Source: a virus
Length of the DNA: 64,000 nt
IMG/VR virus record: IMGVR_UViG_3300043468_001540
Coordinates: 37,995 to 101,994 of that record
Strand: one strand, 5' to 3'
Shown: in pieces, positions 1 through 64,000 of the stretch
Position numbering within the stretch: position 1 is the first letter of the stretch
Layout: each line of letters starts with the position of its first letter
Translations under genes and position numbers: made by a program
Notes under the pieces: generated by a model
Told to the model about the DNA's origin: nothing
What the model saw: only the letters and a program-made list of their open reading frames with translations
Databases searched by the model: none

Positions 1-247
1 CATAAACATTACCACTAGATAAGTAAAATTTAGAAATACCATCTGTATCAGAAAGGGCATACTCATTTAATTTAATAGGCAAATTTAAATTTTTAAATAT
101 TTTGATATTTCTAGGGTCTGGCTCGAAACAGTGCAAGTTTTTAGTTAGTTTTATAAATTCTTTAGTATCAAATCCAAAATGAGACCCTATCTCAAAAAAA
201 ATACTATTTTCGTTTATATTTTGTTTAATGAAATTATAGATGTTCAT
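1..247 (-). CDS. FkbM-family SAM methyltransferase (3' end truncated by window edge)
   Basis: Not in the ORF track. Hand translation from ATG at 247: MNIYNFIKQNINENSIFFEIGSHFGFDT...HCFEPDPRN...ALSDTDG. The EIGxxxG, FEP and ALSD motifs are FkbM-type. ATGA overlap with the stop of 244..906. Confidence 0.8.
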   Translation of the reverse strand, partial: MNIYNFIKQNINENSIFFEIGSHFGFDTKEFIKLTKNLHCFEPDPRNIKIFKNLNLPIKLNEYALSDTDGISKFYLSSGNVY

Positions 248-906
248 TTGTTACTTGCTTGGTTTTTATGTATTCTATAATATAATAATAAATCTTTATG
301 TATTCCGAATTTATACCCTCTTCTTATTGACCTTACCCATAAATCTAAATCTTCTTTCGGTGTCTTATTAATATCATATCTGTTTTCTTTATCTTCCCAA
401 AATCTTTTATTATAACAAACCGATGGGTGCGCTATAACATTATGCCCCGCCTCCAAATTTTCTTTTATATATGGAGTTACTATATTTTTATATAAAGTTA
501 TAACATCTTCTTCTTCGGGTCTATTTTGCTCTTCTATATAACAAAAATCACTACTAACTATATCAAGATCATTTTCTTTTATCATTTTAGTTTGTAATAA
601 AATTCTATCAGGAGAGTAATAATCGTCCAAGTTTGTATTAAAAACATAATCGCAACCATCATTAAACGCATTATCTAATAATATGTTCATGGCTTCAGCG
701 TAATTTGATAGCTTCTGCGACCAAAAATTTACTTTATTTTTATTAGTATTTGATACTAATGACGTATGATCATCTCCATAATTTAACTCATAAAATATAA
801 AATCATTCTCTGTTTGATTTAACATCGATTCTAATGATTTGTTTACCCACCTATCACTATAAATTTTTTTTATATTACTATGATATATTATAACCCCTCT
901 TTTCAT
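244..906 (-). CDS. GT2-family (GT-A) glycosyltransferase
   Basis: SLESMLNQT, NLDDYYSPDRI, IAHPSV, EDLDLW and LLYYRIH motifs typical of GT2. Confidence 0.8.
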   Translation of the reverse strand: MKRGVIIYHSNIKKIYSDRWVNKSLESMLNQTENDFIFYELNYGDDHTSLVSNTNKNKVNFWSQKLSNYAEAMNILLDNAFNDGCDYVFNTNLDDYYSPDRILLQTKMIKENDLDIVSSDFCYIEEQNRPEEEDVITLYKNIVTPYIKENLEAGHNVIAHPSVCYNKRFWEDKENRYDINKTPKEDLDLWVRSIRRGYKFGIHKDLLLYYRIHKNQASNK

Positions 907-909
907 ATT

Positions 910-1542
910 TTAAGTATGTAGATAGCAATTGATACCCTTATCTTTAAATATTGAAATATAAAGATCTTTTTCTTTACATTTGTCTAAAAAATCGGGTCGG
1001 TCGATCCAAAATCTTTCGTGCCACTCAATATAAATTGAATTAATGTGTTTGGCGTACTTGGATTGTATTATTTTTGGTAAAACAATAAACTCTGAACCTT
1101 CTATATCGCACTTGATGTAAATTTTTGCGTCAAGATCTTTTTTGCAGATTGAGCTTAAAATATCATCTACATCTATGGATTCTACTTCATATTCAATAGA
1201 ATCAAAAATAAATCCATTCCCAGAATCAAATTCGGGATTAAAATAAAGCGCATTTGCTCCAGTTTTATATCCTTGTATATAATTGTTTTTACCTGCATCT
1301 GACCACGCCCCCTTGTGACAATTAAATTTAATATATCCATTCTTATCTAAGATGGCTTTGTTAAAAAATTCGAATGAGTTATATTTTTCAGAAATTTGGC
1401 TAAGTAAAGTTTTAATTTCTTCTATGAGAAGAATGTTTGGCTCGTAACAAAGGACGTTCCATTCTTTATTTATTTCAAGTTTTTCTGTAAATTCCAGTAA
1501 TCCTTCGAATTTATGACTTCCAAAGTCTAGAAAATAATTCAT
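910..1542 (-). CDS. FkbM-family methyltransferase
   Basis: FLDFGSH, YEPN, IKCDIEGSEF and IYIEWH motifs. Confidence 0.8.
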   Translation of the reverse strand: MNYFLDFGSHKFEGLLEFTEKLEINKEWNVLCYEPNILLIEEIKTLLSQISEKYNSFEFFNKAILDKNGYIKFNCHKGAWSDAGKNNYIQGYKTGANALYFNPEFDSGNGFIFDSIEYEVESIDVDDILSSICKKDLDAKIYIKCDIEGSEFIVLPKIIQSKYAKHINSIYIEWHERFWIDRPDFLDKCKEKDLYISIFKDKGINCYLHT

Positions 1543-2288
1543 TTTAAAATTGATCTAATAACTTCGTTAAAAATTTTTGTTTTTTCGAATAATGGATCGG
1601 CGGTCCCCTTCCAATTAGAGTGCCAGTTTGTGGCAGCCCTATAATGTAAAAATTTCTTGTTTAAATGTAGCTCCATATTATAACCCTTAGTATTTAATTC
1701 GTTTTTCACCAATATATTATTAATTTCATCTGGATATTCGGCTCCGGTATTTTTCATTTCTATTTTATTTGTTTTAAAATAATAATAAGTGAATCCGCCT
1801 ACATCTGTTAGTTCTCCGTCAACGACTCCGTTCGAAAAGTCGATATTCTTATCAGGTAATTTTCCCATGTTAAAAACCATAAGACCGTTCCACATATATT
1901 TAACGTGCCCTCTAACTTGTTCAAGGCCCGCAATTAAGCTGTCTTTCATATAATCTATTATATCAAATTGATCGATAAGAAACATATCAGAATCGATAAA
2001 AAGGACCATCTCTTCGGAATGATTTTTTTTAATTATATTGTCATAAGTCCATTGAACTGTATTTGCACACGCCGTAGATGGACAATGAATATTCTGATAT
2101 GGCTTTTTATAATATTTACAATTGTTTTCTGCGCATATTTCTATAAAATTGGCGGATAATTCCGGATCATTAGAATCGTCAACCACATGAAATACAAAAG
2201 GGTTTAGCAAGAATTTATCAAATAATTTTTTTTGCAAAAAAATAAAATTTGGTCGATTAACTACTGTTGTAAATATATTTATAATCAT
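1539..2288 (-). CDS. putative GT-A fold glycosyltransferase
   Basis: VVDDS and LFIDSDMF (DxD); lies inside the glycan cluster. Confidence 0.55.
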   Translation of the reverse strand: MIINIFTTVVNRPNFIFLQKKLFDKFLLNPFVFHVVDDSNDPELSANFIEICAENNCKYYKKPYQNIHCPSTACANTVQWTYDNIIKKNHSEEMVLFIDSDMFLIDQFDIIDYMKDSLIAGLEQVRGHVKYMWNGLMVFNMGKLPDKNIDFSNGVVDGELTDVGGFTYYYFKTNKIEMKNTGAEYPDEINNILVKNELNTKGYNMELHLNKKFLHYRAATNWHSNWKGTADPLFEKTKIFNEVIRSILK

Positions 2289-2293
2289 TATTT

Positions 2294-3025
2294 TTATTCA
2301 GTGGGATTGTTTATATATGACTTAATGTAAATGTCTCCAAATTCATAAGAAAAATCTTCAATATTTGATAAATATTTTTTTATACTGTCTATATCTTGCC
2401 ATTCCTTAAAAAAGAAGTGGTCATTTTCTCTATATACATAGTTATACTCGCAATTTTGATTATTTAATGCGTGTAAATAGTCTATACATTTTTCTGAATT
2501 TTTATATAACTCTGGGGTAAATTCTATAGATATATATTCTACTGGAGAACTGAGCCCCTTTAGTACATTATATTCAAATCCTTCTACATCAATTTTTATA
2601 TATTTAGGTACACCAAATTCACAAATTGAATCGTCTAGGGTACGCGTTGCTACTTGAATTTTATTATTCCATTTAGTCCCAATAAATCTTTCTTTTTCAG
2701 CCTCTATTATAAAATCTTCAGACATACTTGATAATACGTGCTGGTCAGAAGTATAAAAATCTGCGAATCCTACCGTATCAGATAATGCCGCGTTAACACC
2801 TTTAAAAGAACCATTGGTTCTATTTACCGCGAATCTTTGCATCGCATGATCATAACAATCTTTTTGTGGCTCGAAACCGATTACGGAAGCTCCCAAATAT
2901 AAAAAATATGCAGATTTATTACCTAGGTTTAGCCCAACATCAAAAACTAGCGTGTCTTTTAGTTCAAAACCATAATCCATATGGCCATTGTTAATAAGAG
3001 AGTCCTTACGTTCTATATTTTTCAT
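2294..3025 (-). CDS. FkbM-family methyltransferase
   Basis: VFDVGLNLG, GFEP, AALSD, TLDD and IKIDVEGFEYNVLKG motifs. Confidence 0.9.
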   Translation of the reverse strand: MKNIERKDSLINNGHMDYGFELKDTLVFDVGLNLGNKSAYFLYLGASVIGFEPQKDCYDHAMQRFAVNRTNGSFKGVNAALSDTVGFADFYTSDQHVLSSMSEDFIIEAEKERFIGTKWNNKIQVATRTLDDSICEFGVPKYIKIDVEGFEYNVLKGLSSPVEYISIEFTPELYKNSEKCIDYLHALNNQNCEYNYVYRENDHFFFKEWQDIDSIKKYLSNIEDFSYEFGDIYIKSYINNPTE

Positions 3026-3683
3026 GTTCTTTTACTAATGCTGCAATTCTTGTTCGAGTAGTAATTTGATTAGAAGGTGTGCAATAATCCGCATTTAATA
3101 TTGTAGTAGGCGGATTGTCAATAAAATACCTATTCATATGCGATTCGTCATGCCATATAGCAATGATATTTTTTTTAAAATCTTCTCTAATTTTAAAAGA
3201 AATAATGTCGCACATTTTTAAATATTCTTCTGTCGTTCCCCCATTAAATCCACCCGCAAAATATTCCATGTGCTCATGCTCATAAACGCACGCTAAAGAC
3301 AAGGGATTAGTTTCTGGAGTTCCTCTAGACCCACGAAATGCAGGGTGCTGAGTAGCGACTCTATTACTAAGAATGTCTTCTCCTATATTTGAACAAAATA
3401 ACATATCAGCATCAGAATAAAACAAATAATCCATATCTTTAAATATATCAGAATTTTTAAAGAAAATTTCGTACCGACCTAGGGTCATCCATGGCCAGTC
3501 TTTATGCTCAGTATAAGTTTTTATAATATTTCTACTGCTAGATACCTCTAGCTCTTTGTCACTAAATATAAAATACGTAACATCTCCTGGATTAAAATAT
3601 TTATCAGCGCTAGTGATCAGCGGTTGTAGAAAATCTATATATTTATTTGTTGCTATGATTAGCAATCCTATTTTTTTCCTCAT
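3006..3683 (-). CDS. GT6-family glycosyltransferase (ABO blood-group / alpha-1,3-Gal(NAc) transferase family)
   Basis: LLIIATNKY, WPWMTLGRY, YSDADM (DxD), YFAGGFNGG and IAIWHDESHMNRYF are hallmark GT6 motifs. Confidence 0.88.
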   Translation of the reverse strand: MRKKIGLLIIATNKYIDFLQPLITSADKYFNPGDVTYFIFSDKELEVSSSRNIIKTYTEHKDWPWMTLGRYEIFFKNSDIFKDMDYLFYSDADMLFCSNIGEDILSNRVATQHPAFRGSRGTPETNPLSLACVYEHEHMEYFAGGFNGGTTEEYLKMCDIISFKIREDFKKNIIAIWHDESHMNRYFIDNPPTTILNADYCTPSNQITTRTRIAALVKEHEKYRT

Positions 3684-4551
3684 TTATATATTTTATAATA
3701 TCTATACGTGGAGACCATTTCAAATCTTTCTTTATTTTATCAATATTTGACTCACTGTACAGTATATCATTAGATCTGTAGTCTTTATATAGAATATTCT
3801 GACTAATTTGTTTTGCGATATAATCTATTGTATAAGATTTTCCAGTTCCAACGTTATAAGTTAAATTGCCACTAGATGTAAATTCTGCACATTTAATGTT
3901 ACAATCGACTACATCTTCTACATGAATAAAATCTCTTGTCTGCTGCCCACCATTAACTAATAGTGGCTCATTTTTTTTATATAAATCAAAGAATTTGTTT
4001 AAAACGGAAGAGTATTCGCTTATGTTGCTATTTTTTCCAAATACATTAAAATATCTTAATATAATAGTATTAAGCCCATAAAGATCAGAATATATTCTAC
4101 ATAAGCTTTCTCCCAAGATTTTACTCGCGCCATATGTAGTTGTATTCCCAGATATTTCTGAATTTTCGGATACAGGCTTTTTCGAGCATTTATATACCGC
4201 AGATGTTGATGAGAAAATTAACTTTTTAATATTATTTATTCTAGAAGCTTCTAATACATTCGTATTAATAATAGAATTATTTAAACAGCTTTCTCTTGGA
4301 TTGCGAAGGCAATAATCTATAGAGACATCGCTAGCCAAATGAAAAACAACGTCTATTCCATTAAAAATAGGAGTGATTTTATCGTAATTTTTTAAATCGA
4401 TAAAAAAATATTCAGCATCTTTAAACGTCGTGCAATTATTAAAATTTGAACTTTTATTATCAATTACTCTTACATCATAACCACCATCTATTAGCTTTTC
4501 AACAAGATTGCTACCTATATATCCCAACCCACCAGTCACCAAACATTTCAT
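3643..4551 (-). CDS. NAD-dependent NDP-sugar epimerase/dehydratase (extended SDR, GalE-like)
   Basis: TGGLGYIGS, FHLAS, FSSTSAVY, YGASK, LRYFNVFG and RDFIHVED motifs. Confidence 0.92.
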   Translation of the reverse strand: MKCLVTGGLGYIGSNLVEKLIDGGYDVRVIDNKSSNFNNCTTFKDAEYFFIDLKNYDKITPIFNGIDVVFHLASDVSIDYCLRNPRESCLNNSIINTNVLEASRINNIKKLIFSSTSAVYKCSKKPVSENSEISGNTTTYGASKILGESLCRIYSDLYGLNTIILRYFNVFGKNSNISEYSSVLNKFFDLYKKNEPLLVNGGQQTRDFIHVEDVVDCNIKCAEFTSSGNLTYNVGTGKSYTIDYIAKQISQNILYKDYRSNDILYSESNIDKIKKDLKWSPRIDIIKYINEEKNRIANHSNK

Positions 4552-5480
4552 AATAAACTTTCAAACAAATTCATATATGTTTTATCATATATTGAAAAAT
4601 TAGAATTTTCTAGTTTTCCGCCAAGTGAATTTTCATAGTTATCTAAAGTCAAATTGGCATATACACTTCCACTTTTGGCTAAGCTCCTCAAAATATCTGC
4701 CCCTTCTATAAGAGAAGAAGACAATAATTTTGAAGCAAAATCAATTAAAAATACTTCTGGAAAGTTTAAATTTAAAGTCCATTCCGGAGTTTTCATAAAA
4801 TTTCTTCTAAAGATTATTCTTCCTAAGCTAGAATATGATTTATCATTATGATAGACTAGCACTTTTGGATAGTGAGTTATTTTAAATCCTGCTTCTCTGC
4901 ATCTAAGAGAAAAGTCTGTATCTTCATTATGTTTTCCATCTGCATAATCTTTTCTAGACTTCATTTCATAAATTAAAATATCTTCGTTCCATTTTACTTG
5001 ATTCCATCTATTTTTTTTAATAAGCCATGATTGACCACCAGACATATAGATATAGTCATCTTGTTCTGTATAGTTTAAATTAATATGCCCTTTAATTGGG
5101 CTCATATAGCAGGAATTGTCCCAAAATCTTGTTCCGTCTGGATTTTTAATACAGGTGGTCAATATATCAAAACTCGGGGCCGTCAATAAATTTTGATACC
5201 AATCTAATGAAAATAGCATATCGTCATCAGAGATAACAAGATTTTCATATTTTGCTTGCCCACAAGCATTATTTCTTAAACCACCAAGAGAGCCTCGCTC
5301 TGCATTATATTTATCTTCGATTAAAACTAGTCTAGAATTATTAGGATATTCTAGCCCATCAATATTACCACAAATAATAATCTCATAATTTTGAATATTT
5401 AAATTCAAAATACTTTTAACTTGAAGTTCAAGTTCTGTCTTCTTTTTTCCATTCGTTATAATGATGAAAGAAATATCCAT
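4548..5480 (-). CDS. GT2-like glycosyltransferase
   Basis: ISFIIIT, YEIII, LRNNAC, ISDDDM and NEDTDFSLR motifs. Confidence 0.75.
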   Translation of the reverse strand: MDISFIIITNGKKKTELELQVKSILNLNIQNYEIIICGNIDGLEYPNNSRLVLIEDKYNAERGSLGGLRNNACGQAKYENLVISDDDMLFSLDWYQNLLTAPSFDILTTCIKNPDGTRFWDNSCYMSPIKGHINLNYTEQDDYIYMSGGQSWLIKKNRWNQVKWNEDILIYEMKSRKDYADGKHNEDTDFSLRCREAGFKITHYPKVLVYHNDKSYSSLGRIIFRRNFMKTPEWTLNLNFPEVFLIDFASKLLSSSLIEGADILRSLAKSGSVYANLTLDNYENSLGGKLENSNFSIYDKTYMNLFESLL

Positions 5481-6580
5481 TACTTAACAAGAGCATTTTT
5501 AAATTTATTAAATAAGAAAGTGCAAATTGCTCGATTCTCTTCGAGAAAAGTTCTCAACTGTTCTAATCCTTGAATTTTTTCTGGAAAAGTTTGTGAAGTT
5601 TCTTTTAAGATTTCTGCTACAAAGTCTTTATCAAAAGATAACCATGCTCCAGCTTTTTTGGCCATACCCCATTTTAAAAGCATATCAGATATTTCATACT
5701 CTAGCCATACGCTCTTACCATCGGATCTTCCATGTTTTATAGGATATAAAATCTCTAGACCATCTTTTTCATTTGTTGTTTTTCGTAAAACCAACTTTGC
5801 CCAGTGCCCTATAATCTTATTATTTTCAATGATTTGATCACTTTTGTATCTGGGTTGAAATTCAAAAATCCAGTCAGCATAATGCTGTAAAGCATTCCCG
5901 CCAGAACTGTTTGTTAATTTTGGATCAGTTTTTGCGTATGGATTAATTTGGACATTTGATCTAACTTGAGAAATAAGACCGCAAATATGTCCAAATGTTG
6001 ACAGTGGTAACATTATTCTACGTAAAAAATTCGAAGTCAAAACCGCTCCCGCCGCAACTTTTGCACTATCATCAAAGCCCTTGCTTAGGTCATTTTTTGA
6101 AATTAATGCGTCCATGCTATCAATTAAAAAGTAGTACCGGATATTTTCAGGATTATTTTGAATTAATTCTAAAATTAATGTTGCTATAGTTTCATATACA
6201 TTAGATTTTAGAACAAAACAGCTTCCCGCTTCCCATTCGGCGGGATTTTCGACAAAATTAACTCCTGAAATATTTTTTACATTAGAGCTTAGTCTACCCT
6301 CTGCTTTAACTAGAAAACCTTTTGAGTTCGGAACTGTCTTCAAAAAATTATTCATTATCAATAGCGCAGAACTAGTTTTACCTCCGCCACTTACCCCCGT
6401 AAATCTTAAAATAGCGGGAATTTCAATTGAGCCTCCTACTTCAGAATCTAAGAGTAAAGATCCCGTAGAGACATTAAAAATGCTACAATCTTCAAAATTG
6501 TAATGAGCGTCTTTATTATCCTTTAAAAAGGATGATAAAATGCTTTTACTGTTATTAGTATTTTCTTTTTCTTTTACCAT
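5480..6580 (-). CDS. recA: RecA/UvsX-like recombinase
   Basis: STGSLLLD, Walker A GVSGGGKTS, Walker B FLIDSMDAL, ISQVR and SGGNALQHYA. Confidence 0.88.
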   Translation of the reverse strand: MVKEKENTNNSKSILSSFLKDNKDAHYNFEDCSIFNVSTGSLLLDSEVGGSIEIPAILRFTGVSGGGKTSSALLIMNNFLKTVPNSKGFLVKAEGRLSSNVKNISGVNFVENPAEWEAGSCFVLKSNVYETIATLILELIQNNPENIRYYFLIDSMDALISKNDLSKGFDDSAKVAAGAVLTSNFLRRIMLPLSTFGHICGLISQVRSNVQINPYAKTDPKLTNSSGGNALQHYADWIFEFQPRYKSDQIIENNKIIGHWAKLVLRKTTNEKDGLEILYPIKHGRSDGKSVWLEYEISDMLLKWGMAKKAGAWLSFDKDFVAEILKETSQTFPEKIQGLEQLRTFLEENRAICTFLFNKFKNALVK

Positions 6581-6987
6581 AAATTAAGATAATTTTTTAA
6601 ATTCTTTTTCTTTTTTAACTGTATTTGAGGATCGTAGTCTATTTTTTCGTTAAAAACAATTTTATTTTCATTTAATGAAAATACTTCTGCTACGGGCATT
6701 TTGAACTCGAATTTTTTATATTCTTTGTTTAGGAACTTTCTTCCATCGTCTGAAAGCAGCCAACACAGGCTGTTTAATTTAAATTTTAATTCTAACGAGT
6801 TCCAAAAAAGCTCGTTCGGAAAAATAGTAAATAACGTTTTAACTATTTTCATCTCTCTTGGCCAAGAGATGTTTTCCGTATTTTTTAAAAATTTTTTAAC
6901 AAAAGATTTCTTACTTAGGCTCGTACTGTTGGCAGGTTTTACAGATTTCTTCTGTGACGTCTGTAATTTCTCTTTTGAAACACTCAT
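6574..6987 (-). CDS. hypothetical protein
   Basis: 137-aa ORF in the minus-strand operon, overlapping the recA start; no motif recognised. Confidence 0.6.
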   Translation of the reverse strand: MSVSKEKLQTSQKKSVKPANSTSLSKKSFVKKFLKNTENISWPREMKIVKTLFTIFPNELFWNSLELKFKLNSLCWLLSDDGRKFLNKEYKKFEFKMPVAEVFSLNENKIVFNEKIDYDPQIQLKKKKNLKNYLNLW

Positions 6988-7117
6988 AAGCGCTTACTGT
7001 ATAGTTACCACCTTGACAAGAACATCTATGGATTGTTCTTTGAACTTTTTCTGGACTTCTATGCTTGCAAGTAAGAAAATTACTAGAAGGATTGATGTTT
7101 TCGATATTAGAGTTCAT
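6911..7117 (-). CDS. small Cys-rich putative metal-binding protein
   Basis: 68 aa with six Cys (TCKH, RCSC, YEC, ICKTC); AT-rich leader containing ATGTAA. Confidence 0.55.
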   Translation of the reverse strand: MNSNIENINPSSNFLTCKHRSPEKVQRTIHRCSCQGGNYTVSAYECFKREITDVTEEICKTCQQYEPK

Positions 7118-7160
7118 AATATATTTATTACATATTTTTTTAGAAAGTCAACTTTATTTT

Positions 7161-7571
7161 TTATTCAGATTCCGCGATCGAATTTAAAAAAAATGTTTCT
7201 ATCTTATTAAGAATAGAATAATATTTTTGTTGATAAATTTCAGTAGTTTCAATCATTTCATTCTCATTACTTAATGCCGCGCTAAATAAATTTATATCAG
7301 AATTTAATTCATTATTAATCATTTCGATATCTTCTTTAATTATATTATCATTGATGAATTTCTTCCAATGTCTAAAGAATTCTTTTTGAGTGTAGAATGG
7401 GTCTATAGTATCTTCTTCCTCATTGAAAGAATGACAAATTTGATTAAATACAAACATTAAAATTGACCACTGTAAATTTTTAATAAGTTTATCTTCTAAA
7501 GTGGCATCTATTGAAGCATCTCTTATTTTTTTATTTTTATCTATAATTTTTATTGGCTTCTTTTTTTGCAT
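7161..7571 (-). CDS. hypothetical protein
   Basis: 136-aa ORF immediately downstream of nrdA. Confidence 0.6.
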   Translation of the reverse strand: MQKKKPIKIIDKNKKIRDASIDATLEDKLIKNLQWSILMFVFNQICHSFNEEEDTIDPFYTQKEFFRHWKKFINDNIIKEDIEMINNELNSDINLFSAALSNENEMIETTEIYQQKYYSILNKIETFFLNSIAESE

Positions 7572-7576
7572 TTTAA

Positions 7577-9232
7577 TTAGCTTTCGCAGCTTTTACAGGT
7601 TAAAATTGATCTTGCCAGTTCTTGAGCGGGATTGGCACTTCTCTGATAGTAAAGAGACTTGATACCTTGTTCCCAGGCAAAAATCATGAGTTCATTCACA
7701 TCTTTTGGTTTTGTATCGGGGGGAATCATTATATTTAGACTCTGCCCTTGATCAATATATTTTTGACGTTGTGCCGCTTGTATAATAATTTCTTTTTGAG
7801 AAATTTCGCCAAATGTTTTAAATACCTCTTTTTCTTCTTGCGTTAAGAATTCTAAATGTTGAACACTACCACCTTTAATAAGAATAGATTTCCAGGTGTC
7901 GTCTTCATCTTTTCCTTTTTCTTTTAAGAGTTTTTTGAGATAAGGATTTTTAAAAGTAAATTTACCTTTTGCTAAATCTTTTACAAAATAATTACTGTTC
8001 AATGGCTCTATGCTTGGTGAAACTTGCCCTAGAATAAAACTTGATGACGTGGTAGGAGCGACGGCAAGTGTTGTTGTATTTCTCCTTTTTTCTTTCGAAT
8101 CTTTATAGATAGGGGCTTCTTTAAAAGAAGACGCCAGTTCTTTTGTAGCTAAGTCTGCTTTTTCTCTAATAGTTTTCCAGATTTGATTATTTAGCATTTT
8201 AGCTTCCATGGACTCAAAAGCTATCATCTTGGATTGAAGTAGCGAATGCCAGCCCAAAGCTCCTACTCCCAATGCTCTTTGATTTATTGCAAATCTTCTA
8301 GGGGCTTCCATGAATTTTATCCCCTCTGTTTTATTGATAAATTCTGTCATTACGGCATCGAGAAAATAAACTAAAGTTTCCACCGCGTCGGTTTCTTTCC
8401 ACTCGTCCCATTTTTCAAAATTTAAAGAAGAAAGGTCGCAAACGAAGGATTCTTCTTGATTATTTGAAAGCATAATCTCGCTACACAGGTTTGAATTATT
8501 AATTTTATAACCTTTTTCTTTATAAATTTCTGGCGCTTGATTATTTGCATTATCTGTAAAGAAAATATATGGATAACCTGACTCAAAGCGCTTTTTAATG
8601 ACAAGCCCCCACACTCTGCGAGCTTCTTTATCTCCATCAAGCATTTTTTTCATCCATTCGTCTGATACACAAACTCCAATAGAAAGATTTTGTATAGAGT
8701 GTCCTTCTCCACGAATTTTTAAAAACTCTTCAATATCTTGGTGATCAATTGGAAGATACGCGGCAAAAGACCCTCTTCTAACATTTCCTTGCGAAACTAC
8801 TTCCATAAGTTTATCATAAAGCTCCATAAAATGGACAGATCCTGTTGACTCTCCACCAGACGAAATCGGAGTCCCCCTTGCTCTAAGGGCTCCAAAATAA
8901 GCGGAAGTCCCCCCTCCATGTTTTGTCATAAGAGAGACTTCTGAGACTTTTTCCATTATATCTTCCATTGTATCTCCTACATAAGAACCAAAGCATGAAA
9001 TTGGAAGTCCTCTTTTTCTACCGAAATTTGCCCAAATAGGAGAACTTATTGAATAGTACCCTCTGCGCATGTATTCTTCAAATTTATCAGCAAAACATAG
9101 TATTCCTAAATACTTTTCAGCAATGTCTGCCATATCTCGAATACGTTGTTCTGGAGATTCTGCGTCTAGAAGATATCCTCTTTCTAGAAATTTTCGAGAA
9201 TCTTTATTTAACCAATAAATATCTTTTGACAT
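7577..9232 (-). CDS. nrdA: ribonucleotide reductase class Ia alpha subunit (short form, no ATP cone)
   Basis: PISCF, SQGNVRRGSFAAY, GYPYI, SNLCSEI, APTTSSS, SLYY and C-terminal CKSCES. Confidence 0.96.
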   Translation of the reverse strand: MSKDIYWLNKDSRKFLERGYLLDAESPEQRIRDMADIAEKYLGILCFADKFEEYMRRGYYSISSPIWANFGRKRGLPISCFGSYVGDTMEDIMEKVSEVSLMTKHGGGTSAYFGALRARGTPISSGGESTGSVHFMELYDKLMEVVSQGNVRRGSFAAYLPIDHQDIEEFLKIRGEGHSIQNLSIGVCVSDEWMKKMLDGDKEARRVWGLVIKKRFESGYPYIFFTDNANNQAPEIYKEKGYKINNSNLCSEIMLSNNQEESFVCDLSSLNFEKWDEWKETDAVETLVYFLDAVMTEFINKTEGIKFMEAPRRFAINQRALGVGALGWHSLLQSKMIAFESMEAKMLNNQIWKTIREKADLATKELASSFKEAPIYKDSKEKRRNTTTLAVAPTTSSSFILGQVSPSIEPLNSNYFVKDLAKGKFTFKNPYLKKLLKEKGKDEDDTWKSILIKGGSVQHLEFLTQEEKEVFKTFGEISQKEIIIQAAQRQKYIDQGQSLNIMIPPDTKPKDVNELMIFAWEQGIKSLYYQRSANPAQELARSILTCKSCES

Positions 9233-9268
9233 CCTTATATTATATATAAACGGGATTGTAAAGTATAA

Positions 9269-9406
9269 TTAATTACAATTATGTGTGATTGTATTTTTTG
9301 ATTTGCAAATCAAGCTTGCAATATAAATATCTTTTAAGGCTGTTACGGTAACACAAGACAGTACTGTAATGCAGATTGCAGTTACGAGTTTAATTGAGTT
9401 CTTCAT
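9269..9406 (-). CDS. small 45-aa hypothetical protein between nrdB and nrdA
   Basis: Below the ORF-track cutoff. Hand translation: MKNSIKLVTAICITVLSCVTVTALKDIYIASLICKSKNTITHNCN*. Hydrophobic N-terminus; TTGACG hexamer upstream. Confidence 0.45.
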   Translation of the reverse strand: MKNSIKLVTAICITVLSCVTVTALKDIYIASLICKSKNTITHNCN

Positions 9407-9454
9407 ATATACAGTGATACTGTAATTTGTAGGAAACGTCAACAAAAAAAATTC

Positions 9455-10453
9455 TTAAAATAGGTCGTCTTCCGTAAAAGATTGATTCTTTTTAGAGTAT
9501 TCAACTGGCCTAGAATGAAAAAAGTCAGTCATGTTGTTTCCCAATAATTCTTCTTGAAACCAAATGGTTGAAGAAAGTATTTTATTATCAATCTCAAAAG
9601 CTTTCGGAAAACCAATTTGCACAAGTGATTCGTTAATTCTATTTTTAACAAATTCTTTCAAAATTATAGAGCTTAAGCCTTCTTCTTGAATGCCATTAAC
9701 CATCCAATCTATTATTTTAGATTCAGACTCATAAGCTTCTTTAGCTTCACTTATAACTTTTTCAAGTAGTTCGTCATCAAAAAGATCGGGATATTCTTCT
9801 CGTATTGTGTTAATAATTTTTATACCAACTAGGGCATGTATATTTTCTTCGTTGCGAGTATATTTTACTTGCTGATCAGTATCTTTTAAAACATTTTTAT
9901 GGCGAGCAAACCAGTTAATTATATAAAATTGAGAGAATAACGAAACATTTTCTACAAATAATGTAAAAAGAATAAGCGCGTATAGATATTGTTTCTTGCT
10001 ATCTTTATAAAACCTGTGGGTATATTTTTTAAGATATTTCACTCTCCCCTGTATCCAATCAAGCTTTAAGTTTTCTTCAAATATTTGTTCAAGACCAAGA
10101 GTCGTAATTAATCTTTCGTAGGCATTATTATGAATTACTTCTACGTTTGCCATAACATATCCTAGATCTGATAACGCTGGATGAGGTAAGTTTTCACCTA
10201 ATTTCGCCCAAAAAGTTTTTACCGCAATTTCAATTTGACCAATAGCGGATAAGGTTCTAATCACAATTTCTCTTTGCTGGTCTGTTAAAGATACTTTAAA
10301 TTGTTGAATATCTGACTTAAATGAAAATTCTTTATCGGTCCAAAACCCGTTATGCATGGATTCTATAAATTTATCAGTCCAAGGGTAAAGATTGGGCTTT
10401 CTAGAGATTTGTTCGTCAAAAATTCGAATCTTTGCGGCGTTATTTTTGTCCAT
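9455..10453 (-). CDS. nrdB: ribonucleotide reductase class Ia beta subunit
   Basis: FWTDKE, EVIHNNAY (ExxH plus radical Tyr), VENVSLFSQF, EENIH and DFFHSRPVEY. Confidence 0.95.
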   Translation of the reverse strand: MDKNNAAKIRIFDEQISRKPNLYPWTDKFIESMHNGFWTDKEFSFKSDIQQFKVSLTDQQREIVIRTLSAIGQIEIAVKTFWAKLGENLPHPALSDLGYVMANVEVIHNNAYERLITTLGLEQIFEENLKLDWIQGRVKYLKKYTHRFYKDSKKQYLYALILFTLFVENVSLFSQFYIINWFARHKNVLKDTDQQVKYTRNEENIHALVGIKIINTIREEYPDLFDDELLEKVISEAKEAYESESKIIDWMVNGIQEEGLSSIILKEFVKNRINESLVQIGFPKAFEIDNKILSSTIWFQEELLGNNMTDFFHSRPVEYSKKNQSFTEDDLF

Positions 10454-10501
10454 AGATATTTTTTACACGATAAAAAAGTTAAAAATTTTTTAAAATCAAT
10501 T

Positions 10502-11371
10502 CTAGAAATTTAATTTGTCTGTCTCTAAATTTCTGTATTTTAGAATTTCGTACAATTTATATTCAATATCTTTTTTTTGTTTAAAAATTGAAAAAATTTG
10601 TGTACCGTGATTTAAATCGGATCTTTCTTTTGAGTCTACTCCTACATGAGAGCGGGTAGGTAACACGTTTTTAATAAAATGCTCACTAAGAATAATACCA
10701 CACTTTTTATAAATAGAAACGAACGAACTCTCAAGATTTTCAATATCAAAAAATATTATTTTTTTTGTAATAGTATCTATCGTGTGTATATCGTCATTTT
10801 TTAATAAAACGCTATTTTTTTCTAAAAGGGAAGTCGCTAACCAAGAGTCTTGCATATCTTTTTTAACGTAGTCTTCAAAAGAAACGTCGCCATAAGGTTT
10901 ATGTATATCTTCATGCTTCGACGCTTCACTTCTTAAATAAAAGAACCAAGATTTTTCTCTTTCCCAGGGGTCTCTAATAGACATAAAATATAAAGGGTCA
11001 ATAGTTGTATAGTTACTTAAAATTATTTGCAAAAAGTTATTTCCAAAAAATCTTACTCCGTGACCGGTAACAACAATTGAATGAATTTTTAATTCTGTTT
11101 GCCATTTAAGCGCAATTGGAAGCTCATCTAATGGCATATACCAACCATACTGTGTATGACGAAAAGTATTATTTAAGTTAGATCCGTCAAAATTTTCAAC
11201 AAAAAGATGAAATAAATGATTTTGAGAGAAGTCATAAATATATAAAATAGACTTTTTATTTTTATTTCCGCTTTCAAAAAAGACTGCTTCTATTTTCTCG
11301 CGGATACTCATGCCGCCACACTTCGGATAATGAAGAAAAACAGGCGTTTTTGCTTTATTTATTTTTTCCAC
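10502..11371 (-). CDS. sulfotransferase-family protein
   Basis: FLHYPKCGGMSI (5'-PSB loop) and IRDPWEREKSWFFY (3'-PB motif). Confidence 0.75.
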   Translation of the reverse strand: MEKINKAKTPVFLHYPKCGGMSIREKIEAVFFESGNKNKKSILYIYDFSQNHLFHLFVENFDGSNLNNTFRHTQYGWYMPLDELPIALKWQTELKIHSIVVTGHGVRFFGNNFLQIILSNYTTIDPLYFMSIRDPWEREKSWFFYLRSEASKHEDIHKPYGDVSFEDYVKKDMQDSWLATSLLEKNSVLLKNDDIHTIDTITKKIIFFDIENLESSFVSIYKKCGIILSEHFIKNVLPTRSHVGVDSKERSDLNHGTQIFSIFKQKKDIEYKLYEILKYRNLETDKLNF

Positions 11372-11675
11372 GTTTCTTTTTCCAATCTTTTACGTAATCT
11401 TTTTTAATTGGATCATTTTTAGAACCGCCTCTTTTATCACTTAACTCTTTTGAGAGATCAAATAGATCGCCTAACGTACCGCTTTTTTTTGTTTTTTCTA
11501 AAAAAGCTTTTTTTGAATGAGGATCTATTCTAGAATCCATCATCATATTCGGTATTGTTAGAAGCCTATCCCATTTTACCCCATTTTTATCTATATAAAT
11601 TTTTTCATCCGACATCTTTAGCCAGACATCAATAGTTTCTTCTGTCTTTGGATGTTGGAAAGAATAAAATGGCAT
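11355..11675 (-). CDS. FmdB-like small protein (zinc-ribbon-like N-terminus without cysteines)
   Basis: MPFYSFQHP start resembles the MPxYxY/F of FmdB-family phage proteins; basic C-terminus. Confidence 0.5.
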   Translation of the reverse strand: MPFYSFQHPKTEETIDVWLKMSDEKIYIDKNGVKWDRLLTIPNMMMDSRIDPHSKKAFLEKTKKSGTLGDLFDLSKELSDKRGGSKNDPIKKDYVKDWKKKRGKNK

Positions 11676-12778
11676 TAAATATTTTCTAAAATAGAAATAA
11701 TTTTATTAGTAAAATTGGAATAAGTGAATTTTTCTTTTAATTTTAACCCCTCTGTATTAATAGGTGATTTAATAAAGTTTGACTCAGCGAGTTCCATTGC
11801 AGACACAAAGCTATCTTCATTCCAATCAAAAATTGACCCCTGGTTGAATAAAGCTCCTTCTTTAAAGAATATATTATCATACGCAGGAATTTTTCCAGTT
11901 GGATTAACTAAAGTTGTATTCTCTGGAGTCATCCAGTCTTTATAAGCATGAGCGTTTAAACCAACGCAATGCTTTCCCATGGCCACCGTCTGAAATTCTG
12001 GAAGCCCCCAGCCTTCTCCTCCACTCATGGCTAACACAATGTCCGTATTATTTAAGACTTCGTTGTATTGTTCATTCTCTGGTAGATGGGGAAGAAAATT
12101 GATATTCCAATATTTTTGACCTCCAAGCCCGCTCATTATAATTTGTGATTGTGCATTAGGGTCAATAAATGGATTGAAAATAGTACAATTCAATCGATAT
12201 TTTGGATTATTGCCATATTTCTTTGCCCAAGAAGACAGGACTTTTAAGTGCCGTTTTCTTTGAGGCTCTAATTTTCCGAATAGACCAAACTCAATAACAT
12301 CTTTGTTTTCTTTTCGTTCTTTTTGTTTAAAATGACAAGAATCGAACGCTAAAGGCAAAAACTCTAAATTTTTTGCCCCAAACTCCTCAAATTTTGAAAT
12401 TGTATAATTACTTGAAAACAAAGTTTTAAAGTTGTTTTTAGCTATATTTAGCTCTACTGGGGTAGGGGAATCTAGCTCATAAAAACTCAATAAAACCTGT
12501 TCTTTCGATAAAGATTCTAAAGAACCATTTAAATGCCAAATTTTAAATACCGGCGACGTTTTAGAATGATTATAAAGCCCCTCTCTAATAGAGGAGTCTA
12601 GCCATTGATTAAAAGCCGGATCTTGCTTTTGAGACTTGTTGTCAATTTGACCTATCGGAAATAGTGAAATTTCTCTCTTTTGATTAAAGAGTTCCCTCAA
12701 TAGGGAGAATGATACTTGCCCTAAAGAGGTACTATTTAAAGGTAGATGAAATGCGAGTTTACTCATTTCAAAACGCAA
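11675..12778 (-). CDS. GT4-family (GT-B) glycosyltransferase
   Basis: FGLFGKLEPQRKRH and AMSGGEGWGLPEFQ motifs. Confidence 0.8.
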   Translation of the reverse strand: MRFEMSKLAFHLPLNSTSLGQVSFSLLRELFNQKREISLFPIGQIDNKSQKQDPAFNQWLDSSIREGLYNHSKTSPVFKIWHLNGSLESLSKEQVLLSFYELDSPTPVELNIAKNNFKTLFSSNYTISKFEEFGAKNLEFLPLAFDSCHFKQKERKENKDVIEFGLFGKLEPQRKRHLKVLSSWAKKYGNNPKYRLNCTIFNPFIDPNAQSQIIMSGLGGQKYWNINFLPHLPENEQYNEVLNNTDIVLAMSGGEGWGLPEFQTVAMGKHCVGLNAHAYKDWMTPENTTLVNPTGKIPAYDNIFFKEGALFNQGSIFDWNEDSFVSAMELAESNFIKSPINTEGLKLKEKFTYSNFTNKIISILENI

Positions 12779-13061
12779 TATCTTCTTCTACGGGGGGAGT
12801 AGGGGACTTCTCTATTTCTGGCAGCTTTGCTTTTGTTTGCTTTGGCGCTCCTGCTTCAGAAGGAGTTGTTTCTTCTAGATATAAGCGGTAATCCGGTTGA
12901 CTTGATCCTTCTGTCTTATAAGAATTCTTAAAAATTACAAATTTAACAAGTTCTCCAGAACTTGTAGTTAAGTTCCCAGAAAGAAACTTGTTGCCTTGCT
13001 TTGATGTTCTAACCCAGAGAGCCCCTGAGTCTTTTCTTTTTTGCATGTTGTCTTTTTCCAT
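12768..13061 (-). CDS. DUF736-like / putative ssDNA-binding protein
   Basis: GALW...GNKFLSG...FKN...QPDYRLY core; acidic-aromatic tail EEDIAF resembling the SSB DDIPF tail. Confidence 0.55.
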   Translation of the reverse strand: MEKDNMQKRKDSGALWVRTSKQGNKFLSGNLTTSSGELVKFVIFKNSYKTEGSSQPDYRLYLEETTPSEAGAPKQTKAKLPEIEKSPTPPVEEDIAF

Positions 13062-13068
13062 AATTATT

Positions 13069-13099
13069 ATTATATATTAATATTTTTATCTTTTGTCAA
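13069..13099 (-). promoter_or_regulatory. possible sigma70-type promoter
   Basis: Minus strand: TTGACA (13099-13094) with TATATA at 17-nt spacing or TATAAT at 19-nt spacing, just upstream of the ATG at 13061. Confidence 0.4.
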
Positions 13100-13669
13100 C
13101 TTTTTTTTAGCAATCTTTATAAATTTATTATGCCAATTCAGGGCTGTTTGGGCTGTAACGTTTAAAATCTTACCGATTTCGTTATAATTCAAAACCTCTC
13201 CGTCTTTGTAAAAGTATCTATAATAGATAACGTCTTTTATTTTTTTATCTTGAATCTTATTCAAGATATCTTTGACATTAAAGATAAGTTCTCCTTCTGC
13301 CTTTTTTTCTCTAGCATTCTCACTATTTATTAGAAATTCTAGAGAAGAATCATCTGTTATGATTAACCGATTATTTTTATTTTTTAAATTTAAACAAAAA
13401 TATCTTATCTGATTTGCTAGCCATGTCGAAAATTTTACTTTCATTTTCGGATTAAATGACTTTATAGTTTCGAATAATATATTATACCTATTTGATGTAA
13501 ATTCGTCGAAATTGGAATTATTAAATCCAATAATCTTTGAAGATATTGAGGAAAATAATTTGATATGCCTCTCAAACAACGACTGAAAAGAAGCCGAGCA
13601 GTTTTTAGTTAAAACGTTTTCGCATAGCTCTAAGTCAGTAGAGGGTTTGATTTTTTTAGTTAATTTCAC
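13070..13669 (-). CDS. sigma70-family RNA polymerase sigma factor-like protein
   Basis: Region 2-like FNPKMKVKFSTWLANQIRY and region 4 HTH NYNEIGKILNVTAQTALNWH; GTG start. Confidence 0.78.
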   Translation of the reverse strand: MKLTKKIKPSTDLELCENVLTKNCSASFQSLFERHIKLFSSISSKIIGFNNSNFDEFTSNRYNILFETIKSFNPKMKVKFSTWLANQIRYFCLNLKNKNNRLIITDDSSLEFLINSENAREKKAEGELIFNVKDILNKIQDKKIKDVIYYRYFYKDGEVLNYNEIGKILNVTAQTALNWHNKFIKIAKKKLTKDKNINI

Positions 13670-13730
13670 TACCGAAGTGTAGACTGATTTTTATTTAAAA
13701 GCAATTTATTTTTGATTTCAAAAACGAAAT

Positions 13731-13794
13731 AACTTAAAATAATTAAGTTTTACGAACGGATGTGAGTAAAAATGACTGAACGCAGTGAGGTCAT
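13731..13794. other. cluster of three adjacent hairpins in the divergent intergenic region (candidate origin or ssDNA signal)
   Basis: AACTTAA-aataa-TTAAGTT; TTTTAC-GAACGGATGTGA-GTAAAA; ATGACT-GAACGCAGTGA-GGTCAT. Confidence 0.5.
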
Positions 13795-13815
13795 CAATCG
13801 AACAATATTACCTAT

Positions 13816-14241
13816 ATGAATTATTTTTTTAAAGACATGTCAAGTATTTTTTTTATAATAACCATTTTAAATTTTGCACTACTTGTTCATTTATGGTTTA
13901 ATACAGATTTTTTCGCTTACTACGTAAAACTATTTAAGAAATTAATTCCAATTAAATTTTTTAATTTCCTACTAATAGAAGAATACTTTTCTCATGATCA
14001 TTCGAAGATTTCTTTTCAAAGTTACATTGATTTTTTTGCTTACAAAAAATCGTCTTCAAAAGATTTCTTGTTTTTATTTCTTTTAAAAATTTTATCATGC
14101 AAAATGTGCCTCACTGTATGGTTATCTATTATAATATCTATTGTATTTAATAATATATATTTACTAGGTTTAATTTATCTCTTATTAAGAATTGTGGATT
14201 TTATTTTAGAAAAAATTACATTTAAATCTAATACTAAATAA
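13816..14241 (+). CDS. membrane protein with CxxC (DUF1360-like)
   Basis: Several hydrophobic segments; LSCKMCLTVW. Confidence 0.55.
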   Translation: MNYFFKDMSSIFFIITILNFALLVHLWFNTDFFAYYVKLFKKLIPIKFFNFLLIEEYFSHDHSKISFQSYIDFFAYKKSSSKDFLFLFLLKILSCKMCLTVWLSIIISIVFNNIYLLGLIYLLLRIVDFILEKITFKSNTK

Positions 14242-14248
14242 GAACGAT

Positions 14249-14701
14249 ATGAAAAGGCTAGAATTTTATAAACCACAAAAAAGTGGAAACGGGGCGTGTT
14301 GTACATTTCAATATACAATTGATCAAGAAGACGTAAAAAAAACAGGATTTTACGTAAATATTATAAAACAATCCTCATGGGATGAGTCTTCAAGAACGGG
14401 GTCTTTTAAAACTAACGTCAACAATCCAGAAAAACATAAAAAAATAAAATTGAATGAAAATGAAATTGCGTCTATAATCAACGTAATTGAATTAAACGGA
14501 ACTCAAAAGTTTTCAACAGTGCATGTTAATGGTCAAAATAAAACACCTTTCTTTTTTGAACCTTTTTTAAGAGAAAATGTATTTGTTGGATATTTATTAA
14601 AAATATCGAACTTGAGCATTGCTTTTACATTGCCGGAATCTGTTAATATCAGAGAGTATTGCAAAGCCTCTTTGAGGGAAATTTATTCTTCATCAAAGTA
14701 A
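14249..14701 (+). CDS. hypothetical protein, possibly Whirly/PC4-like ssDNA-binding fold
   Basis: FYKP...beta-rich segment...W...KIKLNENEIASII pattern. The fold call is tentative. Confidence 0.4.
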   Translation: MKRLEFYKPQKSGNGACCTFQYTIDQEDVKKTGFYVNIIKQSSWDESSRTGSFKTNVNNPEKHKKIKLNENEIASIINVIELNGTQKFSTVHVNGQNKTPFFFEPFLRENVFVGYLLKISNLSIAFTLPESVNIREYCKASLREIYSSSK

Positions 14702-14708
14702 AAAAATA

Positions 14709-16622
14709 ATGAGAAAAAAAAGAATTTTATATTTGAGCGATTACGCTGGAGCGTATACTGGTTTTGGAAAACAAACTAAACTTTTATTAACTTACCTTTA
14801 CAAAACTGGTAAATATGAAATTTTAAATTTAGCGCAAGGCACCAGAAAAGATGGCCCGCACCAAACCAAATTTCCATGGAAAACCCTTGGGGTAATTCCT
14901 ACCGATCCGTCTTTCAATGATAAATGTTCAAAAGATCCAAATTTACCAAGAGCAGCGTCATATGGAATTCTAGAAATAAATAATGCAGTAAAAGAATTTA
15001 AGCCCGACGTCATTTTCTCTGTAAATGATACCTGGGGATCTCAGTTTATTGCAGATCAACCATTTTCTTCTAAAATTCCGTATGTGTGCTGGAATACTTT
15101 TGACTCGCTCCCACTATTGAAAGATACGGTTGAAAAAGCAGGTAAAATTAAAAACTATTGGACTTGGAGTGATTTTGCAAGAAAAGAGTTTCATCGACTG
15201 GGATTTGAACATGTAAAAAATCAATATCCATTAGTCAATACTGATAGGTTTTATAAACTACCCGCCCAAAAAATAAATGAAATAAAAATTCAAAACTCTT
15301 TACCTGTTGATAGCTTTATTATCGGCTTTGTTTTTCGGAACCAATTAAGAAAACTAATCAATACTCAGATTGAAGCTTTCTCAATTTTTAAGAGAAAAAA
15401 TCCACATATTAAAAATGTGTATTTATATACACATACTCATTACTCTGAAGGTTGGAATATTCCTGATCTTTGTAAGCAATATGGAGTAAACCCAGAAGAA
15501 GTTTTATGTACTTATATTTGTACCGTAACTAGGCAATATTTTATACTTCCGTTTAGAGGGCAAAATATAGAAAATCCAATAACGAAATCAAAAACTCTAA
15601 TAACATCTAACGCTGAAATTGGAGTTACAGACGAACAGTTAAATGAAATTTACAACATTTTTTCATTATATTCTCATCCAGCTACATCTGGAGCGTGCGA
15701 GTTACCATGCGTTGAAGCTGCTTTAACAGAAAAAATTATAACAACTTGCGCTTATTCATTTGGAGATGATATAATAAACCTCAACAAAGGTAGCATTCCA
15801 ATGCTATTTAATTTTTACACTGAGCATGGGACACAATTTTTAAAATCACAACCTTATCCAGAAAGCATAGCCGATATCTTCTTACAAGTCTATTCAATGG
15901 ACATGAATAAAAAACTTGAATTAGAAAAACTATCAAGACAATGGGGTTTAGAAAACTACTCAATAGAAACAAATGGAAAAAAAATTGAAAATTTTATTGA
16001 TGATTGCTGCGATTTTTTAGATTTTGAAAACATCGATTTAACAAAATCATCGGCTAATAACCCTAATCCTAATGCTGTAGTTGAACATACTCCGGATAAT
16101 AAACAATGGGTAAAAAATTTATACAAGTTCATTCTAGATAGGGAAGTTTCAGATCAGGACGAAGGGCTTTTGCACTGGCTTCAAAAAATTAGCATGAACG
16201 CCCCAAAAGAACAAATTGAGCAATATTTTAGGCAAGTCGCCTCTCAAGAGCAGGCTAAAAATAATCCTATTCAATTTGAAGAACTCTTAGATAAAAATGA
16301 TAAGGGCAAAAGAGGTATTTTTGTGGTTCCAGGTTCGAAGTCAGATGTTTTATGCTCGATAAGTTTAGCGGAATCTTTTAAATCTACATATCCAAATTAT
16401 AATTTATATGTAGCAGTAAAATCAGAAAATTTTGATGTTATTGAAGGAAATCCCCTTGTTCATAAAATTTTGCCATATGTTGAAGAATTCAATAACCAAA
16501 ATTGGTTAGAAGGTACAAAAGAAAATCCTGGTAATTTTGAAATTTCTTTTGTATTTTTGCCTGGCGATTTATATCGATATAACAATAAAATAAAAGCTAA
16601 CTTAAATCTTCAATCATGCTAA
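14709..16622 (+). CDS. GT4-like glycosyltransferase with additional C-terminal domains
   Basis: YTGFGKQ, FKPDVIF, FVFRNQLRK, PATSGACELPCVEAA; then LYKFILDRE.D.EGLLHW (DUF4214-like) and a GT9-like tail (SDVLCS...GNPLVHKI). Confidence 0.7.
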   Translation: MRKKRILYLSDYAGAYTGFGKQTKLLLTYLYKTGKYEILNLAQGTRKDGPHQTKFPWKTLGVIPTDPSFNDKCSKDPNLPRAASYGILEINNAVKEFKPDVIFSVNDTWGSQFIADQPFSSKIPYVCWNTFDSLPLLKDTVEKAGKIKNYWTWSDFARKEFHRLGFEHVKNQYPLVNTDRFYKLPAQKINEIKIQNSLPVDSFIIGFVFRNQLRKLINTQIEAFSIFKRKNPHIKNVYLYTHTHYSEGWNIPDLCKQYGVNPEEVLCTYICTVTRQYFILPFRGQNIENPITKSKTLITSNAEIGVTDEQLNEIYNIFSLYSHPATSGACELPCVEAALTEKIITTCAYSFGDDIINLNKGSIPMLFNFYTEHGTQFLKSQPYPESIADIFLQVYSMDMNKKLELEKLSRQWGLENYSIETNGKKIENFIDDCCDFLDFENIDLTKSSANNPNPNAVVEHTPDNKQWVKNLYKFILDREVSDQDEGLLHWLQKISMNAPKEQIEQYFRQVASQEQAKNNPIQFEELLDKNDKGKRGIFVVPGSKSDVLCSISLAESFKSTYPNYNLYVAVKSENFDVIEGNPLVHKILPYVEEFNNQNWLEGTKENPGNFEISFVFLPGDLYRYNNKIKANLNLQSC

Positions 16623-17806
16623 CATTAGAAAATTATTCCTTAAACTCAGGTTTAAAATACTCAAAACCAATTATACATGAAGTCTTCTATCCAATTACTG
16701 CTAGCAAGTATATTATAATAGAAACAACGGATAAAAAAGAAGAAGGCATTTCAAAATCAACAATTTGGTCTCAAATTGCTATTGATTTAGACAGCGTGCT
16801 AGCTAAACAAAATTCTGATATTAAAATACTTTTATTAAGCCCCCAAGGATACGGAATAGATGAAACAAAAAACATTATTTCCTTAAATAGGAAAAGCATC
16901 ACGTTTAAGCAGTTAGCATATATTATTAAAAATAGCTTACTATATTGCGGAGAAAAAGATGATTCTATCATGCTCGCTTCTATTTTCGAAAAAAAAATAG
17001 TTCAAGTTTCAAGCTTTGTCAGCAGTTCTAAACCTTTTTGGTCGGATTCTAAAGATTATATTTCAATTGATTCCGAAGATATAAATACACCAATATACCC
17101 AGAAATTATCACTAACTCTATTCTAGATAAATTAAATCTAAATAAACTTAAAAATCATAAAACAATTTATATAGGTAGCAACTATATTTCTCCAATTATT
17201 TTAGAAAGTACGCCGGATATGGTTTGCACCAATGTTGCGGTTAACATGCCATTACATATTAGATATGATTTCGTAAAATCTTTTTCAGAGGAAGATATAA
17301 GAAATACTATTTCTAACCTGCAAGGAAGAAAATGCGCAATAATTACCAATAAAAATATTCCGATTGAAAGTTTCTATCCATTAAAAGATAATATTATCTA
17401 TATAGTTTACGACGTAACAGAGTCCTTGGATATAGATTTTCTTAAAAAAGCAAATTTTGTTTCTAGTAACATTAAATTAATCTTTTTAAAAAAGAGTCCT
17501 CTTGATGATCCCATAATAGAAAAAAGAAAATTTGATCTAATAGATACTCATTATATATTAGAAATAATCGATATGTCTAATAAAAAAGTGGCGGATATAG
17601 ACTTTAAAAGCAACGCCTCCTACAAAAGCAAAAAAATTCTTTTATCTAAAAATAAAGTTTTTTATAGCAAAGCTGCAATGTTGTCGGGCAAACCAATTCA
17701 AAGCGCATCAGAAAATGTGTATCAAAAAATTTCAGAAATAAGCCCAAAATACCGAGACGATTTCTTAAAAGAAGAAATAGATTTCTGTTATTTATCATTG
17801 ACATAA
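16616..17806 (+). CDS. GT9/heptosyltransferase-like hypothetical protein
   Basis: TFKQLAYIIKNSLLYCGEKDDSIMLASIFEKKIV resembles a degenerate GT9 C-terminal motif; translationally coupled to the upstream GT. Confidence 0.45.
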   Translation: MLTLENYSLNSGLKYSKPIIHEVFYPITASKYIIIETTDKKEEGISKSTIWSQIAIDLDSVLAKQNSDIKILLLSPQGYGIDETKNIISLNRKSITFKQLAYIIKNSLLYCGEKDDSIMLASIFEKKIVQVSSFVSSSKPFWSDSKDYISIDSEDINTPIYPEIITNSILDKLNLNKLKNHKTIYIGSNYISPIILESTPDMVCTNVAVNMPLHIRYDFVKSFSEEDIRNTISNLQGRKCAIITNKNIPIESFYPLKDNIIYIVYDVTESLDIDFLKKANFVSSNIKLIFLKKSPLDDPIIEKRKFDLIDTHYILEIIDMSNKKVADIDFKSNASYKSKKILLSKNKVFYSKAAMLSGKPIQSASENVYQKISEISPKYRDDFLKEEIDFCYLSLT

Positions 17807-17834
17807 TTTTCATATTATATCAATATATGAAGAT

Positions 17835-18608
17835 ATGGAACAAAACGAATTTTTCCAAAAAATATCGAAATGCGCCCGCAATGAGTATGGGTTGATGTCA
17901 TCTGTTGAATATATATTAAACGATGACAATACAATTAATTGGCGATCAATGCTTAAAAAAGAGCATCTAGTCCCGAACAGAGATGCCTTTAAAGATAAAT
18001 CTAATCTAAAAAATATAGACGTCTCTACACTTCCAGACAATCAATTATTAATTTTGCTCGCCGGAATTAAAGAACTAGCTCAAATCCGTGGCTTTAATAA
18101 TGTTAAATATAAAGTAATACAGGCCAGTCCAGAGTATGTAGCTGTAAAATGCACTATTAACTGGATTCCTAATTTTGAAACGAATAATCAGCCAGTATCA
18201 TTCTCTGCCCTTGCGGACGCACATCTAGACAATACAAAAGATTTTGCTAAAAATTTTTTAATGGCAATTGCAGAAAACAGGGCTTTTATTCGGTGTGTTC
18301 GAAATTTTCTAAAAATAAATATTGTTGGAAATGATGAAATAGGAAAAACAACTTCTTCTGTTGAGGCCCTGATAACAGAAAATGAACATCCAAATATGGA
18401 TATAGCCCAACCGATTGCTCTATTGAAACAAACAATGGAAAAATATGGTATTTCTTTTGATCAAATAAAAGAAAGGGCTGTTCAGAAAAATATGGATGGG
18501 GCTATAAACTGGTCAAGTATAGAAGACATGACACCATTGGCAATGTTTACAGTTATTAGTGGGATAAAAAAACGGGCAAAATCTAAGTCACAGGTGGAGG
18601 AAAAATAG
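17835..18608 (+). CDS. putative single-strand annealing protein
   Basis: LILLAGIKELA...VKCTI...LMAIAENRAFIRCVR resembles the MAxxRAxxRA helix of phage SSAPs; TTGACA at 17798 upstream. Confidence 0.5.
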   Translation: MEQNEFFQKISKCARNEYGLMSSVEYILNDDNTINWRSMLKKEHLVPNRDAFKDKSNLKNIDVSTLPDNQLLILLAGIKELAQIRGFNNVKYKVIQASPEYVAVKCTINWIPNFETNNQPVSFSALADAHLDNTKDFAKNFLMAIAENRAFIRCVRNFLKINIVGNDEIGKTTSSVEALITENEHPNMDIAQPIALLKQTMEKYGISFDQIKERAVQKNMDGAINWSSIEDMTPLAMFTVISGIKKRAKSKSQVEEK

Positions 18609-20514
18609 TTTTCTCAGAAAAATCCGCCTCTAACCATCCATTAACACGAAGTTTAAAATCATCTAAATTCCAATTAGCGTTTACGGTTCCGTCTATACAA
18701 ACACGTTCGGAGCCAGAACTAGAGGATGAACTACGATTATAGACAGCTTTTAAAGATTGAACTTCAAAGCGAAGGCACTCAAAAGTAAGTTTTTCTTCAC
18801 CAGCGTCCGTTTTTATAAATAAAGGTAGTTCTATTTTTTTTAGTTTTTTTTCTTTTTCATCTTCTAGTTCGTTATCTACTATATCATTTATATCCACGGT
18901 TGATAATAGTACGCCCCTATCAATTAATAATGAAGCCTGATCTTTTGTAGCCCCATCTACTTTATACTTTAAAGGAAACTCCTCATAAAATTTTTTACCA
19001 TCTTTACTTTTCAGAGCGGCCGCCTCAAAATCTCCGGCATTCCAAACGGCCTGATTAAGATAACTACGAACTTCAGACTCAATATCTACATAAAATATAT
19101 ATTCTTTTGTACTTTCTATATAAAGTGGGGTAGATAGAGAGTAAATTAAAATATAGCCCGTTGCATCACTCATAGCATTACCTAAATTTGACTGATCGGT
19201 TTTAATAGTAGCCTCTCCTAAGTTTTTAGATTTAAACTCTCTATTTGATGTTAAAAAGTTTTCATTTTTTTCATCAACGGGTGGCCTGTCTTTTATTTGA
19301 TAAGCAAATCTAACTAACTTACTATTTTGAAATGTGCTCCTTTCATATAAAGGAGTTAAAATGGGATCATTTATAAGAGTTGAATTTAATGGAAAGTTAA
19401 TATTAGTTTTTGTTTGATCTGGACTGCTATCCCCGCCTTGGAATAATTTTTTAAATTCTTTTTCATCAAACTTCCACTCATCTTTATAAATAATTAAAGA
19501 ATTTACGTGCAGCGTTTCATTCTTACCAAGAACAGAACTTGATGAACTCCCCGGATCTCCTACTGAACCGTAAAACATATTCATGCTAGTCGGCGAAATT
19601 CTATTCTTTAGGTTTGATTCATCAAAAATTTTACCAGTATCAATCTTAAGACTTCCAGTTATTTTTTTTGAGTGTTTTCTTTGGCACTCATATCCAGTTG
19701 AAACGACTCCAGCCAAACGCCCAGTATCAGGATTTGTTTTTTTATATTTTGGAGGACAACAGCACAATGCATCAGAATAGTCATTATCGGGGCGACTACA
19801 AGCCGGTACAAAACTCACTCCTTGAGCGACACTAACATTTGCTATGATGGTGTCTGATTCAGTATCTTTTACCTCCATCGATGTTACGGTACTATGAGGA
19901 TCATCTATTTTAGCAGTAATTTCAACTTCTATCTCTTCATCTATTAAAGCCTTTTCTACTTGAGCTTTTGAAAGATTAAAAGGACCAGAAGACCTACTTC
20001 CACAGTCTGATGCATTATTTAAATTTATTGTTCCTAATTGGTTACCACCAGCAGAAAAAGAAAATATAGCTCTATCACAACAATGACCGCCACTTTCTTT
20101 TTTATATTCAGCAAAAAAACTTACTGGGGTTGGAATACAGCAAGTTCTTGATATTGGCCCTTTAGTGTCTCCCTGTATTGTAAAATTAAAATTATGATCG
20201 AATCCATGGCTTTTTATTAAGTTGTGAAATAAACAGCGAAACTTACCCAAATCTTGCAATTTTACAATTACATAATTTTTTAAAGCATTTTTCTTTGATG
20301 TCTCGCTTTCGTCAGGATAAACAACCTCTCTTGTTTCCTCTTTCTTTTCGAATTTAACAAATCCATTTCCAGTATTTTCTTTTGTTTTCGGTACGCAGTT
20401 AATAATAGGCCAATCTGCATATAAATATTTTGGAGTACCACCTTCAAATTCTGGTTTTAAATAGTCAAAAAGATAAAATCCATGAAAAAGATGGTTTACT
20501 ATTGTTGCTGCCAT
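18583..20514 (-). CDS. hypothetical virion-associated protein, Cys-rich
   Basis: Last gene of the tail operon; TCCIP, HCCDRA and ALCCCPP clusters; Ser runs. Confidence 0.55.
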   Translation of the reverse strand: MAATIVNHLFHGFYLFDYLKPEFEGGTPKYLYADWPIINCVPKTKENTGNGFVKFEKKEETREVVYPDESETSKKNALKNYVIVKLQDLGKFRCLFHNLIKSHGFDHNFNFTIQGDTKGPISRTCCIPTPVSFFAEYKKESGGHCCDRAIFSFSAGGNQLGTINLNNASDCGSRSSGPFNLSKAQVEKALIDEEIEVEITAKIDDPHSTVTSMEVKDTESDTIIANVSVAQGVSFVPACSRPDNDYSDALCCCPPKYKKTNPDTGRLAGVVSTGYECQRKHSKKITGSLKIDTGKIFDESNLKNRISPTSMNMFYGSVGDPGSSSSSVLGKNETLHVNSLIIYKDEWKFDEKEFKKLFQGGDSSPDQTKTNINFPLNSTLINDPILTPLYERSTFQNSKLVRFAYQIKDRPPVDEKNENFLTSNREFKSKNLGEATIKTDQSNLGNAMSDATGYILIYSLSTPLYIESTKEYIFYVDIESEVRSYLNQAVWNAGDFEAAALKSKDGKKFYEEFPLKYKVDGATKDQASLLIDRGVLLSTVDINDIVDNELEDEKEKKLKKIELPLFIKTDAGEEKLTFECLRFEVQSLKAVYNRSSSSSSGSERVCIDGTVNANWNLDDFKLRVNGWLEADFSEKTIFPPPVT

Positions 20515-20519
20515 AATAA

Positions 20520-21062
20520 TCAGTTATTTTTGCCGCCACAAATTGGTACTGGGTATACAACAGGAATTCCATTAAACACCATATTTGCCATTATTAGATG
20601 GGATGAAACTAATTGATGTACGTAGGCGGTTTTAATACCATCAGAAGGAAGTCCGGCTTTTTGTTCCGTGTCAAAAATAATACCTCCAATAATAACCCTA
20701 GCTTCACTTTGTTTTAGAGTATTTTCATTTACAAATTTAATAGGAGCAAGAGAATCTTCATTTTCATCTTTAATCCACTCAATATTGGCCTTTACAGCAC
20801 GATAATCATTTATAGTAACTTTTAATACTGCGTATGCGGATTTTTGATCCAAACTGGCAGTGGCAAAACTAGTCTGAACATCCAACCCAGAAATTGCTAA
20901 TTTTTTGTATTTTAAAAGAGCCCCGGATTGTTCCATTCCCACATACAAAGATGAGTGATAAGATATAGCCGCTTTAATATTAACATTATCTGGTCTTTCA
21001 AAATGTATTTGAAATGGGTGTGAAGCGAAAGAAACGGTTGGGGTAAGTTTTTTTAATAACAT
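20520..21062 (-). CDS. hypothetical tail-module protein
   Basis: 180-aa ORF tightly packed in the tail operon. Confidence 0.6.
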   Translation of the reverse strand: MLLKKLTPTVSFASHPFQIHFERPDNVNIKAAISYHSSLYVGMEQSGALLKYKKLAISGLDVQTSFATASLDQKSAYAVLKVTINDYRAVKANIEWIKDENEDSLAPIKFVNENTLKQSEARVIIGGIIFDTEQKAGLPSDGIKTAYVHQLVSSHLIMANMVFNGIPVVYPVPICGGKNN

Positions 21063-21069
21063 AATATTA

Positions 21070-24000
21070 TTATAAAATTATTCGACCCGAATATAAAAAA
21101 TCACTACCCCTAATTGTATACTCTGAAATATCCGTATTTGAGTATGTGTATTTATTTCTATTTATTAAAAACTTAACTCCAGTAAAACTAGGCGTCTGCC
21201 CACTTTTAACAATACCATTTCCAGAATAGATACCTAAAGACGAAATAAAAGGTACATTAGAGCCGCTAAATTCTCCTGCTAGATCAGAGGAAAAGTCTCC
21301 AGTTATTATTGTATAATTTTTACTAAAATTATTATTCCAAACAATCCCACTACCAATTCCAACATATGGAGATATATTATTATTATAATAGTAAGTTCCG
21401 GAGTTTTCTTTTGTTATTCTAGAATAGTACTCATAGAAGAAGCCAGTATAAGGAGCTGTTCTTTTTTCTCTTAAGGTCTCGCCTCCTGTAAAATATTTGT
21501 TTGGTATTCTTATACCAAATAAATCTTGAGTATCTCTTGATACGCTAAAATCATTAGCTTCTTCACCGCTAGAAGACATGCTAAATAAATTTAAAGTATT
21601 TCCATTTGTAACATAGCCAGTAATGCCAACCAATGGAGCCCCACTTAATAAAAACTTATTTAAGTCTCTAAACCAATATGGCTCAGTATCAGCTTCTTGC
21701 TGGGTATCCTTATAAATAAAAGCGGTCTCATTTAAATATAAAATATCACCATCAATTAATCTTCCCGTATCAACAAATATTTTATTTGAAGACTGTTTAT
21801 ACCCAGTAATAAAATCAAAATAAATATTATTAGGAACGCCAGTTCCGGTAACCTCTACTCCAGCCCAGGAAAAAGTGCTTCTCGAACCACGGATTTGGCC
21901 AGTAAGCTTGCCTGTTTCATATGATACTAAATTAAAATATCCAGATGGATTATTTATAATACCAGTAAAAATTGTACCACTTGGCGGATTTGCTGAAATT
22001 GGCCCGAAGCCAGTAATTCCAGATAAATTATTTGTAAAAATAAAGTTATCAAAATCATATGTAAAATTTGCCTGCTTAACTCTAGAGATCACTGCGTCTA
22101 TAGATTCTCCAGCAGATACATATAAAGTTCTCAATTCTCCAGTTAATATACTAGAGGATGGTCCAATTAATATATTAATAATAGAGGGAGGTCCTTTATA
22201 TTTATTTGTACAGTAATACGGATCAATAACACAAGTCCAAAAGCCAGTTTGAGTAGGTTTTCCAATAATACAATTATAAGTACTTAAAGACAAGCCCGGA
22301 GGCAAATTATATCCAGCTCTGACTTCAAAAGATGTTGGCACAATTCCAGGGTTAACATACAAATTAGTGCCCGGTGAAAGAGAAAAAATTTCTCCATTTG
22401 TAATTTTATCTTCTAAAGAAATTCCGCTATAGGTAAACATTTCCTGACCAACTGTCCCAAATAAAATTTGGTTTGAAGCCGCGCGACTAATCTTAGAAAT
22501 ATTATCATTACATCCTATATAATAAGTAGATAGATCTTTATCAAATAAAGTTCCAATCGCTTTAACTGGATTATTATATGATATTGCTGTCGGAGTTATT
22601 ATTATTCCGCTATAAAAATTTGGAAAAAGTGAAGATGAAATGCCAAATCCAGTAATGTAATTACGGCTTAAATTTTGATAATCTCCATATCTATCATTAA
22701 TATAAATTTTATTACCCAAAAATTTATTTTCTATATTTGAAATATTCGTGGATACTTCTGTATTAGTAGAAGTAAATATATTAGTATTGCTTTGAATCGC
22801 CCCATTCGAAACTGCTATTCCATGTTTTCCATTTTTAGTATACCTTAAACCGTATAAATTCGTATCTATATGAATAGTAGAATATTTATCTAAACTACTA
22901 AATAATAATCCGGAAAAATTTTCAAACAAAGAGTCTTGACGTTGCAAATATTCAAAAATAGGCATTCGAATTTCTCTCTTTTCCACAAAAGAGTCTCTTT
23001 CATAAAATCCGGACTTCAATACAGCGCTGCAACCTATAATGTCATAAGCATTATTTAATAAATTACTTTCAGTAGAACCACTTAAATTAGAACTCGTATA
23101 AGAATAGCATTTTGCGTCAATTAATTCATTTTCCACAAATGCCCCTCTATTGTATTCTATATCAAGTTCCCATCTTAAAATAGGTGCAAAAGTTTGCCCC
23201 CGATCATGACTTATATACGGGATTCCATATCTAGGTCCTTTTTCATTTACCAATAAAGAATTAAAATTATTATTAAACCTATCACCTCCATTTGTATTTT
23301 TTAAAAGGTAAGAAATATGGTTACCATCATTTGAAACTGTTAGATATTCTATTTTACCAATAGGCGAAGACTCTAACCATGTAGATCCTGAGTTATAACT
23401 TGTTAGAACAGAGCGAAGGTCGTCTTTATTGCTTAAATGATTTATTATAAGTCCTAATGGTTTTGATGAAATTTGTTGATTATAAAAAGGCTCCTCTAGG
23501 GCAACTAAAACAGAAGAGTTTTGATTTGCTTTTAAATATTTTAATTTTCTAGATCCAGTTGGGAAAAATCTTAATTCTGGATCTTTATTGCAGTATTTTT
23601 GAGTATTTTGTATAGTTTTATATGTCCAAGTTGACCCGGAATTTGTACTATGAAAATAGCCATTTGAAAATCTATTTTCGTACTCATATATATTTCCTCC
23701 GCTTATGGTATAATCGTTTGGAAATATATTTTCGACTGTAAGATATAGTGTTTTGGGAGTCCCGGCCCCATTAGTATAATCAGAGAAACCAATAGAATTG
23801 ATTTGTTGATTACTATATCCACTCAAAAGAGAGCCATACTTTATAAAATTTGCGGATGGTACCTCGCTTGTAATCGCAGAATAAAAAGTACTATTATACC
23901 CAGGGGTTATTTTCTCTCCCGTTCCGCTGTAAGTTATATCCACAATAAGTCCAGATTTTAACCAAGTTACACCATAATCCTTACTAGCATACAATGCCGT

Positions 24001-26547
24001 ACCAGCACCTTGAACTTTTTCTATGTTATAAGATATAGAATTTTTATAAAAGTTTTCTCCAAATGGTAATAATTGGACTTTACCTATTAGAGAAAAATCT
24101 GGGCGATTATATTTATCCTCTGAATTAATCTTATTAAATTTTGCGGCAAAGTAATTATTTCCAATAAAAAGCTGAGATTGTCCATCTGATGTTATATCTG
24201 CGTCTCTAATAGAAAGTCCTCTGGGCCCACCACATTCAATGTAAGATACTGACCAAGAGGCCCCGTAATTAGTTGACCTGTAATATGGACTAAAGAATCG
24301 CGTCTTATATAATTTTAAAGATGAATCCGGCTGGGTAATTAAATCGACACCACTAGCAATAATACTATCGGAAAATACTGTTTGATATTGACCATTTTCA
24401 CTTATAATTATTCTAGATAAGTTAGAAGGGTATAATCCAGTTTGGCCGTTAGTTAAAACATTAAAAGAAGTATTTTCTATATTAAATAGACCAGTTAAAT
24501 TAGGCGGGCGGAAAGTAGACCAAGTAAGCCCAGAGTTTTGAGACGATACTATCAGCCCGTAAGGATTAGATTCTTTCGTATAAATATAATAATTTTTTAT
24601 GTCAAATATATTACCAGATACTTCTGAACTATATTCAATAATAGATTGAAAATCATTTTTAAATATACCAGAGAAAGATCCAGAATTAAGTATATAAGTT
24701 ATATATCTTCCGTCAGTCCCTCCTATAGCAATATCTCTCATTGTTGGGTAATTATTCAACAATCCTGACCAACTATAAGTTCCAGCAATAAGAGCTGGAG
24801 ACACTAAAGTTGGGATTGTAGCCGCTGGAGTAGTAGGAAAAGAATTTGATAAAAACACCCTTCCCTGGTCTAAAACTAATGTTCTTGCTCCATCAGAAGA
24901 AAGAAGAACCCTAGAGTTCCAGTTATCAATATCTAAGAGTTCTGGTATATATTCAGTTTCTGGAAAATTAAAATAAGAAATTAATTCTTTAGAAGAATCA
25001 TAGCTTATATTTCCAATTACTCTTTGAGATAAATAATTATTGTGACGCCGAAAACCAGAAAAATTTAAAGTTTCCATTTCCTGCATTTGCCATGAAAGTC
25101 CAGAATTAGAACTCGAAAAATATAGTAGATTACTATCTGGCTGCACCCCGGATTTATAATTTGCATATTGAGCGTAAGTTAAAGCAGCTCCATATCGATA
25201 AGAGCCATCAGCAGATAAATATTTTGTTGAGTTCGGTCGGCCTATAATCCGAAGTTCCTTAAGGTCATTGCTACAAGAAACTGAAAAACAGAATAGACCT
25301 GATGGTAAAGATCTTATTCCAGACCAAGTTTGACCGTAATTTGTACTTACGTAAATATCTGGATTTAAGGTATCTGTAGTTACAATATTTGATAACCAGT
25401 CCCTGCCTAAAGAAGCCGGATCGGAAGCTCTATATGCAATTTCATCTATTCCGCTACTATTAATAAATCCTTGACCAGCAACAACTTGATATTGGCCATT
25501 AGATGACATATCGCAGCATATTGGCAGAAAAGTTCTTCTCAAGCGTCCAGTTTCATATGTAAGTGTTAAAGGGTTTGCAAATTGATCTCCTTCATTCGAG
25601 GGGTTCGGTACTTGCTCTGAATAGTTAATCATTCCAATTTCAGAATCTACAAAATCTGGATTTAATTTTGAACTTGAATTCGATCCAAAATTATTATTCA
25701 CCAAAACTCCATGAACCGGAGAAGCTATTAATTGATACTGGCCATTAGAAGATAAGGAACACTGCTTTCGCCCAAAATAAGAAAATTTATCACTAGATAC
25801 CCCGGCAATAGGGCCTTCTGAAGAAAAACATACCGATTTATAGTAATCATAATTTGTATTTAAATAATACTCTCTCAATGGGGCGTCATAAGAAATTTCC
25901 CAAGCATGTCCTGTATTTGTAGATAATAAAATATTATTTTTAAAAATAGGTTTAGAGTTATCGCTAATTTCAACGTATTCTTCAATATAAGTATCCGAGC
26001 CGATGATTACGGAGCCATTTTCGGATACGGTTAGTCCATTCCAAACTCTAGAACTGCATTTCGGTTGCCAACTTCTTCCAGAGTCATAACTTATATAAAT
26101 ATGAGTTGGAGTGTTTTCAACGCGCGTGACATCATGAAAATCTTTGTAAAGACCTCTTCCAGCTATAGCCTGAATCCTACCATCACTTGACATTGAAGCA
26201 GAAACCCAATTTCTAGGCATTAAACCGCTTTGTATATACCAAGTATTTCCATGATCCCAGCTAGAATAAACACTACCATCACTAAAATAATTTCCTTGAT
26301 AAATTCTGTTCGAATTTGAAACGGCGCTATTATTAATATAAGTTTTACGCGGCCCAGACCCAGTTACAGTCGAAGACATCAATTTAAATCTATCAGCGTC
26401 AAACAAATTAAAATCTTCTAAAAGCGCCTGAGACGAAGCATTCTGATCTAAATAAGTTACGACCGTAATACACTTACCGTCATTAGACATACAAATGTCA
26501 GCATAGTTTTTATTTGGAAGAGGGGCTGTTCTAAAACCTGTTAGCAT
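21070..26547 (-). CDS. large tail/receptor-binding protein with Asp-box (BNR) beta-propellers and an Ig-like domain
   Basis: About 11 S-x-[DN]-x-G-x-[ST]-[WF]-like repeats (SWDHGNTW, SYDSGRSW, STNYGQTW, SKDYGVTW, SHDRGQTF and others); LPPGLSL...IIGKPTQTG is He_PIG-like. Confidence 0.75.
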   Translation of the reverse strand: MLTGFRTAPLPNKNYADICMSNDGKCITVVTYLDQNASSQALLEDFNLFDADRFKLMSSTVTGSGPRKTYINNSAVSNSNRIYQGNYFSDGSVYSSWDHGNTWYIQSGLMPRNWVSASMSSDGRIQAIAGRGLYKDFHDVTRVENTPTHIYISYDSGRSWQPKCSSRVWNGLTVSENGSVIIGSDTYIEEYVEISDNSKPIFKNNILLSTNTGHAWEISYDAPLREYYLNTNYDYYKSVCFSSEGPIAGVSSDKFSYFGRKQCSLSSNGQYQLIASPVHGVLVNNNFGSNSSSKLNPDFVDSEIGMINYSEQVPNPSNEGDQFANPLTLTYETGRLRRTFLPICCDMSSNGQYQVVAGQGFINSSGIDEIAYRASDPASLGRDWLSNIVTTDTLNPDIYVSTNYGQTWSGIRSLPSGLFCFSVSCSNDLKELRIIGRPNSTKYLSADGSYRYGAALTYAQYANYKSGVQPDSNLLYFSSSNSGLSWQMQEMETLNFSGFRRHNNYLSQRVIGNISYDSSKELISYFNFPETEYIPELLDIDNWNSRVLLSSDGARTLVLDQGRVFLSNSFPTTPAATIPTLVSPALIAGTYSWSGLLNNYPTMRDIAIGGTDGRYITYILNSGSFSGIFKNDFQSIIEYSSEVSGNIFDIKNYYIYTKESNPYGLIVSSQNSGLTWSTFRPPNLTGLFNIENTSFNVLTNGQTGLYPSNLSRIIISENGQYQTVFSDSIIASGVDLITQPDSSLKLYKTRFFSPYYRSTNYGASWSVSYIECGGPRGLSIRDADITSDGQSQLFIGNNYFAAKFNKINSEDKYNRPDFSLIGKVQLLPFGENFYKNSISYNIEKVQGAGTALYASKDYGVTWLKSGLIVDITYSGTGEKITPGYNSTFYSAITSEVPSANFIKYGSLLSGYSNQQINSIGFSDYTNGAGTPKTLYLTVENIFPNDYTISGGNIYEYENRFSNGYFHSTNSGSTWTYKTIQNTQKYCNKDPELRFFPTGSRKLKYLKANQNSSVLVALEEPFYNQQISSKPLGLIINHLSNKDDLRSVLTSYNSGSTWLESSPIGKIEYLTVSNDGNHISYLLKNTNGGDRFNNNFNSLLVNEKGPRYGIPYISHDRGQTFAPILRWELDIEYNRGAFVENELIDAKCYSYTSSNLSGSTESNLLNNAYDIIGCSAVLKSGFYERDSFVEKREIRMPIFEYLQRQDSLFENFSGLLFSSLDKYSTIHIDTNLYGLRYTKNGKHGIAVSNGAIQSNTNIFTSTNTEVSTNISNIENKFLGNKIYINDRYGDYQNLSRNYITGFGISSSLFPNFYSGIIITPTAISYNNPVKAIGTLFDKDLSTYYIGCNDNISKISRAASNQILFGTVGQEMFTYSGISLEDKITNGEIFSLSPGTNLYVNPGIVPTSFEVRAGYNLPPGLSLSTYNCIIGKPTQTGFWTCVIDPYYCTNKYKGPPSIINILIGPSSSILTGELRTLYVSAGESIDAVISRVKQANFTYDFDNFIFTNNLSGITGFGPISANPPSGTIFTGIINNPSGYFNLVSYETGKLTGQIRGSRSTFSWAGVEVTGTGVPNNIYFDFITGYKQSSNKIFVDTGRLIDGDILYLNETAFIYKDTQQEADTEPYWFRDLNKFLLSGAPLVGITGYVTNGNTLNLFSMSSSGEEANDFSVSRDTQDLFGIRIPNKYFTGGETLREKRTAPYTGFFYEYYSRITKENSGTYYYNNNISPYVGIGSGIVWNNNFSKNYTIITGDFSSDLAGEFSGSNVPFISSLGIYSGNGIVKSGQTPSFTGVKFLINRNKYTYSNTDISEYTIRGSDFLYSGRIIL

Positions 26548-26582
26548 ATAATTATTATAGAAATTGTGTTGTTTAAACTCAT

Positions 26583-29500
26583 TTATATCATATCATCTTG
26601 AATATCAAATAAAGACATTAGCTCCGACATACTATTATATGATGCGGATCGTAAAGCATCCGCACAAGAAGAAGAGGAAGAAGAAGAGGAAGAAGAAGAG
26701 CTAGACGACGAGTCATCAAAAACCTGTTTGCATCTAAAACATTTACTTGCTTTATCAATTCCATTTTCGCAAGGTAATGAGCTTACACTCCAAGATGTGT
26801 CTAACATATATCTAGTTTTTCTTCCGTTAACATCGCTAGACGGAGTTCTATCACATATACCTTCAGCGTCTTTTTTATCTTCACCCGCAGTAAGAAATCC
26901 TGTGCCCATACCTTGTTTTAACTTACCAGCCTCATAACAGCAGCTACATGACTTATCAGCTGGATTGTTTGCTTTTGATGCTGTATCATATTGCGATGAT
27001 GTCGGAGCGTCTAGTAATGCTTGTGTTATTTTATATGTATATTTATCATTGTAACTTTTTTTGCACCTAACTGAAGATGGAGATGAACTTGAATTTATTT
27101 GGGAGGTAGTATTAAGGATACTTTCATCTTTTACTATATAATCTGCATTAGTTTCTACTTCGAGCATAGCCTCTAATGCGAGACTCTTTCTTGCGATCGG
27201 AACCTCTATATCATTCGCAGTCCAAGTAGGAGCATTAGAAGATGTTATCTCACTAGCCCTCGAAGACAGGGTGCTTTTTTGGACAAATTTTTTATTTGTA
27301 CCCCCTGGCTCTTTTACATAAAGTGACCACGGCCCAATTTCAGAATCTGGCACTTTAAAATTACCGCTAGTTACTTTAAATTTAAAACTAACATATACTC
27401 CTGCACCATATTGAGTATTTTTACAATAAGTCTTAAGGTCAGAAACTTCTAATGCTGGTTTCGGACGATTACTAGGACTTGTTCCATCTTCAAAGTCTGG
27501 GTCAACGCAGTTATTACTAGTACCGCCACTACTACCACCACTACTGCCACCACCACCCCCCCTATTACCACCACCCGGAGGAGTTGGAGAACTACTAGAA
27601 GATGAACTACTAGAAGACCCACCGCCACCACCGCCACCACCGCCACCACCGCCACCACCGCCCGGTGGCGTGGGTGGAGGGGTAGGGGGATACGGAGGTG
27701 GAACAGTCGGATTATTTGTAGGCGGTGATACCGTTGGAGTAGATGGGATATCTTGAGAAATTGATACATTCGGCAATAAAGGATCAGTATCACCCCTCTT
27801 AACAAGAGTATCAAGAGCCGCATTTGTAGAACATAACAGAGAAGATCCCGATGATTTTTTATAATTCCAGCCAGGTTTTTCTGCTTTTAAGATTTCAACT
27901 TTAAAACAATTATCTTTATTTAAAAATGTAGAATATTCTATTTTCGCGTATCCAAAAATATCAGTTTTAGCTTCAAGAATAATATCCAAAGAATCATCCA
28001 ATAAAGATATAATTCTATAAGAAAAAGAAATTTCTCCTGGCGAAGCGCTATTAAAACTATCTGACTCCAAATCTCTAACAAAGTTTACTTCAAAATTTAA
28101 ATATAAAAATTTTTTAGATTTATCGTAATTAGAATCAGCGGACATCGAGTTTAAATAAAAAGTATTCTCACTGAGACTAAATCTTGGAATAGGTGCTTTT
28201 GCTTCTCTAGGCGTAGTGCCCGCTAACAAATACGACTTATCGCTAGTTTTTTTTATTACAAAATTTGAATTTTTTTCTTTTATAATACCAGCTTGAAAAA
28301 AAGTTTTTCCGTTTCTAGTTAAAGCCTCTGATGTCGCCGTATTTAAATTTTCTAATAAAAAAGATTTATTTAAATCAGAATCTATTTTATACCTTGTAGA
28401 CGGATTGTAAATTACAGGGGAAATATCTAAATTTGATGCCGCCGCAATATTTGTTATTTTAGAAACATAAGCGGTAGTTCCGTCAATTGCAAAAATTAAA
28501 CCTATAATTTTATTAGTACCACTAATTGGAGCATATACTAAAGACCCTGAATCGCCAGATAGAAAAGTTTTGTCATCTTGATAAACACGATTTATCGCCA
28601 TTATATCTTGAAACAAAATCGGAACTTTAGTCCCTAAGTAATTATAACCATCAATTTCTTTCGTCATGGTAACGTTTTGTATAATTAACTTGCACTCACT
28701 TAACTTAGGGCCGCTTGACCGTCCAATAGAAAAAACGTTACCTTTACTACTAAATAAATTATTTATTTCAATGTTTGTGGCAAATTGCATTGATAAAGTA
28801 TCGGATACTCCAAACTGATAAAAAGATTGAGGGATAGAGAGTTTACTTCTATATAAAGATATTAACCCGGCATCTACAGTATTTGAAGCTAAAGGGTCAA
28901 GACTTAATATTTTATATCTTTTTGGCGTACCTATACCATGCATATCCACATCGATTAGATGAGAAGACGTATGATGATATATCTCTTGTTTAAAAGATAA
29001 ACCGCTATCCATTTGAGATGAATAATATTTATTATTAACCAGATCTGCCGTTAAATATTCTAAACTTATATCTTCATGAATATTCGAAATAAAACTAGAA
29101 TTAATATCTTTCTGATCTAATGTTCTAATAATATTTTTTGCTAAAACGTGCCCAGCCGTCAACCCTACTAAAGTATTTGTTTTATTATCTAAAAAAATAC
29201 CGCCTAAAGTACCGTATGACTTAGGAACTAAATTTTTAGAACTCGAAACGTCTTTTGGTACTCCACATGAAAAAGTACTAGATATTCCGAGACCCCCAGC
29301 TATATATTTTTGATCTGTTTGCAAGGCTTTTACTACTTCAGAATTCGGGTCATTACACCCCGCAATTCTGGCACTACTAGACTCAATAACGTCAACCGCA
29401 TAAACTTGACCATCAATTTCCAATGTTTCTGGAAAAATTTCTTCAGAACTTAAATTATCTTTAGATATTTTACGTTCAACATGAAAAATAACCGCTTTTT

Positions 29501-29603
29501 GATCGGTTAAGTAACCATTAATCCTTTTGTACCCAAAACCGACACCGTTTATATTAAACGGTCCACGATCATATAAAACTTTTATTTGTTCACTTGTTAA
29601 CAT
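26583..29603 (-). CDS. trypsin-like (PA clan) serine protease with Pro/Gly/Ser linker and Cys-rich C-terminus
   Basis: GTLGG, LTAGHVL (His), VDAGLI (Asp), SGDSGSLV (Ser), IIGLIFA. Confidence 0.82.
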   Translation of the reverse strand: MLTSEQIKVLYDRGPFNINGVGFGYKRINGYLTDQKAVIFHVERKISKDNLSSEEIFPETLEIDGQVYAVDVIESSSARIAGCNDPNSEVVKALQTDQKYIAGGLGISSTFSCGVPKDVSSSKNLVPKSYGTLGGIFLDNKTNTLVGLTAGHVLAKNIIRTLDQKDINSSFISNIHEDISLEYLTADLVNNKYYSSQMDSGLSFKQEIYHHTSSHLIDVDMHGIGTPKRYKILSLDPLASNTVDAGLISLYRSKLSIPQSFYQFGVSDTLSMQFATNIEINNLFSSKGNVFSIGRSSGPKLSECKLIIQNVTMTKEIDGYNYLGTKVPILFQDIMAINRVYQDDKTFLSGDSGSLVYAPISGTNKIIGLIFAIDGTTAYVSKITNIAAASNLDISPVIYNPSTRYKIDSDLNKSFLLENLNTATSEALTRNGKTFFQAGIIKEKNSNFVIKKTSDKSYLLAGTTPREAKAPIPRFSLSENTFYLNSMSADSNYDKSKKFLYLNFEVNFVRDLESDSFNSASPGEISFSYRIISLLDDSLDIILEAKTDIFGYAKIEYSTFLNKDNCFKVEILKAEKPGWNYKKSSGSSLLCSTNAALDTLVKRGDTDPLLPNVSISQDIPSTPTVSPPTNNPTVPPPYPPTPPPTPPGGGGGGGGGGGGGGGSSSSSSSSSSPTPPGGGNRGGGGGSSGGSSGGTSNNCVDPDFEDGTSPSNRPKPALEVSDLKTYCKNTQYGAGVYVSFKFKVTSGNFKVPDSEIGPWSLYVKEPGGTNKKFVQKSTLSSRASEITSSNAPTWTANDIEVPIARKSLALEAMLEVETNADYIVKDESILNTTSQINSSSSPSSVRCKKSYNDKYTYKITQALLDAPTSSQYDTASKANNPADKSCSCCYEAGKLKQGMGTGFLTAGEDKKDAEGICDRTPSSDVNGRKTRYMLDTSWSVSSLPCENGIDKASKCFRCKQVFDDSSSSSSSSSSSSSSSCADALRSASYNSMSELMSLFDIQDDMI
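27519..27740 (-). repeat. low-complexity Pro/Gly/Ser linker with tandem CCACCGCCA-type units
   Basis: Encodes PPPYPPTPPPTPP, a poly-Gly run, a poly-Ser run and PTPPGGG; locally GC-rich. A second poly-Ser run (GAAGAAGAAGAG units) lies at about 26668-26700. Confidence 0.85.
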
Positions 29604-29640
29604 ACCTTTTACCTTTTTTTACCATATATTATTACACTAT

Positions 29641-32600
29641 TTATCTAGCCGGAACTAATATATTAAGTCGGCCCGCATCGATATAATTATACTGCAATGT
29701 CCTCATTATTAATTGTTGATCAGGAGCGAAACATTTAAATTGGCCGTCTACATACTCAGTCAATTCATCAATACCCTCTACAGTACATTTTTTAATATAA
29801 GACCATCCATTCTGTGAGTTACCAGAAAATACTACGGGGTAATTACTTGATCCCGCCATAACGATAGAGCCGTCATTTGATATAACAATATTATTATTTC
29901 CAACTCTATAATCATCTGTTTTTGGAGAGACAAGTTTTTGTTTTAGCGTAAAATTACTAGAAATGAAAGAATCACCAGTAAAGGCCCAAACAGCACCTCT
30001 TTGAGCGTCCCCGGCAATACGAATATCTCCGTAGCCACCTACAAACAACATTGTATTAGAATTACTCATGCGAAGAGTACTGCCAAAAAAATCTTGATTT
30101 GTATTAAAAGTACTAGGAGTATGTCCAGTAGTATCACCATATAATAATTTTCGTGTAGACACTGTCGCCGTACCATTAGGGGCCAAATCAAAATAATGAA
30201 CAGCCCCAGCATTTGTTCCATATCGATCATCAGTATTAGCGCCAATAAAAATTTTCGGAGCTATTCCGCCAATTACTTCTAGACTTGAGCCAAATGACGA
30301 GGCCGCCTTATTTCCAGGAATTGTCTGGAAAGAACTATAAATATTATTTGGATTAGGATCATTTGTTTTCGTGAAAACTCTAACAGATCCACCTACGGTA
30401 TTATCATTTGGCGATCCTACGTACAATTGTTGGGCAGTTGAATTAAATTTTAAAGATCGTAGGTTTAGCATTCCAAAATTTGCTAATAAACTATAAGTTA
30501 AACTAGGTGAAAAAGTATTGACGTATACATTGACATATCCAGTTACGCCTAATGCGTCAGGTGACCCAATCGCTAAATGAGTACCGTCTGTATTAAAAGA
30601 AAGTATTTGTCCAAAATTTCTGTTTACTAGCGGCGTAGGATTTACTATTTTTTGATTCAAATACCAATAAGTCCCATTGTATAAATATATCCAAACCGCT
30701 CCCGTTACCGCATAGTCATCTACGCCAACGGCTAAAATATTCCCATTAGGGCTTAATTGATAATTAAAACCAAAGCCAAGACGCTCCTGTTCCCAGCTAT
30801 ACAAATCCGGTAAGATGTCTTGATATTTTTTATAATTGAAAATCCTTTGACCTGTATATATCCCAGTATCAACATAAGCTTTATTATTAGAAATTAAAGA
30901 GTACCCCGTAAACCCAATTGGTGTCCAAGAATTATCAAACTTAAAAGCTACTGCGCTTATATTTTTAACAGTATTATTTAAATCCCCAGAAAAAGAGCTT
31001 GGAAGAGTATTATTAAAAGCAAGTTCGGCCTCTACCCCCCGACTATTTATTGCTCTCAAACTTATTATATCTGGACTATAAGTAGATTCGAAATCTATAG
31101 CATAACTTTTAATATTTTCACTTATGTCGGACTCGAAACCGAGGAATGAATTATTTGAGTAATCCTTTAAAATTGGAACAAAAGGATAAAGTGTTTTATT
31201 TCTATTGAAAGCTTGCCATCCGGAATAACCACTTTGAATTTTAGAATTAAATATAAATCCAGGTTTAGCGAAAAATGGGTAGGAATTTAGAGGAACCATT
31301 GACGAATCAATAGTGTCGCCTGTGACCCCGGTGTAAACTAAATATGGATTTAAATAGGTGCCACTCAAGTTTGGTTTTCGGACTAAAATGCTACTATATA
31401 AATCAAAATTTTTAATACCATAAAAATCTCCTCCAGGGGTTAATAATCCAGAAGGCACTGTTTTTATATGAGGCCATTCTCGACCAGATTTAATATTTAA
31501 ACGATAATAATCATATCTCCCAGTTCTAGATAATTTTACCCACTTGTCCCCATTCGGATAAAAATGCAAACCACTACCCGAATATAAATTTACCCATGCA
31601 GATCCATTCGTAGAGCCATCTATATCAAAAATAAAAGGATAATATTTTGAATATAAATCCATATTGAGACCTGCATGAGTAACATTCCCCGAGTCGAAGG
31701 AAGAATAATTTCTGAAATAAAAATTGATAGAACCCGTGCTGGAATTTAAATTAAAAAATTCATTTCCAGTAAAAGCCTTTAACGAGTTCTCTGTATTAGT
31801 AGAAGAATAGGCGGTGCCGCTTACGCCCAAAGCCACCCCACTTTTTTCTCCAATAAGAGAAGATAATACCTCGCCAGAAGCATAATCTGAAGAAACATAT
31901 AAGTCGGTTTGGCAAGATCCACCTGAAAAATAAAAAGTATCTTTTGCGTTTAAGACGTCATAATGGCTTCCACTTAAAAATAATTTTTTAGTAGATCCGG
32001 TGAACCGGATTCCTGTTAGAAAAGATCCGCTCCATAAGAAATTATCTTTCTTTATTGGAAAATATCCGTCAAAAATAATAACTCCCTCCCCTGTTGATAA
32101 AACATTATTCCTATAATTTATTTCATCGTTATAAAGACCTTCTATATTAGCATATCCAGAATAAGAGATGAGCTGATCATTCCCACCATAAATAAAAAAT
32201 TCCGGCTGAAGCAATGAAGACGTTAAATATCCTGTTCCAAGAATATCATTTTTGGTAAATGATGGTGGCCGGTAAATAACTTTATTAAAACTTCTCGCTG
32301 GTAAAGAATAGTAATATGTTATATCTCCAGTTGGGTAGACTTTTAGTCTATCAAGATAAGAAGAGTTTCCGGTTGATAATATGTTTTCGAAATTATAATA
32401 TAATCCAGTTCCTACGGAGTAACCAGTTATATAATCATGGCCATGAATAAAACCAGAAAGTGCAGTTTTTAAATTGCCAGTGTATTCGACTTCCCCAGAA
32501 ACTACGCCCGTATTTCCAGATATTCTTTTTAATGCAAATGTAAAATTTCGATTTGTTGGGTATATACTTCTTAATTCATAATTATAATCAATTTCGAAAG

Positions 32601-33351
32601 GAGGATTTCCGGTATTCCCTATAATTCCAGTAAAGCCAGTAATAAAATCTGTAAAGTAAATTGGCGCCTGTTTAATTATAAAATTATAAATCCCAGTAAT
32701 ATCCCCAAAATTAGAATTTAAAGTTAATGTTATAGAATTATTAATATCTCCAGTAATAAATGCTGAAGAAAGAGGTTTTAAAATAAAAGACCCGGAATTC
32801 GGAGGGAATATTAAATTTTTATTATTTTCTGAATATAAGTAATTAAATTTATCAGAAGAAACTTCGCCTGAAAATACTTTAAAAGATTTATTAACATTAA
32901 TATCTATATTTTTAATATACCCAGTAACATTTTGATTCGAAAGAACTATATTTGGTAAACTTATAGAATAAGAAGGAACTGATCCTTCTATATCAATATC
33001 AAAATCAATATCAACTCCAGAAGCTTTAATATAATAACTGTTATAATAATTATTATTTAATTTAGGGTTATATAGACAAACGGGATTATTATTTATAAAA
33101 TAATTTGTATACCCAGAGCCGAGATTTCCAGATATGAATATTGACTCATCTTTATTATAGCTCCAGACATATCGATTATTCGAATCTAAAATTTTACCAT
33201 TATAAAATGTAAATAAATTAAAAGGACCGCCTGACCCGCTAAAACCAAAATCACCCGACCCATAAACATTCCCACAGACGATATTAGAAGAAAAATTAAA
33301 TTCGTTCTGAGCGGCAATACTACGAAAAACTATTCCGGAATTAATAGTCAT
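29641..33351 (-). CDS. tail/baseplate-associated structural protein with C-terminal FG-GAP-like propeller
   Basis: C-terminal GAVWIY, LAIGSP, LYVGSP, FIGANTDD...GAVHYF and GAVWAF repeats; discoidin-like IDGSTNGSAW...YDYYRLNI segment; [ST]G-rich. Confidence 0.65.
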   Translation of the reverse strand: MTINSGIVFRSIAAQNEFNFSSNIVCGNVYGSGDFGFSGSGGPFNLFTFYNGKILDSNNRYVWSYNKDESIFISGNLGSGYTNYFINNNPVCLYNPKLNNNYYNSYYIKASGVDIDFDIDIEGSVPSYSISLPNIVLSNQNVTGYIKNIDINVNKSFKVFSGEVSSDKFNYLYSENNKNLIFPPNSGSFILKPLSSAFITGDINNSITLTLNSNFGDITGIYNFIIKQAPIYFTDFITGFTGIIGNTGNPPFEIDYNYELRSIYPTNRNFTFALKRISGNTGVVSGEVEYTGNLKTALSGFIHGHDYITGYSVGTGLYYNFENILSTGNSSYLDRLKVYPTGDITYYYSLPARSFNKVIYRPPSFTKNDILGTGYLTSSLLQPEFFIYGGNDQLISYSGYANIEGLYNDEINYRNNVLSTGEGVIIFDGYFPIKKDNFLWSGSFLTGIRFTGSTKKLFLSGSHYDVLNAKDTFYFSGGSCQTDLYVSSDYASGEVLSSLIGEKSGVALGVSGTAYSSTNTENSLKAFTGNEFFNLNSSTGSINFYFRNYSSFDSGNVTHAGLNMDLYSKYYPFIFDIDGSTNGSAWVNLYSGSGLHFYPNGDKWVKLSRTGRYDYYRLNIKSGREWPHIKTVPSGLLTPGGDFYGIKNFDLYSSILVRKPNLSGTYLNPYLVYTGVTGDTIDSSMVPLNSYPFFAKPGFIFNSKIQSGYSGWQAFNRNKTLYPFVPILKDYSNNSFLGFESDISENIKSYAIDFESTYSPDIISLRAINSRGVEAELAFNNTLPSSFSGDLNNTVKNISAVAFKFDNSWTPIGFTGYSLISNNKAYVDTGIYTGQRIFNYKKYQDILPDLYSWEQERLGFGFNYQLSPNGNILAVGVDDYAVTGAVWIYLYNGTYWYLNQKIVNPTPLVNRNFGQILSFNTDGTHLAIGSPDALGVTGYVNVYVNTFSPSLTYSLLANFGMLNLRSLKFNSTAQQLYVGSPNDNTVGGSVRVFTKTNDPNPNNIYSSFQTIPGNKAASSFGSSLEVIGGIAPKIFIGANTDDRYGTNAGAVHYFDLAPNGTATVSTRKLLYGDTTGHTPSTFNTNQDFFGSTLRMSNSNTMLFVGGYGDIRIAGDAQRGAVWAFTGDSFISSNFTLKQKLVSPKTDDYRVGNNNIVISNDGSIVMAGSSNYPVVFSGNSQNGWSYIKKCTVEGIDELTEYVDGQFKCFAPDQQLIMRTLQYNYIDAGRLNILVPAR

Positions 33352-33356
33352 AATGA

Positions 33357-35762
33357 TTAACTTGCATTGAAAGAAGTTCTGTTAAATTGCGAATGAACTT
33401 GCCTCATAACAGAAGAATTTTTTGCTGGTTTCGGGCTACGAGTAGAGAAAGTAACTGAGGTTGTAAATCCTTCTGAAGTTAAAGAAACGTCTAGAGATGA
33501 TAAACCGTTAGATGGTGACAACGATACGCCCTCTGGGTTTCCAGCGAATTTGTACGATACGGTTTTTGTTGGAGTGGATGCATCAATATTTTGGGCAACT
33601 GTAATTTCTCCAGTTCTTTTCTTTTGAAAAAAATCTTCTCCAGAATCTGTTTGATTATCAATAGCAACCCTAATTTCAGAAACATCTGACGCGTTACCAA
33701 TGCTTCCGCTTGAAAATAAGAACTGTTTGTTGTCAGAGAGTGTACTAATTTGTTTGACCTCTACATTGACAGTTGTTATAACTCTATATGATCCATAAGA
33801 TGGAGTAGAAAAAGTAATATTACCCCCTCCATTCATACTTATTGTGCATTCTTTTGCTTTCTTAGAAATCAGTCCACTTACAAAATCAGCCTCATTTTGA
33901 TTTGGTTGAGAGTTATTAATTTCTTTCATTAACTTTTGTCTAGCTTCATCTTTTGCAGAAGTACATTGAGATGCTTCTAGTCGTTTCTCATAATCTGAGC
34001 AGGTCTTTGTTCCACTAGACGCGTTAGCGTCTCTAATTTCCTCCCATGTTTTTTCTAAATCATTTTCTCCAGTAGACAAACTAACAGACAATCCAATTTT
34101 TGATTGAATCAAACTTACAGTTGGAAGTATGAATATAGCATTAAATGGATCTTTTGCACTTACTAATTTAGCGTTAACTAGGTATGCCAAAGCGCCACTT
34201 TCTTTTAAATCAACAACCAATGGCGAACAATTTTGTATATCTTGCAACTTAGATCCTAAATTAAGCTTTTCTTGTAAAAAAGCAGAGTCATTACTCATTT
34301 CTCCTCCACGATCAAACATTCTTTTTCCAGAGAACTCAGCGCTTTCAACTTCTTCAACCGTACCCTCCGGGTCTACACTAATATCTACTTCAGCAACCGC
34401 TTTAGTTGAACAGTAGAAAAACGATCCAGATTTAGCCGACATTCTATACCATTTACCAATCTTTGTTAATAATTCTTGCTCTAATTCGGCTAATTTATCC
34501 GCAAATCCTGTGTCATAGCAACCTAATTTTGTAACATATCCAGGCAAACCAACTGCATTGAATTTTTCTAGTTCTACGATCGCATCAGCATATCCAATTT
34601 TTTTTAATAAATCTATAGTTTTAATTTTATCAATATCTCTAAAAGCTCCTTTTGTACTTTGAATCCCAATAGCCTCGTAGTGACCTTTGGAATAAGAGTG
34701 AAAATCTCTCAATGGTCTAGATACATAACCCACCATAGCAGCGGTTAAAATTTCATCTAAAGTCCTATTTCCATAATATTTGCCGCTCTCATTTCCTGTT
34801 AAAGATATTGACTTTCCAGATCTATTCAAAAAATAACTTATATTTACCGGAACAGCACTATGAGCGCTTTTTAAAGTTTTAGATGCGCTTAGTTCTTTTA
34901 AGGGTTCTTTCGGGCGAGCCGTATAAGCAACAGCATATTGCCGGTAAGTACCCTCTAAAGAAGCTGATTCATTTTTTGAAATTATACTAGGAGAAATATT
35001 GGAAGAAGGTATCGAAGAAATTCCTTGAGAGGTATTATAAAAATAAAGAGAATCGCTCGAATAATCCCAAAAAAAATCGTACCCTAGATCCGCGCACCAT
35101 GAAGAAAGAACCTCTCTCAAACTTCCTTCATAAGAAGCTTGTAATACACTATTATTTGGAGCATTTCTTACAGAAAATGGTAGAGCCGACTTTAAGTCAT
35201 TAAAAGTATAATATGTATCTGGAATATCACATTTACTATCAGGCCACTTCTCTCTTCCTAGTATTAAAGCATCTCCGACCCAACTCGGAGATTGAGAATA
35301 AACTGTTCTAGTTATACTTGTTTTTCCAAGCTGAATTTCCCTAAAATTTAAATTAGGGAACGGAGATCCCTCCATAGAAGGGACGAGAGTAGATTCGTCA
35401 GATAAACTAATCTCTTTGGCTACTTGGGAACCGGAGCCAGTTTTTCCAAGAAGACCTCTTTTCCATAATACCACATATTTTCTATCTAATTGAATGCTAT
35501 TATCAACTAATTGAACCTCCAAAGTTTTTTCTTCAGCGCTGTTATTTAAAGAATAAGACCACACTATCCCATTAAAACTAAACCCAGCGAAACTAACAGA
35601 CTGTCTTGAATTTAAAGTTGGAGTACTATAGGTGCCATTCTCATTAACAATATTTAAAACTAATTTAGAAGGACTGTTTGAAAAATTGGATGATAAATTC
35701 ATTCCATAAATAACACCTCCGAAAGACGGTCCAGATATATTTGGTATTGTTTTGATAGCCAT
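33357..35762 (-). CDS. putative baseplate hub / tail-tip protein
   Basis: Lies downstream of the tape measure gene; beta-rich; GSLREVLSSWCADLGYDFFWD is a hub-like segment. Confidence 0.5.
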   Translation of the reverse strand: MAIKTIPNISGPSFGGVIYGMNLSSNFSNSPSKLVLNIVNENGTYSTPTLNSRQSVSFAGFSFNGIVWSYSLNNSAEEKTLEVQLVDNSIQLDRKYVVLWKRGLLGKTGSGSQVAKEISLSDESTLVPSMEGSPFPNLNFREIQLGKTSITRTVYSQSPSWVGDALILGREKWPDSKCDIPDTYYTFNDLKSALPFSVRNAPNNSVLQASYEGSLREVLSSWCADLGYDFFWDYSSDSLYFYNTSQGISSIPSSNISPSIISKNESASLEGTYRQYAVAYTARPKEPLKELSASKTLKSAHSAVPVNISYFLNRSGKSISLTGNESGKYYGNRTLDEILTAAMVGYVSRPLRDFHSYSKGHYEAIGIQSTKGAFRDIDKIKTIDLLKKIGYADAIVELEKFNAVGLPGYVTKLGCYDTGFADKLAELEQELLTKIGKWYRMSAKSGSFFYCSTKAVAEVDISVDPEGTVEEVESAEFSGKRMFDRGGEMSNDSAFLQEKLNLGSKLQDIQNCSPLVVDLKESGALAYLVNAKLVSAKDPFNAIFILPTVSLIQSKIGLSVSLSTGENDLEKTWEEIRDANASSGTKTCSDYEKRLEASQCTSAKDEARQKLMKEINNSQPNQNEADFVSGLISKKAKECTISMNGGGNITFSTPSYGSYRVITTVNVEVKQISTLSDNKQFLFSSGSIGNASDVSEIRVAIDNQTDSGEDFFQKKRTGEITVAQNIDASTPTKTVSYKFAGNPEGVSLSPSNGLSSLDVSLTSEGFTTSVTFSTRSPKPAKNSSVMRQVHSQFNRTSFNAS

Positions 35763-35812
35763 TCCTTAAATTTCCTTCCTACTTTTAATAATTACACATT
35801 TTAATATATGTT

Positions 35813-37849
35813 TTAAATATTAAAAAATCTATTCTCATTTTTATCTAAAATTAATTGTTTTAGAGGCGCTTCCATAAATATGCCAGAAATCAAGTCAAAG
35901 TTAGAATTTTCACAATAGTCTATGTTCAATCTTTGTCTATTTCCAGTAATGAATAACATAGATGTCCCATTATTAAACCCAGATTCTGTACCGATAGACC
36001 CACTATTAAATAACTTATAAGTAAATTTTGGGTGTAATCTACAAGTGTAGTAAGTATTTGGGCTAGAATTATTAGCAGTTAAGTAAACATCTCCATTTAA
36101 ACTGTTAACAAAATAATCTAACCCATAAGTCAGTTTTTTATCATTCCTATAAAGAAAACCGCCCGAAACCCCAGATCCAATTCCAGTAAATCTACCAAGA
36201 ATAGACCCAACGGTGTACGAATCTTTTCTTATTGTTTGCGTTGAGCCAGTAAAATTATCATAAAAAATACCTGATATTCCAGAATATTTAGATCCAGTAT
36301 TTAAATACAAATAATTTTCAAAAATACTATAATCTAAATTTGGAGATATATAATTATCATATTCAATAGAATATAAAGAATATCCAGAAGATATAATATG
36401 AGAGTTCTTATCTGTAAAAACAGAGATTCCCGATCCAGAAACTGTTCCCGTAATAATATTATTAGCAAGAAATTTATTTGAATATGCATCATAGGGCATA
36501 TTTGCATTATAAATTAATGCTGTTGGGGAGTAATCTTCAGCAAAAAATTCTCCAGATTTTATATATTTTCCAGTTAAAGATGGGGATAAGACAGATATCT
36601 GAGAATAAGATAAAGATTGCAAGTAATCTTTGTCTATATCATAAACAATATCTCCGGTGACTCTAAAAATATCATCACAAACAGTTCCGGTTACATAAAC
36701 ACTTTCAGGATTCCATATGTCTCCCGTTAAATCAATCGTTTCACCCCCTGTAATAAAAATAAGTCCGGTTAAGGGTTCTTTAATATTTTTATATTCTGTT
36801 ATTAGTCCAGAACCTGGGTATGTTTTAATTATAGGGTGGCTAATTTTACATAAGTCGTAATAATATCCTACCGTAACACTATAAAACCCAGTAAATCCAG
36901 TATAACTATATCCAGATAAATATTCGTTATACCCAGTAACACCAGTAAAACCGCTTGTAAACCCAGAAAAATAAGATCCAGTTACTCCAGTAGTATACGA
37001 ACCCGAATTGCTTATATATCCAGTTGTATAACATATTTGTTCTGTATATCCCGCATACCCATTAAAATTTGAGTACATTGCTCGCGCGATTTGATTCGCG
37101 TAAATCATGGGCATATTAAAAATGTTATAAAATTTATCAACCCGCCCGCTAAAATTTTTTGAGCCAGCAAAAGCCCACGGCGCTCTAGCTATTTGTTGAG
37201 ACTGGCTTAAATTTAAAACACCAGTAGAATAATAACCTCCTAGGTAAAGAGTAGAAGAATCTATACAATTATTTTTATAAATATCAAAATATTCATAATC
37301 AAATTCTTGTGTATTATTATTAAACCGACCGAGCGCGATATTGGACTGAGTTCTATTTAGCAATATTAAATTTTTATTTGATAATATTTTTTCATACGTA
37401 AAAGTATAAACTTGATCAACAGTATTCCAGTATTTAAAATATAATTTATTAGCTGCATTTACACCCAAACAAAAACCGGAAAAAAATGGATTAGTACCCT
37501 GTATAGATGACATTAGTATTTCGTCATCAGAACGGTTTCTTTGGAACGATAAAAATATAGTAGAATTCGTTAAAGAAAAATCTCGATTTGGAACATACCC
37601 ATTTGTAAAATACATCAAAGAAGAATCCCCGTCAAAATCTATAGCTCCAGATTTAAAAACTTTACCCCAGTTGTTATTAACTAATACGCCCGTTGCCGAA
37701 CCCGTAGCCCAAGGTTCTGGATAAATATTAGAATTTGACTTCTCTCCAGAATAAAAAGAAAAAGCGGCTTTAAAATCCTGCTCCGGAATCCCAAGAAAGT
37801 CTGCTGCAAATTCTACCCCAGTGTAAAGTTTTCCATTATAAATATCCAT
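35813..37849 (-). CDS. structural protein with LamG/ConA-like N-terminal domain
   Basis: SGAIDFDG...LYLGG...FSGRVDKF pattern; very [ST]G-rich. Start moved to the ATG at 37849 (MDIYNG) to remove the overlap in the track call. Confidence 0.55.
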   Translation of the reverse strand: MDIYNGKLYTGVEFAADFLGIPEQDFKAAFSFYSGEKSNSNIYPEPWATGSATGVLVNNNWGKVFKSGAIDFDGDSSLMYFTNGYVPNRDFSLTNSTIFLSFQRNRSDDEILMSSIQGTNPFFSGFCLGVNAANKLYFKYWNTVDQVYTFTYEKILSNKNLILLNRTQSNIALGRFNNNTQEFDYEYFDIYKNNCIDSSTLYLGGYYSTGVLNLSQSQQIARAPWAFAGSKNFSGRVDKFYNIFNMPMIYANQIARAMYSNFNGYAGYTEQICYTTGYISNSGSYTTGVTGSYFSGFTSGFTGVTGYNEYLSGYSYTGFTGFYSVTVGYYYDLCKISHPIIKTYPGSGLITEYKNIKEPLTGLIFITGGETIDLTGDIWNPESVYVTGTVCDDIFRVTGDIVYDIDKDYLQSLSYSQISVLSPSLTGKYIKSGEFFAEDYSPTALIYNANMPYDAYSNKFLANNIITGTVSGSGISVFTDKNSHIISSGYSLYSIEYDNYISPNLDYSIFENYLYLNTGSKYSGISGIFYDNFTGSTQTIRKDSYTVGSILGRFTGIGSGVSGGFLYRNDKKLTYGLDYFVNSLNGDVYLTANNSSPNTYYTCRLHPKFTYKLFNSGSIGTESGFNNGTSMLFITGNRQRLNIDYCENSNFDLISGIFMEAPLKQLILDKNENRFFNI

Positions 37850-37854
37850 AATTT

Positions 37855-39450
37855 TTATGTAAGTGGCGTGATCGGCCCTTGAAACGACCACGTCTCATCA
37901 ATAGAGACAGTTTTTGTCTCATTTGATATAGTTTTATTTTGATTCTCCAAAACAGGATTTAAGCCTAGACTTGTATACTGGCTAATAACTCTTGAAACCT
38001 CTTGTTGAACTATAGTTAATAAGGTATTAATTTGAGCAGATGGTTTTCCCACTATACTAACAGAAGAAGTTATTTTAGATCTAGGACTAGTTCCTAGATT
38101 TTGAACATTATGCTCCCTTGCTAAAAACGCAGAAGTTAATGGGGTATGAATTGTTACGGCTGGTATATAACTTACGTTAGAAGTTAAGGAAAGTGCGTCT
38201 GGGTGCAGAGCAGTTTTTTTGTCAGAATACTCCACCTTATAAGATATTGTTGCATTATATTGATCATAAGTAATGCTCTCATTTAAAGCTTTATTGAGTA
38301 AAGTATTCGTAGAACCAACTTCTTTCGTATATTCATCAGAAGCAAACGAAAAAGGTTTAAAAGTCTGACGAAAGTAATCTTGAACTTTTTGCCACCTTGT
38401 TACTATATTTCCATATTTACAAGTAATATTGGCTGAAACGGTAACATTAGTCGTACATTTCAACACATCCTGATCGATAGTAATCTCTAAATCATTATCT
38501 ATCTCGGTAGAGAAATCATCATTAAAAGAAGCGGAAAAAGAAAGCTGATTTATATGAGGAGATTCTGTTACTTCTTGCGACAAAAATCTATTAGACAGCA
38601 CTTTTTTAAAAATATTTATACTTGCGTTATTACAAATATTAAATAAATTTAATTTATTAAAATCTGATCGCAAATTAGTAATATTGTTACTTGATAAAGT
38701 CCCATTTATTGTTACAGAAACAAAATTATCTTCCGTATTAGAAGAAATATCTAAAGTATAAGAGAGAATAGAATTAGATGGATTTTCTTTATTTATCGAT
38801 TTTTTATAAGTACCTTCCCAAGAATAAGTATTATTAAATCTGTCTATTGTTTCGGTCTCAGTTTGTAACAAGAATGCATTAGAATTATTTTTAACAAGAA
38901 TCGGATTAATCGTGGGTAGAGCTTTTCTTTGCGTAACCCATTCTTTTGCATTTTGTATTCCATTTTTAGATTGAGTTACGATACCATCCGCTGAAATTTT
39001 TCTTGTATAATTTGTTATATCATCAGAATCCTCTGAGAATGAAATTTCATCAACAGGATTCATCACACCGAAACTTTCAGAAAACAATTTTTGATCGTAA
39101 ATGGAGATATCTATCGAATATGGAGTAAGCGCATACCATTTAGATTCTTCAAAATTAATAGACTTAATAATAGTATTATAACCAGTATATATAGGTACGC
39201 CGCTTTCTCTTATCTCTAAAGTTTTAAAATTTTGTCTAAAATTATCCAGCAACTTATCTTTTGCCTCGTTTAAATAGTAAAAACTGTTTTCTCCGCCAAT
39301 ATATTTACCTGAAATTTGACCCTCTAAAGTTAAATTTGTTACTTGATTCCATTTTTTACCAAAATCTATAAATTCCTGACTCACGCCAACAAAAGGCGTC
39401 GGACCTAAACCCGAAAAAGCATTTTTTCCATTATAATAGATTTCGACCAT
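37855..39450 (-). CDS. tail structural protein (beta-rich, possibly paralogous to 39456..41114)
   Basis: Position after the tape measure gene; repeated beta-strand patterns (LTLEGQI, VTINGTL). Confidence 0.55.
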   Translation of the reverse strand: MVEIYYNGKNAFSGLGPTPFVGVSQEFIDFGKKWNQVTNLTLEGQISGKYIGGENSFYYLNEAKDKLLDNFRQNFKTLEIRESGVPIYTGYNTIIKSINFEESKWYALTPYSIDISIYDQKLFSESFGVMNPVDEISFSEDSDDITNYTRKISADGIVTQSKNGIQNAKEWVTQRKALPTINPILVKNNSNAFLLQTETETIDRFNNTYSWEGTYKKSINKENPSNSILSYTLDISSNTEDNFVSVTINGTLSSNNITNLRSDFNKLNLFNICNNASINIFKKVLSNRFLSQEVTESPHINQLSFSASFNDDFSTEIDNDLEITIDQDVLKCTTNVTVSANITCKYGNIVTRWQKVQDYFRQTFKPFSFASDEYTKEVGSTNTLLNKALNESITYDQYNATISYKVEYSDKKTALHPDALSLTSNVSYIPAVTIHTPLTSAFLAREHNVQNLGTSPRSKITSSVSIVGKPSAQINTLLTIVQQEVSRVISQYTSLGLNPVLENQNKTISNETKTVSIDETWSFQGPITPLT

Positions 39451-39455
39451 ATGCT

Positions 39456-41114
39456 TTAAGAATATTTATATATCTCCTCGTATGTAAGTGTTTTCTCTAT
39501 CTCATCGGAAGTAAAGCTGGCTGATTCTAAATACTGATCTTTATGTGGCCCAGTAAAACTATTACGATTGAAACCCGCTTTTAATTTCATCGAAGCTAAA
39601 TAATCCAAGCCTCTAAATTGCTGATCGGCAGAAACGCACCCAACTTCTAATTTAACTGATACTTTATGCTCGCCCAGTTTTAATTTCCCAACGTTTTGTT
39701 GTAAAGCATATTTTCTATTTGGAATAATATAATCTTTAACTATAGGCATTAATCCAGAGTCACTTCTTTCCACTGTAAATTTTTGTGCGCCGGTAATAGC
39801 CGGATCATCACTATACGAATAAGAATAAGAAATTTCACCAATGGCTATCTTTTTTGTTACGTTCTTATTTGTATTTTTTAAACCCGCTCCGCTCTTATCT
39901 TTCGCGTCAAGATTGTAATATCCGTTTACTCGTGAAAAAATACCACTTTTAATATTAGTCCAACCCGTGGAAGCATTAGTATATCTTTCATTTGTATTTT
40001 TTTTACCAAGTCCTTTTATGGAGCCATCTTCCGCTGCGGTCCAAATTCCACTATTATCCCTATTCAAAGTAATAGACCTCTCAAAAGAATATGTGTTGTT
40101 TGCATTTTTCTGGTCATTGGTGAAAGTAATAGTATAATCAGCAGTACCTTCGAATTTATTTATTTGAGTAGTCTTTTCTACTATATAAGTAGTATTTAAG
40201 CTAGGAGCACCGGTTAATCCAAATTTAGTTATATAATTATTAAAAAAATTTGTACATCTAGACGCTGGATTCGGAGATACAGTAGCTTCTAATTGTTCTC
40301 TCAATGCTAAAAGTAAATTGTCCTCTTTAGAGGGGGTATTTGATTCAGCTTTTATCGAGCATTTTTCGGTAACAGTTGCTATTCCATCTTCTGATAGGTT
40401 TAAAGAAAAATCTCTATTTACAGAATATGGTTTAGTTGTATTATTTCCAGTATTATATGAAAAACTTTTTTGAAAACCACATTTACCCGCAATCAAATCA
40501 TAAGTTTCGCTATATGTAGAAATATGATCAGTTCTGTATGTATATACGCCAGTAGCCAAACTACTAGGCAGGGTTTTAAGCAAATCATACCCCAAATTCT
40601 GAGCAAGCGCAATAAGATCTAAATTGTCAGAAGTATCATTAGCATCATATTGGACATCTACAGAGTGCTCCCCTTCTAAAACTCTATTATGCGAATCAAA
40701 ATTTAAAGTCAAAGACTCGCTTAAATCTTTAATTAAATAAAGTTTTTTATTTAATATATTTAAACCATTAAATTCAGTTCCATATTTATTTTGTTGTAAA
40801 TCAAAAGTAGATTTAACATTCAAAGTGGCTTTATATTGGGTTGTTCTCACCCAATTACCAGAATCAATAGATAATTCAGTTACCTTCCCAAAGCCAAAAG
40901 GTTCACCATTAATAATAACCTCTTGAAGATTCTTGGCTTCATTTAAAAGCGTCATCGCCCCACCAAAAACTTTTTTTACCCCATTTGAATTCATTAAATC
41001 CAATATATAACCCTGTATTGTTATAACTTTAGTACAAGATATAACAAAAGAGTTCTCTCCCATGAAATTATTTTCATGAGAATATCCCATTAAATTTACA
41101 TTATCAAATATCAT
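39456..41114 (-). CDS. tail structural protein (distal-tail position)
   Basis: Immediately downstream of the tape measure gene. Start moved to the ATG at 41114 (MIFDNV), which follows a TAAAATT leader. Confidence 0.55.
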   Translation of the reverse strand: MIFDNVNLMGYSHENNFMGENSFVISCTKVITIQGYILDLMNSNGVKKVFGGAMTLLNEAKNLQEVIINGEPFGFGKVTELSIDSGNWVRTTQYKATLNVKSTFDLQQNKYGTEFNGLNILNKKLYLIKDLSESLTLNFDSHNRVLEGEHSVDVQYDANDTSDNLDLIALAQNLGYDLLKTLPSSLATGVYTYRTDHISTYSETYDLIAGKCGFQKSFSYNTGNNTTKPYSVNRDFSLNLSEDGIATVTEKCSIKAESNTPSKEDNLLLALREQLEATVSPNPASRCTNFFNNYITKFGLTGAPSLNTTYIVEKTTQINKFEGTADYTITFTNDQKNANNTYSFERSITLNRDNSGIWTAAEDGSIKGLGKKNTNERYTNASTGWTNIKSGIFSRVNGYYNLDAKDKSGAGLKNTNKNVTKKIAIGEISYSYSYSDDPAITGAQKFTVERSDSGLMPIVKDYIIPNRKYALQQNVGKLKLGEHKVSVKLEVGCVSADQQFRGLDYLASMKLKAGFNRNSFTGPHKDQYLESASFTSDEIEKTLTYEEIYKYS

Positions 41115-41118
41115 AATT

Positions 41119-44100
41119 TTAGGCAACCATTGTTGACCCTCCGCCCCCTCCAACAACTGGGGCCTGTTTAATATTTAGTTTTTCCATAACAGCAGCAATT
41201 TGTTTCTTTACTTCTGCTATTTGGGTATCGAGTTGCTGATTAATATTATTAACTCCATCTACATTTACAGCTAAATCTACGCTTACATTATTTGTTTGAG
41301 ATGTTCCTCCGGTTGCGCCCGCGCCCGCCGCAGGCCCGGCATCTTTTGATCCATCTTTCGTATTTGTATTTTGCCCAGCTGAGAACTTATCAACAAGGGC
41401 TTGGTTCCAAGTGCCAAGATTTGTATTTAACGACTTTATCTCAGACCCAAGAGAGCTAACAGCGTCACCGCCAATCGTTTCAGTTTTAACAGGAGTAATT
41501 GGAGCCCCTGTCACCGACCCAGTTGTGGCCGGTGCATTTTTACCAGTTGTAAACTTATCAACAAGAGCTGGATCGTAAGTACCATCATTTACTGAAGGAG
41601 TAATTGGTTTAGCGTCCACCTTTGTCGCTGGAGCCGTGGTAACTGGAGGAGGTAAAGGTGGTAAGCCGCCACCACCTGGAGCCATTCTTGCGGCAGTAAC
41701 TGGATCTGAAAAAAAGCTACGAAATACATTAACTACCTTATCCATGAAACCTTCTGGGAGAGGTTCTGCTGGTTTTGGGGCTTCTGGTTTTTCCGGTTCC
41801 GGGGGGGTAGGAGGAGGGGTATTGAGTATATCAATAATCGATTGAATTTGACTAGAAATACCACTTAACGCAGCATTAGAACTTTGTTGTTGACCCTCAA
41901 ATATTGATTTAAATGCACTTATAGTTTTTTGGTCTCTCGCCTCCGCTTCTTTTTGAGCGTCAGCTAAGCCTGGAGCGGCTTTTGCCACTTGTTTTTCCGC
42001 TGCGGCCTCGCTCTTATCGGCATTTTTGTCAAATTTCTTTTCGTCCATTGTTCCGGTTAATTGAGCCATTTGATTTTCCGCAATCCCGCGAACACCTCCC
42101 GGCTGACTAGTCAGGGATTTAATCATACTTTCAATAACACCTTTAGCAGTACCACTTTCTGTAGTAGACGCCATATTCTTTAAAGATGCGATTTTTGCAT
42201 TTATATCTTTTTCAATAGTATCTACTCCTAATTTATATTCTTTACTATTAGCGTCCGGTTTATACAATCCGCCGCTCATGTCTTGCATAGATTTTATTAA
42301 TTGTAAAATATTCCGACCCCCCTCTTCCCCCATTTCTTCTTTACCTTTTTTATAAATATAACCACCTGATCCCGAATTTGTAGCTTCGAAGGAACCTGGC
42401 CCCTGTTTTACATTTTGACCAATTTTTTGTAGTATATCATTTACAGGTTGCGTAGATTCTTGGGCCGCTGACATAAACGGATTTTCATCAATTGGATTTA
42501 TTACCGAATCTGCGCCGCCAAAAACTTTTAAAGATTTTTGCAAATTCTGCATCGCAACTTTTTGAGTGGCTTCTTTTGCGACTACTTGGGTTTGTTGTTT
42601 AGCCGTTTGATTTGTAGCTACTATACTCGAATTTGCAGCATTAACCGCGTTTGTAACCTGAGTTGAGAATGCAGCTTGATCTTGAGCAGACAGTCCCAAC
42701 TCACTTGCAATTTTTTGTAATTCAGATATAATAGCGGAATCATCTATCAACCCACCCTTTTCATCTCTTGGTTTTAAAAGTTCTGAAATCTTTGACCCCA
42801 AATCAGTATTAAGAGTGTTAAGAAGATTTTGAAACCCCCCTCCAGCTTGGGCTAAATCAAGCGCACTTTTCGTTCCTGATTTTTGTCCATAGCTACTAGC
42901 TCCTATTGCTGATAATAAATTATTTATAGCTCCTCCGCCCCCGCCCTCTTCGTCGCCCTTGTCAGAAGCGTCTGAAATTGGTTTTAATAAATTTTGTAGA
43001 ATACTTTCTTGTAACTCTTGCCCCGTAGCTTGATTTGTGGATTCGCGGGTACTAGATATCTTATTTAATTGAACATCTATAGTTTTTTTCAAACTTAAGG
43101 CGGAGTCTTCCCCAGTTAAAGCCACGGCTCTTTCTTGGCGACCGGAAAGAGAACTTGAGGTCCGACTTTTCGAAAAGTCCATTTCAGATAATTTATAAGA
43201 ATTCATAGTCTTATTAAAATTTAAGATATTATCTGCATTTTTTTGTAATATTGCCGCCGCCTGTTGAACCTCTTTAGTAAGAGTTTGCTTTAACTTGTTA
43301 AAAGCGTTCTCAGCAGATTTATCCACACCATCTATAATATCCGCCGTATCTTCAAATTGTTGAGCTGTTTGTTCTAGCGCTTGATTTAGAAAACCAATTG
43401 CCCCAATTAAACTTGTGTCAGCTAAGCCTGATAAAGCTTTTTTAATCGGTTCTCCTATATTTAAATTTTGGAGTGTTTCGTCGAACTTTTGGCGAGAATC
43501 TACTGTTGATAATTTGTTACCTCTAACTTCCTCAGCAGACTTAAATTGTCCGGATGCCATCGAAGTTTCCGCAAATTTAGATTTAACAAAAGTATCTTGT
43601 TCTTTACTTTTAAAAGACACTCCAAATTGTTTCATAAAACTCTGACCAACATCACCGAAGTCTTGGGCTAATTTTAAATCAGCAAATTCCTTAGCCTTTT
43701 TATTAGAAATTGCCGCTAAAGCTTCTGAGGCTTTATTTAATGATCCTGCGGATAATACTGATTTTTTTTGTTCTTCGGTAAGTCCATTTAAACTAGCAGC
43801 AAAATTCTTTCTAGTTTTATTTATCAACTCTTGATTATCACCCGCCAGTGCGTTTTGATAATCTTCATAAGCTTGAAGAACTGTAGATGCCCCATTATTT
43901 AATTGATTAAGCTCTTGAGATGATTTTAGAGCTGCCGCTGAAAGTTCTGGCATATCGGTAGATAATTGTCCGATTATATCTGGTAAAGACAATAAAGCGC
44001 CAGCGGCGGCACCAAGCCCCGCGCCAACAAGCGTCCCAGCTCCAGGGGCAATTGCACTACCTATCATCGCACCAGTTCCGGCAAAAGCCCCGATTTGCCC

Positions 44101-47100
44101 AACAGAACTTGCGGCTGAAGCGCCAACACGTCCAGCTTTAGAATTTTGTGGGATACTATTTGCTATCGTTTCAGCAATAACTGGAGCGGCAAAAGCTAAA
44201 GGACCCCCGGCCCCTTTTAAGCCAGCTTTCAATTTCATTGAAGTTGGCACCTTGCCGTCTACTTTAGTGTTTTTGATTTTATCAAAAGTTTCTTTTGTTA
44301 TTTCGCCTGCATTCAACTGATCCCTAGCTGCTTGCCTGTTAGCTTTAGCCATTTCAATAATAGATTTTTGATAATCTTCTTTATTATAATTTAAATAAAA
44401 AGCTAAACTTCCAAGCTGGGTTCCCACTGCCGCTAAATTAGCCGCTAATGAAGGCCCTTCATTTTGAACGGCTTCAGTGGTATTTTCTACTTGACCAGTT
44501 AAAGATTGCAATGAACTATTAAATTTATCAACAGTCCCTGTCGCCGAAGCATCTGCGCCATTTGCAAAATTCGGAATATATCCTTTTGATTTATTTCTTA
44601 TAGCTTTATTTTCAGAAGTAACCGACCCCTCATCTCTTTTATTAAAAACGCCAAGTCCTGTAGGATTAGCGCCCGAAACAAGGGCATCTTTCTGTGCTAC
44701 GTATATTTGGCTTTTAGGCAATCCAGACTCTTGAAGTTCCCGCCCAATCGAATCACTCAAAGCATTAGCAAAATTAGGAATATAACCTTCAGCTGCATTG
44801 GGTATTCCATATTTTTGTGGAAAAATTCCACTTAATTTTTTAATAAATTTAGTTGGTAAATATTGTTTTAATTTTTGGTATTTATCGCGCTGTTCTCTTA
44901 GCCCTTGAATTTTAACTGCAACTTCTTCTGGGGTAGTCTTTGTAATACGGGATGGTAAGGTCGATAATTCTGCTAAAATTGGATCTAATCTTTTATCTAA
45001 TTTTGAATTAATTCTACTTAAAATTTCTGGAAAAACATCGGCACGATTTTTTATATTTGGACCAATTTGATTTATAGTTGAGATTACATGGTCGGCAAAT
45101 ATTTTAGAAATTAATTTTGAGTCTCCAGCTAATATAGCCGCTCTAGCGTCAGTGCCACTAATACCCTCGGTTCTTTCACCAACATTTACTTTATATCCAG
45201 CATCTTTATATTTTTGAAGATCTTTTTCTTGCTTGTCCGAACCAACAAAAGCCATACTACCACTTTTAGCGGACAAGAATTTTCTTCTTTTACCCACGGG
45301 ATCAACTTCAAGCATTTTAGGTATAGTGCCGCCAGTAAAAAGATCGGAATTAGCACCAATAACATTAGCACCTGTAAATGTTTTCTTTGCCAAGTATTTT
45401 CTTGTTTTTTGATCGAAAATTGCAGTTCTAAAAGAATGTGGATCTTTTGGGTCTATTTTACCCCCCTCTTTTGAAACAGCTACAATAAAATCTTCTGGGG
45501 AAATACCCTGCTTTTTGGCCATTTCCATCATATCTAAATGACCCCTAGTCGAAGGAGAAAAAGCACCATAAGAAAGACCAATTTGTTTCTTTTCTACCAG
45601 CGGTAACTCATCGCCTTTTTTCCTTTTTAATTTAAAATTTTCATTTATACCCATCACCCTTGTTTTATTCGGGCCTAGAACTGAAAGCGCCATTGCTTCA
45701 ATGTAACCACTATCTAAAGAGGCACCTTGGGATGTACCAGCGGAGCGACCAAAAGCAGTGTTAGATTTACCTTGTAAAATTTGAGAATCTCTTAAGTCGC
45801 GTCTTCTTTTAATTTCTTTTTGCTCTTCTGGAGTAGAAGAAGACATAATCATTAATCTATCTAAACCAGACCAATATCCACCTTCTAACGCTTTTGTAGT
45901 TCCAACTAAAGAAGCCCTAGTGTCAATTATTTCATCAACTCTTCCAATATCTTTTGGTGTAATAATTGGAATTCTTTCCGTTTTACGAGCTTTAGCATTA
46001 TCGGCTTTTTCCGCATTTTTACCGCCTAGCATCATAGTGCTTTTGCCAGCGCCAGGAACGCCGAAAATTCCAGTAAATTTTTTTATAGATCCGGATTTTC
46101 TAGCTTTTTTTGCCATGTCGCCTAGATACTTATGATATTCTGGCAACCCACCTTTTAATCCTAATTTTTTAATTTCTTCTGCGACCGTGGCTTCATATCT
46201 AGGATCAGATAAAACATCCCCGTCTAAATATCCGACTCTTCTATTTGCAAAATTTGGAATGTACCCACTCGCTCTAGATTTCCAAAATTTTAAAGCACTC
46301 GCCCCTTTAGGGGTAGATGCGAATTTAGATAATTTAGAAAAATCATCTTTAGTGTAACCAGCGGACTCAAATTGAGGCTTTACATAATCCCAATCTCCCA
46401 TTTTTAAGGCGTCTAACGTAAATGACCTTCCAAAGCTAGTACCCAAAGCTTTTGATAAATTTAATACTTTGTCTTTTCCTTTTAATGGAAAGCTCATTGG
46501 GGTCATAAATTTTTCTAAACCAGTAACATTAACCCCAAGTTTTTGCGCAGCCTTTATATAAGCCTCATCTTTTAATCCAGACCCCTCTTTTAACTTCTTA
46601 GTAATATTGGAATTTACAAGGCTTGCTCTTTTTGAAACTTCTTGAATTAGATTTGGATTGGCAAAATTAGGAATATATCCAGCCGCTTTAGATTTTACTT
46701 TTTTACCCTTTTTCCCCTCAACGGGTGGAGCTTTAAGATATCCATCAGTAAGACCCTTCCTAATAACATCATAGCCTAAAGATTCGGAATACTTTGCCTC
46801 ATAATCGCCTGGCATATTATTAAACAACGATCTCAACTCGGGATTTGGATTAACAAAGTCAATAGTAGCGCTAGCGCCACCTTTTCTTGCCGCTTGTGCA
46901 ACGGTCGAATTTGTTGCCTGTGTTACGGCTGTTTCAAAAACTGTCCCAGCTATACTGTTTAGTGAACCAAGATTCGCTAGTTCATTTGGGCTTGAAATCT
47001 TAGACGTGTCACTTCCAAAAAAACTAGTATATCTATTTGTATAATCAACTACAAATTTGCCAAGACCATCCACAAGATTTTCCTCTTCTGGCTGTATAGC

Positions 47101-49272
47101 TTTTTTAGGATTAAACCCACCCGCGTTTATCCTCGCCTGATACACTTGGTTTTTCGGTCCGAACTGCCCATCCTTATCTTTATACCTAGGTTCTATCTTT
47201 TTATAAGAATCTGACTTTTTACCATAGATAAGACCTAATCTTTCCGTGCCACCAAGATCTACGACTTCTGGTTTTACTGGGGACGGCGCTTTAGGTCTAG
47301 ACTCCCCCAAAGCAGCGTTAACTTTTTCTTTACCATAGGCGCTAGATAACTGTGATCGACTATAAGTGCCCTTTTTAAAACCCTCAACTGCTGTTTCGAA
47401 TGGTACATCTTTACCGATTGCAGCAAAATTAGGAATATAACCCATTGCCATAGACATGGATTTTTGCATGTCTCTGGTTAAAATTGCAGTTTCTCCACTC
47501 CCGCCGAAATTTGGAATCAGCTTTTCACCACTATTAATAATAGTAGGTTCGCCATTAATATTAAACGGGCCAATTGGTTTATCATTAGATTTAGCGCCGC
47601 CAACTCCACGTTTTACGTCACGAGATTCTTTTGAGAAGGCAGGAATATAGCCATCAGCTTTTGTTTTCGGCGTTTTAACTGTAGGAACGCCTTCATTAAC
47701 TCGAACTCCTTTTGAATATAAACTAGAAGCGATCTTGGCACTTAATTGTGACTGTTTTTGTAATTCTAAAGTTTGTAATTTAAAACTATTCAATAATTGC
47801 AAGGCGACTTCATTTACAGAAACAGTGCCTTTCATCATTGATTGCAATAATTTAGGATTTTGACCTAATATCGCATTAATACTTTTTTGAATATCAGCTT
47901 GTTGTTTAGCCGATGTATTTAAATTTAAGACTTCTTTAATACTACCTTTAGCATAAACAGTAAAATCTTTTAATAATTTTATTAATACTCCGCCTATAAG
48001 AGCCAAACCTGGACCAGCTATAACTTGAGCCAAGCCGTCAATAATACCTTTTCCTAAAACGGCACCGTAACTATTACCATCAGCTTCATTTGCGGTTCCC
48101 AAAATACTATTAGCGCCCCCAACTACTCTTTCAAATGTTGGGCCTAATAATCTCTCACCAACAGATGCAGATAATTGTTTTGCATTTTCTTTTAAAATAT
48201 TTAATTGAGCTGCGTATGTTTTATTTAACTCCTCATTTCTCTGTATAGCCTGATCAGTTGATGCAGCCGAAACTTGTAACGCTCTATTATAAATAGAGTT
48301 TTCTTTACCGAGATCTTGCAAAGTGGCTTTTAAAATGTTTATTTGGAAAACGCCACCGACAGCCTCAGCCACGGCCGCCTTTTGAGTCGTTCCAAGTCCC
48401 TCATAAACATCCGATAAATCTTTAAGTAATTGAACTGTATTTTTAAGTTTTCCACTTGCGTCCGTTGTACCTACCCCTAAGTTTTCTAAAACATCAATAA
48501 CTTTTTGTCGCTCCAATCGAGTAAAAATTGTTTTAAAAGAGTTACCAATTACAGATCCACCACGAGCGGTAGTTTGTTGTGCCGAAGTAACTAATGCAAT
48601 TAATTCGTTTAAGCTAACTCCAGATTGTGCGGCACTACTACCAACTCGACTAATAGCCTCAGCTAAATCAGCCGAACTTACGGCGAAAGCTGCGTCTACG
48701 TTAGCAAATTTATTTACAATTTCAGTACTATTTACCGCTTCGGAAGCAAAAGAGTTAATTGACGCAGTAAGAGAATCAACAGCTTTGGCGGCGTCTAAAC
48801 CACTTAATCTTGATAAAATTAAAGCGTCACTAGTTCTTTTAAGTGTCTCTGTAACAGAAAGCCCCTGTCTAGAAAATTCTGTAGCGGCAACCGCTACTTG
48901 ATCAAAAGACTGTCCAGTATTTTTGGCGATACTAAAAAGACCGTCTCCAAAAGCGGCTATTTCTTTTGTAGATACGTTTAAAATAACATTTATATCTTGA
49001 AGAGATTTTTGAACATTAATAGTGCTTTGAACCAGTTCGTCCATTGCGGTTTTAACACCAAAAATAATACCAGCACTAGCTCCGAAAGCCAAAACGCGAG
49101 CATTCGAAGCGTCTAAAGATTTATTAAACTCAGAAACCTGAGATGTTATTCTACCAAGCGGCTGAGAACCTTTTGTATCAATTTTTATCGAATAACTTTT
49201 AGCAACAGTTTTTCTAATTTCATTCTCTAACTGTCGAGTATCTCCAGCAATATTAAGTTTAATGTCCGCCAT
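41119..49272 (-). CDS. tail tape measure protein (TP901/PhageMin_Tail-type core) with internal enzyme cassettes
   Basis: N-terminal IAKNTGQSFDQV...EFSRQG...AVSSADLAEAISRVGSSA...GGSVIGNSFKTIFTRL is the classic TMP core. Follows the tube and chaperone genes; has a glycine-zipper hydrophobic region and central GYIPNFA-delimited modules. Confidence 0.92.
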   Translation of the reverse strand: MADIKLNIAGDTRQLENEIRKTVAKSYSIKIDTKGSQPLGRITSQVSEFNKSLDASNARVLAFGASAGIIFGVKTAMDELVQSTINVQKSLQDINVILNVSTKEIAAFGDGLFSIAKNTGQSFDQVAVAATEFSRQGLSVTETLKRTSDALILSRLSGLDAAKAVDSLTASINSFASEAVNSTEIVNKFANVDAAFAVSSADLAEAISRVGSSAAQSGVSLNELIALVTSAQQTTARGGSVIGNSFKTIFTRLERQKVIDVLENLGVGTTDASGKLKNTVQLLKDLSDVYEGLGTTQKAAVAEAVGGVFQINILKATLQDLGKENSIYNRALQVSAASTDQAIQRNEELNKTYAAQLNILKENAKQLSASVGERLLGPTFERVVGGANSILGTANEADGNSYGAVLGKGIIDGLAQVIAGPGLALIGGVLIKLLKDFTVYAKGSIKEVLNLNTSAKQQADIQKSINAILGQNPKLLQSMMKGTVSVNEVALQLLNSFKLQTLELQKQSQLSAKIASSLYSKGVRVNEGVPTVKTPKTKADGYIPAFSKESRDVKRGVGGAKSNDKPIGPFNINGEPTIINSGEKLIPNFGGSGETAILTRDMQKSMSMAMGYIPNFAAIGKDVPFETAVEGFKKGTYSRSQLSSAYGKEKVNAALGESRPKAPSPVKPEVVDLGGTERLGLIYGKKSDSYKKIEPRYKDKDGQFGPKNQVYQARINAGGFNPKKAIQPEEENLVDGLGKFVVDYTNRYTSFFGSDTSKISSPNELANLGSLNSIAGTVFETAVTQATNSTVAQAARKGGASATIDFVNPNPELRSLFNNMPGDYEAKYSESLGYDVIRKGLTDGYLKAPPVEGKKGKKVKSKAAGYIPNFANPNLIQEVSKRASLVNSNITKKLKEGSGLKDEAYIKAAQKLGVNVTGLEKFMTPMSFPLKGKDKVLNLSKALGTSFGRSFTLDALKMGDWDYVKPQFESAGYTKDDFSKLSKFASTPKGASALKFWKSRASGYIPNFANRRVGYLDGDVLSDPRYEATVAEEIKKLGLKGGLPEYHKYLGDMAKKARKSGSIKKFTGIFGVPGAGKSTMMLGGKNAEKADNAKARKTERIPIITPKDIGRVDEIIDTRASLVGTTKALEGGYWSGLDRLMIMSSSTPEEQKEIKRRRDLRDSQILQGKSNTAFGRSAGTSQGASLDSGYIEAMALSVLGPNKTRVMGINENFKLKRKKGDELPLVEKKQIGLSYGAFSPSTRGHLDMMEMAKKQGISPEDFIVAVSKEGGKIDPKDPHSFRTAIFDQKTRKYLAKKTFTGANVIGANSDLFTGGTIPKMLEVDPVGKRRKFLSAKSGSMAFVGSDKQEKDLQKYKDAGYKVNVGERTEGISGTDARAAILAGDSKLISKIFADHVISTINQIGPNIKNRADVFPEILSRINSKLDKRLDPILAELSTLPSRITKTTPEEVAVKIQGLREQRDKYQKLKQYLPTKFIKKLSGIFPQKYGIPNAAEGYIPNFANALSDSIGRELQESGLPKSQIYVAQKDALVSGANPTGLGVFNKRDEGSVTSENKAIRNKSKGYIPNFANGADASATGTVDKFNSSLQSLTGQVENTTEAVQNEGPSLAANLAAVGTQLGSLAFYLNYNKEDYQKSIIEMAKANRQAARDQLNAGEITKETFDKIKNTKVDGKVPTSMKLKAGLKGAGGPLAFAAPVIAETIANSIPQNSKAGRVGASAASSVGQIGAFAGTGAMIGSAIAPGAGTLVGAGLGAAAGALLSLPDIIGQLSTDMPELSAAALKSSQELNQLNNGASTVLQAYEDYQNALAGDNQELINKTRKNFAASLNGLTEEQKKSVLSAGSLNKASEALAAISNKKAKEFADLKLAQDFGDVGQSFMKQFGVSFKSKEQDTFVKSKFAETSMASGQFKSAEEVRGNKLSTVDSRQKFDETLQNLNIGEPIKKALSGLADTSLIGAIGFLNQALEQTAQQFEDTADIIDGVDKSAENAFNKLKQTLTKEVQQAAAILQKNADNILNFNKTMNSYKLSEMDFSKSRTSSSLSGRQERAVALTGEDSALSLKKTIDVQLNKISSTRESTNQATGQELQESILQNLLKPISDASDKGDEEGGGGGAINNLLSAIGASSYGQKSGTKSALDLAQAGGGFQNLLNTLNTDLGSKISELLKPRDEKGGLIDDSAIISELQKIASELGLSAQDQAAFSTQVTNAVNAANSSIVATNQTAKQQTQVVAKEATQKVAMQNLQKSLKVFGGADSVINPIDENPFMSAAQESTQPVNDILQKIGQNVKQGPGSFEATNSGSGGYIYKKGKEEMGEEGGRNILQLIKSMQDMSGGLYKPDANSKEYKLGVDTIEKDINAKIASLKNMASTTESGTAKGVIESMIKSLTSQPGGVRGIAENQMAQLTGTMDEKKFDKNADKSEAAAEKQVAKAAPGLADAQKEAEARDQKTISAFKSIFEGQQQSSNAALSGISSQIQSIIDILNTPPPTPPEPEKPEAPKPAEPLPEGFMDKVVNVFRSFFSDPVTAARMAPGGGGLPPLPPPVTTAPATKVDAKPITPSVNDGTYDPALVDKFTTGKNAPATTGSVTGAPITPVKTETIGGDAVSSLGSEIKSLNTNLGTWNQALVDKFSAGQNTNTKDGSKDAGPAAGAGATGGTSQTNNVSVDLAVNVDGVNNINQQLDTQIAEVKKQIAAVMEKLNIKQAPVVGGGGGSTMVA
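44563..47652 (-). repeat. dispersed peptide repeat GYIPNFA inside the tape measure gene
   Basis: Exact copies at 47422-47442, 46660-46680, 46246-46266, 44767-44787 and 44563-44583; degenerate GYIPAFS at 47632-47652 and LIPNFG at 47503-47520. Confidence 0.95.
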
Positions 49273-49319
49273 ATATTATAATTCCTTTTCCTTATTATTC
49301 AATTGAATACAATACATAT

Positions 49320-49325
49320 TTACAC
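49320..49325 (-). promoter_or_regulatory. GTGTAA leader motif (representative copy; candidate phage late promoter)
   Basis: The same hexamer (TTACAC on the plus strand) lies upstream of starts at 10463, 29632, 35792, 49320, 51443, 55111 and 58804; the ATGTAA variant at 7128, 52663, 57946 and 60797. Confidence 0.6.
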
Positions 49326-49327
49326 AT

Positions 49328-50338
49328 TTATCCACCTTCCCTAGCGCTTAAATAATCATTTTTTTCTATAATACCACCATTCTCTTTAGCAAGTTGTAAT
49401 AAACTTTTTCCCTTAATTTTTTCAATTTTTACGCCCATATCTTTCAAATCATTGTTTGTCGCTCCAACGTAACTAGAAACATTATTATTAGCGTCTCTAT
49501 TTTTCTTTATAGACCCTTGTTTTCCATTTTGTTGCCCATCTATGAATGAAACAAATTTTTCTGGTTCAGATAGAATTTCATCCGGGATAGCTTTTCCTAT
49601 CTCCGCTCTATTTTTAATAAAATTTCTATACATCTTTCCATATAAAAGTAAATTACTTTGATATCTCGTACATTTAAACAAAGGCGCTCCCCAAAAATCC
49701 ATAGGATCGCTTGAAATAAAAATTAAGTTTTGAAAAAAACCTGTAGCGGCTAAGCACTGGATTCTTTTCTCGGAAAGATTATCATTAATAATATAGAATT
49801 TATCTTTTATCTTTTGTAAATCGATAACATCTTCTCCCTCAATCGAGCTATCTTCAAAAAGTTTCTGAGTGAAAGAGCTGTCTTTAAAAACATGATTTTT
49901 AATTAAATCTTCGTTTGATCGAGATTCCGCATAGTCTTCTGCCGTATAACCAACTATTTCGCGCCGATCTTTCGTATAAGATAAAAGAATATAATTATTT
50001 TTATCTATTTGTTTTTGTATTTCTTCTTTTTGTGAGGTATAAAGTAATTTATCTTTTGTTTTAGCTAGGTTCCTAAGGGTAATTTTTAGAAAGTCAATCC
50101 TTGATTCGTTCTCAGATGACCACCAATTTCCATCAATAGCGTCCTTAATTTTATCAGCTTCTTTAAATAAACCAATAGCAAGCGCTTCTTGTAAATATTT
50201 ATCATAGCATTTAACGCTATTAAAATATTCATTTATAGATAAATGCTTAAAATAAATTATAGTTTGATCAATTTCTTGAATAGAAAAGCCATCACATATT
50301 TCAGAATAGAGCTTTCCATATTTATCTTGATCATTCAC
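49328..50338 (-). CDS. putative tail assembly chaperone (TMP-proximal)
   Basis: Position between the tube and TMP genes; helical and charged; GTG start. Confidence 0.5.
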   Translation of the reverse strand: MNDQDKYGKLYSEICDGFSIQEIDQTIIYFKHLSINEYFNSVKCYDKYLQEALAIGLFKEADKIKDAIDGNWWSSENESRIDFLKITLRNLAKTKDKLLYTSQKEEIQKQIDKNNYILLSYTKDRREIVGYTAEDYAESRSNEDLIKNHVFKDSSFTQKLFEDSSIEGEDVIDLQKIKDKFYIINDNLSEKRIQCLAATGFFQNLIFISSDPMDFWGAPLFKCTRYQSNLLLYGKMYRNFIKNRAEIGKAIPDEILSEPEKFVSFIDGQQNGKQGSIKKNRDANNNVSSYVGATNNDLKDMGVKIEKIKGKSLLQLAKENGGIIEKNDYLSAREGG

Positions 50339-50339
50339 A

Positions 50340-51176
50340 TCACGATTTTATTTCTTCGGGGGGAAAATTACTACTTTGAGAATCAGATGTATTAACGTCG
50401 CTAGATACGCTCACGCTCGCTTGCACGGGTTCTTGTACAGTAGATTCTTTAATTGATTCTTGCTTTTCTTCTTCTTTTTCTTCGCTTTTGGAATAATCCT
50501 GATCATAAAGAGCGAAATCGTTTTTACTATCAATTCTTCCCAAGAACCAAAGAGTGATTAAATAAGCCGATCTTTTTAATACTATTTCTAAATAGTTATC
50601 TTTGCTTTCGCTATCTTCAATTAAATCGTACTGTTCAAGTTTATCATTAAAAGTTTTACCGCCGCAAACATGGGAATAAGACCCATCCTCATTTATTTTG
50701 TATGTTAAATTCAATACCCACCATAATATGGTTTTATTTCGAGCCTTAGCCTCGGCGGTATTTTCAAATATAGAAATTTGAGACGATTCAAAACTTTGAA
50801 TATCTGAACGTATATCATTTATTCTGTCAGTTTTTTCTTTTAATTCTTTTAAGTTGTCTTCTGTTTGATTTTTCTCATCTATCGATAAAAGCTGCTGAAT
50901 ACTAGAAGATAACTCTTGAAACTCTAGTAAAAGTTGCCCATATCTTTCCCTCTCTTCATCACTTATAACTCCCCCACTATTTGATAATATAGTACCCCAG
51001 GCCGCTTTTGGTAAAATGCCAGCTTTTGCATATCTAGAAACTTCTGCGGCAAAAAAAACTTCACCATCTTCTTTTAATCGGCGATTTGGCTTTAAGAATC
51101 CAAAATTATGAGATACCCCTAAATTGTCTTTATGAGTAAAATTGTATAGCCATTTTCCATTATTAGTATTTTCCAT
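50340..51176 (-). CDS. putative tail assembly chaperone
   Basis: Position; central coiled coil; acidic disordered tail. Confidence 0.5.
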   Translation of the reverse strand: MENTNNGKWLYNFTHKDNLGVSHNFGFLKPNRRLKEDGEVFFAAEVSRYAKAGILPKAAWGTILSNSGGVISDEERERYGQLLLEFQELSSSIQQLLSIDEKNQTEDNLKELKEKTDRINDIRSDIQSFESSQISIFENTAEAKARNKTILWWVLNLTYKINEDGSYSHVCGGKTFNDKLEQYDLIEDSESKDNYLEIVLKRSAYLITLWFLGRIDSKNDFALYDQDYSKSEEKEEEKQESIKESTVQEPVQASVSVSSDVNTSDSQSSNFPPEEIKS

Positions 51177-51181
51177 ATTTA

Positions 51182-51409
51182 TTATATTTTTTGGGTAAAT
51201 TTGATATCAAAATTATTTAATTGTTCTTCTATGTTTCTATAACAATCATTTCCATGATCTAATATTCTTTTTCTTAATCTTTGGAATTCCTCTTCGGAAA
51301 TTTTTCCATTTTTGTTTAGATCTTCTACTAAATACAAGAAAGAAAGATATAATTTTTTAATATCTCGATATACGAAACTTTTAACGAAATCATGTAAATC
51401 CACATTCAT
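51182..51409 (-). CDS. hypothetical protein
   Basis: 75-aa ORF with its own GTGTAA / AAGGT-repeat leader. Confidence 0.65.
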   Translation of the reverse strand: MNVDLHDFVKSFVYRDIKKLYLSFLYLVEDLNKNGKISEEEFQRLRKRILDHGNDCYRNIEEQLNNFDIKFTQKI

Positions 51410-51450
51410 AAGACCTTAAATTACCTTGTACCTTAAATTACTTTACACCC

Positions 51451-51491
51451 AAAAAAATAAACAGACACCGTTAAAAGTGTCTGTTTATTTT
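51451..51491 (-). terminator. Rho-independent terminator downstream of the tail tube gene
   Basis: 15-bp inverted repeat AAAATAAACAGACAC / GTGTCTGTTTATTTT with an 8-nt loop and a T-run on the minus strand. Confidence 0.85.
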
Positions 51492-51514
51492 AATTTTAAC
51501 CTACTGTATATTAA

Positions 51515-52654
51515 TTAAGAAACAATTAGTCCAGATGGTGGATAAGCTTGAACTAAAGTGTGGGATCCAGAGATGAACACACCTTTAGTTAGATCTTGAG
51601 GTCCACCGATTTGAACTTCGTAAGTAGCACTCATAGAGGCGTTATCTCCGATAGAAGATGTAAAGTTCTGACTAACTAATTTAGCTCCTTTAAATTGATA
51701 AATCATAGCGGCTGGTTTTGTGCTTCCACAACCAGGTTGATTTAAAACTATATTAAAGTCATAACTTGGGTTGTTACAAAGTAGGTCGGCCAAGTTACCA
51801 TTAGAAAGATCTCCAACCTGCGCATTAACTTCTAAAGTAGCGGTAACAGGAAAATCAATTTCTCTTGAAAACGCAAATTTTGTACCAAGTTTTTGTAATG
51901 GAGTTCTGGCTAAATCGAAAGATAAAGTGAAATCTTGAACTTTCAAATCAGTTTCAGTAAAACCAACAACAGAATCGGTTGGGAGAGACATTACTATATC
52001 GCCAGGTTGCAAGGCGTTGGGTATACTCACACCAGTCATGCTTGTAGCTCTTGGTAATTTGAATCTAGTTCCCGCTAAAATATTCCCGTTTGTCGGATCA
52101 ACGCCAGGCCCCTCTGTTCCAGTCGTAGCGTTAGCATTACCATAAACTCTAATATTTAAAGCCTCTAATTCGACGGTAGCAGTAGTTAATTCGCCCACAG
52201 CGCCATTGACACTATAAGATGTTATAAATCCATTTCCAATACCGATAACACCACTAGTTGTTCCGGCGTATTCAGAGGCATCATTGCCTTCATCGGCAAC
52301 TAGTAAATAGAAATTTTTTTCATCAGTAGTTTTACTAAGCAATCCAGAAATACAGGAAACATTGTTATTACTTCCACTGGGAGTTACAGATAAGCCTAAA
52401 TATCTTTCATTAAGACCATTAGTTACATAATAGCTTAAACTGGAAGAAACCGTCGGCGCTTCTGTTTCAATACGATCGATAGCCGCTAAATTTCCGTACT
52501 GGTTGACGTCAGTAAAATTTCTAGAAAAATCTTCATCAAAAGATTGAACTCTAGCTAATTGAGTAACAGTATTTAAACCTGTTTGCATTACGCTCGGTGC
52601 TACTTGCCCAGCATAAAGAGCAAGTACTTGATAAATTGTTCTATTTCTCGCCAT
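51515..52654 (-). CDS. major tail (tube) protein
   Basis: MARNR start; LARVQS...VNQYGNLAAIDR...PTVSSSLSYY; FTLSFDLARTPLQKLG...IDFPVTATLEV (duplicated tube-like halves); followed by a strong terminator. Confidence 0.72.
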   Translation of the reverse strand: MARNRTIYQVLALYAGQVAPSVMQTGLNTVTQLARVQSFDEDFSRNFTDVNQYGNLAAIDRIETEAPTVSSSLSYYVTNGLNERYLGLSVTPSGSNNNVSCISGLLSKTTDEKNFYLLVADEGNDASEYAGTTSGVIGIGNGFITSYSVNGAVGELTTATVELEALNIRVYGNANATTGTEGPGVDPTNGNILAGTRFKLPRATSMTGVSIPNALQPGDIVMSLPTDSVVGFTETDLKVQDFTLSFDLARTPLQKLGTKFAFSREIDFPVTATLEVNAQVGDLSNGNLADLLCNNPSYDFNIVLNQPGCGSTKPAAMIYQFKGAKLVSQNFTSSIGDNASMSATYEVQIGGPQDLTKGVFISGSHTLVQAYPPSGLIVS

Positions 52655-52695
52655 AATTATAATTACATCTCATTTTTCAAAATGACACTTAAATT

Positions 52696-53544
52696 TTAAG
52701 AAATATATCTAATATTACTAATATCAAAATCAATAAAAGCTGATATACATTTTTTATTCATTTTACCATTGTCTATTTCTTCAAGTTTTGAAACCGACAC
52801 TTTTTCAATAAAAGCTAAATTATTACGCGGAGCGGTTTTACAAACATCTATATAATTAAAATTAATATTACGCAAATCCCCGAAACGATTAAATGGTAGT
52901 TCCGAACTTTCTAAAACAGGGAAATTTTGATGCAATGAATCCGTCATTATTGAACTCAAAGAATCTAGAGAAAAACTGTTAGAAGCTAAGACAATACACC
53001 TAATAGAAGTACTTGTTGAATGCTGCCCACCAAAAGCGAAAGGCTCATTTTGATTAAAAGTATTTTTTATAAAAATACATGGAAAGGGTATGTCTAAATA
53101 GCCGAGAGGCTGTGTCGCCGACTTAACCATTGACATAATAGTAGGGGCTTTCTCGAAAAGAAGAGTTTCTTCTTTTTCATCTGTATAGTATAAATTATAT
53201 TCTTTATAAGAAAATTTTGCAGAAATATTTTTTACATTTACGGTATGATTATCAAAAATAACCCTACCTTTATTAAAATCAATAGCAAGACCACTTGTTG
53301 CTTTATCTATTTCAGTATTATCAACATAAATTCCACTAGGTATAAAAGCCCCTGGAACACTAGAATCATATACCCATTGACGATAAGGAGAGGCGTATAT
53401 TGAAGTATTATTATCAAAATTTGGATCTTGTGTCTGATATAAAGCCCCACTGTGATTATAAAAGCCACCTCCAATTGCTGCAATCCTATGATCGAACCAA
53501 AGGTAAAAACTTGATAATAATTTATTATGAAAACTAGACTTCAT
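52696..53544 (-). CDS. putative tail terminator/completion protein
   Basis: Position before the tube gene; FPCIFI...EPFAFGG...IRCIVLA pattern. Confidence 0.5.
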   Translation of the reverse strand: MKSSFHNKLLSSFYLWFDHRIAAIGGGFYNHSGALYQTQDPNFDNNTSIYASPYRQWVYDSSVPGAFIPSGIYVDNTEIDKATSGLAIDFNKGRVIFDNHTVNVKNISAKFSYKEYNLYYTDEKEETLLFEKAPTIMSMVKSATQPLGYLDIPFPCIFIKNTFNQNEPFAFGGQHSTSTSIRCIVLASNSFSLDSLSSIMTDSLHQNFPVLESSELPFNRFGDLRNINFNYIDVCKTAPRNNLAFIEKVSVSKLEEIDNGKMNKKCISAFIDFDISNIRYIS

Positions 53545-53545
53545 T

Positions 53546-54124
53546 TTATTTATTTAAATTTAATAAAAAATTTTTATACATTGTAGAGAAGTATCTTACA
53601 CCTTGGAAAGAACGGCTCGAATAATCAAAATTAGATTGAAGACCTGTTTTTGATCTTCCTTTGTCGTATTTCTTGTAGAGGTAAGATCCAATTCCAGAAA
53701 TATATTTCTCCATATCTATTAGCCAGCTTCTACCGGCTTGCCAAGGCATTTTAGTTTTATTGGCAAAATCATCTAAAGTTGGAACATAAACATCAAAACT
53801 GATCATTTTATTTCTTATTGTTATTTTTTTTATGACACGTATATTTTTTAATAAGTTTCTAACGTTAAGAATAGGATTATCTCCAATTTTAAAACCTATA
53901 AATGAAAAAAGATTGCCATAGCCACCTAAAGTACCAGAAATATTAGAGCTTGAATTTCCATTTTCAATTTCCTGTGTTACTGGATGATTATCAAATTCGG
54001 AGATAAATTCATTTTTTTTAGATTCGATATTCTCGGTAATTATTTCCAAGGCTTTACTTTGTAGTTTTGAGGACATCAAAACTTTATTGTTTATAGAATT
54101 AAAATTAATTTGAGCATTTTTCAT
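53546..54124 (-). CDS. putative neck/tail completion protein
   Basis: Position in the head-tail joining block. Confidence 0.45.
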   Translation of the reverse strand: MKNAQINFNSINNKVLMSSKLQSKALEIITENIESKKNEFISEFDNHPVTQEIENGNSSSNISGTLGGYGNLFSFIGFKIGDNPILNVRNLLKNIRVIKKITIRNKMISFDVYVPTLDDFANKTKMPWQAGRSWLIDMEKYISGIGSYLYKKYDKGRSKTGLQSNFDYSSRSFQGVRYFSTMYKNFLLNLNK

Positions 54125-54558
54125 TAATTGCTTTCTCTAAAATATAAAGTATAAAAATCGTTTTCAAACAAACCATGCGGTTGACTAGAAGCAAAAGACT
54201 CAACTGGACGACCATCTATGTCAATTTGACTTGCATCCGCTAAAAAATCTAAAACTTCTTTTTTCACTTTTAACCGGCAAACATTGCCTTTGACCTCTTC
54301 TTTTATTTCGGAATTTCCTAAAATTTTAGTAGGATCTCCCCATAAAATTCTAGCATCAAAAATGCCGCTCACTGGAATTGTCTCATATTCCAAAGATGAT
54401 TGCTGTTCGGAATATAAAAAATTATAATCACTATTAGATGATATAAAAACTTTTTTAGGCGTTTTCCATATTACAATTTTTCTAGAAAATGTATCATGAA
54501 TATCATTAAAGACATTAGCATAATTTAATTTATCACCGTTAGATATTAAAGACGCCAT
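54124..54558 (-). CDS. putative head closure protein
   Basis: Position; beta-rich. Start moved to the ATG at 54558 (MASLIS). Confidence 0.45.
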   Translation of the reverse strand: MASLISNGDKLNYANVFNDIHDTFSRKIVIWKTPKKVFISSNSDYNFLYSEQQSSLEYETIPVSGIFDARILWGDPTKILGNSEIKEEVKGNVCRLKVKKEVLDFLADASQIDIDGRPVESFASSQPHGLFENDFYTLYFRESN

Positions 54559-54559
54559 T

Positions 54560-55102
54560 TTATATATATGGGCTACGAGCCCACTCCTTAGTACTGTAAT
54601 TTGAAACTCCAACAGTATCGTCCCCGGCGACTTGTTCTGGAATTGCGTTATATTTTAAATACATTTTTACAGAACGATCTAAATCTAATTTCGCATCATT
54701 CGCCATCGATCTAAAATTCTTTGAAATCTCATTTTTATTAGCCCTAGTAATAGAACTGTCGCCCTCTCTCAAAGAAATCCAATCATTCCCACCGTTTGAA
54801 AAAGCGGCGCTTTGGGCTACGCTTCTAGCCGCACTTTTGAAATATTCATACTCGAAAAGTGTTTTATAAATAGCCATTTGATCATTAGACATCATGGGTT
54901 CAATATTATAACCCATAATTTGCCCTAATTGACCAGTATTATAAACTCCAGAAAATTGAGTCCCGATTAAATTATTTAATTTCCCGAGATTAGCCTGATC
55001 TAAAAACCAACCAGATAGTCTGAAAATTGGAAAATCTACTGGATTACCTAAATCATGGTAAACATTGGTAATAAAATTTGATATAGAGTACATATAAGCC
55101 AC
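54560..55102 (-). CDS. putative head-tail adaptor
   Basis: Position; helical with a WISLREGDSSITR beta-hairpin of the kind seen in adaptors. Confidence 0.5.
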   Translation of the reverse strand: MAYMYSISNFITNVYHDLGNPVDFPIFRLSGWFLDQANLGKLNNLIGTQFSGVYNTGQLGQIMGYNIEPMMSNDQMAIYKTLFEYEYFKSAARSVAQSAAFSNGGNDWISLREGDSSITRANKNEISKNFRSMANDAKLDLDRSVKMYLKYNAIPEQVAGDDTVGVSNYSTKEWARSPYI

Positions 55103-55121
55103 ATTTAAGTTTACACTTAAA

Positions 55122-55487
55122 CTAGGCTCCTTCTCTTAAGATCTTTCGCGCCTTCGCTGATATTTCTCCGGTATTATTATCTGAAGCTACTGTGTTTAAT
55201 TTGTTTACAAATCTAGAATTCCATTTTTTAAATTCCGCCACTAATCTATCACACAAGATTTTTCTATCAGAAGTCGGAATTAATCCTATCTTATAAGCAT
55301 GGGCTTGTAAATCAGTCATGTTCATTTCCGCTAATTGGGATTCATATGCCTCAGAGGAAGAAACTGAATATAATGAAAGAGATTCGCCTAAAATTTCATC
55401 TAACGACGTAGGGCTATTTGGCCTAGATAAAGCTTCTTCTTTTCCATGTATTTGAATTAAGTCTGAATTTTTATTTTTTTTAGCCAT
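55122..55487 (-). CDS. hypothetical protein
   Basis: 121 aa; EMNMTDLQAHAYKIGL may be a HeH/Rho-N-like motif. Confidence 0.55.
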   Translation of the reverse strand: MAKKNKNSDLIQIHGKEEALSRPNSPTSLDEILGESLSLYSVSSSEAYESQLAEMNMTDLQAHAYKIGLIPTSDRKILCDRLVAEFKKWNSRFVNKLNTVASDNNTGEISAKARKILREGA

Positions 55488-55519
55488 ATACTATATTAAT
55501 AATTAAATCTTTTTTAATC

Positions 55520-55561
55520 AAAAAAAAAAAAAAAACGGGGGTTTATAAGCCCCCGTTTTTT
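55520..55561 (-). terminator. Rho-independent terminator downstream of the major capsid gene
   Basis: Minus strand: AAAAAACGGGGG-cttataaa-CCCCCG followed by a long T-run. Confidence 0.9.
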
Positions 55562-55582
55562 ATACACTATTTCTAAGTTGTA

Positions 55583-56707
55583 TTATACGATCAAGCCGAC
55601 AGCAGCACGAGCGTCAACAGCAACACGACCTTCTTCAACGAACCCATAGAAACCAACTTTTTCACTTCTAGCTAAAAATTGATCATCAGGTAATACTTTA
55701 ACTTGACCACGGCTTTCGGATTGAGTTGCAACGGGTCTTAAGAAAGCGTTGCGGCTCGCATCGATACCAATGATAAGCTCATCATTAGCGCTTGAGAAAG
55801 CAGTTCCAGCGCCATTGCCATATGTATTATAAGCAGTGCCTCCAGCGAAAGCGCCGAATAAATCGTTATATTTACGTGAGGTTCCGAGTTCTAGTAATTC
55901 ATGGATAGTAACACCAAAAATTTCGCTAGTTCCAGCTCCGCGATAAATGTCTTCACGAACGCTATCTGGTAAAGCTACTGCGGTAGCTCCACTTGTGTCT
56001 ACAGTACCAGCGCGAGTATTCATTGGCTGATAAGCAAAAGCACGAATTTGAGCTTTAACTTCTGGACTGACGAAAATATCAGTTAAGCCACGGCTTTGTA
56101 AACCGACAGGGGTGCCGCCAGTATAAGCAGTATTTAATCTACGAACTAAAGTCCAAAGATTATTCATATCATCGAGCTGGAATACTCCACTTGAACCAGT
56201 ACGGAAAACATGCTTATTATTATTAGTGTTAGCTTCGGCAAGCAACTTTAAAACAACGGCCCAGGCATTACGTTCTTGCTTAACAAGAATTTCATTGGCC
56301 ATTCTTTCTAAACCAGCAGCAACAACGTCAAGTCTGGCTTTTCTAACATAACGCTTATCCATAGAAACAGCACTATCAAGACGATAGGTGCTTACTTTCA
56401 TTTCTTGCATACCTTGTACGAAGTTAGTTGGTAAGCCTCCACCAACAGTTTGACTCCAAACGTTAATATGACCATCTGTTAAGCCATAATATAAGTCTAA
56501 AGGAATAGAAGGAGAATCGTCTTCATCGAATTCTACGTCACGATAGATCATACTGGAAGTACCAGCTTGTAATAATACTTGCTGAACGATATCGCTAATA
56601 AAAGCAGCAAAAGCTTCCTGGGCTTGAACTGCAACTGTTTTATTATCAGAAGCCAAAGCTTTGATAAGTTCGATCTGTTCTGGGTTTTTTTCAAATTGAA
56701 TTTTCAT
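55583..56707 (-). CDS. major capsid protein
   Basis: 374 aa; follows the protease-scaffold and a 178-aa gene; followed by a strong terminator; C-terminal GFYGFVEEGRVAVDARA is HK97-fold-like. Confidence 0.75.
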   Translation of the reverse strand: MKIQFEKNPEQIELIKALASDNKTVAVQAQEAFAAFISDIVQQVLLQAGTSSMIYRDVEFDEDDSPSIPLDLYYGLTDGHINVWSQTVGGGLPTNFVQGMQEMKVSTYRLDSAVSMDKRYVRKARLDVVAAGLERMANEILVKQERNAWAVVLKLLAEANTNNNKHVFRTGSSGVFQLDDMNNLWTLVRRLNTAYTGGTPVGLQSRGLTDIFVSPEVKAQIRAFAYQPMNTRAGTVDTSGATAVALPDSVREDIYRGAGTSEIFGVTIHELLELGTSRKYNDLFGAFAGGTAYNTYGNGAGTAFSSANDELIIGIDASRNAFLRPVATQSESRGQVKVLPDDQFLARSEKVGFYGFVEEGRVAVDARAAVGLIV

Positions 56708-56741
56708 TTTTTTTATTTCTATTATATATATTTTTTATTTA

Positions 56742-57278
56742 TTAAAGTTCGATTTTTAGTAAAGCATAACCTTCACTATTCTTGGGTCCTAAAAATTTGC
56801 CTACGGTAGCGCTATTATAAGCGACAACTTTCAACTCGCCGCCACCAGTATCGGAAACAGCAGCGCCACTTCCAAAACCTGGGTTACCAACGATACCATT
56901 TATTAGAACTAAGCCCTTAGTTAAAATTGGGCAAGCCTGACCACTGACAATAACATCCATTTCAGCGGCTTTTCTTGGGTTGAATTTAAGCTGTTCGCCA
57001 TTTTCATCGTATCTACGGACATCTTTTAATGTGATGCCAACGATAGAGGCTTTTGGAGCATTAGCTGGAGCAGGTTCAACTTTCCAAGGAACGCTAAACT
57101 GGGCGGAAACCGCATTGTCAATATTGGACAGGTTATCTATCCCCATATTTGTTTCGAAATTGATGCCATTTCCTTTTGCTGCAACTACGGTTCCTTTATT
57201 TAAGGAGTCCGCGTCAACAGCAAAAATGTTAATAACATCATGTTCACTATAATCTCTAAAAGGTTTTAAGTTTGCCAT
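56742..57278 (-). CDS. putative capsid decoration/cement protein
   Basis: Between scaffold and capsid genes; Gly-rich beta protein (VIVSGQACPILTKG...VGKFLG). Confidence 0.55.
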   Translation of the reverse strand: MANLKPFRDYSEHDVINIFAVDADSLNKGTVVAAKGNGINFETNMGIDNLSNIDNAVSAQFSVPWKVEPAPANAPKASIVGITLKDVRRYDENGEQLKFNPRKAAEMDVIVSGQACPILTKGLVLINGIVGNPGFGSGAAVSDTGGGELKVVAYNSATVGKFLGPKNSEGYALLKIEL

Positions 57279-57280
57279 AA

Positions 57281-58996
57281 TTATTTTTTGTTATTTGATA
57301 TTTTAATACTATTTCTATTAAAAGCCGCATTGATTTTATCAACAAGACTAGTTTCTTGAGGGGATAACATATTTGGTAAATTTACCGATTCTTGTTTTAC
57401 ACTAGAAACAACTTCTTCAATAGAAACTTCTTCTTTTGCTAAAGATTTTGTCTCAGCGACTTGATTCTCTTCTTTATCTGCCGGAGTATTAGTACTATTG
57501 GCTTTTAAAGACTTTTTCTTTGCAGCCGCGAAAGTTGAAAACTTTTTAAACCATTTTGCAAAATCTTCGTCAGAAGCGACGGCCTGAAGATCTTCTGCTA
57601 TGATAGCACGGTCCTCATCGGTCAAATCGAATTCTTCATCTAATGATGCCATTCTATTTTGAAAAGTAGCTTCGACTTCTTTTTGTTTCATTTCATTTTG
57701 AAGAGAAGAAAATTCTGCCTGTAGCTTTTCTAATGTAGAAAGAGTTTCTGCGTACTTAGCCTCTAAATCTTGATGCTTTGATTGAACATCTTTAAGAGCC
57801 GTTTCTTTTTCTTCAATTTCTAATTTCCATTGTTTAGAAAGATCGGAAATACGATTAGAAATAAAGTCTCTAACAGCGCTCGCCTGAATATCTTTCATGG
57901 AATTATCGGTGATATCATCAATATTTTTTATTTCCATAGTTTTTTTTACATTTTTATTTTCTTCATGGACACTTTTTTTATCAGCAAAATCAAAAAATTC
58001 AGAAGAATTAGAACTTTCTTGTTTCTTATGTGGATTTTCAAGAGCGTCAGTTTGTTGAACTAAAACGCCAGAAACTTCCGCCGCAGGGGTATTAGTAAAG
58101 CCTATCCCTAAGGGTAGAACAGAACCTTTTAAATTCAAAAATAAAGACTCCCCATCCTCGGAAAGTCCATTGCCGCCAAAAACTCTTAACTTATCTTTAA
58201 GAGCTAAAATTTCTTCTGTATCTTCTATAATAACAGATTCCGCTAAATTTTTACTTCCTTTAGCTATATTAAATTCATTAAAACCAAGCTCCCAAGAAGC
58301 GCTAACAGAAAGATATTTGTCAGAAGATGGGTCGGAGCTATTTAGCATTTCATCAGCGAATTCTGGATTTACTATTTTCCAAATATAACCAGACAACACA
58401 ACATTAAAAGGGTCTTTGGAACCTTTTATCTGATCATACGAAAGTGGCTTGCTACTACCAAATTCACTAAAGCCGTAGCCAGTACAAACACCAACGACAA
58501 CCTTTCTATTATGCTCTATATTAAAAGGCTTATTAATAAAATTTTCAACCATAGAAAGAGCAACATCAGTGCCAATAATATGGCCATTTTTATTACCCCT
58601 ATTTACGACAAAAGCATCAAAAGCGATACCCATCAAATCTTTATTAACATCTAGATTAATATTACTGGGCAAGTATTGTTTGAGTTGGTCTATAGAAGCA
58701 ACAGCCAAATACTTATCATCATCAAATGGAACCATTGCTTGTATTAATATATTATCAAACTTTGCTAAATATTTATACTCTTTCATGCTATTAGTAGATA
58801 AATTTACACTATCACAACTTAAACAGCCAACATTTTTTAATACATTCGATATCTTTAAGTAGTTATTATTATTTTTCATAACTTCGAAAGCACACACCTG
58901 TATAGGTTTTGATATAGAAAAATCTAATTCTGTTAAATTAAAATATCCAGTATCTTCACTGCTAAGCAACAATGTTTTTTCTTCGTATATTGGCAT
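57281..58996 (-). CDS. prohead protease fused to scaffolding protein
   Basis: NRGNKNGH, KPFNIEH (His), VSASWELGF (Ser) and GIGFTNTPAA suggest an HK97/assemblin-type core; C-terminal acidic coiled coil. The true start may be 58786. Confidence 0.7.
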   Translation of the reverse strand: MPIYEEKTLLLSSEDTGYFNLTELDFSISKPIQVCAFEVMKNNNNYLKISNVLKNVGCLSCDSVNLSTNSMKEYKYLAKFDNILIQAMVPFDDDKYLAVASIDQLKQYLPSNINLDVNKDLMGIAFDAFVVNRGNKNGHIIGTDVALSMVENFINKPFNIEHNRKVVVGVCTGYGFSEFGSSKPLSYDQIKGSKDPFNVVLSGYIWKIVNPEFADEMLNSSDPSSDKYLSVSASWELGFNEFNIAKGSKNLAESVIIEDTEEILALKDKLRVFGGNGLSEDGESLFLNLKGSVLPLGIGFTNTPAAEVSGVLVQQTDALENPHKKQESSNSSEFFDFADKKSVHEENKNVKKTMEIKNIDDITDNSMKDIQASAVRDFISNRISDLSKQWKLEIEEKETALKDVQSKHQDLEAKYAETLSTLEKLQAEFSSLQNEMKQKEVEATFQNRMASLDEEFDLTDEDRAIIAEDLQAVASDEDFAKWFKKFSTFAAAKKKSLKANSTNTPADKEENQVAETKSLAKEEVSIEEVVSSVKQESVNLPNMLSPQETSLVDKINAAFNRNSIKISNNKK

Positions 58997-59026
58997 AATA
59001 TATTTATATATTTTAAAAAATTGAAT

Positions 59027-59647
59027 TTAAATTATTTCTTTTTCGATTTGCTTTGCTTCGGCTTCCCTTCTTTCCAAAAGACCATCTAGCCCTTTATTAA
59101 GCCATAATCTTTTCATACTTCTAATTTCTCTTGCGATAGATTTATAATTTTTTTTAGGCACTAAATTCTTTATATTTCTCATTTCTAACCGGGAATCGCC
59201 TTTTAAACTAGTACCTCTATTAAAAATTAATGATACGATAGCCCCGTAAGCATCCGGAGAAAAAAACTCTAATCCAGGGAATGTTTTTTCGGCTAATTTT
59301 GAAAATTTAGGCCAAGTAAATTTCTCAAACATTTGTACCGCCATGTCCCAACTTACAGAAATTCCCGCTGATCTCAAACTTCTTGTATATTCTTTCCCAT
59401 TAGATCCAGTTTTACCAGAAGCGCCTTTAACCAAATTAAGTTCATTATCCGGTAAAAATGAAAATATTTTACCAAGCTCTTCTTTTGAGTAATAAGCACA
59501 ATCAATCCCTATGGCAATTGTTGGCCCTGAAGCCCCGCCTGGCCAAGTAAATTTAGACAAATATTTCTCGTAATAACTTTTACCACCGCCAACTTCATAT
59601 TTTAACAATAAATCAAGTGTATTTTTCGATGGTTTACTTAAGCTCAT
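59027..59647 (-). CDS. endolysin, lysozyme-fold (pesticin/GH24-like)
   Basis: LLKYEVGG (catalytic Glu), WPGGASGPTIAIGID, AIVSLIFNRG and GLLERREAEA. Confidence 0.8.
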   Translation of the reverse strand: MSLSKPSKNTLDLLLKYEVGGGKSYYEKYLSKFTWPGGASGPTIAIGIDCAYYSKEELGKIFSFLPDNELNLVKGASGKTGSNGKEYTRSLRSAGISVSWDMAVQMFEKFTWPKFSKLAEKTFPGLEFFSPDAYGAIVSLIFNRGTSLKGDSRLEMRNIKNLVPKKNYKSIAREIRSMKRLWLNKGLDGLLERREAEAKQIEKEII

Positions 59648-60059
59648 AGTCTTCTTCTTTTGCGTTAGAATTTATATAAGTAATCTCTTCCTTTATAAAA
59701 GAATTTTGACCCTGCAAGTCCACATTACTATTAGACTGCATTTTATAGTCTAAAACAGTTTGAACACCAAGATAGCTTGCAATAATTACGGCTAAAATTT
59801 TAATAGTCTCAGTAAATAACGAAACGAATGGAACTGTTAAACTTGGCTGGGCAGCAGTTAAAAAAAGAACAAAAATACTTGCCGCATAAAATATAGATAA
59901 AATTATGACAGAGCAAAATACAACATAAAATTTTTTAGAAGCAAGAAAATTTACACGACTCAAATCTTGACGATACTCCGGGGGAGTATTTGGCGGCACT
60001 TCTCCAGAATGGAGCATAGCGCTAGCGGTTTTAGCGATTTGAGTAATTTTTTCCCACAT
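59634..60059 (-). CDS. putative holin
   Basis: ASKKFYVV followed by two TM helices; adjacent to the endolysin. Start moved to the ATG at 60059 (MWEKIT). Confidence 0.6.
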   Translation of the reverse strand: MWEKITQIAKTASAMLHSGEVPPNTPPEYRQDLSRVNFLASKKFYVVFCSVIILSIFYAASIFVLFLTAAQPSLTVPFVSLFTETIKILAVIIASYLGVQTVLDYKMQSNSNVDLQGQNSFIKEEITYINSNAKEEDYELK

Positions 60060-60060
60060 A

Positions 60061-60180
60061 TTAGAAAAATAACGCCCCAAGTATAAATCCAGCAAGAAAG
60101 CCCAAACCAAAAATAAATTGAGCCGGATATTCACTAGTTAGTTTGTTAAGTTTAATTATTAATGATTCTAATTTTTTCAT
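60061..60180 (-). CDS. 39-aa tail-anchored membrane peptide
   Basis: Not in the ORF track: MKKLESLIIKLNKLTSEYPAQFIFGLGFLAGFILGALFF*. Fills the gap between neighbours with 2-nt and 1-nt spacing. Confidence 0.65.
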   Translation of the reverse strand: MKKLESLIIKLNKLTSEYPAQFIFGLGFLAGFILGALFF

Positions 60181-60182
60181 AA

Positions 60183-60785
60183 TTACAATATTCCTTTTAT
60201 TCTAAGATAAGTTGCTCCACCAATAGTTAATAAAAGTATAACTATAATAATATTTCTTTTTAAAATTGCTAAATCTTTTTCAACTAACTGCTTTTGCATA
60301 CGATTAAGATCTTGCACCATTTTATTAGCATAAGCTTCCTGACGCGCCAATTCGTCATCAACTTCGCTTTTGAATTTCAAAGTTTGCTCGTAATCTCTTT
60401 TCAATTGCGCAAAAGTGTCCTTATCTTTCAATAACTGTTGGTATTCTTCTGAATTAACGACAACAACAGTATCATTCTTATATTCAGCGGGTATAACTAA
60501 AACGCGTTGTTTATTAACTTGAATTGGAACCTTTGGCTTCGCAGAACTTGTAACAACTGGAATTGTTACTGTTTTATAAACTGGTACTATTTCAATTTTA
60601 TTTTTTGGCGGCTTAACTATGCGCGCAGCCTCGGATGCATATGTCGTGGCCAAGTCAACGCGCGCTTTTTCAAACGAATCTCTTGTTGCATAAACTGCTC
60701 GTGATAAAGCTTGAGATTGTTTTTCAGTATAAACAGTACAAGCCGGTAATAGTAAAAATATTAAAAACAAAAAATATTTATTCAT
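60183..60785 (-). CDS. lipoprotein with C-terminal TM helix (unimolecular-spanin architecture)
   Basis: Signal peptide II MNKYFLFLIFLLLPAC; coiled coil; C-terminal IIIVILLLTIGGATYL; located in the lysis cassette. Confidence 0.65.
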   Translation of the reverse strand: MNKYFLFLIFLLLPACTVYTEKQSQALSRAVYATRDSFEKARVDLATTYASEAARIVKPPKNKIEIVPVYKTVTIPVVTSSAKPKVPIQVNKQRVLVIPAEYKNDTVVVVNSEEYQQLLKDKDTFAQLKRDYEQTLKFKSEVDDELARQEAYANKMVQDLNRMQKQLVEKDLAILKRNIIIVILLLTIGGATYLRIKGIL

Positions 60786-60863
60786 ATATATTATATTTAC
60801 ATTAAAAAATTAATTTAAACATATTAAATAACTCGTTATAGTCTAACGAATAAGTTTTTAACT

Positions 60864-62501
60864 TTAAAATTTTCTATGAATTTTTAGTCTAGGATATTTT
60901 ACACTAGTATTTCCTCTTAATTGGTAATTAAAGTCTGGAATTGTCATACCAGAATATTTTCTAAATGGATAATTGTATAGATATAAATTAGCCGCCCCTT
61001 CAAACCTACCATACTCGTCAGAAGGGTCATCTGTTAAAGCGTTTGGAATAGATAACTTTTCTGTTATAAATTTTAAAACGTCAGCTTGTGTTAATTTTGG
61101 AAATCTTTGCATTAGACACGCAATAACCCCACAGACTTGAGGTGAAGCCATACTCGTTCCGCTGTATTTGTCTAGACGAAAATTACTGTTTCTCGGATCA
61201 GTAATTCCGTCGGTGTGAACAGAACTTATAATGGAACTTCCCGGAGACCATACGTTAATTCTAGGTCCATAGTTACTATAATACGCCTTCATCTCGACTC
61301 CAGCTGAATTAGTGTTTTCTACGGCTCCAACGCATATAACATTTGCATCCGACGGTGGGCTCGATCCCCGATGGTAATTATCCCAGGTTCCGAATGACTG
61401 AACTGCGTCATCCCATGATATTCCATTTGGCACGTCAATTTTCGTTGTCTCATTTCCCGCCGAGCCGACCATTATTATACCATCATTTATTGCGTCCTGA
61501 ACGTCAATCTCCATAGCTGCGTCTCTAATAGGTACAAGAACTGTGTTTGCATTAATTGGTACAATATTATAATTATAAAATAATTGACTAATAGTAAAAG
61601 GCCCAGTGAAAACAGTGCCTTGAAACAATACTCTAGTTATGTTCGAAACCGCTACTTGTAAACCATAACCCCAACTACAATTAACAACCGTCGGATTAGT
61701 TAATCCTGTAGTGGGATTTACGATTTTAGCATTATGAAAAGCTCTTATATAATCAAAATGAAATGCGATGTCAATGTTATTAACATCTGTTCCATAAGGA
61801 TTAATATTGTATATGTTAGCTCTTCTTGCCCATCCCTGTCGATTACCAGCTACGGTCCCAGCAACGTGCATTCCATGATTATTATCATCCGTTCTATCTG
61901 GATTCCCTGTATCATTGTATGGAGTATAAATATATGTTCCATTAGCTCCACCTTGTACTACCGACCTATGTAAAAGCCAATTATATTGAATTACCCTACT
62001 CCCACCAGTTCCATCTGCATTCAATGCCATTTCTGGGTGAGCGGGATTAACCATGCCATCCGAAATCACGACATCTACATTTAAGCCATCGCTTGAACTA
62101 ATAATTTGCCTGTCTCCAGGCGTACAAAAAGTAGTTCCCCAATCAGAGATATTTTGATTTAAACTGCATCGAAGCAGTCCCCAATTGATATCATTAATAT
62201 TTTGATCGCCACATTTATCCCAATCCGAAGATCTTTGTATCCAATGCGGTCTAACACGGACACCTCGTTGATGAGGCGAAACCTGCACATTAATAATACC
62301 ACTTTCATTTTTTATTTTTTCAGCCTCACTATCTGTGAGTAGATAATGAGTATTTCTACTAGTTGGTCTACGATGAATTACTTCCACTTTTCTATTAGGA
62401 ATAAATTCACCTCCGCTATTGGACTCCATTTTCTCATAGAGCGCATCAAGCTGGCTTTTATCTTCAACAGATATAATGTATTCTTTTAAATCCTCGGTCA
62501 T
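60864..62501 (-). CDS. subtilisin-like S8 serine peptidase
   Basis: VVISDG (Asp), NNHGMHVAGTVAG (His), SAGN oxyanion, YSGTSMASPQVCG (Ser); N-terminal prodomain-like region. Confidence 0.93.
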   Translation of the reverse strand: MTEDLKEYIISVEDKSQLDALYEKMESNSGGEFIPNRKVEVIHRRPTSRNTHYLLTDSEAEKIKNESGIINVQVSPHQRGVRVRPHWIQRSSDWDKCGDQNINDINWGLLRCSLNQNISDWGTTFCTPGDRQIISSSDGLNVDVVISDGMVNPAHPEMALNADGTGGSRVIQYNWLLHRSVVQGGANGTYIYTPYNDTGNPDRTDDNNHGMHVAGTVAGNRQGWARRANIYNINPYGTDVNNIDIAFHFDYIRAFHNAKIVNPTTGLTNPTVVNCSWGYGLQVAVSNITRVLFQGTVFTGPFTISQLFYNYNIVPINANTVLVPIRDAAMEIDVQDAINDGIIMVGSAGNETTKIDVPNGISWDDAVQSFGTWDNYHRGSSPPSDANVICVGAVENTNSAGVEMKAYYSNYGPRINVWSPGSSIISSVHTDGITDPRNSNFRLDKYSGTSMASPQVCGVIACLMQRFPKLTQADVLKFITEKLSIPNALTDDPSDEYGRFEGAANLYLYNYPFRKYSGMTIPDFNYQLRGNTSVKYPRLKIHRKF

Positions 62502-62506
62502 TATGT

Positions 62507-64000
62507 TTATAGTTTTATAAAATTAAATTGAACCGTATAAGCAGCGCTTGAACCCCTTGTATTTGTAACTGCGATTGGAATTAAGTTATTTGCTCCCTCG
62601 TTATACCCAATAGTTGCAGGGGCAAATCTTATCAAACCGTTGCCAGTAGCAACACATTCCGCCATTAAATATACATTTGAGGCTGGATCTTGATCTATAG
62701 TACGAGCTGCGTCGCTAGTTCTACTCGCTGTATCATAGTATAATTTGACCCAAGCTCCAGAGGCCCCACTTACAGATATTAACCCATAAGATTGACAGCC
62801 GAAATCAACAGTACCATTAAATGTACCATTTGCGGTAATAGAAGTTGTAGTAATACTAGCTGTTCCGCGAGTAATAGCACCAGCTTCTCCACTAATTAAA
62901 ACTGGAGTTCCATTAACAGTTGGCTTTGACGCAAAACTTTTCACGCCGCTTATTGTTTGATTGCCAGTAGTAAATACCGCAGAGTTTAAAAGTATTTTGT
63001 CTCCAGTAGACATTAACCCTGACTCTATAGTTGTCGCGATAGCGGCAGAAATTTTATTTGCAGTTATTGTTCCGTTAACATGAAGTTCTGTTGCCGGGGT
63101 ATCAGTAAAAATACCAATTTTATTATTACTGCCTACGTTATCTTTAAACTTCCATATTGGATAACCATTAGTAGAATCTATTTCTAAAATAGTTGATCCA
63201 CCTTGTCTTATAAATAATTTATCATCTATGCCTCCGCTAATTATATAATCAGCACCGAAAGTATCATTAAAAACAATTGAGCTAGATTTGGGAACTGTTA
63301 AGGATGACGTAATATTATTTGATATAAAATTTCCATTACTATCACGAAGTACGATTGTACCAGTAACATTACTAGCTGTAGCGCTAGTTCTAGCATTATT
63401 TAATGTCCCTCCGGTAATATCAGAAGCAGAATGAAAATGTCCAGTATTAGACTTGCCACTTAATAAGGCGTTAATTTCAGACTTAGAGTAAGAAGTAGCG
63501 CTAGTAATATATCCGCTTGGATTCGAGGCGGCGTAAAACGCGCCAGTTTGCGTATTAGCTACGTAGTTGGAAAGATTTACGCCAGTAATAAATCCGTTTG
63601 GATTCGAGGCGGCGTAAAAGGAACCTGTCTGCGTATTACGAATATATCCGCTTGGATTCGAGGCGGCGTAAAACGCGCCAGTTTGCGTATTAGCTACGTA
63701 GTTGGAAAGATTTACGCCAGTAATAAATCCGTTTGGATTCGAGGCGGCGTAAAAGGAACCTGTCTGCGTATTACGAATATATCCGCTTGGATTCGAGGCG
63801 GCGTAAAACGCGCCAGTTTGCGTATTAGCTACGTAGTTGGAAAGATTTAAACTTGCGCTTGTCACAAATCCGCTTGGATTCGAGGCGGCGTAAAAGGAAC
63901 CTGTCTGCGTATTACGAATATATCCGCTTGGATTCGAGGCGGCGTAAAACGCGCCAGTTTGCGTATTAGCTACGTAGTTGGAAAGATTTAAACTTGCGCT
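62507..64000 (-). CDS. tail fibre-like protein (5' end beyond the window)
   Basis: The frame stays open from 63865 to 64000. Tandem NTQTGxFYAASNPxG repeats; HFHSASDI, IVLRDSNGNF, IGIFTDTPATELHVNG and TGNQTISGVKSF fibre motifs. Confidence 0.75.
   Translation of the reverse strand, partial: SASLNLSNYVANTQTGAFYAASNPSGYIRNTQTGSFYAASNPSGFVTSASLNLSNYVANTQTGAFYAASNPSGYIRNTQTGSFYAASNPNGFITGVNLSNYVANTQTGAFYAASNPSGYIRNTQTGSFYAASNPNGFITGVNLSNYVANTQTGAFYAASNPSGYITSATSYSKSEINALLSGKSNTGHFHSASDITGGTLNNARTSATASNVTGTIVLRDSNGNFISNNITSSLTVPKSSSIVFNDTFGADYIISGGIDDKLFIRQGGSTILEIDSTNGYPIWKFKDNVGSNNKIGIFTDTPATELHVNGTITANKISAAIATTIESGLMSTGDKILLNSAVFTTGNQTISGVKSFASKPTVNGTPVLISGEAGAITRGTASITTTSITANGTFNGTVDFGCQSYGLISVSGASGAWVKLYYDTASRTSDAARTIDQDPASNVYLMAECVATGNGLIRFAPATIGYNEGANNLIPIAVTNTRGSSAAYTVQFNFIKL
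63507..64000 (-). repeat. near-perfect coding tandem repeat (135/135/141-bp periods)
   Basis: GAAAGATTTA recurs at 63570, 63705, 63840 and 63981; GGATTCGAGGCGGCGTAAAA occurs 7 times. Confidence 0.95.

What the first reader, a model, noticed from the sequence alone, without database searches (positions are those of the whole stretch)
44563..47652. Tape measure protein built as a cassette polyprotein: enzyme cargoes bracketed by a repeated GYIPNFA motif
Seen: residues ~541-1570 of the 2717-aa TMP are punctuated by GYIPNFA at aa 611, 865, 1003, 1496 and 1564, plus GYIPAFS (541) and LIPNFG (585). The motif is usually preceded by K/R-rich residues and A-x (TKAD, SKAA, SRAS, NKSK). The five exact copies differ only at synonymous positions (GGT/GGA/GGG, TAT/TAC, CCT/CCA/CCG, GCT/GCC/GCA), so selection appears to act on the peptide. 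The blocks between motifs are 70, 254, 138, 493 and 68 aa, are unrelated to each other, and do not look like helical TMP sequence; two carry enzyme motifs. Known: TMPs are ejected into the cell at infection, are often proteolytically processed, and some carry peptidoglycan hydrolases. Inference: this is an effector-delivery system in which swappable cytoplasmic enzymes ride inside the tail lumen, with GYIPNFA acting as a cleavage or recognition site and possibly also as a recombination joint for cassette exchange. I do not know of a described system with this architecture, but I cannot search the literature.
Basis: partly seen in the sequence, partly recalled or inferred. Interest (0 to 1): 0.95.

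Follow-up and report, generated by a model that had tools for sequence, protein, structure and literature searches.

The report
Tape measure protein with motif-fenced cassettes
The tail-length "ruler" protein of this large uncultured phage carries a row of separately folding modules, one a kinase plus adenylyltransferase, each fenced by the same seven-residue peptide; related phages add, drop, swap and reorder modules at that peptide, so it looks like a natural plug-in slot for proteins that travel in the tail.

Summary
ORF 41119-49272(-) encodes a 2717-aa TP901-type tape measure protein (TMP). It has five exact GYIPNFA copies, plus GYIPAFS and an internal LIPNFG.

The motif extends to A-[A/S]-x-G-[F/Y]-[I/V]-P-N-F-A. 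It occurs 2-11 times in almost all of about 200 related giant TMPs examined, out of at least 579 viral contigs. It was found in no other gene across 1.6 Mb of loci.

- **Architecture:** The 63-, 247- and 61-aa blocks are a conserved core. Only the 131-aa and 486-aa blocks are accessory cassettes.
- **Exchange at the motif:** Close relatives insert extra cassettes exactly at the motif. In related loci, DNA alignments break and resume at the motif, and two cassettes appear in swapped order.
- **Structure:** AlphaFold places every motif in a low-confidence linker.
- **Enzyme content:** The 486-aa cassette is a confident P-loop kinase-like domain plus an HxGH (NMNAT/PPAT-like) adenylyltransferase, with invariant catalytic motifs. 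The 247-aa core block has an E..D..(D/E)xK pattern but no fold match.
- **Sister lineage:** TMPs up to 7279 aa carry the same cassette fenced by a cognate GG-x-[IV]-Q-[KR]-F-A-x-GG peptide.

Cleavage at the motif, delivery into the host and enzyme activity are all untested. I found no paper describing this. The scan has already noted the same family in at least 7 other genomes.

The parts
41119..49272 (-). Whole tape measure protein gene, 2717 aa (P0001)
   Evidence: PF10145 at aa 116-307, E 6e-31. PHROG TMP families down to 4.7e-50.
47653..49272 (-). Conserved N-terminal TMP domain, aa 1-540. This is the most conserved part of the family.
   Evidence: One search shows many invariant columns; hit in 80 of 81 loci, median identity 52%.
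47632..47652 (-). Junction motif 1, GYIPAFS (aa 541-547)
   Evidence: The first motif sits at about aa 545 in 183 relatives.
47443..47631 (-). Start mini-module (family 2), aa 548-610. It contains the internal LIPNFGGSGE.
   Evidence: The AF2 model of a homologue shows a helix plus a beta-hairpin.
47422..47442 (-). Junction motif 2, GYIPNFA (aa 611-617)
46681..47421 (-). Core module (family 1), aa 618-864. It has a conserved FE ... D ... (D/E)xK ... K pattern and an unidentified fold.
   Evidence: Present in 93 of 121 relatives. Alignment. AF2 pLDDT about 70-86 in a homologue. No significant fold match.
46660..46680 (-). Junction motif 3, GYIPNFA (aa 865-871)
46267..46659 (-). Accessory cassette (family 6), aa 872-1002, function unknown
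   Evidence: Found in 17 relatives in varying positions. No Pfam, PHROG, NCBIfam or Atlas hit.
46246..46266 (-). Junction motif 4, GYIPNFA (aa 1003-1009). This is where relatives P0003 and P0004 carry one or two extra cassettes.
44788..46245 (-). Accessory cassette (family 4), aa 1010-1495. It comprises a P-loop kinase-like domain (Walker A at G1074/G1076/K1077), an HxGH nucleotidyltransferase (T1242-x-G-H1245; ISGT..R at 1372-1377) and a helical hairpin.
   Evidence: AF2 pLDDT 86, pTM 0.80. Foldseek: NadM/NMNAT/PPAT, 3e-5 to 1e-3. VIA: PPAT Z 12.1, NaMNAT 12.0, zeta toxin Z 8.2 for the N-terminal domain. Invariant residues.
44767..44787 (-). Junction motif 5, GYIPNFA (aa 1496-1502). Its 21 nt are identical to motif 2.
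44584..44766 (-). End mini-module (family 0), aa 1503-1563, with conserved RE..G...SQIYV...NP.GLGV.N.RDE
   Evidence: Present in 95 of 121 relatives. Alignment.
44563..44583 (-). Junction motif 6, GYIPNFA (aa 1564-1570)
41119..44562 (-). C-terminal TMP body, aa 1571-2717. It contains a Gly/Ala-rich hydrophobic stretch near aa 1725-1765 and a Pro-rich tail, and is only about 30% identical even in the closest relatives.

Best explanation
This is a TP901-type tape measure protein with a modular array inserted after its conserved 540-aa N-terminal domain.

**Fixed frame.** The array has a start mini-module, a roughly 250-aa core module and an end mini-module.

**Accessory cassettes.** Independently folding cassettes are plugged into this frame. 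Here there are two:
- a 131-aa module of unknown function;
- a 486-aa P-loop kinase-like plus NMNAT/PPAT-like adenylyltransferase.

**Junctions.** Every module boundary is a flexible basic/Gly-rich linker ending in A-[A/S]-x-G-[F/Y]-[I/V]-P-N-F-A.

**Shown**
- The motif is selected as a peptide and sits in linkers predicted to be disordered.
- It is specific to the TMP.
- It marks the points where related phages gain, lose, replace and reorder cassettes.

**Inferred**
- The junction peptide is a short linear recognition motif read by a conserved phage partner during tail assembly. Candidates are the conserved TMP N-terminal domain, the chaperone-position proteins encoded just upstream, or the tube lumen. 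This would let a TMP loaded with bulky modules still be threaded and measured.
- The modules leave the tail with the TMP at infection and act early in the host, tethered or after processing at the junction.
- Recombinants are tolerated at the junction because it is the one place where any two modules can be joined in frame without harming either fold. The AT-rich 21-nt motif may add microhomology.
For: **TMP identity:**

**Motif properties**
- Logo from 671 copies: G and P 100%, N 94%, F 94%, A 81%, A/S at position -2 93%, nothing conserved downstream.
- 2-11 copies per protein.
- All 298 copies in 1.6 Mb of loci lie in TMP genes.
- Codon use within the motif is close to the gene background.
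- All four motifs of a minimal core and both motifs flanking the 486-aa cassette fall in segments with pLDDT below 50.

**Architecture:** core versus accessory modules and different cassette orders, for example 1-8-4-24-10-0 versus 1-4-8-11-25-0.

**Mosaicism**
- Block-by-block identity to P0003 is 70/96/58/88/94/78/30%. Insertions of 307 aa and 110 aa begin and end in the motif.
- L064 and L065 are 99% identical over 11.8 kb, diverge 15 nt after one motif and resume 10 nt before another.
- The L064/L066 cassette swap is bounded by motifs.
- L045 and L051 carry two cassettes in swapped order, with each HSP bounded by motifs.

**Enzyme content**
- Fold of the 486-aa cassette and its invariant catalytic motifs across 18 sequences down to 27% identity.
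- GNAT, GHKL-like and P-loop cassettes in relatives.

**Sister lineage:** the same cassette is fenced by GG.[IV]Q[KR]FA.GG.

**Precedents:** P23-45 gp96 is a virion TMP-RNAP fusion. T5 pb2 is cut between the TMP and its enzyme domain. eCIS systems load cargo into the tube lumen.
Against: - No experiment or proteomic data exists for this uncultured phage. Presence of the array in virions, delivery and enzyme activity are all unshown.
- Folded domains of 20-55 kDa in three to six TMP copies do not obviously fit a tube lumen of about 4 nm, so the modules would need to be unfolded, staggered or located elsewhere.
- The universal core module has no recognisable fold, and most cassettes have no family assignment. 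"Enzyme cargo" therefore rests on a few cassettes.
- Breakpoints at the motif could reflect selection alone.
Confidence: 0.55

Rival explanations
1. Polyprotein reading. The motif is a proteolytic processing site, and the TMP is cut at each junction after tail assembly or after ejection. This would free the N-terminal domain, each module and the C-terminal body as separate polypeptides.
For: - The motif sits in exposed, disordered linkers. It has a strict 7-9 residue consensus and a basic upstream stretch, as expected of a protease site.
- [I/V]-P-N-F followed by A has hydrophobic P4 and aromatic P1 residues, the pattern subtilases prefer (my own knowledge). The window encodes an S8 subtilase in the structural module.
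- Lambda gpH and T5 pb2 are cut inside tails. T5 is cut exactly between the TMP and its enzyme domain.
- Asn-Phe is the autocatalytic scissile bond in a tetravirus capsid (my own knowledge).
Against: - The S8 protease was found in only 3 of 10 related, mostly complete genomes.
- Pfam detects no peptidase domain inside the TMP.
- The cognate junction in the sister lineage has K/R where this one has Asn. Its first copy here has Ala. A general Asn-cyclisation mechanism is therefore unlikely.
- Cutting at every junction would also sever the ruler in relatives that carry a second array further along the protein.
Confidence: 0.3
2. Structural reading. The array is not delivered cargo. It is a lineage-specific structural or assembly device, such as a plug, a length-register or chaperone-like modules. 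The enzyme-like folds would be relics, and the motif would be a trimer/hexamer register or strand-exchange element.
For: - Three of the five blocks, including both mini-modules (helix plus hairpin), are conserved frame rather than variable cargo.
- The core module matches no enzyme fold.
- Neither the core module nor the 486-aa cassette was found as a stand-alone protein.
Against: - Walker A, TxGH and ISGT..R residues are invariant across cassette copies down to 27% identity, which argues for retained catalysis.
- Rapid gain, loss and reordering of cassettes between 99%-identical phages is typical of conflict-related accessory functions, not of a structural register.
- GNAT and GHKL-type cassettes in relatives have no obvious structural role.
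Confidence: 0.1
3. The motif is mainly a DNA-level recombination signal, such as a site for a dedicated recombinase or a shufflon-like system, and its peptide conservation is a by-product.
For: Exchange breakpoints fall within or a few nucleotides from the 21-nt motif. Two copies in this gene are identical in all 21 nt.
Against: - Synonymous positions vary about as the gene's codon usage predicts.
- Amino-acid identity is kept across hundreds of divergent phages while the nucleotides drift.
- The motif occurs on one strand and in one frame only.
- The sister lineage keeps a similar peptide encoded by different DNA.
Confidence: 0.05

Closest known systems
Thermus phage P23-45 gp96, a TMP fused to a virion RNA polymerase (Chaban et al. 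2024, PMC10770324)
   Same: A giant TMP carries a folded cytoplasmic-type enzyme. That enzyme is present in virions and acts at the start of infection.
   Different: gp96 has a single enzyme at the extreme N-terminus. It has no repeated junction motif, no cassette array and no reported swapping. Here the array lies after a PF10145 domain and holds 3-10 modules.
TMPs with embedded cell-wall enzymes that are cut during tail maturation: T5 pb2/pb2C (PMC10038345), lambda gpH*/gpHC (PMC12617516), and mycobacteriophage TMP motifs (my own knowledge)
   Same: Functional domains are embedded in a TMP. T5 is cleaved exactly between the TMP body and the enzyme domain. SLT and VanY domains also occur in the C-terminal parts of relatives of this TMP.
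   Different: Those are single C-terminal peptidoglycan hydrolases acting in the periplasm. Here the modules are nucleotide-using, cytoplasm-type enzymes arranged in a multi-module central array with a repeated delimiter.
Polyvalent proteins of phages and conjugative elements (Iyer et al. 2017, PMC5512222)
   Same: Large proteins combine many unrelated enzymatic domains in variable architectures. They are proposed to be injected with the DNA and processed into units. GNAT domains are shared.
   Different: They are described as head-packaged or conjugation-transferred proteins, typically with a metallopeptidase domain for processing. The paper does not mention tape measure proteins or linkers. 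No peptidase domain and no repeated delimiter motif are reported there.
Lumen cargo of extracellular contractile injection systems (bioRxiv 10.64898/2026.05.27.728243)
   Same: Proteins ride inside a phage-tail-like tube and are delivered into target cells, and a short sequence directs loading.
   Different: eCIS cargo proteins are separate polypeptides with one N-terminal loading signal and need an AAA+ loader. Here the modules are covalently part of the TMP, and the signal is repeated at every boundary.
NadR / NadM / PPAT-type HxGH adenylyltransferases and zeta-toxin/AAA_33-type P-loop kinases (for the 486-aa cassette)
   Same: Fold matches: PPAT Z 12.1 over 145 residues at rmsd 2.9; NaMNAT Z 12.0; NadR Z 9.8; zeta toxin Z 8.2 over 151 residues. 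The Walker A, TxGH and ISGT..R motifs are present.
   Different: Sequence identity is 10-19%, and Pfam/NCBIfam hits are only sub-threshold. The domain order is kinase then transferase, the reverse of NadR. The substrate is unknown. The cassette was found only inside giant TMPs.

Membership tests
TP901-1-type tape measure protein (Pfam PF10145 PhageMin_Tail) | PF10145 domain above the gathering score | tested here: met
   108.3 bits against a cut-off of 33.2, aa 116-307. PHROG TMP families reach 4.7e-50.
TP901-1-type tape measure protein (Pfam PF10145 PhageMin_Tail) | Largest gene of the tail module, lying between head/tail-tube genes and distal tail genes | tested here: inconclusive
   The gene lies in a co-directional block of large ORFs, and the upstream genes are syntenic in 58-74 of 81 loci. 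None of the neighbours has a Pfam or PHROG name.
TP901-1-type tape measure protein (Pfam PF10145 PhageMin_Tail) | Protein length sets tail length | not testable with these tools
   The phage is uncultured and no micrographs are available.
Polyvalent proteins (Iyer et al. 2017) | Many unrelated effector-type domains in one polypeptide, with architecture that varies between relatives | tested here: met
Polyvalent proteins (Iyer et al. 2017) | Embedded peptidase (MPTase or similar) for self-processing | tested here: inconclusive
   Pfam found no peptidase domain in the window TMP or in eight relatives scanned. Most cassettes have no assignment, so a novel peptidase cannot be excluded.
Polyvalent proteins (Iyer et al. 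2017) | Packaged in the virion and injected with the DNA | not testable with these tools
   Inferred only from TMP biology.
HxGH (HIGH-motif) nucleotidyltransferases, NMNAT/PPAT class (C-terminal half of the 486-aa cassette) | Rossmann-like nucleotidyltransferase fold | tested here: met
   VIA: Z 12.1 (4nah_A, 145 aa, rmsd 2.9), 12.0 (4rpi_A), 11.8 (1f9a_A). Foldseek: 2.7e-5 to NadM. Model pLDDT is 86.
HxGH (HIGH-motif) nucleotidyltransferases, NMNAT/PPAT class (C-terminal half of the 486-aa cassette) | (H/T)xGH and ISxxxxR signature motifs | tested here: met
   S-T-R-G-H at aa 1241-1245 and I-S-G-T-D-A-R at aa 1371-1377. T, G, H, S, G, T and R are invariant in 18 sequences.
HxGH (HIGH-motif) nucleotidyltransferases, NMNAT/PPAT class (C-terminal half of the 486-aa cassette) | Family-level sequence membership (Pfam/NCBIfam above cut-off) and a known substrate | tested here: not met
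   PF01467 scores 16.5 bits against a cut-off of 21. TIGR01510 scores 15.5 against 103. The cassette is a superfamily member only, with an undefined substrate.
P-loop kinases (zeta-toxin / AAA_33-like) (N-terminal half of the 486-aa cassette) | Walker A motif and a P-loop kinase fold | tested here: inconclusive
   GVPGAGKST has invariant G, G and K. The only fold match listed for this half is zeta toxin 6epg_B, Z 8.2 over 151 aa at rmsd 3.7, near the noise level the tool states.
PD-(D/E)xK nucleases (247-aa core module) | Ordered E ... D ... (D/E)xK catalytic residues | tested here: met
   The alignment of 32 cores has invariant F-E, a conserved D, and (D/E)-x-K with invariant K. In the window these are FE, IDF and YEAK.
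PD-(D/E)xK nucleases (247-aa core module) | Restriction-endonuclease-like alpha-beta-beta-beta-alpha-beta fold | tested here: inconclusive
   AF2 model pLDDT is 66 overall. Foldseek against PDB and BFVD gave nothing at E<=0.001. VIA gave at best Z 5.6, on helices only.

The most novel reading that the evidence does not exclude
The G-x-[I/V]-[P/Q]-[N/K/R]-F-A junction (GYIPNFA here, GG.VQKFA.GG in a sister lineage) may be a general, portable loading or processing signal of PF10145-type tape measure proteins. On this reading it lets large tailed phages string arbitrary folded enzymes into the tail and deliver an exchangeable, ready-made enzyme kit into the host ahead of the genome. That kit would include a kinase-adenylyltransferase that could rebuild a nucleotide cofactor such as NAD+ or repair RNA. 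This would be a natural plug-and-play protein-injection system embedded in the ruler protein.
Probability: 0.3. Interest if true: 0.9.

Novelty: new variant of a known kind. Interest (0 to 1): 0.8.

Why it matters
Tape measure proteins are usually seen as helical rulers that sometimes carry one cell-wall enzyme. Only one published case, P23-45, shows a cytoplasmic enzyme riding on a TMP.

Here hundreds of large uncultured phages (genomes of 108-209 kb among the records checked) share a TMP design in which a conserved short peptide fences up to ten modules, and those modules are exchanged like cassettes.

If the modules are delivered, this would be a new route for early anti-host or anti-defence enzymes. 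It would also be a natural template for engineering protein delivery by phage tails.

The strictly conserved junction gives a concrete, mutable handle on two open questions raised in the recent lambda and T5 structural papers: how and where TMPs are processed inside tails, and how bulky domains are accommodated in the tube.

Tried and rejected
**Searches that found nothing**
- tblastn of the array against 50,697 GenBank phage records found no match, so no cultured relative is at hand.
- A single-protein scan of viral contigs with the core module found nothing. The one metagenome scan gave a single locus.
- Stand-alone homologues of the 486-aa cassette and of the core module were sought and not found. 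The exhaustive HMMER search found the cassette almost only inside giant proteins.
- PHROG and Pfam named none of about 20 neighbouring structural genes apart from the S8 protease, a borderline lysozyme and a borderline NAL1_N hit.
- ESM Atlas gave no usable hit for the core module or the 131-aa cassette. Sequence search against PDB was uninformative.

**Tests that were inconclusive or negative**
- Fold searches of the core-module model (Foldseek against PDB and BFVD, and VIA wide) gave no meaningful match. The nuclease reading stays unproven.
- The profile-profile match of start and end mini-modules (98%) is driven by the shared flanking motifs, so it is not independent evidence of homology.
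- Motif variants (Y/F, I/V) do not track the upstream or the downstream cassette. I could not decide which side the motif belongs to.
- The S8 subtilase as a dedicated motif protease is disfavoured, being present in only 3 of 10 relatives.
- Asn-mediated self-cleavage is disfavoured by the K/R at that position in the sister lineage.

The planned homotrimer test of the end mini-module with its motifs (alignment A4) was not run.
DNA of the closest relatives P0003 and P0004 could not be fetched, so their joints are shown at protein level only.
Full report
**1. Observation**

The window holds a 2717-aa ORF on the minus strand, 41119-49272. A script found GYIPNFA at aa 611, 865, 1003, 1496 and 1564, GYIPAFS at aa 541 and LIPNFG at aa 585. 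The motif occurs in no other frame of the 64-kb window.

The five exact copies use different synonymous codons, although copies 611 and 1496 are identical in all 21 nt. Any repeated 7-mer appears in only 3% of shuffles of this protein, whereas the observed maximum is five copies.

**2. What the gene is**

- The N-terminal part matches PF10145 (PhageMin_Tail, 6e-31) and many PHROG tape-measure families, down to 4.7e-50.
- The C-terminal 1150 aa are low-complexity and include a Gly/Ala-rich hydrophobic stretch, as is usual for TMPs.
- The surrounding co-directional ORFs have no PHROG or Pfam names, and no GenBank phage matches the array. This is a very divergent, uncultured phage.
- Related records are 108-209 kb, and several are complete with terminal repeats.

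**3. The family**

A database search with aa 541-1570 returned 249 giant TMPs. A profile scan found at least 579 viral contigs.

Nearly all of the roughly 200 proteins I examined carry 2-11 copies of G[YF][IVL]PNF. The mode is four copies, the first copy sits at about aa 545, and array length ranges from 76 to 1897 aa.

A logo of 671 copies extends the motif to [G/N]-[A/K]-[A/S]-x-G-[F/Y]-[I/V]-P-N-F-A. The upstream stretch is Lys/Gly-rich and nothing is conserved downstream. In 1.6 Mb of related loci all 298 copies lie in TMP genes.

Clustering 553 inter-motif blocks gave 90 families. The architectures show two layers:

- **A fixed frame.** It consists of a start mini-module (58-80 aa), a core module (about 200-330 aa, in 93 of 121 proteins) and an end mini-module (56-75 aa, in 95 of 121 proteins).
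- **Accessory cassettes.** These vary in number, identity and order. For example, one protein reads 1-8-4-24-10-0 and another 1-4-8-11-25-0.

The window reads frame plus two accessories, the 131-aa family 6 and the 486-aa family 4.

**4. Exchange at the motif**

| Compared with | N-term | Start mini-module | Core module | 131-aa cassette | 486-aa cassette | End mini-module | C-terminal body |
|---|---|---|---|---|---|---|---|
| P0003 | 70% | 96% | 58% | 88% | 94% | 78% | 30% |
| P0004 | 71% | 94% | 62% | 97% | 86% | 76% | 30% |

These relatives carry two and one extra cassettes (307 and 110 aa). The alignment gaps for these insertions open and close inside the motif at aa 1003.

DNA of those two relatives could not be fetched, but related loci show the same pattern at nucleotide level:

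- L064 and L065 are 99.0% identical over 11.8 kb. They diverge 15 nt after one motif and realign 10 nt before another, with different cassette sets in between.
- L064 and L066 differ by one cassette, and the flanking alignments end and restart at the motifs.
- L045 and L051 carry two cassettes in opposite order, with each alignment bounded by motifs.

Codon usage within the motif is close to the gene background. Selection therefore acts on the peptide, and no extra DNA-level signal marks a dedicated recombination site.

**5. What the modules are**

*The 486-aa cassette.* AlphaFold2 with an 18-sequence alignment gave pLDDT 86 and pTM 0.80.

- Residues 229-410 of the model match HxGH nucleotidyltransferases: PPAT Z 12.1, NaMNAT Z 12.0, archaeal NMNAT Z 11.8, NadR Z 9.8, and Foldseek 2.7e-5 to NadM.
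- Residues 12-225 form a P-loop domain. Its only listed match is zeta toxin, at Z 8.2.
- Residues 395-489 form a long helical hairpin.
- Walker A (G1074, G1076, K1077), T1242-x-G-H1245 and ISGT..R (1372-1377) are invariant across copies down to 27% identity. This argues for retained catalysis.
- The substrate is unknown. NMNAT/PPAT-like chemistry next to a kinase recalls NadR, but that is a resemblance only.
- The cassette was not found as a stand-alone protein. An exhaustive search found it almost only inside proteins of 1.5-7.3 kaa.

*The core module.* It has an invariant F-E, a conserved Asp and a (D/E)-x-K with invariant Lys, which is the residue order of PD-(D/E)xK nucleases. Its model (pLDDT 66) matches nothing significant in PDB or BFVD, so the nuclease reading is unproven.

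*The other modules.*

- The 131-aa cassette has no assignment.
- In relatives, one cassette family is a GNAT acetyltransferase.
- One 569-aa cassette has a borderline GHKL ATPase hit, and one 170-aa family has a Walker A motif.
- SLT and VanY domains occur too, but in the C-terminal TMP body outside the array.

**6. The motif itself**

In both models every motif lies in a segment with pLDDT below 50. It is therefore a short linear motif in a flexible linker and not part of a fold.

Most giant TMPs that share the 486-aa cassette lack G[YF][IV]PNF, yet they are PF10145 proteins.

- In all 12 such proteins examined, the cassette is directly preceded by GG-x-[I/V]-Q-[K/R]-F-A-x-GG. A similar peptide or a D-[S/T]-V-P-A-M-L-T-P-G-E-F-V module follows it.
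- The cognate motif is six-fold enriched over shuffles (182 observed against 29).

GYIPNFA thus looks like a sharpened lineage-specific form of an older TMP junction, G-x-[I/V]-[P/Q]-[N/K/R]-F-A. The internal LIPNFGGSGE of the start mini-module resembles the VPAMLTPGE core of the sister lineage's module, judged by eye.

**7. Mechanism**

*Shown:* modular architecture, peptide-level selection, linker location, TMP specificity, exchange at the motif, and one confidently enzyme-like cassette.

*Inferred:* the modules are in the virion and leave with the TMP.

For the motif's function I favour recognition by a conserved phage partner during tail assembly or packing. The reasons are:

- Near-invariance across hundreds of phages whose TMP bodies have diverged to 30% identity implies a co-conserved reader.
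- The best-conserved neighbours are the TMP N-terminal domain (median 52% identity) and the upstream tail genes.
- No protease is consistently present. The window's S8 subtilase occurs in only 3 of 10 relatives.

Cleavage remains a serious rival.

- The site is exposed. Its hydrophobic P4 and aromatic P1 residues suit subtilases.
- T5 pb2 is cut between the TMP and its enzyme domain. Lambda gpH is cut by an unknown activity at an unknown site.
- Asn-mediated self-cleavage is unlikely as a general mechanism, because the sister lineage has K/R at that position.

A physical caveat applies to every reading. Three to six copies of folded 20-55 kDa domains do not obviously fit a lumen of about 4 nm. 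The block-size distribution peaks at 150-300 aa and few blocks exceed 350 aa, which may reflect such a limit.

**8. Comparison and novelty**

- P23-45 gp96 shows that a cytoplasmic enzyme can be part of a virion TMP.
- T5, lambda and mycobacteriophage TMPs carry single wall-degrading domains.
- Polyvalent proteins share the idea of multi-enzyme injected proteins, but the defining paper mentions neither TMPs nor delimiter motifs.
- eCIS systems load separate cargo proteins into the lumen through an N-terminal signal.
- Full-text searches for the motif strings found nothing.

I class the finding as a new variant of a known kind. Earlier notes of this scan describe the same motif-fenced TMP family in at least seven other genomes. 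My independent tests agree with them, and add the sister-lineage cognate motif and the fold of the kinase-adenylyltransferase cassette.

**9. Limits**

- No experimental data exist for this phage.
- Only two structure predictions were possible, so the 131-aa cassette and the window's own core module were not folded. The core model is of a homologue, L005.

Noticed in passing
window 60864-62501 (-): A 545-aa ORF in the structural gene block is a subtilisin-family peptidase (PF00082, 5.5e-27), which is unusual for a phage morphogenesis module. Homologues occur in only 3 of 10 related phage records, sometimes far from the tail genes.
   Followed up: partly
proteins P0122-P0185; e.g. P0127, P0144, P0151: A sister lineage of PF10145 tape measure proteins reaches 7279 aa. 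These proteins repeat a module of about 60 aa centred on D-[S/T]-V-P-A-M-L-T-P-G-E-F-V up to 8 times. They use GG.[IV]Q[KR]FA.GG at cassette borders. Several have a DxDxT (HAD-phosphatase-like) segment right after the kinase-adenylyltransferase cassette.
   Followed up: partly
window 47422-47442 and 44767-44787: Motif copies 2 and 5 are identical in all 21 nt and lie in direct orientation 2.6 kb apart. Recombination between them would delete the core module and both accessory cassettes in frame.
   Followed up: no
window 49328-50338 and 50340-51176 (-): Two abutting ORFs (278 and 336 aa) lie in different frames immediately upstream of the TMP, where tail assembly chaperones G/GT normally sit. 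They are much larger than usual chaperones, and I saw no clear slippery heptamer at the junction. They are conserved in 68-74 of 81 related loci.
   Followed up: partly
window 26583-29603 (-): A 1006-aa ORF downstream of the TMP hits the N-terminal domain of plant NARROW LEAF 1 (PF25608) exactly at the gathering score (27.0 bits, 3.9e-6). NARROW LEAF 1 is a trypsin-like protease family.
   Followed up: no
window 7577-9232 (-) and 59027-59647 (-): There is a ribonucleotide reductase large subunit (PF02867, 7.6e-98). A borderline phage-lysozyme hit (22.0 bits against a cut-off of 22.3) lies inside the head/tail gene block.
   Followed up: no
L066:12746-14452 and L051:13607-14116: Cassettes in related TMPs include a 569-aa module with a borderline GHKL ATPase hit (HATPase_c, 6e-5) plus a phage G1 gp67 C-terminal-like piece. 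There is also a 170-aa module with only a Walker A motif.
   Followed up: no

What the first reader, a model, noticed from the sequence alone, without database searches (positions are those of the whole stretch)
44788..46245. TMP cassette: P-loop kinase fused to a HIGH-superfamily nucleotidyltransferase
Seen in the 493-aa block: Walker A GVPGAGKST (46036-46062), a Walker-B-like EIID and a lid-like KRRRDLR. These are followed by YGAFSPSTRGH (45538-45570; (T/H)xGH signature as in CoaD GxFDPxTxGH and NadD), FVGSDK and GERTEGISGTDARAAI (SxT/S-x-x-R motif). Known: P-loop kinase plus HIGH NTase pairings occur in cofactor synthesis (NadR, CoA synthase, PAPS synthase), and some phages rebuild NAD+ to counter NAD-depleting defences. 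Inference: an injected two-step phosphorylate-then-adenylylate enzyme acting before phage gene expression, either restoring a cofactor such as NAD+ or modifying a host nucleotide, RNA or protein. The substrate cannot be read from the sequence.
Basis: partly seen in the sequence, partly recalled or inferred. Interest (0 to 1): 0.85.

Follow-up and report, generated by a model that had tools for sequence, protein, structure and literature searches.

The report
Kinase-nucleotidyltransferase cargo in phage tape measure
A giant tail tape measure protein of an uncultivated aquatic phage carries a swappable insert that folds as a kinase-like ATP-binding domain joined to a nucleotide-transferring enzyme, so the phage probably delivers a ready-made enzyme of unknown substrate into the cell along with its DNA.

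Summary
Residues 1010-1495 of a 2717-aa tape measure protein (TMP; window 41119-49272, minus strand) hold every motif at the stated coordinates.

- **Conservation.** The block recurs as one unit in 96 protein clusters, nearly all inside 2000-7300-aa TMPs. The Walker A Lys, Asp1108, Arg1176, the TxGH His and the ISxTxxR Ser/Arg are invariant in 73 sequences.
- **Cassette.** In 121 close TMP relatives the N- and C-terminal modules are constant. The stretch between them is an array of 61 segment families separated by GYIPNFA-like motifs, and this block occurs in 6 of them at varying positions.
- **Function.** The NAD+-salvage reading is possible but not favoured. Domain order is reversed relative to NadR, the kinase half matches ribosylnicotinamide kinase (RNK) only at Walker A, and no PnuC or Nampt partner was found.

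The "EIID" Walker B is not conserved. The substrate and actual injection remain inferences. I class it as a new variant of a known kind.

The parts
41119..49272 (-). Tape measure protein gene, 2717 aa (P0001)
   Evidence: Single open frame. Pfam PhageMin_Tail 9.7e-30 and PHROG TMP families. Same gene order around the 3524-aa homologue in IMG/VR locus L001.
47653..49272 (-). Constant N-terminal TMP module (aa 1-540). It includes PhageMin_Tail (aa 116-307 = 48352-48927) and a hydrophobic segment (aa 409-442 = 47947-48048).
   Evidence: Segment family 0 is present in 121 of 121 related TMPs. Pfam. Hydropathy scan.
46246..46266 (-). GYIPNFA linker motif directly upstream of the block (aa 1003-1009)
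   Evidence: The six copies in this protein (five GYIPNF and one GYIPAF) use different synonymous codons. There are 2-9 copies in each of 120 related TMPs.
45601..46245 (-). P-loop kinase-like domain (aa 1010-1224). Walker A is at 46036-46062, with K1077 at 46042-46044. Invariant D1108 is at 45949-45951 and invariant R1176 at 45745-45747.
45094..45600 (-). HIGH-superfamily nucleotidyltransferase core (aa 1225-1393). The GxFxPxTxGH motif is at 45538-45570 and the RTEGISGTxxR motif at 45133-45180.
44806..45093 (-). Long two-helix arm after the NTase core (aa 1394-1489), with conserved R1410 and R1459
44767..44787 (-). GYIPNFA linker motif directly downstream of the block (aa 1496-1502)
41119..44565 (-). 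Constant C-terminal TMP module (aa 1570-2717), with a glycine-zipper hydrophobic segment at aa 1745-1768 (43969-44040)
   Evidence: Segment family 1 is present in 116 of 121 related TMPs. Hydropathy scan.

Best explanation
**What it is.** The block is a self-contained, catalytically competent two-domain enzyme carried as an exchangeable cargo cassette inside the tape measure protein of a clade of large uncultivated aquatic phages.
- Domain 1 (aa 1010-1224) is a very divergent P-loop phosphotransferase of the nucleotide-kinase type, nearest to zeta toxin and AAA_33.
- Domain 2 (aa 1225-1393) is a HIGH-superfamily nucleotidyltransferase.
- A basic helical arm follows (aa 1394-1489).
- The two domains pack into one body, and both active sites are under strong purifying selection.

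**How it probably works (inference).** By analogy with every known fusion of these two folds (NadR, PAPS synthase, CoA synthase), the domains most likely carry out two consecutive ATP/NTP-dependent steps on one nucleotide-type or phosphate-bearing substrate. The order of the steps is unknown.
- The enzyme sits between the two hydrophobic segments of a protein that leaves the tail ahead of the DNA and engages the inner membrane.
- It would therefore act at the cytoplasmic face in the first moments of infection, before any phage gene is expressed.
- Only a few copies arrive per virion. A low-abundance target is therefore more likely than bulk refilling of a cofactor pool. Such a target could be a signalling or precursor nucleotide, a nucleic-acid end or a tRNA.

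**Shown here:** fold, motifs, conservation, TMP context and cassette behaviour.
**Inferred:** catalysis, delivery, timing and substrate class.
For: - **Coordinates and motifs:**
- **Unit conservation:** 96 clusters, almost all inside giant proteins. PhageMin_Tail was found in 10 of 16 scanned members and in P0009 and P0020. JGI annotates many of them as a TP901-family TMP.
- **Model:** pLDDT 92.9 and pTM 0.87 from a 32-sequence alignment.
- **NTase fold:**
- **Invariant residues in 73 sequences:** K1077, D1108, R1176, H1245, R1282, R1291, Y1355, R1367, S1372, R1377.
- **Cassette behaviour:** only 5 of the 120 closest TMPs carry the whole block and one more carries the P-loop half alone. Splitting 121 TMPs at the GYIPNFA-like motif gives constant end modules and 61 segment families in all. 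This block is family 20, found in 6 of 121 at array positions 1, 3, 4, 5 and 6.
- **Hydrophobic segments flank the cargo region:**
- **TMP at the inner membrane:** lambda TMP was labelled by TurboID fused to the inner-membrane protein ManZ during injection (PMC13190303).
- **Charge:** net positive across the family, about +16.
Against: - No enzyme activity, virion proteomics or structure exists for any member.
- No conserved classical Walker B could be placed without coordinates.
- A folded 54-kDa domain, probably in several copies, is hard to fit in a tail-tube lumen. How and where it is carried is unexplained.
- TMPs are documented at the periplasm and inner membrane. Release of a TMP-borne enzyme into the cytoplasm has not been documented, as far as my literature searches show.
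Confidence: 0.55

Rival explanations
1. NadR/NARP3-like NAD+ salvage. The kinase half phosphorylates nicotinamide riboside and the NTase half adenylylates NMN. This would restore NAD+ that Sir2, TIR or Thoeris-type defences destroy, delivered ahead of phage gene expression.
For: - The NTase profile hits the phage NadR-like enzyme Bas30_86 (PDB 9X6F) at E 0.002, with the same T-R-G-H variant of the HIGH motif.
- That enzyme is shown to rebuild NAD+ against Sir2-HerA (PMC13464706).
- hhalign gives 92.6% to a NadR-type NMNAT profile over 141 columns.
- The top Foldseek hit is NadM NMNAT.
- The standalone relative P0097 weakly hits NMNAT models, below their cut-offs.
- Fusions of a P-loop kinase with a HIGH NTase are known in jumbo phages (PMC7824862).
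Against: - Domain order is reversed.
- The kinase half aligns to RNK only around Walker A, at 15.6% probability.
- No NCBIfam or Pfam NMNAT or NadR model reaches its cut-off.
- No conserved aromatic residue lies in the stretch aligned to NadR's NMN-binding loop, and the invariant R1282, R1291 and Y1355 have no NadR counterpart.
- No PnuC-like or NAPRTase/Nampt gene was found in the related 104-kb contig, and no ORF of at least 100 aa with more than 4 hydrophobic segments in the window. Both records are incomplete.
- NadR-like genes are free-standing in 735 phage records, yet tblastn with the block matched no phage record.
- A handful of enzyme molecules per infection could hardly refill a cofactor pool (inference).
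Confidence: 0.15
2. Host-poisoning or take-over enzyme of the zeta-toxin or AvrRxo1 type. The NTase makes or binds a dinucleotide or nucleotide-sugar, and the zeta-like kinase phosphorylates one of its hydroxyls. Examples are UDP-GlcNAc and NAD+. The result would be an inhibitory metabolite that stalls cell-wall or redox metabolism at entry.
For: - ESM features give AAA_33 and Zeta_toxin as a lead.
- The order Walker A Lys, invariant Asp after strand 2, then two conserved Arg 15 residues apart (R1161, R1176) recalls the zeta/PezT catalytic set. That comparison is from memory and was not tested.
- A related giant TMP carries an ADP-ribosyltransferase toxin domain, so toxin-type cargo does occur.
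Against: - No Zeta_toxin or AAA_33 HMM hit, even at E 0.05, in 16 members.
- No evidence on substrate.
Confidence: 0.15
3. Nucleic-acid or tRNA-directed enzyme. A PNK-like kinase works with a TmcAL-like adenylate-forming domain whose basic helical arm holds RNA or DNA. It would modify or repair a tRNA or a polynucleotide end, for example the entering genome end, against anticodon nucleases or exonucleases.
For: - The best sequence match in PDB is MJ0951, a TmcAL-family protein (E 9.7e-6).
- Pfam HIGH_NTase1_ass matches 10 of 16 members, best 2.9e-6.
- The TmcAL alignment is the longest, with 217 residues including the arm.
- The module carries a net charge of about +16 across the family.
Against: - The MJ0951 match covers only 40 residues around the ISGT motif.
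- The TmcAL N-terminal family (HIGH_NTase1) was not matched.
- Long helices are also ordinary TMP material.
Confidence: 0.12
4. The block is not delivered at all. The giant ORF is a polyprotein cut at the GYIPNFA motifs in the producing cell. The enzyme would then work late in infection, for example by activating a sugar or polyol for the phage's large glycosylation machinery. Alternatively the block is a non-catalytic structural plug.
For: - The linker motif is repeated and kept at the protein level with varied codons, as expected of a recognition or cleavage site.
- Fitting folded 54-kDa domains in a tail tube is difficult (inference).
Against: - Invariant catalytic residues argue against a purely structural role.
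- Cutting at every motif would also sever the N-terminal module from the C-terminal one.
- More distant homologues carry the block without GYIPNF motifs.
- No protease or cleavage data exist.
Confidence: 0.1

Closest known systems
NadR and phage NARP3 enzyme Bas30_86 (PDB 9X6F/9X6H; PMC13464706)
   Same: A phage-encoded fusion of a P-loop kinase and a HIGH-superfamily nucleotidyltransferase. It has the same T-x-G-H variant of the HIGH motif. The NTase domains are homologous at profile level (hhalign 92.6%; E 0.002).
   Different: The order is NMNAT then RNK, the reverse of this block. The kinase halves align only around Walker A, at low probability. Bas30_86 is a free-standing gene paired with a PnuC transporter, whereas this block is embedded in a TMP with no partner found. 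The NMN-loop aromatics are not conserved here.
Phosphopantetheine adenylyltransferase (CoaD) and NMN/NaMN adenylyltransferases (NadD, archaeal NMNAT, NadM)
   Different: Sequence identity is 10-19%, and no curated model reaches its cut-off. This block has an extra beta-hairpin insert, its own invariant residues (R1282, R1291, Y1355) and a 90-residue helical arm.
TmcAL / UPF0348 (MJ0951, PDB 3GMI; B. subtilis TmcAL 5Y0N)
   Same: Closest sequence match in PDB around the R-x-E-G-I-S-G-T-x-x-R-E-A-I segment (E 9.7e-6). Pfam HIGH_NTase1_ass matches 10 of 16 homologues. Both have an NTase core followed by a helical C-terminal region.
Zeta toxins (epsilon/zeta, PezT) and AAA_33-type kinases
   Different: No HMM-level match. 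The similarity is weak. There is no antitoxin context.
Polyvalent proteins of phages and conjugative elements (Iyer et al. 2017, PMC5512222), and TMPs with embedded cell-wall hydrolases
   Same: A giant virion-associated polypeptide carrying unrelated enzymatic domains, thought to enter with the DNA. The domain content is variable and shuffled.
   Different: The carrier here is the tape measure protein itself, with cargo set between fixed N- and C-terminal modules and delimited by a repeated heptad. A term search of that paper found no 'P-loop kinase', and its 'nucleotidyltransferase' hit is the Pol-beta type. Known TMP-embedded enzymes act on the wall and need no ATP; that last point is from my own knowledge.

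Membership tests
HIGH-signature nucleotidyltransferase superfamily (CTP_transf_like, PF01467 and relatives) | Rossmann-like alpha/beta core shared with PPAT and NMNAT | tested here: met
HIGH-signature nucleotidyltransferase superfamily (CTP_transf_like, PF01467 and relatives) | (H/T)xGH motif after the first strand | tested here: met
   T1242-R-G-H1245. T is kept in 69, G in 71 and H in 73 of 73 sequences. It aligns to the PPAT and NMNAT motifs.
HIGH-signature nucleotidyltransferase superfamily (CTP_transf_like, PF01467 and relatives) | C-terminal ISxTxxR phosphate-binding motif | tested here: met
   S1372 73/73, T1374 71/73 and R1377 73/73. It aligns to MJ0951 and NadR.
HIGH-signature nucleotidyltransferase superfamily (CTP_transf_like, PF01467 and relatives) | Score above the Pfam gathering threshold | tested here: not met
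   The window's block scores 16.5-18.1 bits against a cut-off of 21. Four of 16 homologues match at up to 7.7e-6. Membership is therefore at superfamily level, not in the curated family.
NadR / NARP3-type bifunctional NMNAT-RNK | Domain order NMNAT then RNK | tested here: not met
   Here the P-loop domain comes first (model; hhalign ranges).
NadR / NARP3-type bifunctional NMNAT-RNK | Kinase half homologous to ribosylnicotinamide kinase | tested here: not met
   A profile-profile comparison aligns only 37 columns around Walker A, at 15.6% probability.
NadR / NARP3-type bifunctional NMNAT-RNK | NMN-binding loop with conserved aromatic residues | tested here: inconclusive
   No aromatic residue is kept in at least 55 of 73 sequences between block positions 278 and 345. 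The alignment there is weak.
NadR / NARP3-type bifunctional NMNAT-RNK | Adjacent PnuC-type transporter gene | tested here: not met
   No PF04973 match in the related 104-kb contig. The window has no ORF of at least 100 aa with more than 4 hydrophobic segments. Both records are incomplete.
P-loop nucleotide/zeta-type kinases | Walker A GxxGxGK[ST] | tested here: met
   G1071 71, G1074 67, G1076 72, K1077 73 and S/T1078 73 of 73 sequences.
P-loop nucleotide/zeta-type kinases | Kinase-type fold | tested here: inconclusive
P-loop nucleotide/zeta-type kinases | Conserved Walker B or catalytic acidic residue, and lid arginines | tested here: inconclusive
   The 'EIID' Asp is kept in 28 of 73 sequences. 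D1108 (73/73), D1138 (72/73), D1017 and D1019 (72/73 each), R1161 (71/73) and R1176 (73/73) are candidates. Their positions in 3D could not be read because no coordinates were available.
P-loop nucleotide/zeta-type kinases | Match to a curated kinase family model (AAA_33, Zeta_toxin and others) | tested here: not met
   No such family matched at E<=10 for the half alone or at E<=0.05 in 16 members.
Phage tail tape measure protein | TMP signature domain and position among tail genes | tested here: met
   PhageMin_Tail 9.7e-30. PHROG TMP families down to 1.8e-49. Conserved gene order with L001. The flanking genes themselves have no family hits.
TmcAL family (HIGH_NTase1 + HIGH_NTase1_ass) | Match to both family models | tested here: inconclusive
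   HIGH_NTase1_ass matches 10 of 16 members, best 2.9e-6, but scores 14-15.5 bits against a cut-off of 26.7 in the window protein. HIGH_NTase1 was not listed.

The most novel reading that the evidence does not exclude
The central part of these tape measure proteins is a polymorphic effector array. Dozens of interchangeable, mostly unrecognisable cargo domains ride through the tail and work inside the cell before the genome is expressed. The kinase-nucleotidyltransferase cassette would be an ATP-dependent cytoplasmic effector of a new family. It would make or alter a nucleotide-type molecule, such as a phosphorylated dinucleotide, a capped nucleic-acid end or an altered immune signal, to disarm the host in the first seconds of infection.
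Probability: 0.2. Interest if true: 0.85.

Novelty: new variant of a known kind. Interest (0 to 1): 0.62.

Why it matters
Tape measure proteins are treated as rulers and membrane conduits, and the enzymes known inside them attack the cell wall. An ATP/NTP-using two-domain enzyme with intact active sites, kept in about 90 lineages of giant TMPs, implies that part of the TMP reaches the cytoplasmic side in working order. TMPs could then be vehicles for pre-made effectors.

The cassette architecture gives a simple handle for cataloguing such cargo. It has fixed ends, a repeated heptad and 61 segment families in 121 close relatives. The TMP scaffold itself is very common in aquatic metagenomes, with more than 2500 homologues.

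The block also defines a P-loop plus HIGH-NTase pairing distinct from NadR and NARP3. That bears on the current search for phage counter-measures that work through nucleotide metabolism.

Tried and rejected
**Searches and models that gave nothing**
- Single-sequence AlphaFold: useless (pLDDT 42.5).
- tblastn with the block and megablast with the whole TMP gene against 50,697 phage records: no match.
- IMG/VR scan with the single block: none. A5 found one locus.
- GTDB genome scan with A5: none.
- phmmer of the block against PDB: nothing.
- PADLOC: nothing. NCBIfam: only sub-threshold hits.
- hhalign against single E. coli NadR, CoaD, NadD, CoaE and Adk sequences: weak. CoaD reached 58% over 55 columns, and the kinases aligned only at Walker A.
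- Pfam on four relatives chosen to cover 13 other cassette families: only the TMP domain.

**Other negatives**
- No whole genome is held for the window, and it contains no tRNA genes.
- Literature searches for TMP plus kinase or NTase, for 'GYIPNF' and for TMP cassettes: nothing relevant.

**Readings rejected**
- 'EIID' as Walker B, on conservation.
- The plus-strand ORFs at 45214-45474 and 45920-46135 as genes. They lie antisense inside a strongly conserved coding block.
- Host assignment from MAG labels. Related TMP N-termini sit in bins named Proteobacteria, Neomarinimicrobiota and Halobacteriovorax, which disagree with one another.
Full report
**What is there.** The window is low-GC phage DNA (28-40% per 2-kb window) with almost all genes on the minus strand. 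The finding lies inside one uninterrupted ORF, 41119-49272 (-), of 2717 aa. Its N-terminal part carries Pfam PhageMin_Tail (aa 116-307, E 9.7e-30) and matches ten PHROG tape-measure families, down to 1.8e-49. It also showed that the interval 44788-46245 is aa 1010-1495, bounded on both sides by the heptad GYIPNFA (aa 1003-1009 and 1496-1502). That heptad also occurs at aa 611, 865 and 1564, with a GYIPAF variant at 541.

**Is it more than chance?** phmmer of the 486-aa block against 1.84 billion representative proteins returned 96 proteins, 73 of them at E<=1e-30. In nearly all, the match covers query residues 2-482 as a single unit inside a protein of 2000-7279 aa. The scanned members carry PhageMin_Tail, and JGI annotates many as a TP901-family tape measure protein.

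I cut the block out of 72 of these proteins and aligned it with the window's copy. Forty positions are at least 90% conserved. Invariant in 73 of 73 sequences are K1077 (Walker A), D1108, R1176, G1236, H1245, R1282, R1291, Y1355, R1367, S1372 and R1377. The 'KRRRDLR' stretch is partly conserved (R1158, R1161).

**Fold.** The block folded alone gave nothing (pLDDT 42.5). With a 32-sequence alignment (A3) the model reached pLDDT 92.9 and pTM 0.87. I first checked in a local MAFFT trial that the motifs lined up.
- *Sequence profiles agree.* A profile of A4 hits MJ0951, a TmcAL-family protein, at 9.7e-6 on the ISGT segment. It also hits the phage NadR-like enzyme 9X6F at 0.002, and PPATs, on the HIGH motif. 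Pfam HIGH_NTase1_ass matches 10 of 16 members and CTP_transf_like matches 4 of 16. hhalign against a small NadR-type profile gives 92.6% over 141 columns.

**It is a cassette.**
- The first 400 aa of the TMP have more than 2500 homologues in metagenomes. The best 120 are 70-75% identical over that region.
- Only 5 of those 120 contain the whole block, and one more has the P-loop half alone. All 120 contain 2-9 GYIPNFA-like motifs.
- Cutting 121 such proteins at the motif and clustering the pieces gives a constant N-terminal module (121/121) and a constant C-terminal module of about 1200 aa (116/121). There are 61 segment families in all, and the variable ones lie between the two end modules.
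- The kinase-NTase block is family 20. It is present in 6 proteins at array positions 1, 3, 4, 5 and 6.
- The six motif copies in the window use different synonymous codons. The motif is therefore kept at the protein level and is not a recent DNA repeat.
- More distant TMPs carry the block without this motif, so the block has moved between TMP lineages.
- Across the block-bearing proteins collected, only the N-terminal TMP domain and this block are widely shared.
- Hydrophobic segments lie on either side of the cargo region, at aa 409-442 and 1745-1768.
- The one IMG/VR relative found (L001, 66% identical block) has the same gene order around its 3524-aa TMP.

**How it most likely works.** What is shown is a compact two-domain protein with both nucleotide-binding sites under strong purifying selection, carried as optional cargo in a TMP. 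The rest is inference.
- Every characterised fusion of a P-loop kinase with a HIGH NTase (NadR, PAPS synthase, CoA synthase) performs two consecutive steps on one metabolite. That is from my knowledge of these pathways. I expect the same here.
- The order of steps is open. Kinase-first is the NadR logic. NTase-first is the logic of CoA and PAPS synthesis, where the kinase phosphorylates the nucleotide-bearing product. Zeta-type kinases also phosphorylate nucleotide-bearing substrates.
- TMPs leave the tail ahead of the DNA. Lambda gpH was the only phage protein robustly labelled by TurboID fused to the inner-membrane protein ManZ during injection (PMC13190303). An ATP-dependent domain in that position would therefore be at the cytoplasmic face.
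- Only a few copies can arrive per virion. A scarce target is more plausible to me than refilling a bulk pool.
- The module is basic across the family, with a mean net charge of about +16. That fits an anionic substrate or partner.

**The NAD+ idea.** The closest functional precedent is real and recent. The phage NadR-like enzyme Bas30_86 (PDB 9X6F), together with a PnuC transporter, rebuilds NAD+ against Sir2-HerA (PMC13464706). Its HIGH motif has the same T-x-G-H form. Five observations weigh against it here:
- The domain order is reversed.
- The kinase halves align only at Walker A.
- Curated NMNAT and NadR models are far below their cut-offs.
- The aligned NMN-loop region has no conserved aromatic residue.
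- Neither a PnuC nor a NAPRTase gene was found in the related 104-kb contig or, for multi-pass membrane ORFs, in the window. Both records are incomplete.

In addition, NadR-like genes are ordinary free-standing genes in 735 phage records, yet tblastn with the block matched no phage record. I give this reading about 0.15.

**Novelty.**
- Enzymes embedded in TMPs are known, and so are giant 'polyvalent' proteins injected with phage DNA (PMC5512222).
- A term search of that paper found no 'P-loop kinase', and its 'nucleotidyltransferase' hit is the Pol-beta type.
- My literature searches found no TMP-borne kinase or NTase.
- The block matches no curated family above threshold.

I therefore class it as a new variant of a known kind.

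**Limits.**
- There is no activity or virion data.
- How several folded 54-kDa domains travel in or with a tail is unexplained.

Noticed in passing
window 44581-47650 (aa 541-1564 of the TMP): Six GYIP(N/A)F motifs delimit the cargo segments of this TMP. They use different synonymous codons. GYIPNF-like motifs occur 2-9 times in each of 120 closely related TMPs. They may be a cleavage, docking or hinge signal, and no paper in the library mentions the motif.
   Followed up: partly
TMP relatives P0113-P0227: Between constant N- and C-terminal modules, 121 related TMPs hold a shuffled array of segments, 61 segment families in all. Forty-two of these families have a median length of at least 110 aa. 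Four proteins covering 13 of those larger families gave no Pfam hit beyond the TMP domain.
   Followed up: partly
proteins P0017, P0034, P0041 and others: Block-bearing TMP-like proteins reach 6500-7279 aa, which is extremely long for tape measure proteins.
   Followed up: no
one member of alignment A4: One related giant TMP has an ADP-ribosyltransferase exoenzyme domain (PF03496, E 6.7e-5), so toxin-type cargo occurs in the same kind of protein.
   Followed up: no
P0154 (3567 aa), residues 1315-1478: This close TMP relative carries only the P-loop half of the block (profile positions 2-171), so the two halves can be separated.
   Followed up: no
P0081 (598 aa) and P0094, P0095, P0097: P0081 has a degenerate Walker A. 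P0094 and P0095 have the classical H-x-G-H form of the motif. P0097 (193 aa) looks like a free-standing NTase relative with weak NMNAT-model hits. Whether these are whole genes or contig fragments is unknown.
   Followed up: partly
It is far commoner than the kinase-NTase cassette. Its fold was not tested here.
   Followed up: no
window 51182-51409 (-): A 75-aa ORF two genes upstream of the TMP has a weak EF-hand-like calcium-binding loop match, below the Pfam cut-offs.
   Followed up: no
loci L014-L018: TMP N-terminal domains 49-58% identical to the window's sit in aquatic MAGs labelled Proteobacteria, Neomarinimicrobiota and Halobacteriovorax. The labels disagree, so these are probably phage contigs swept into bins, and the host stays unknown.
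   Followed up: no
window 37855-41156 and 49328-58996: None of the genes flanking the TMP that I scanned matched any Pfam or PHROG structural family. This phage's virion module is very far from described phages.
   Followed up: partly
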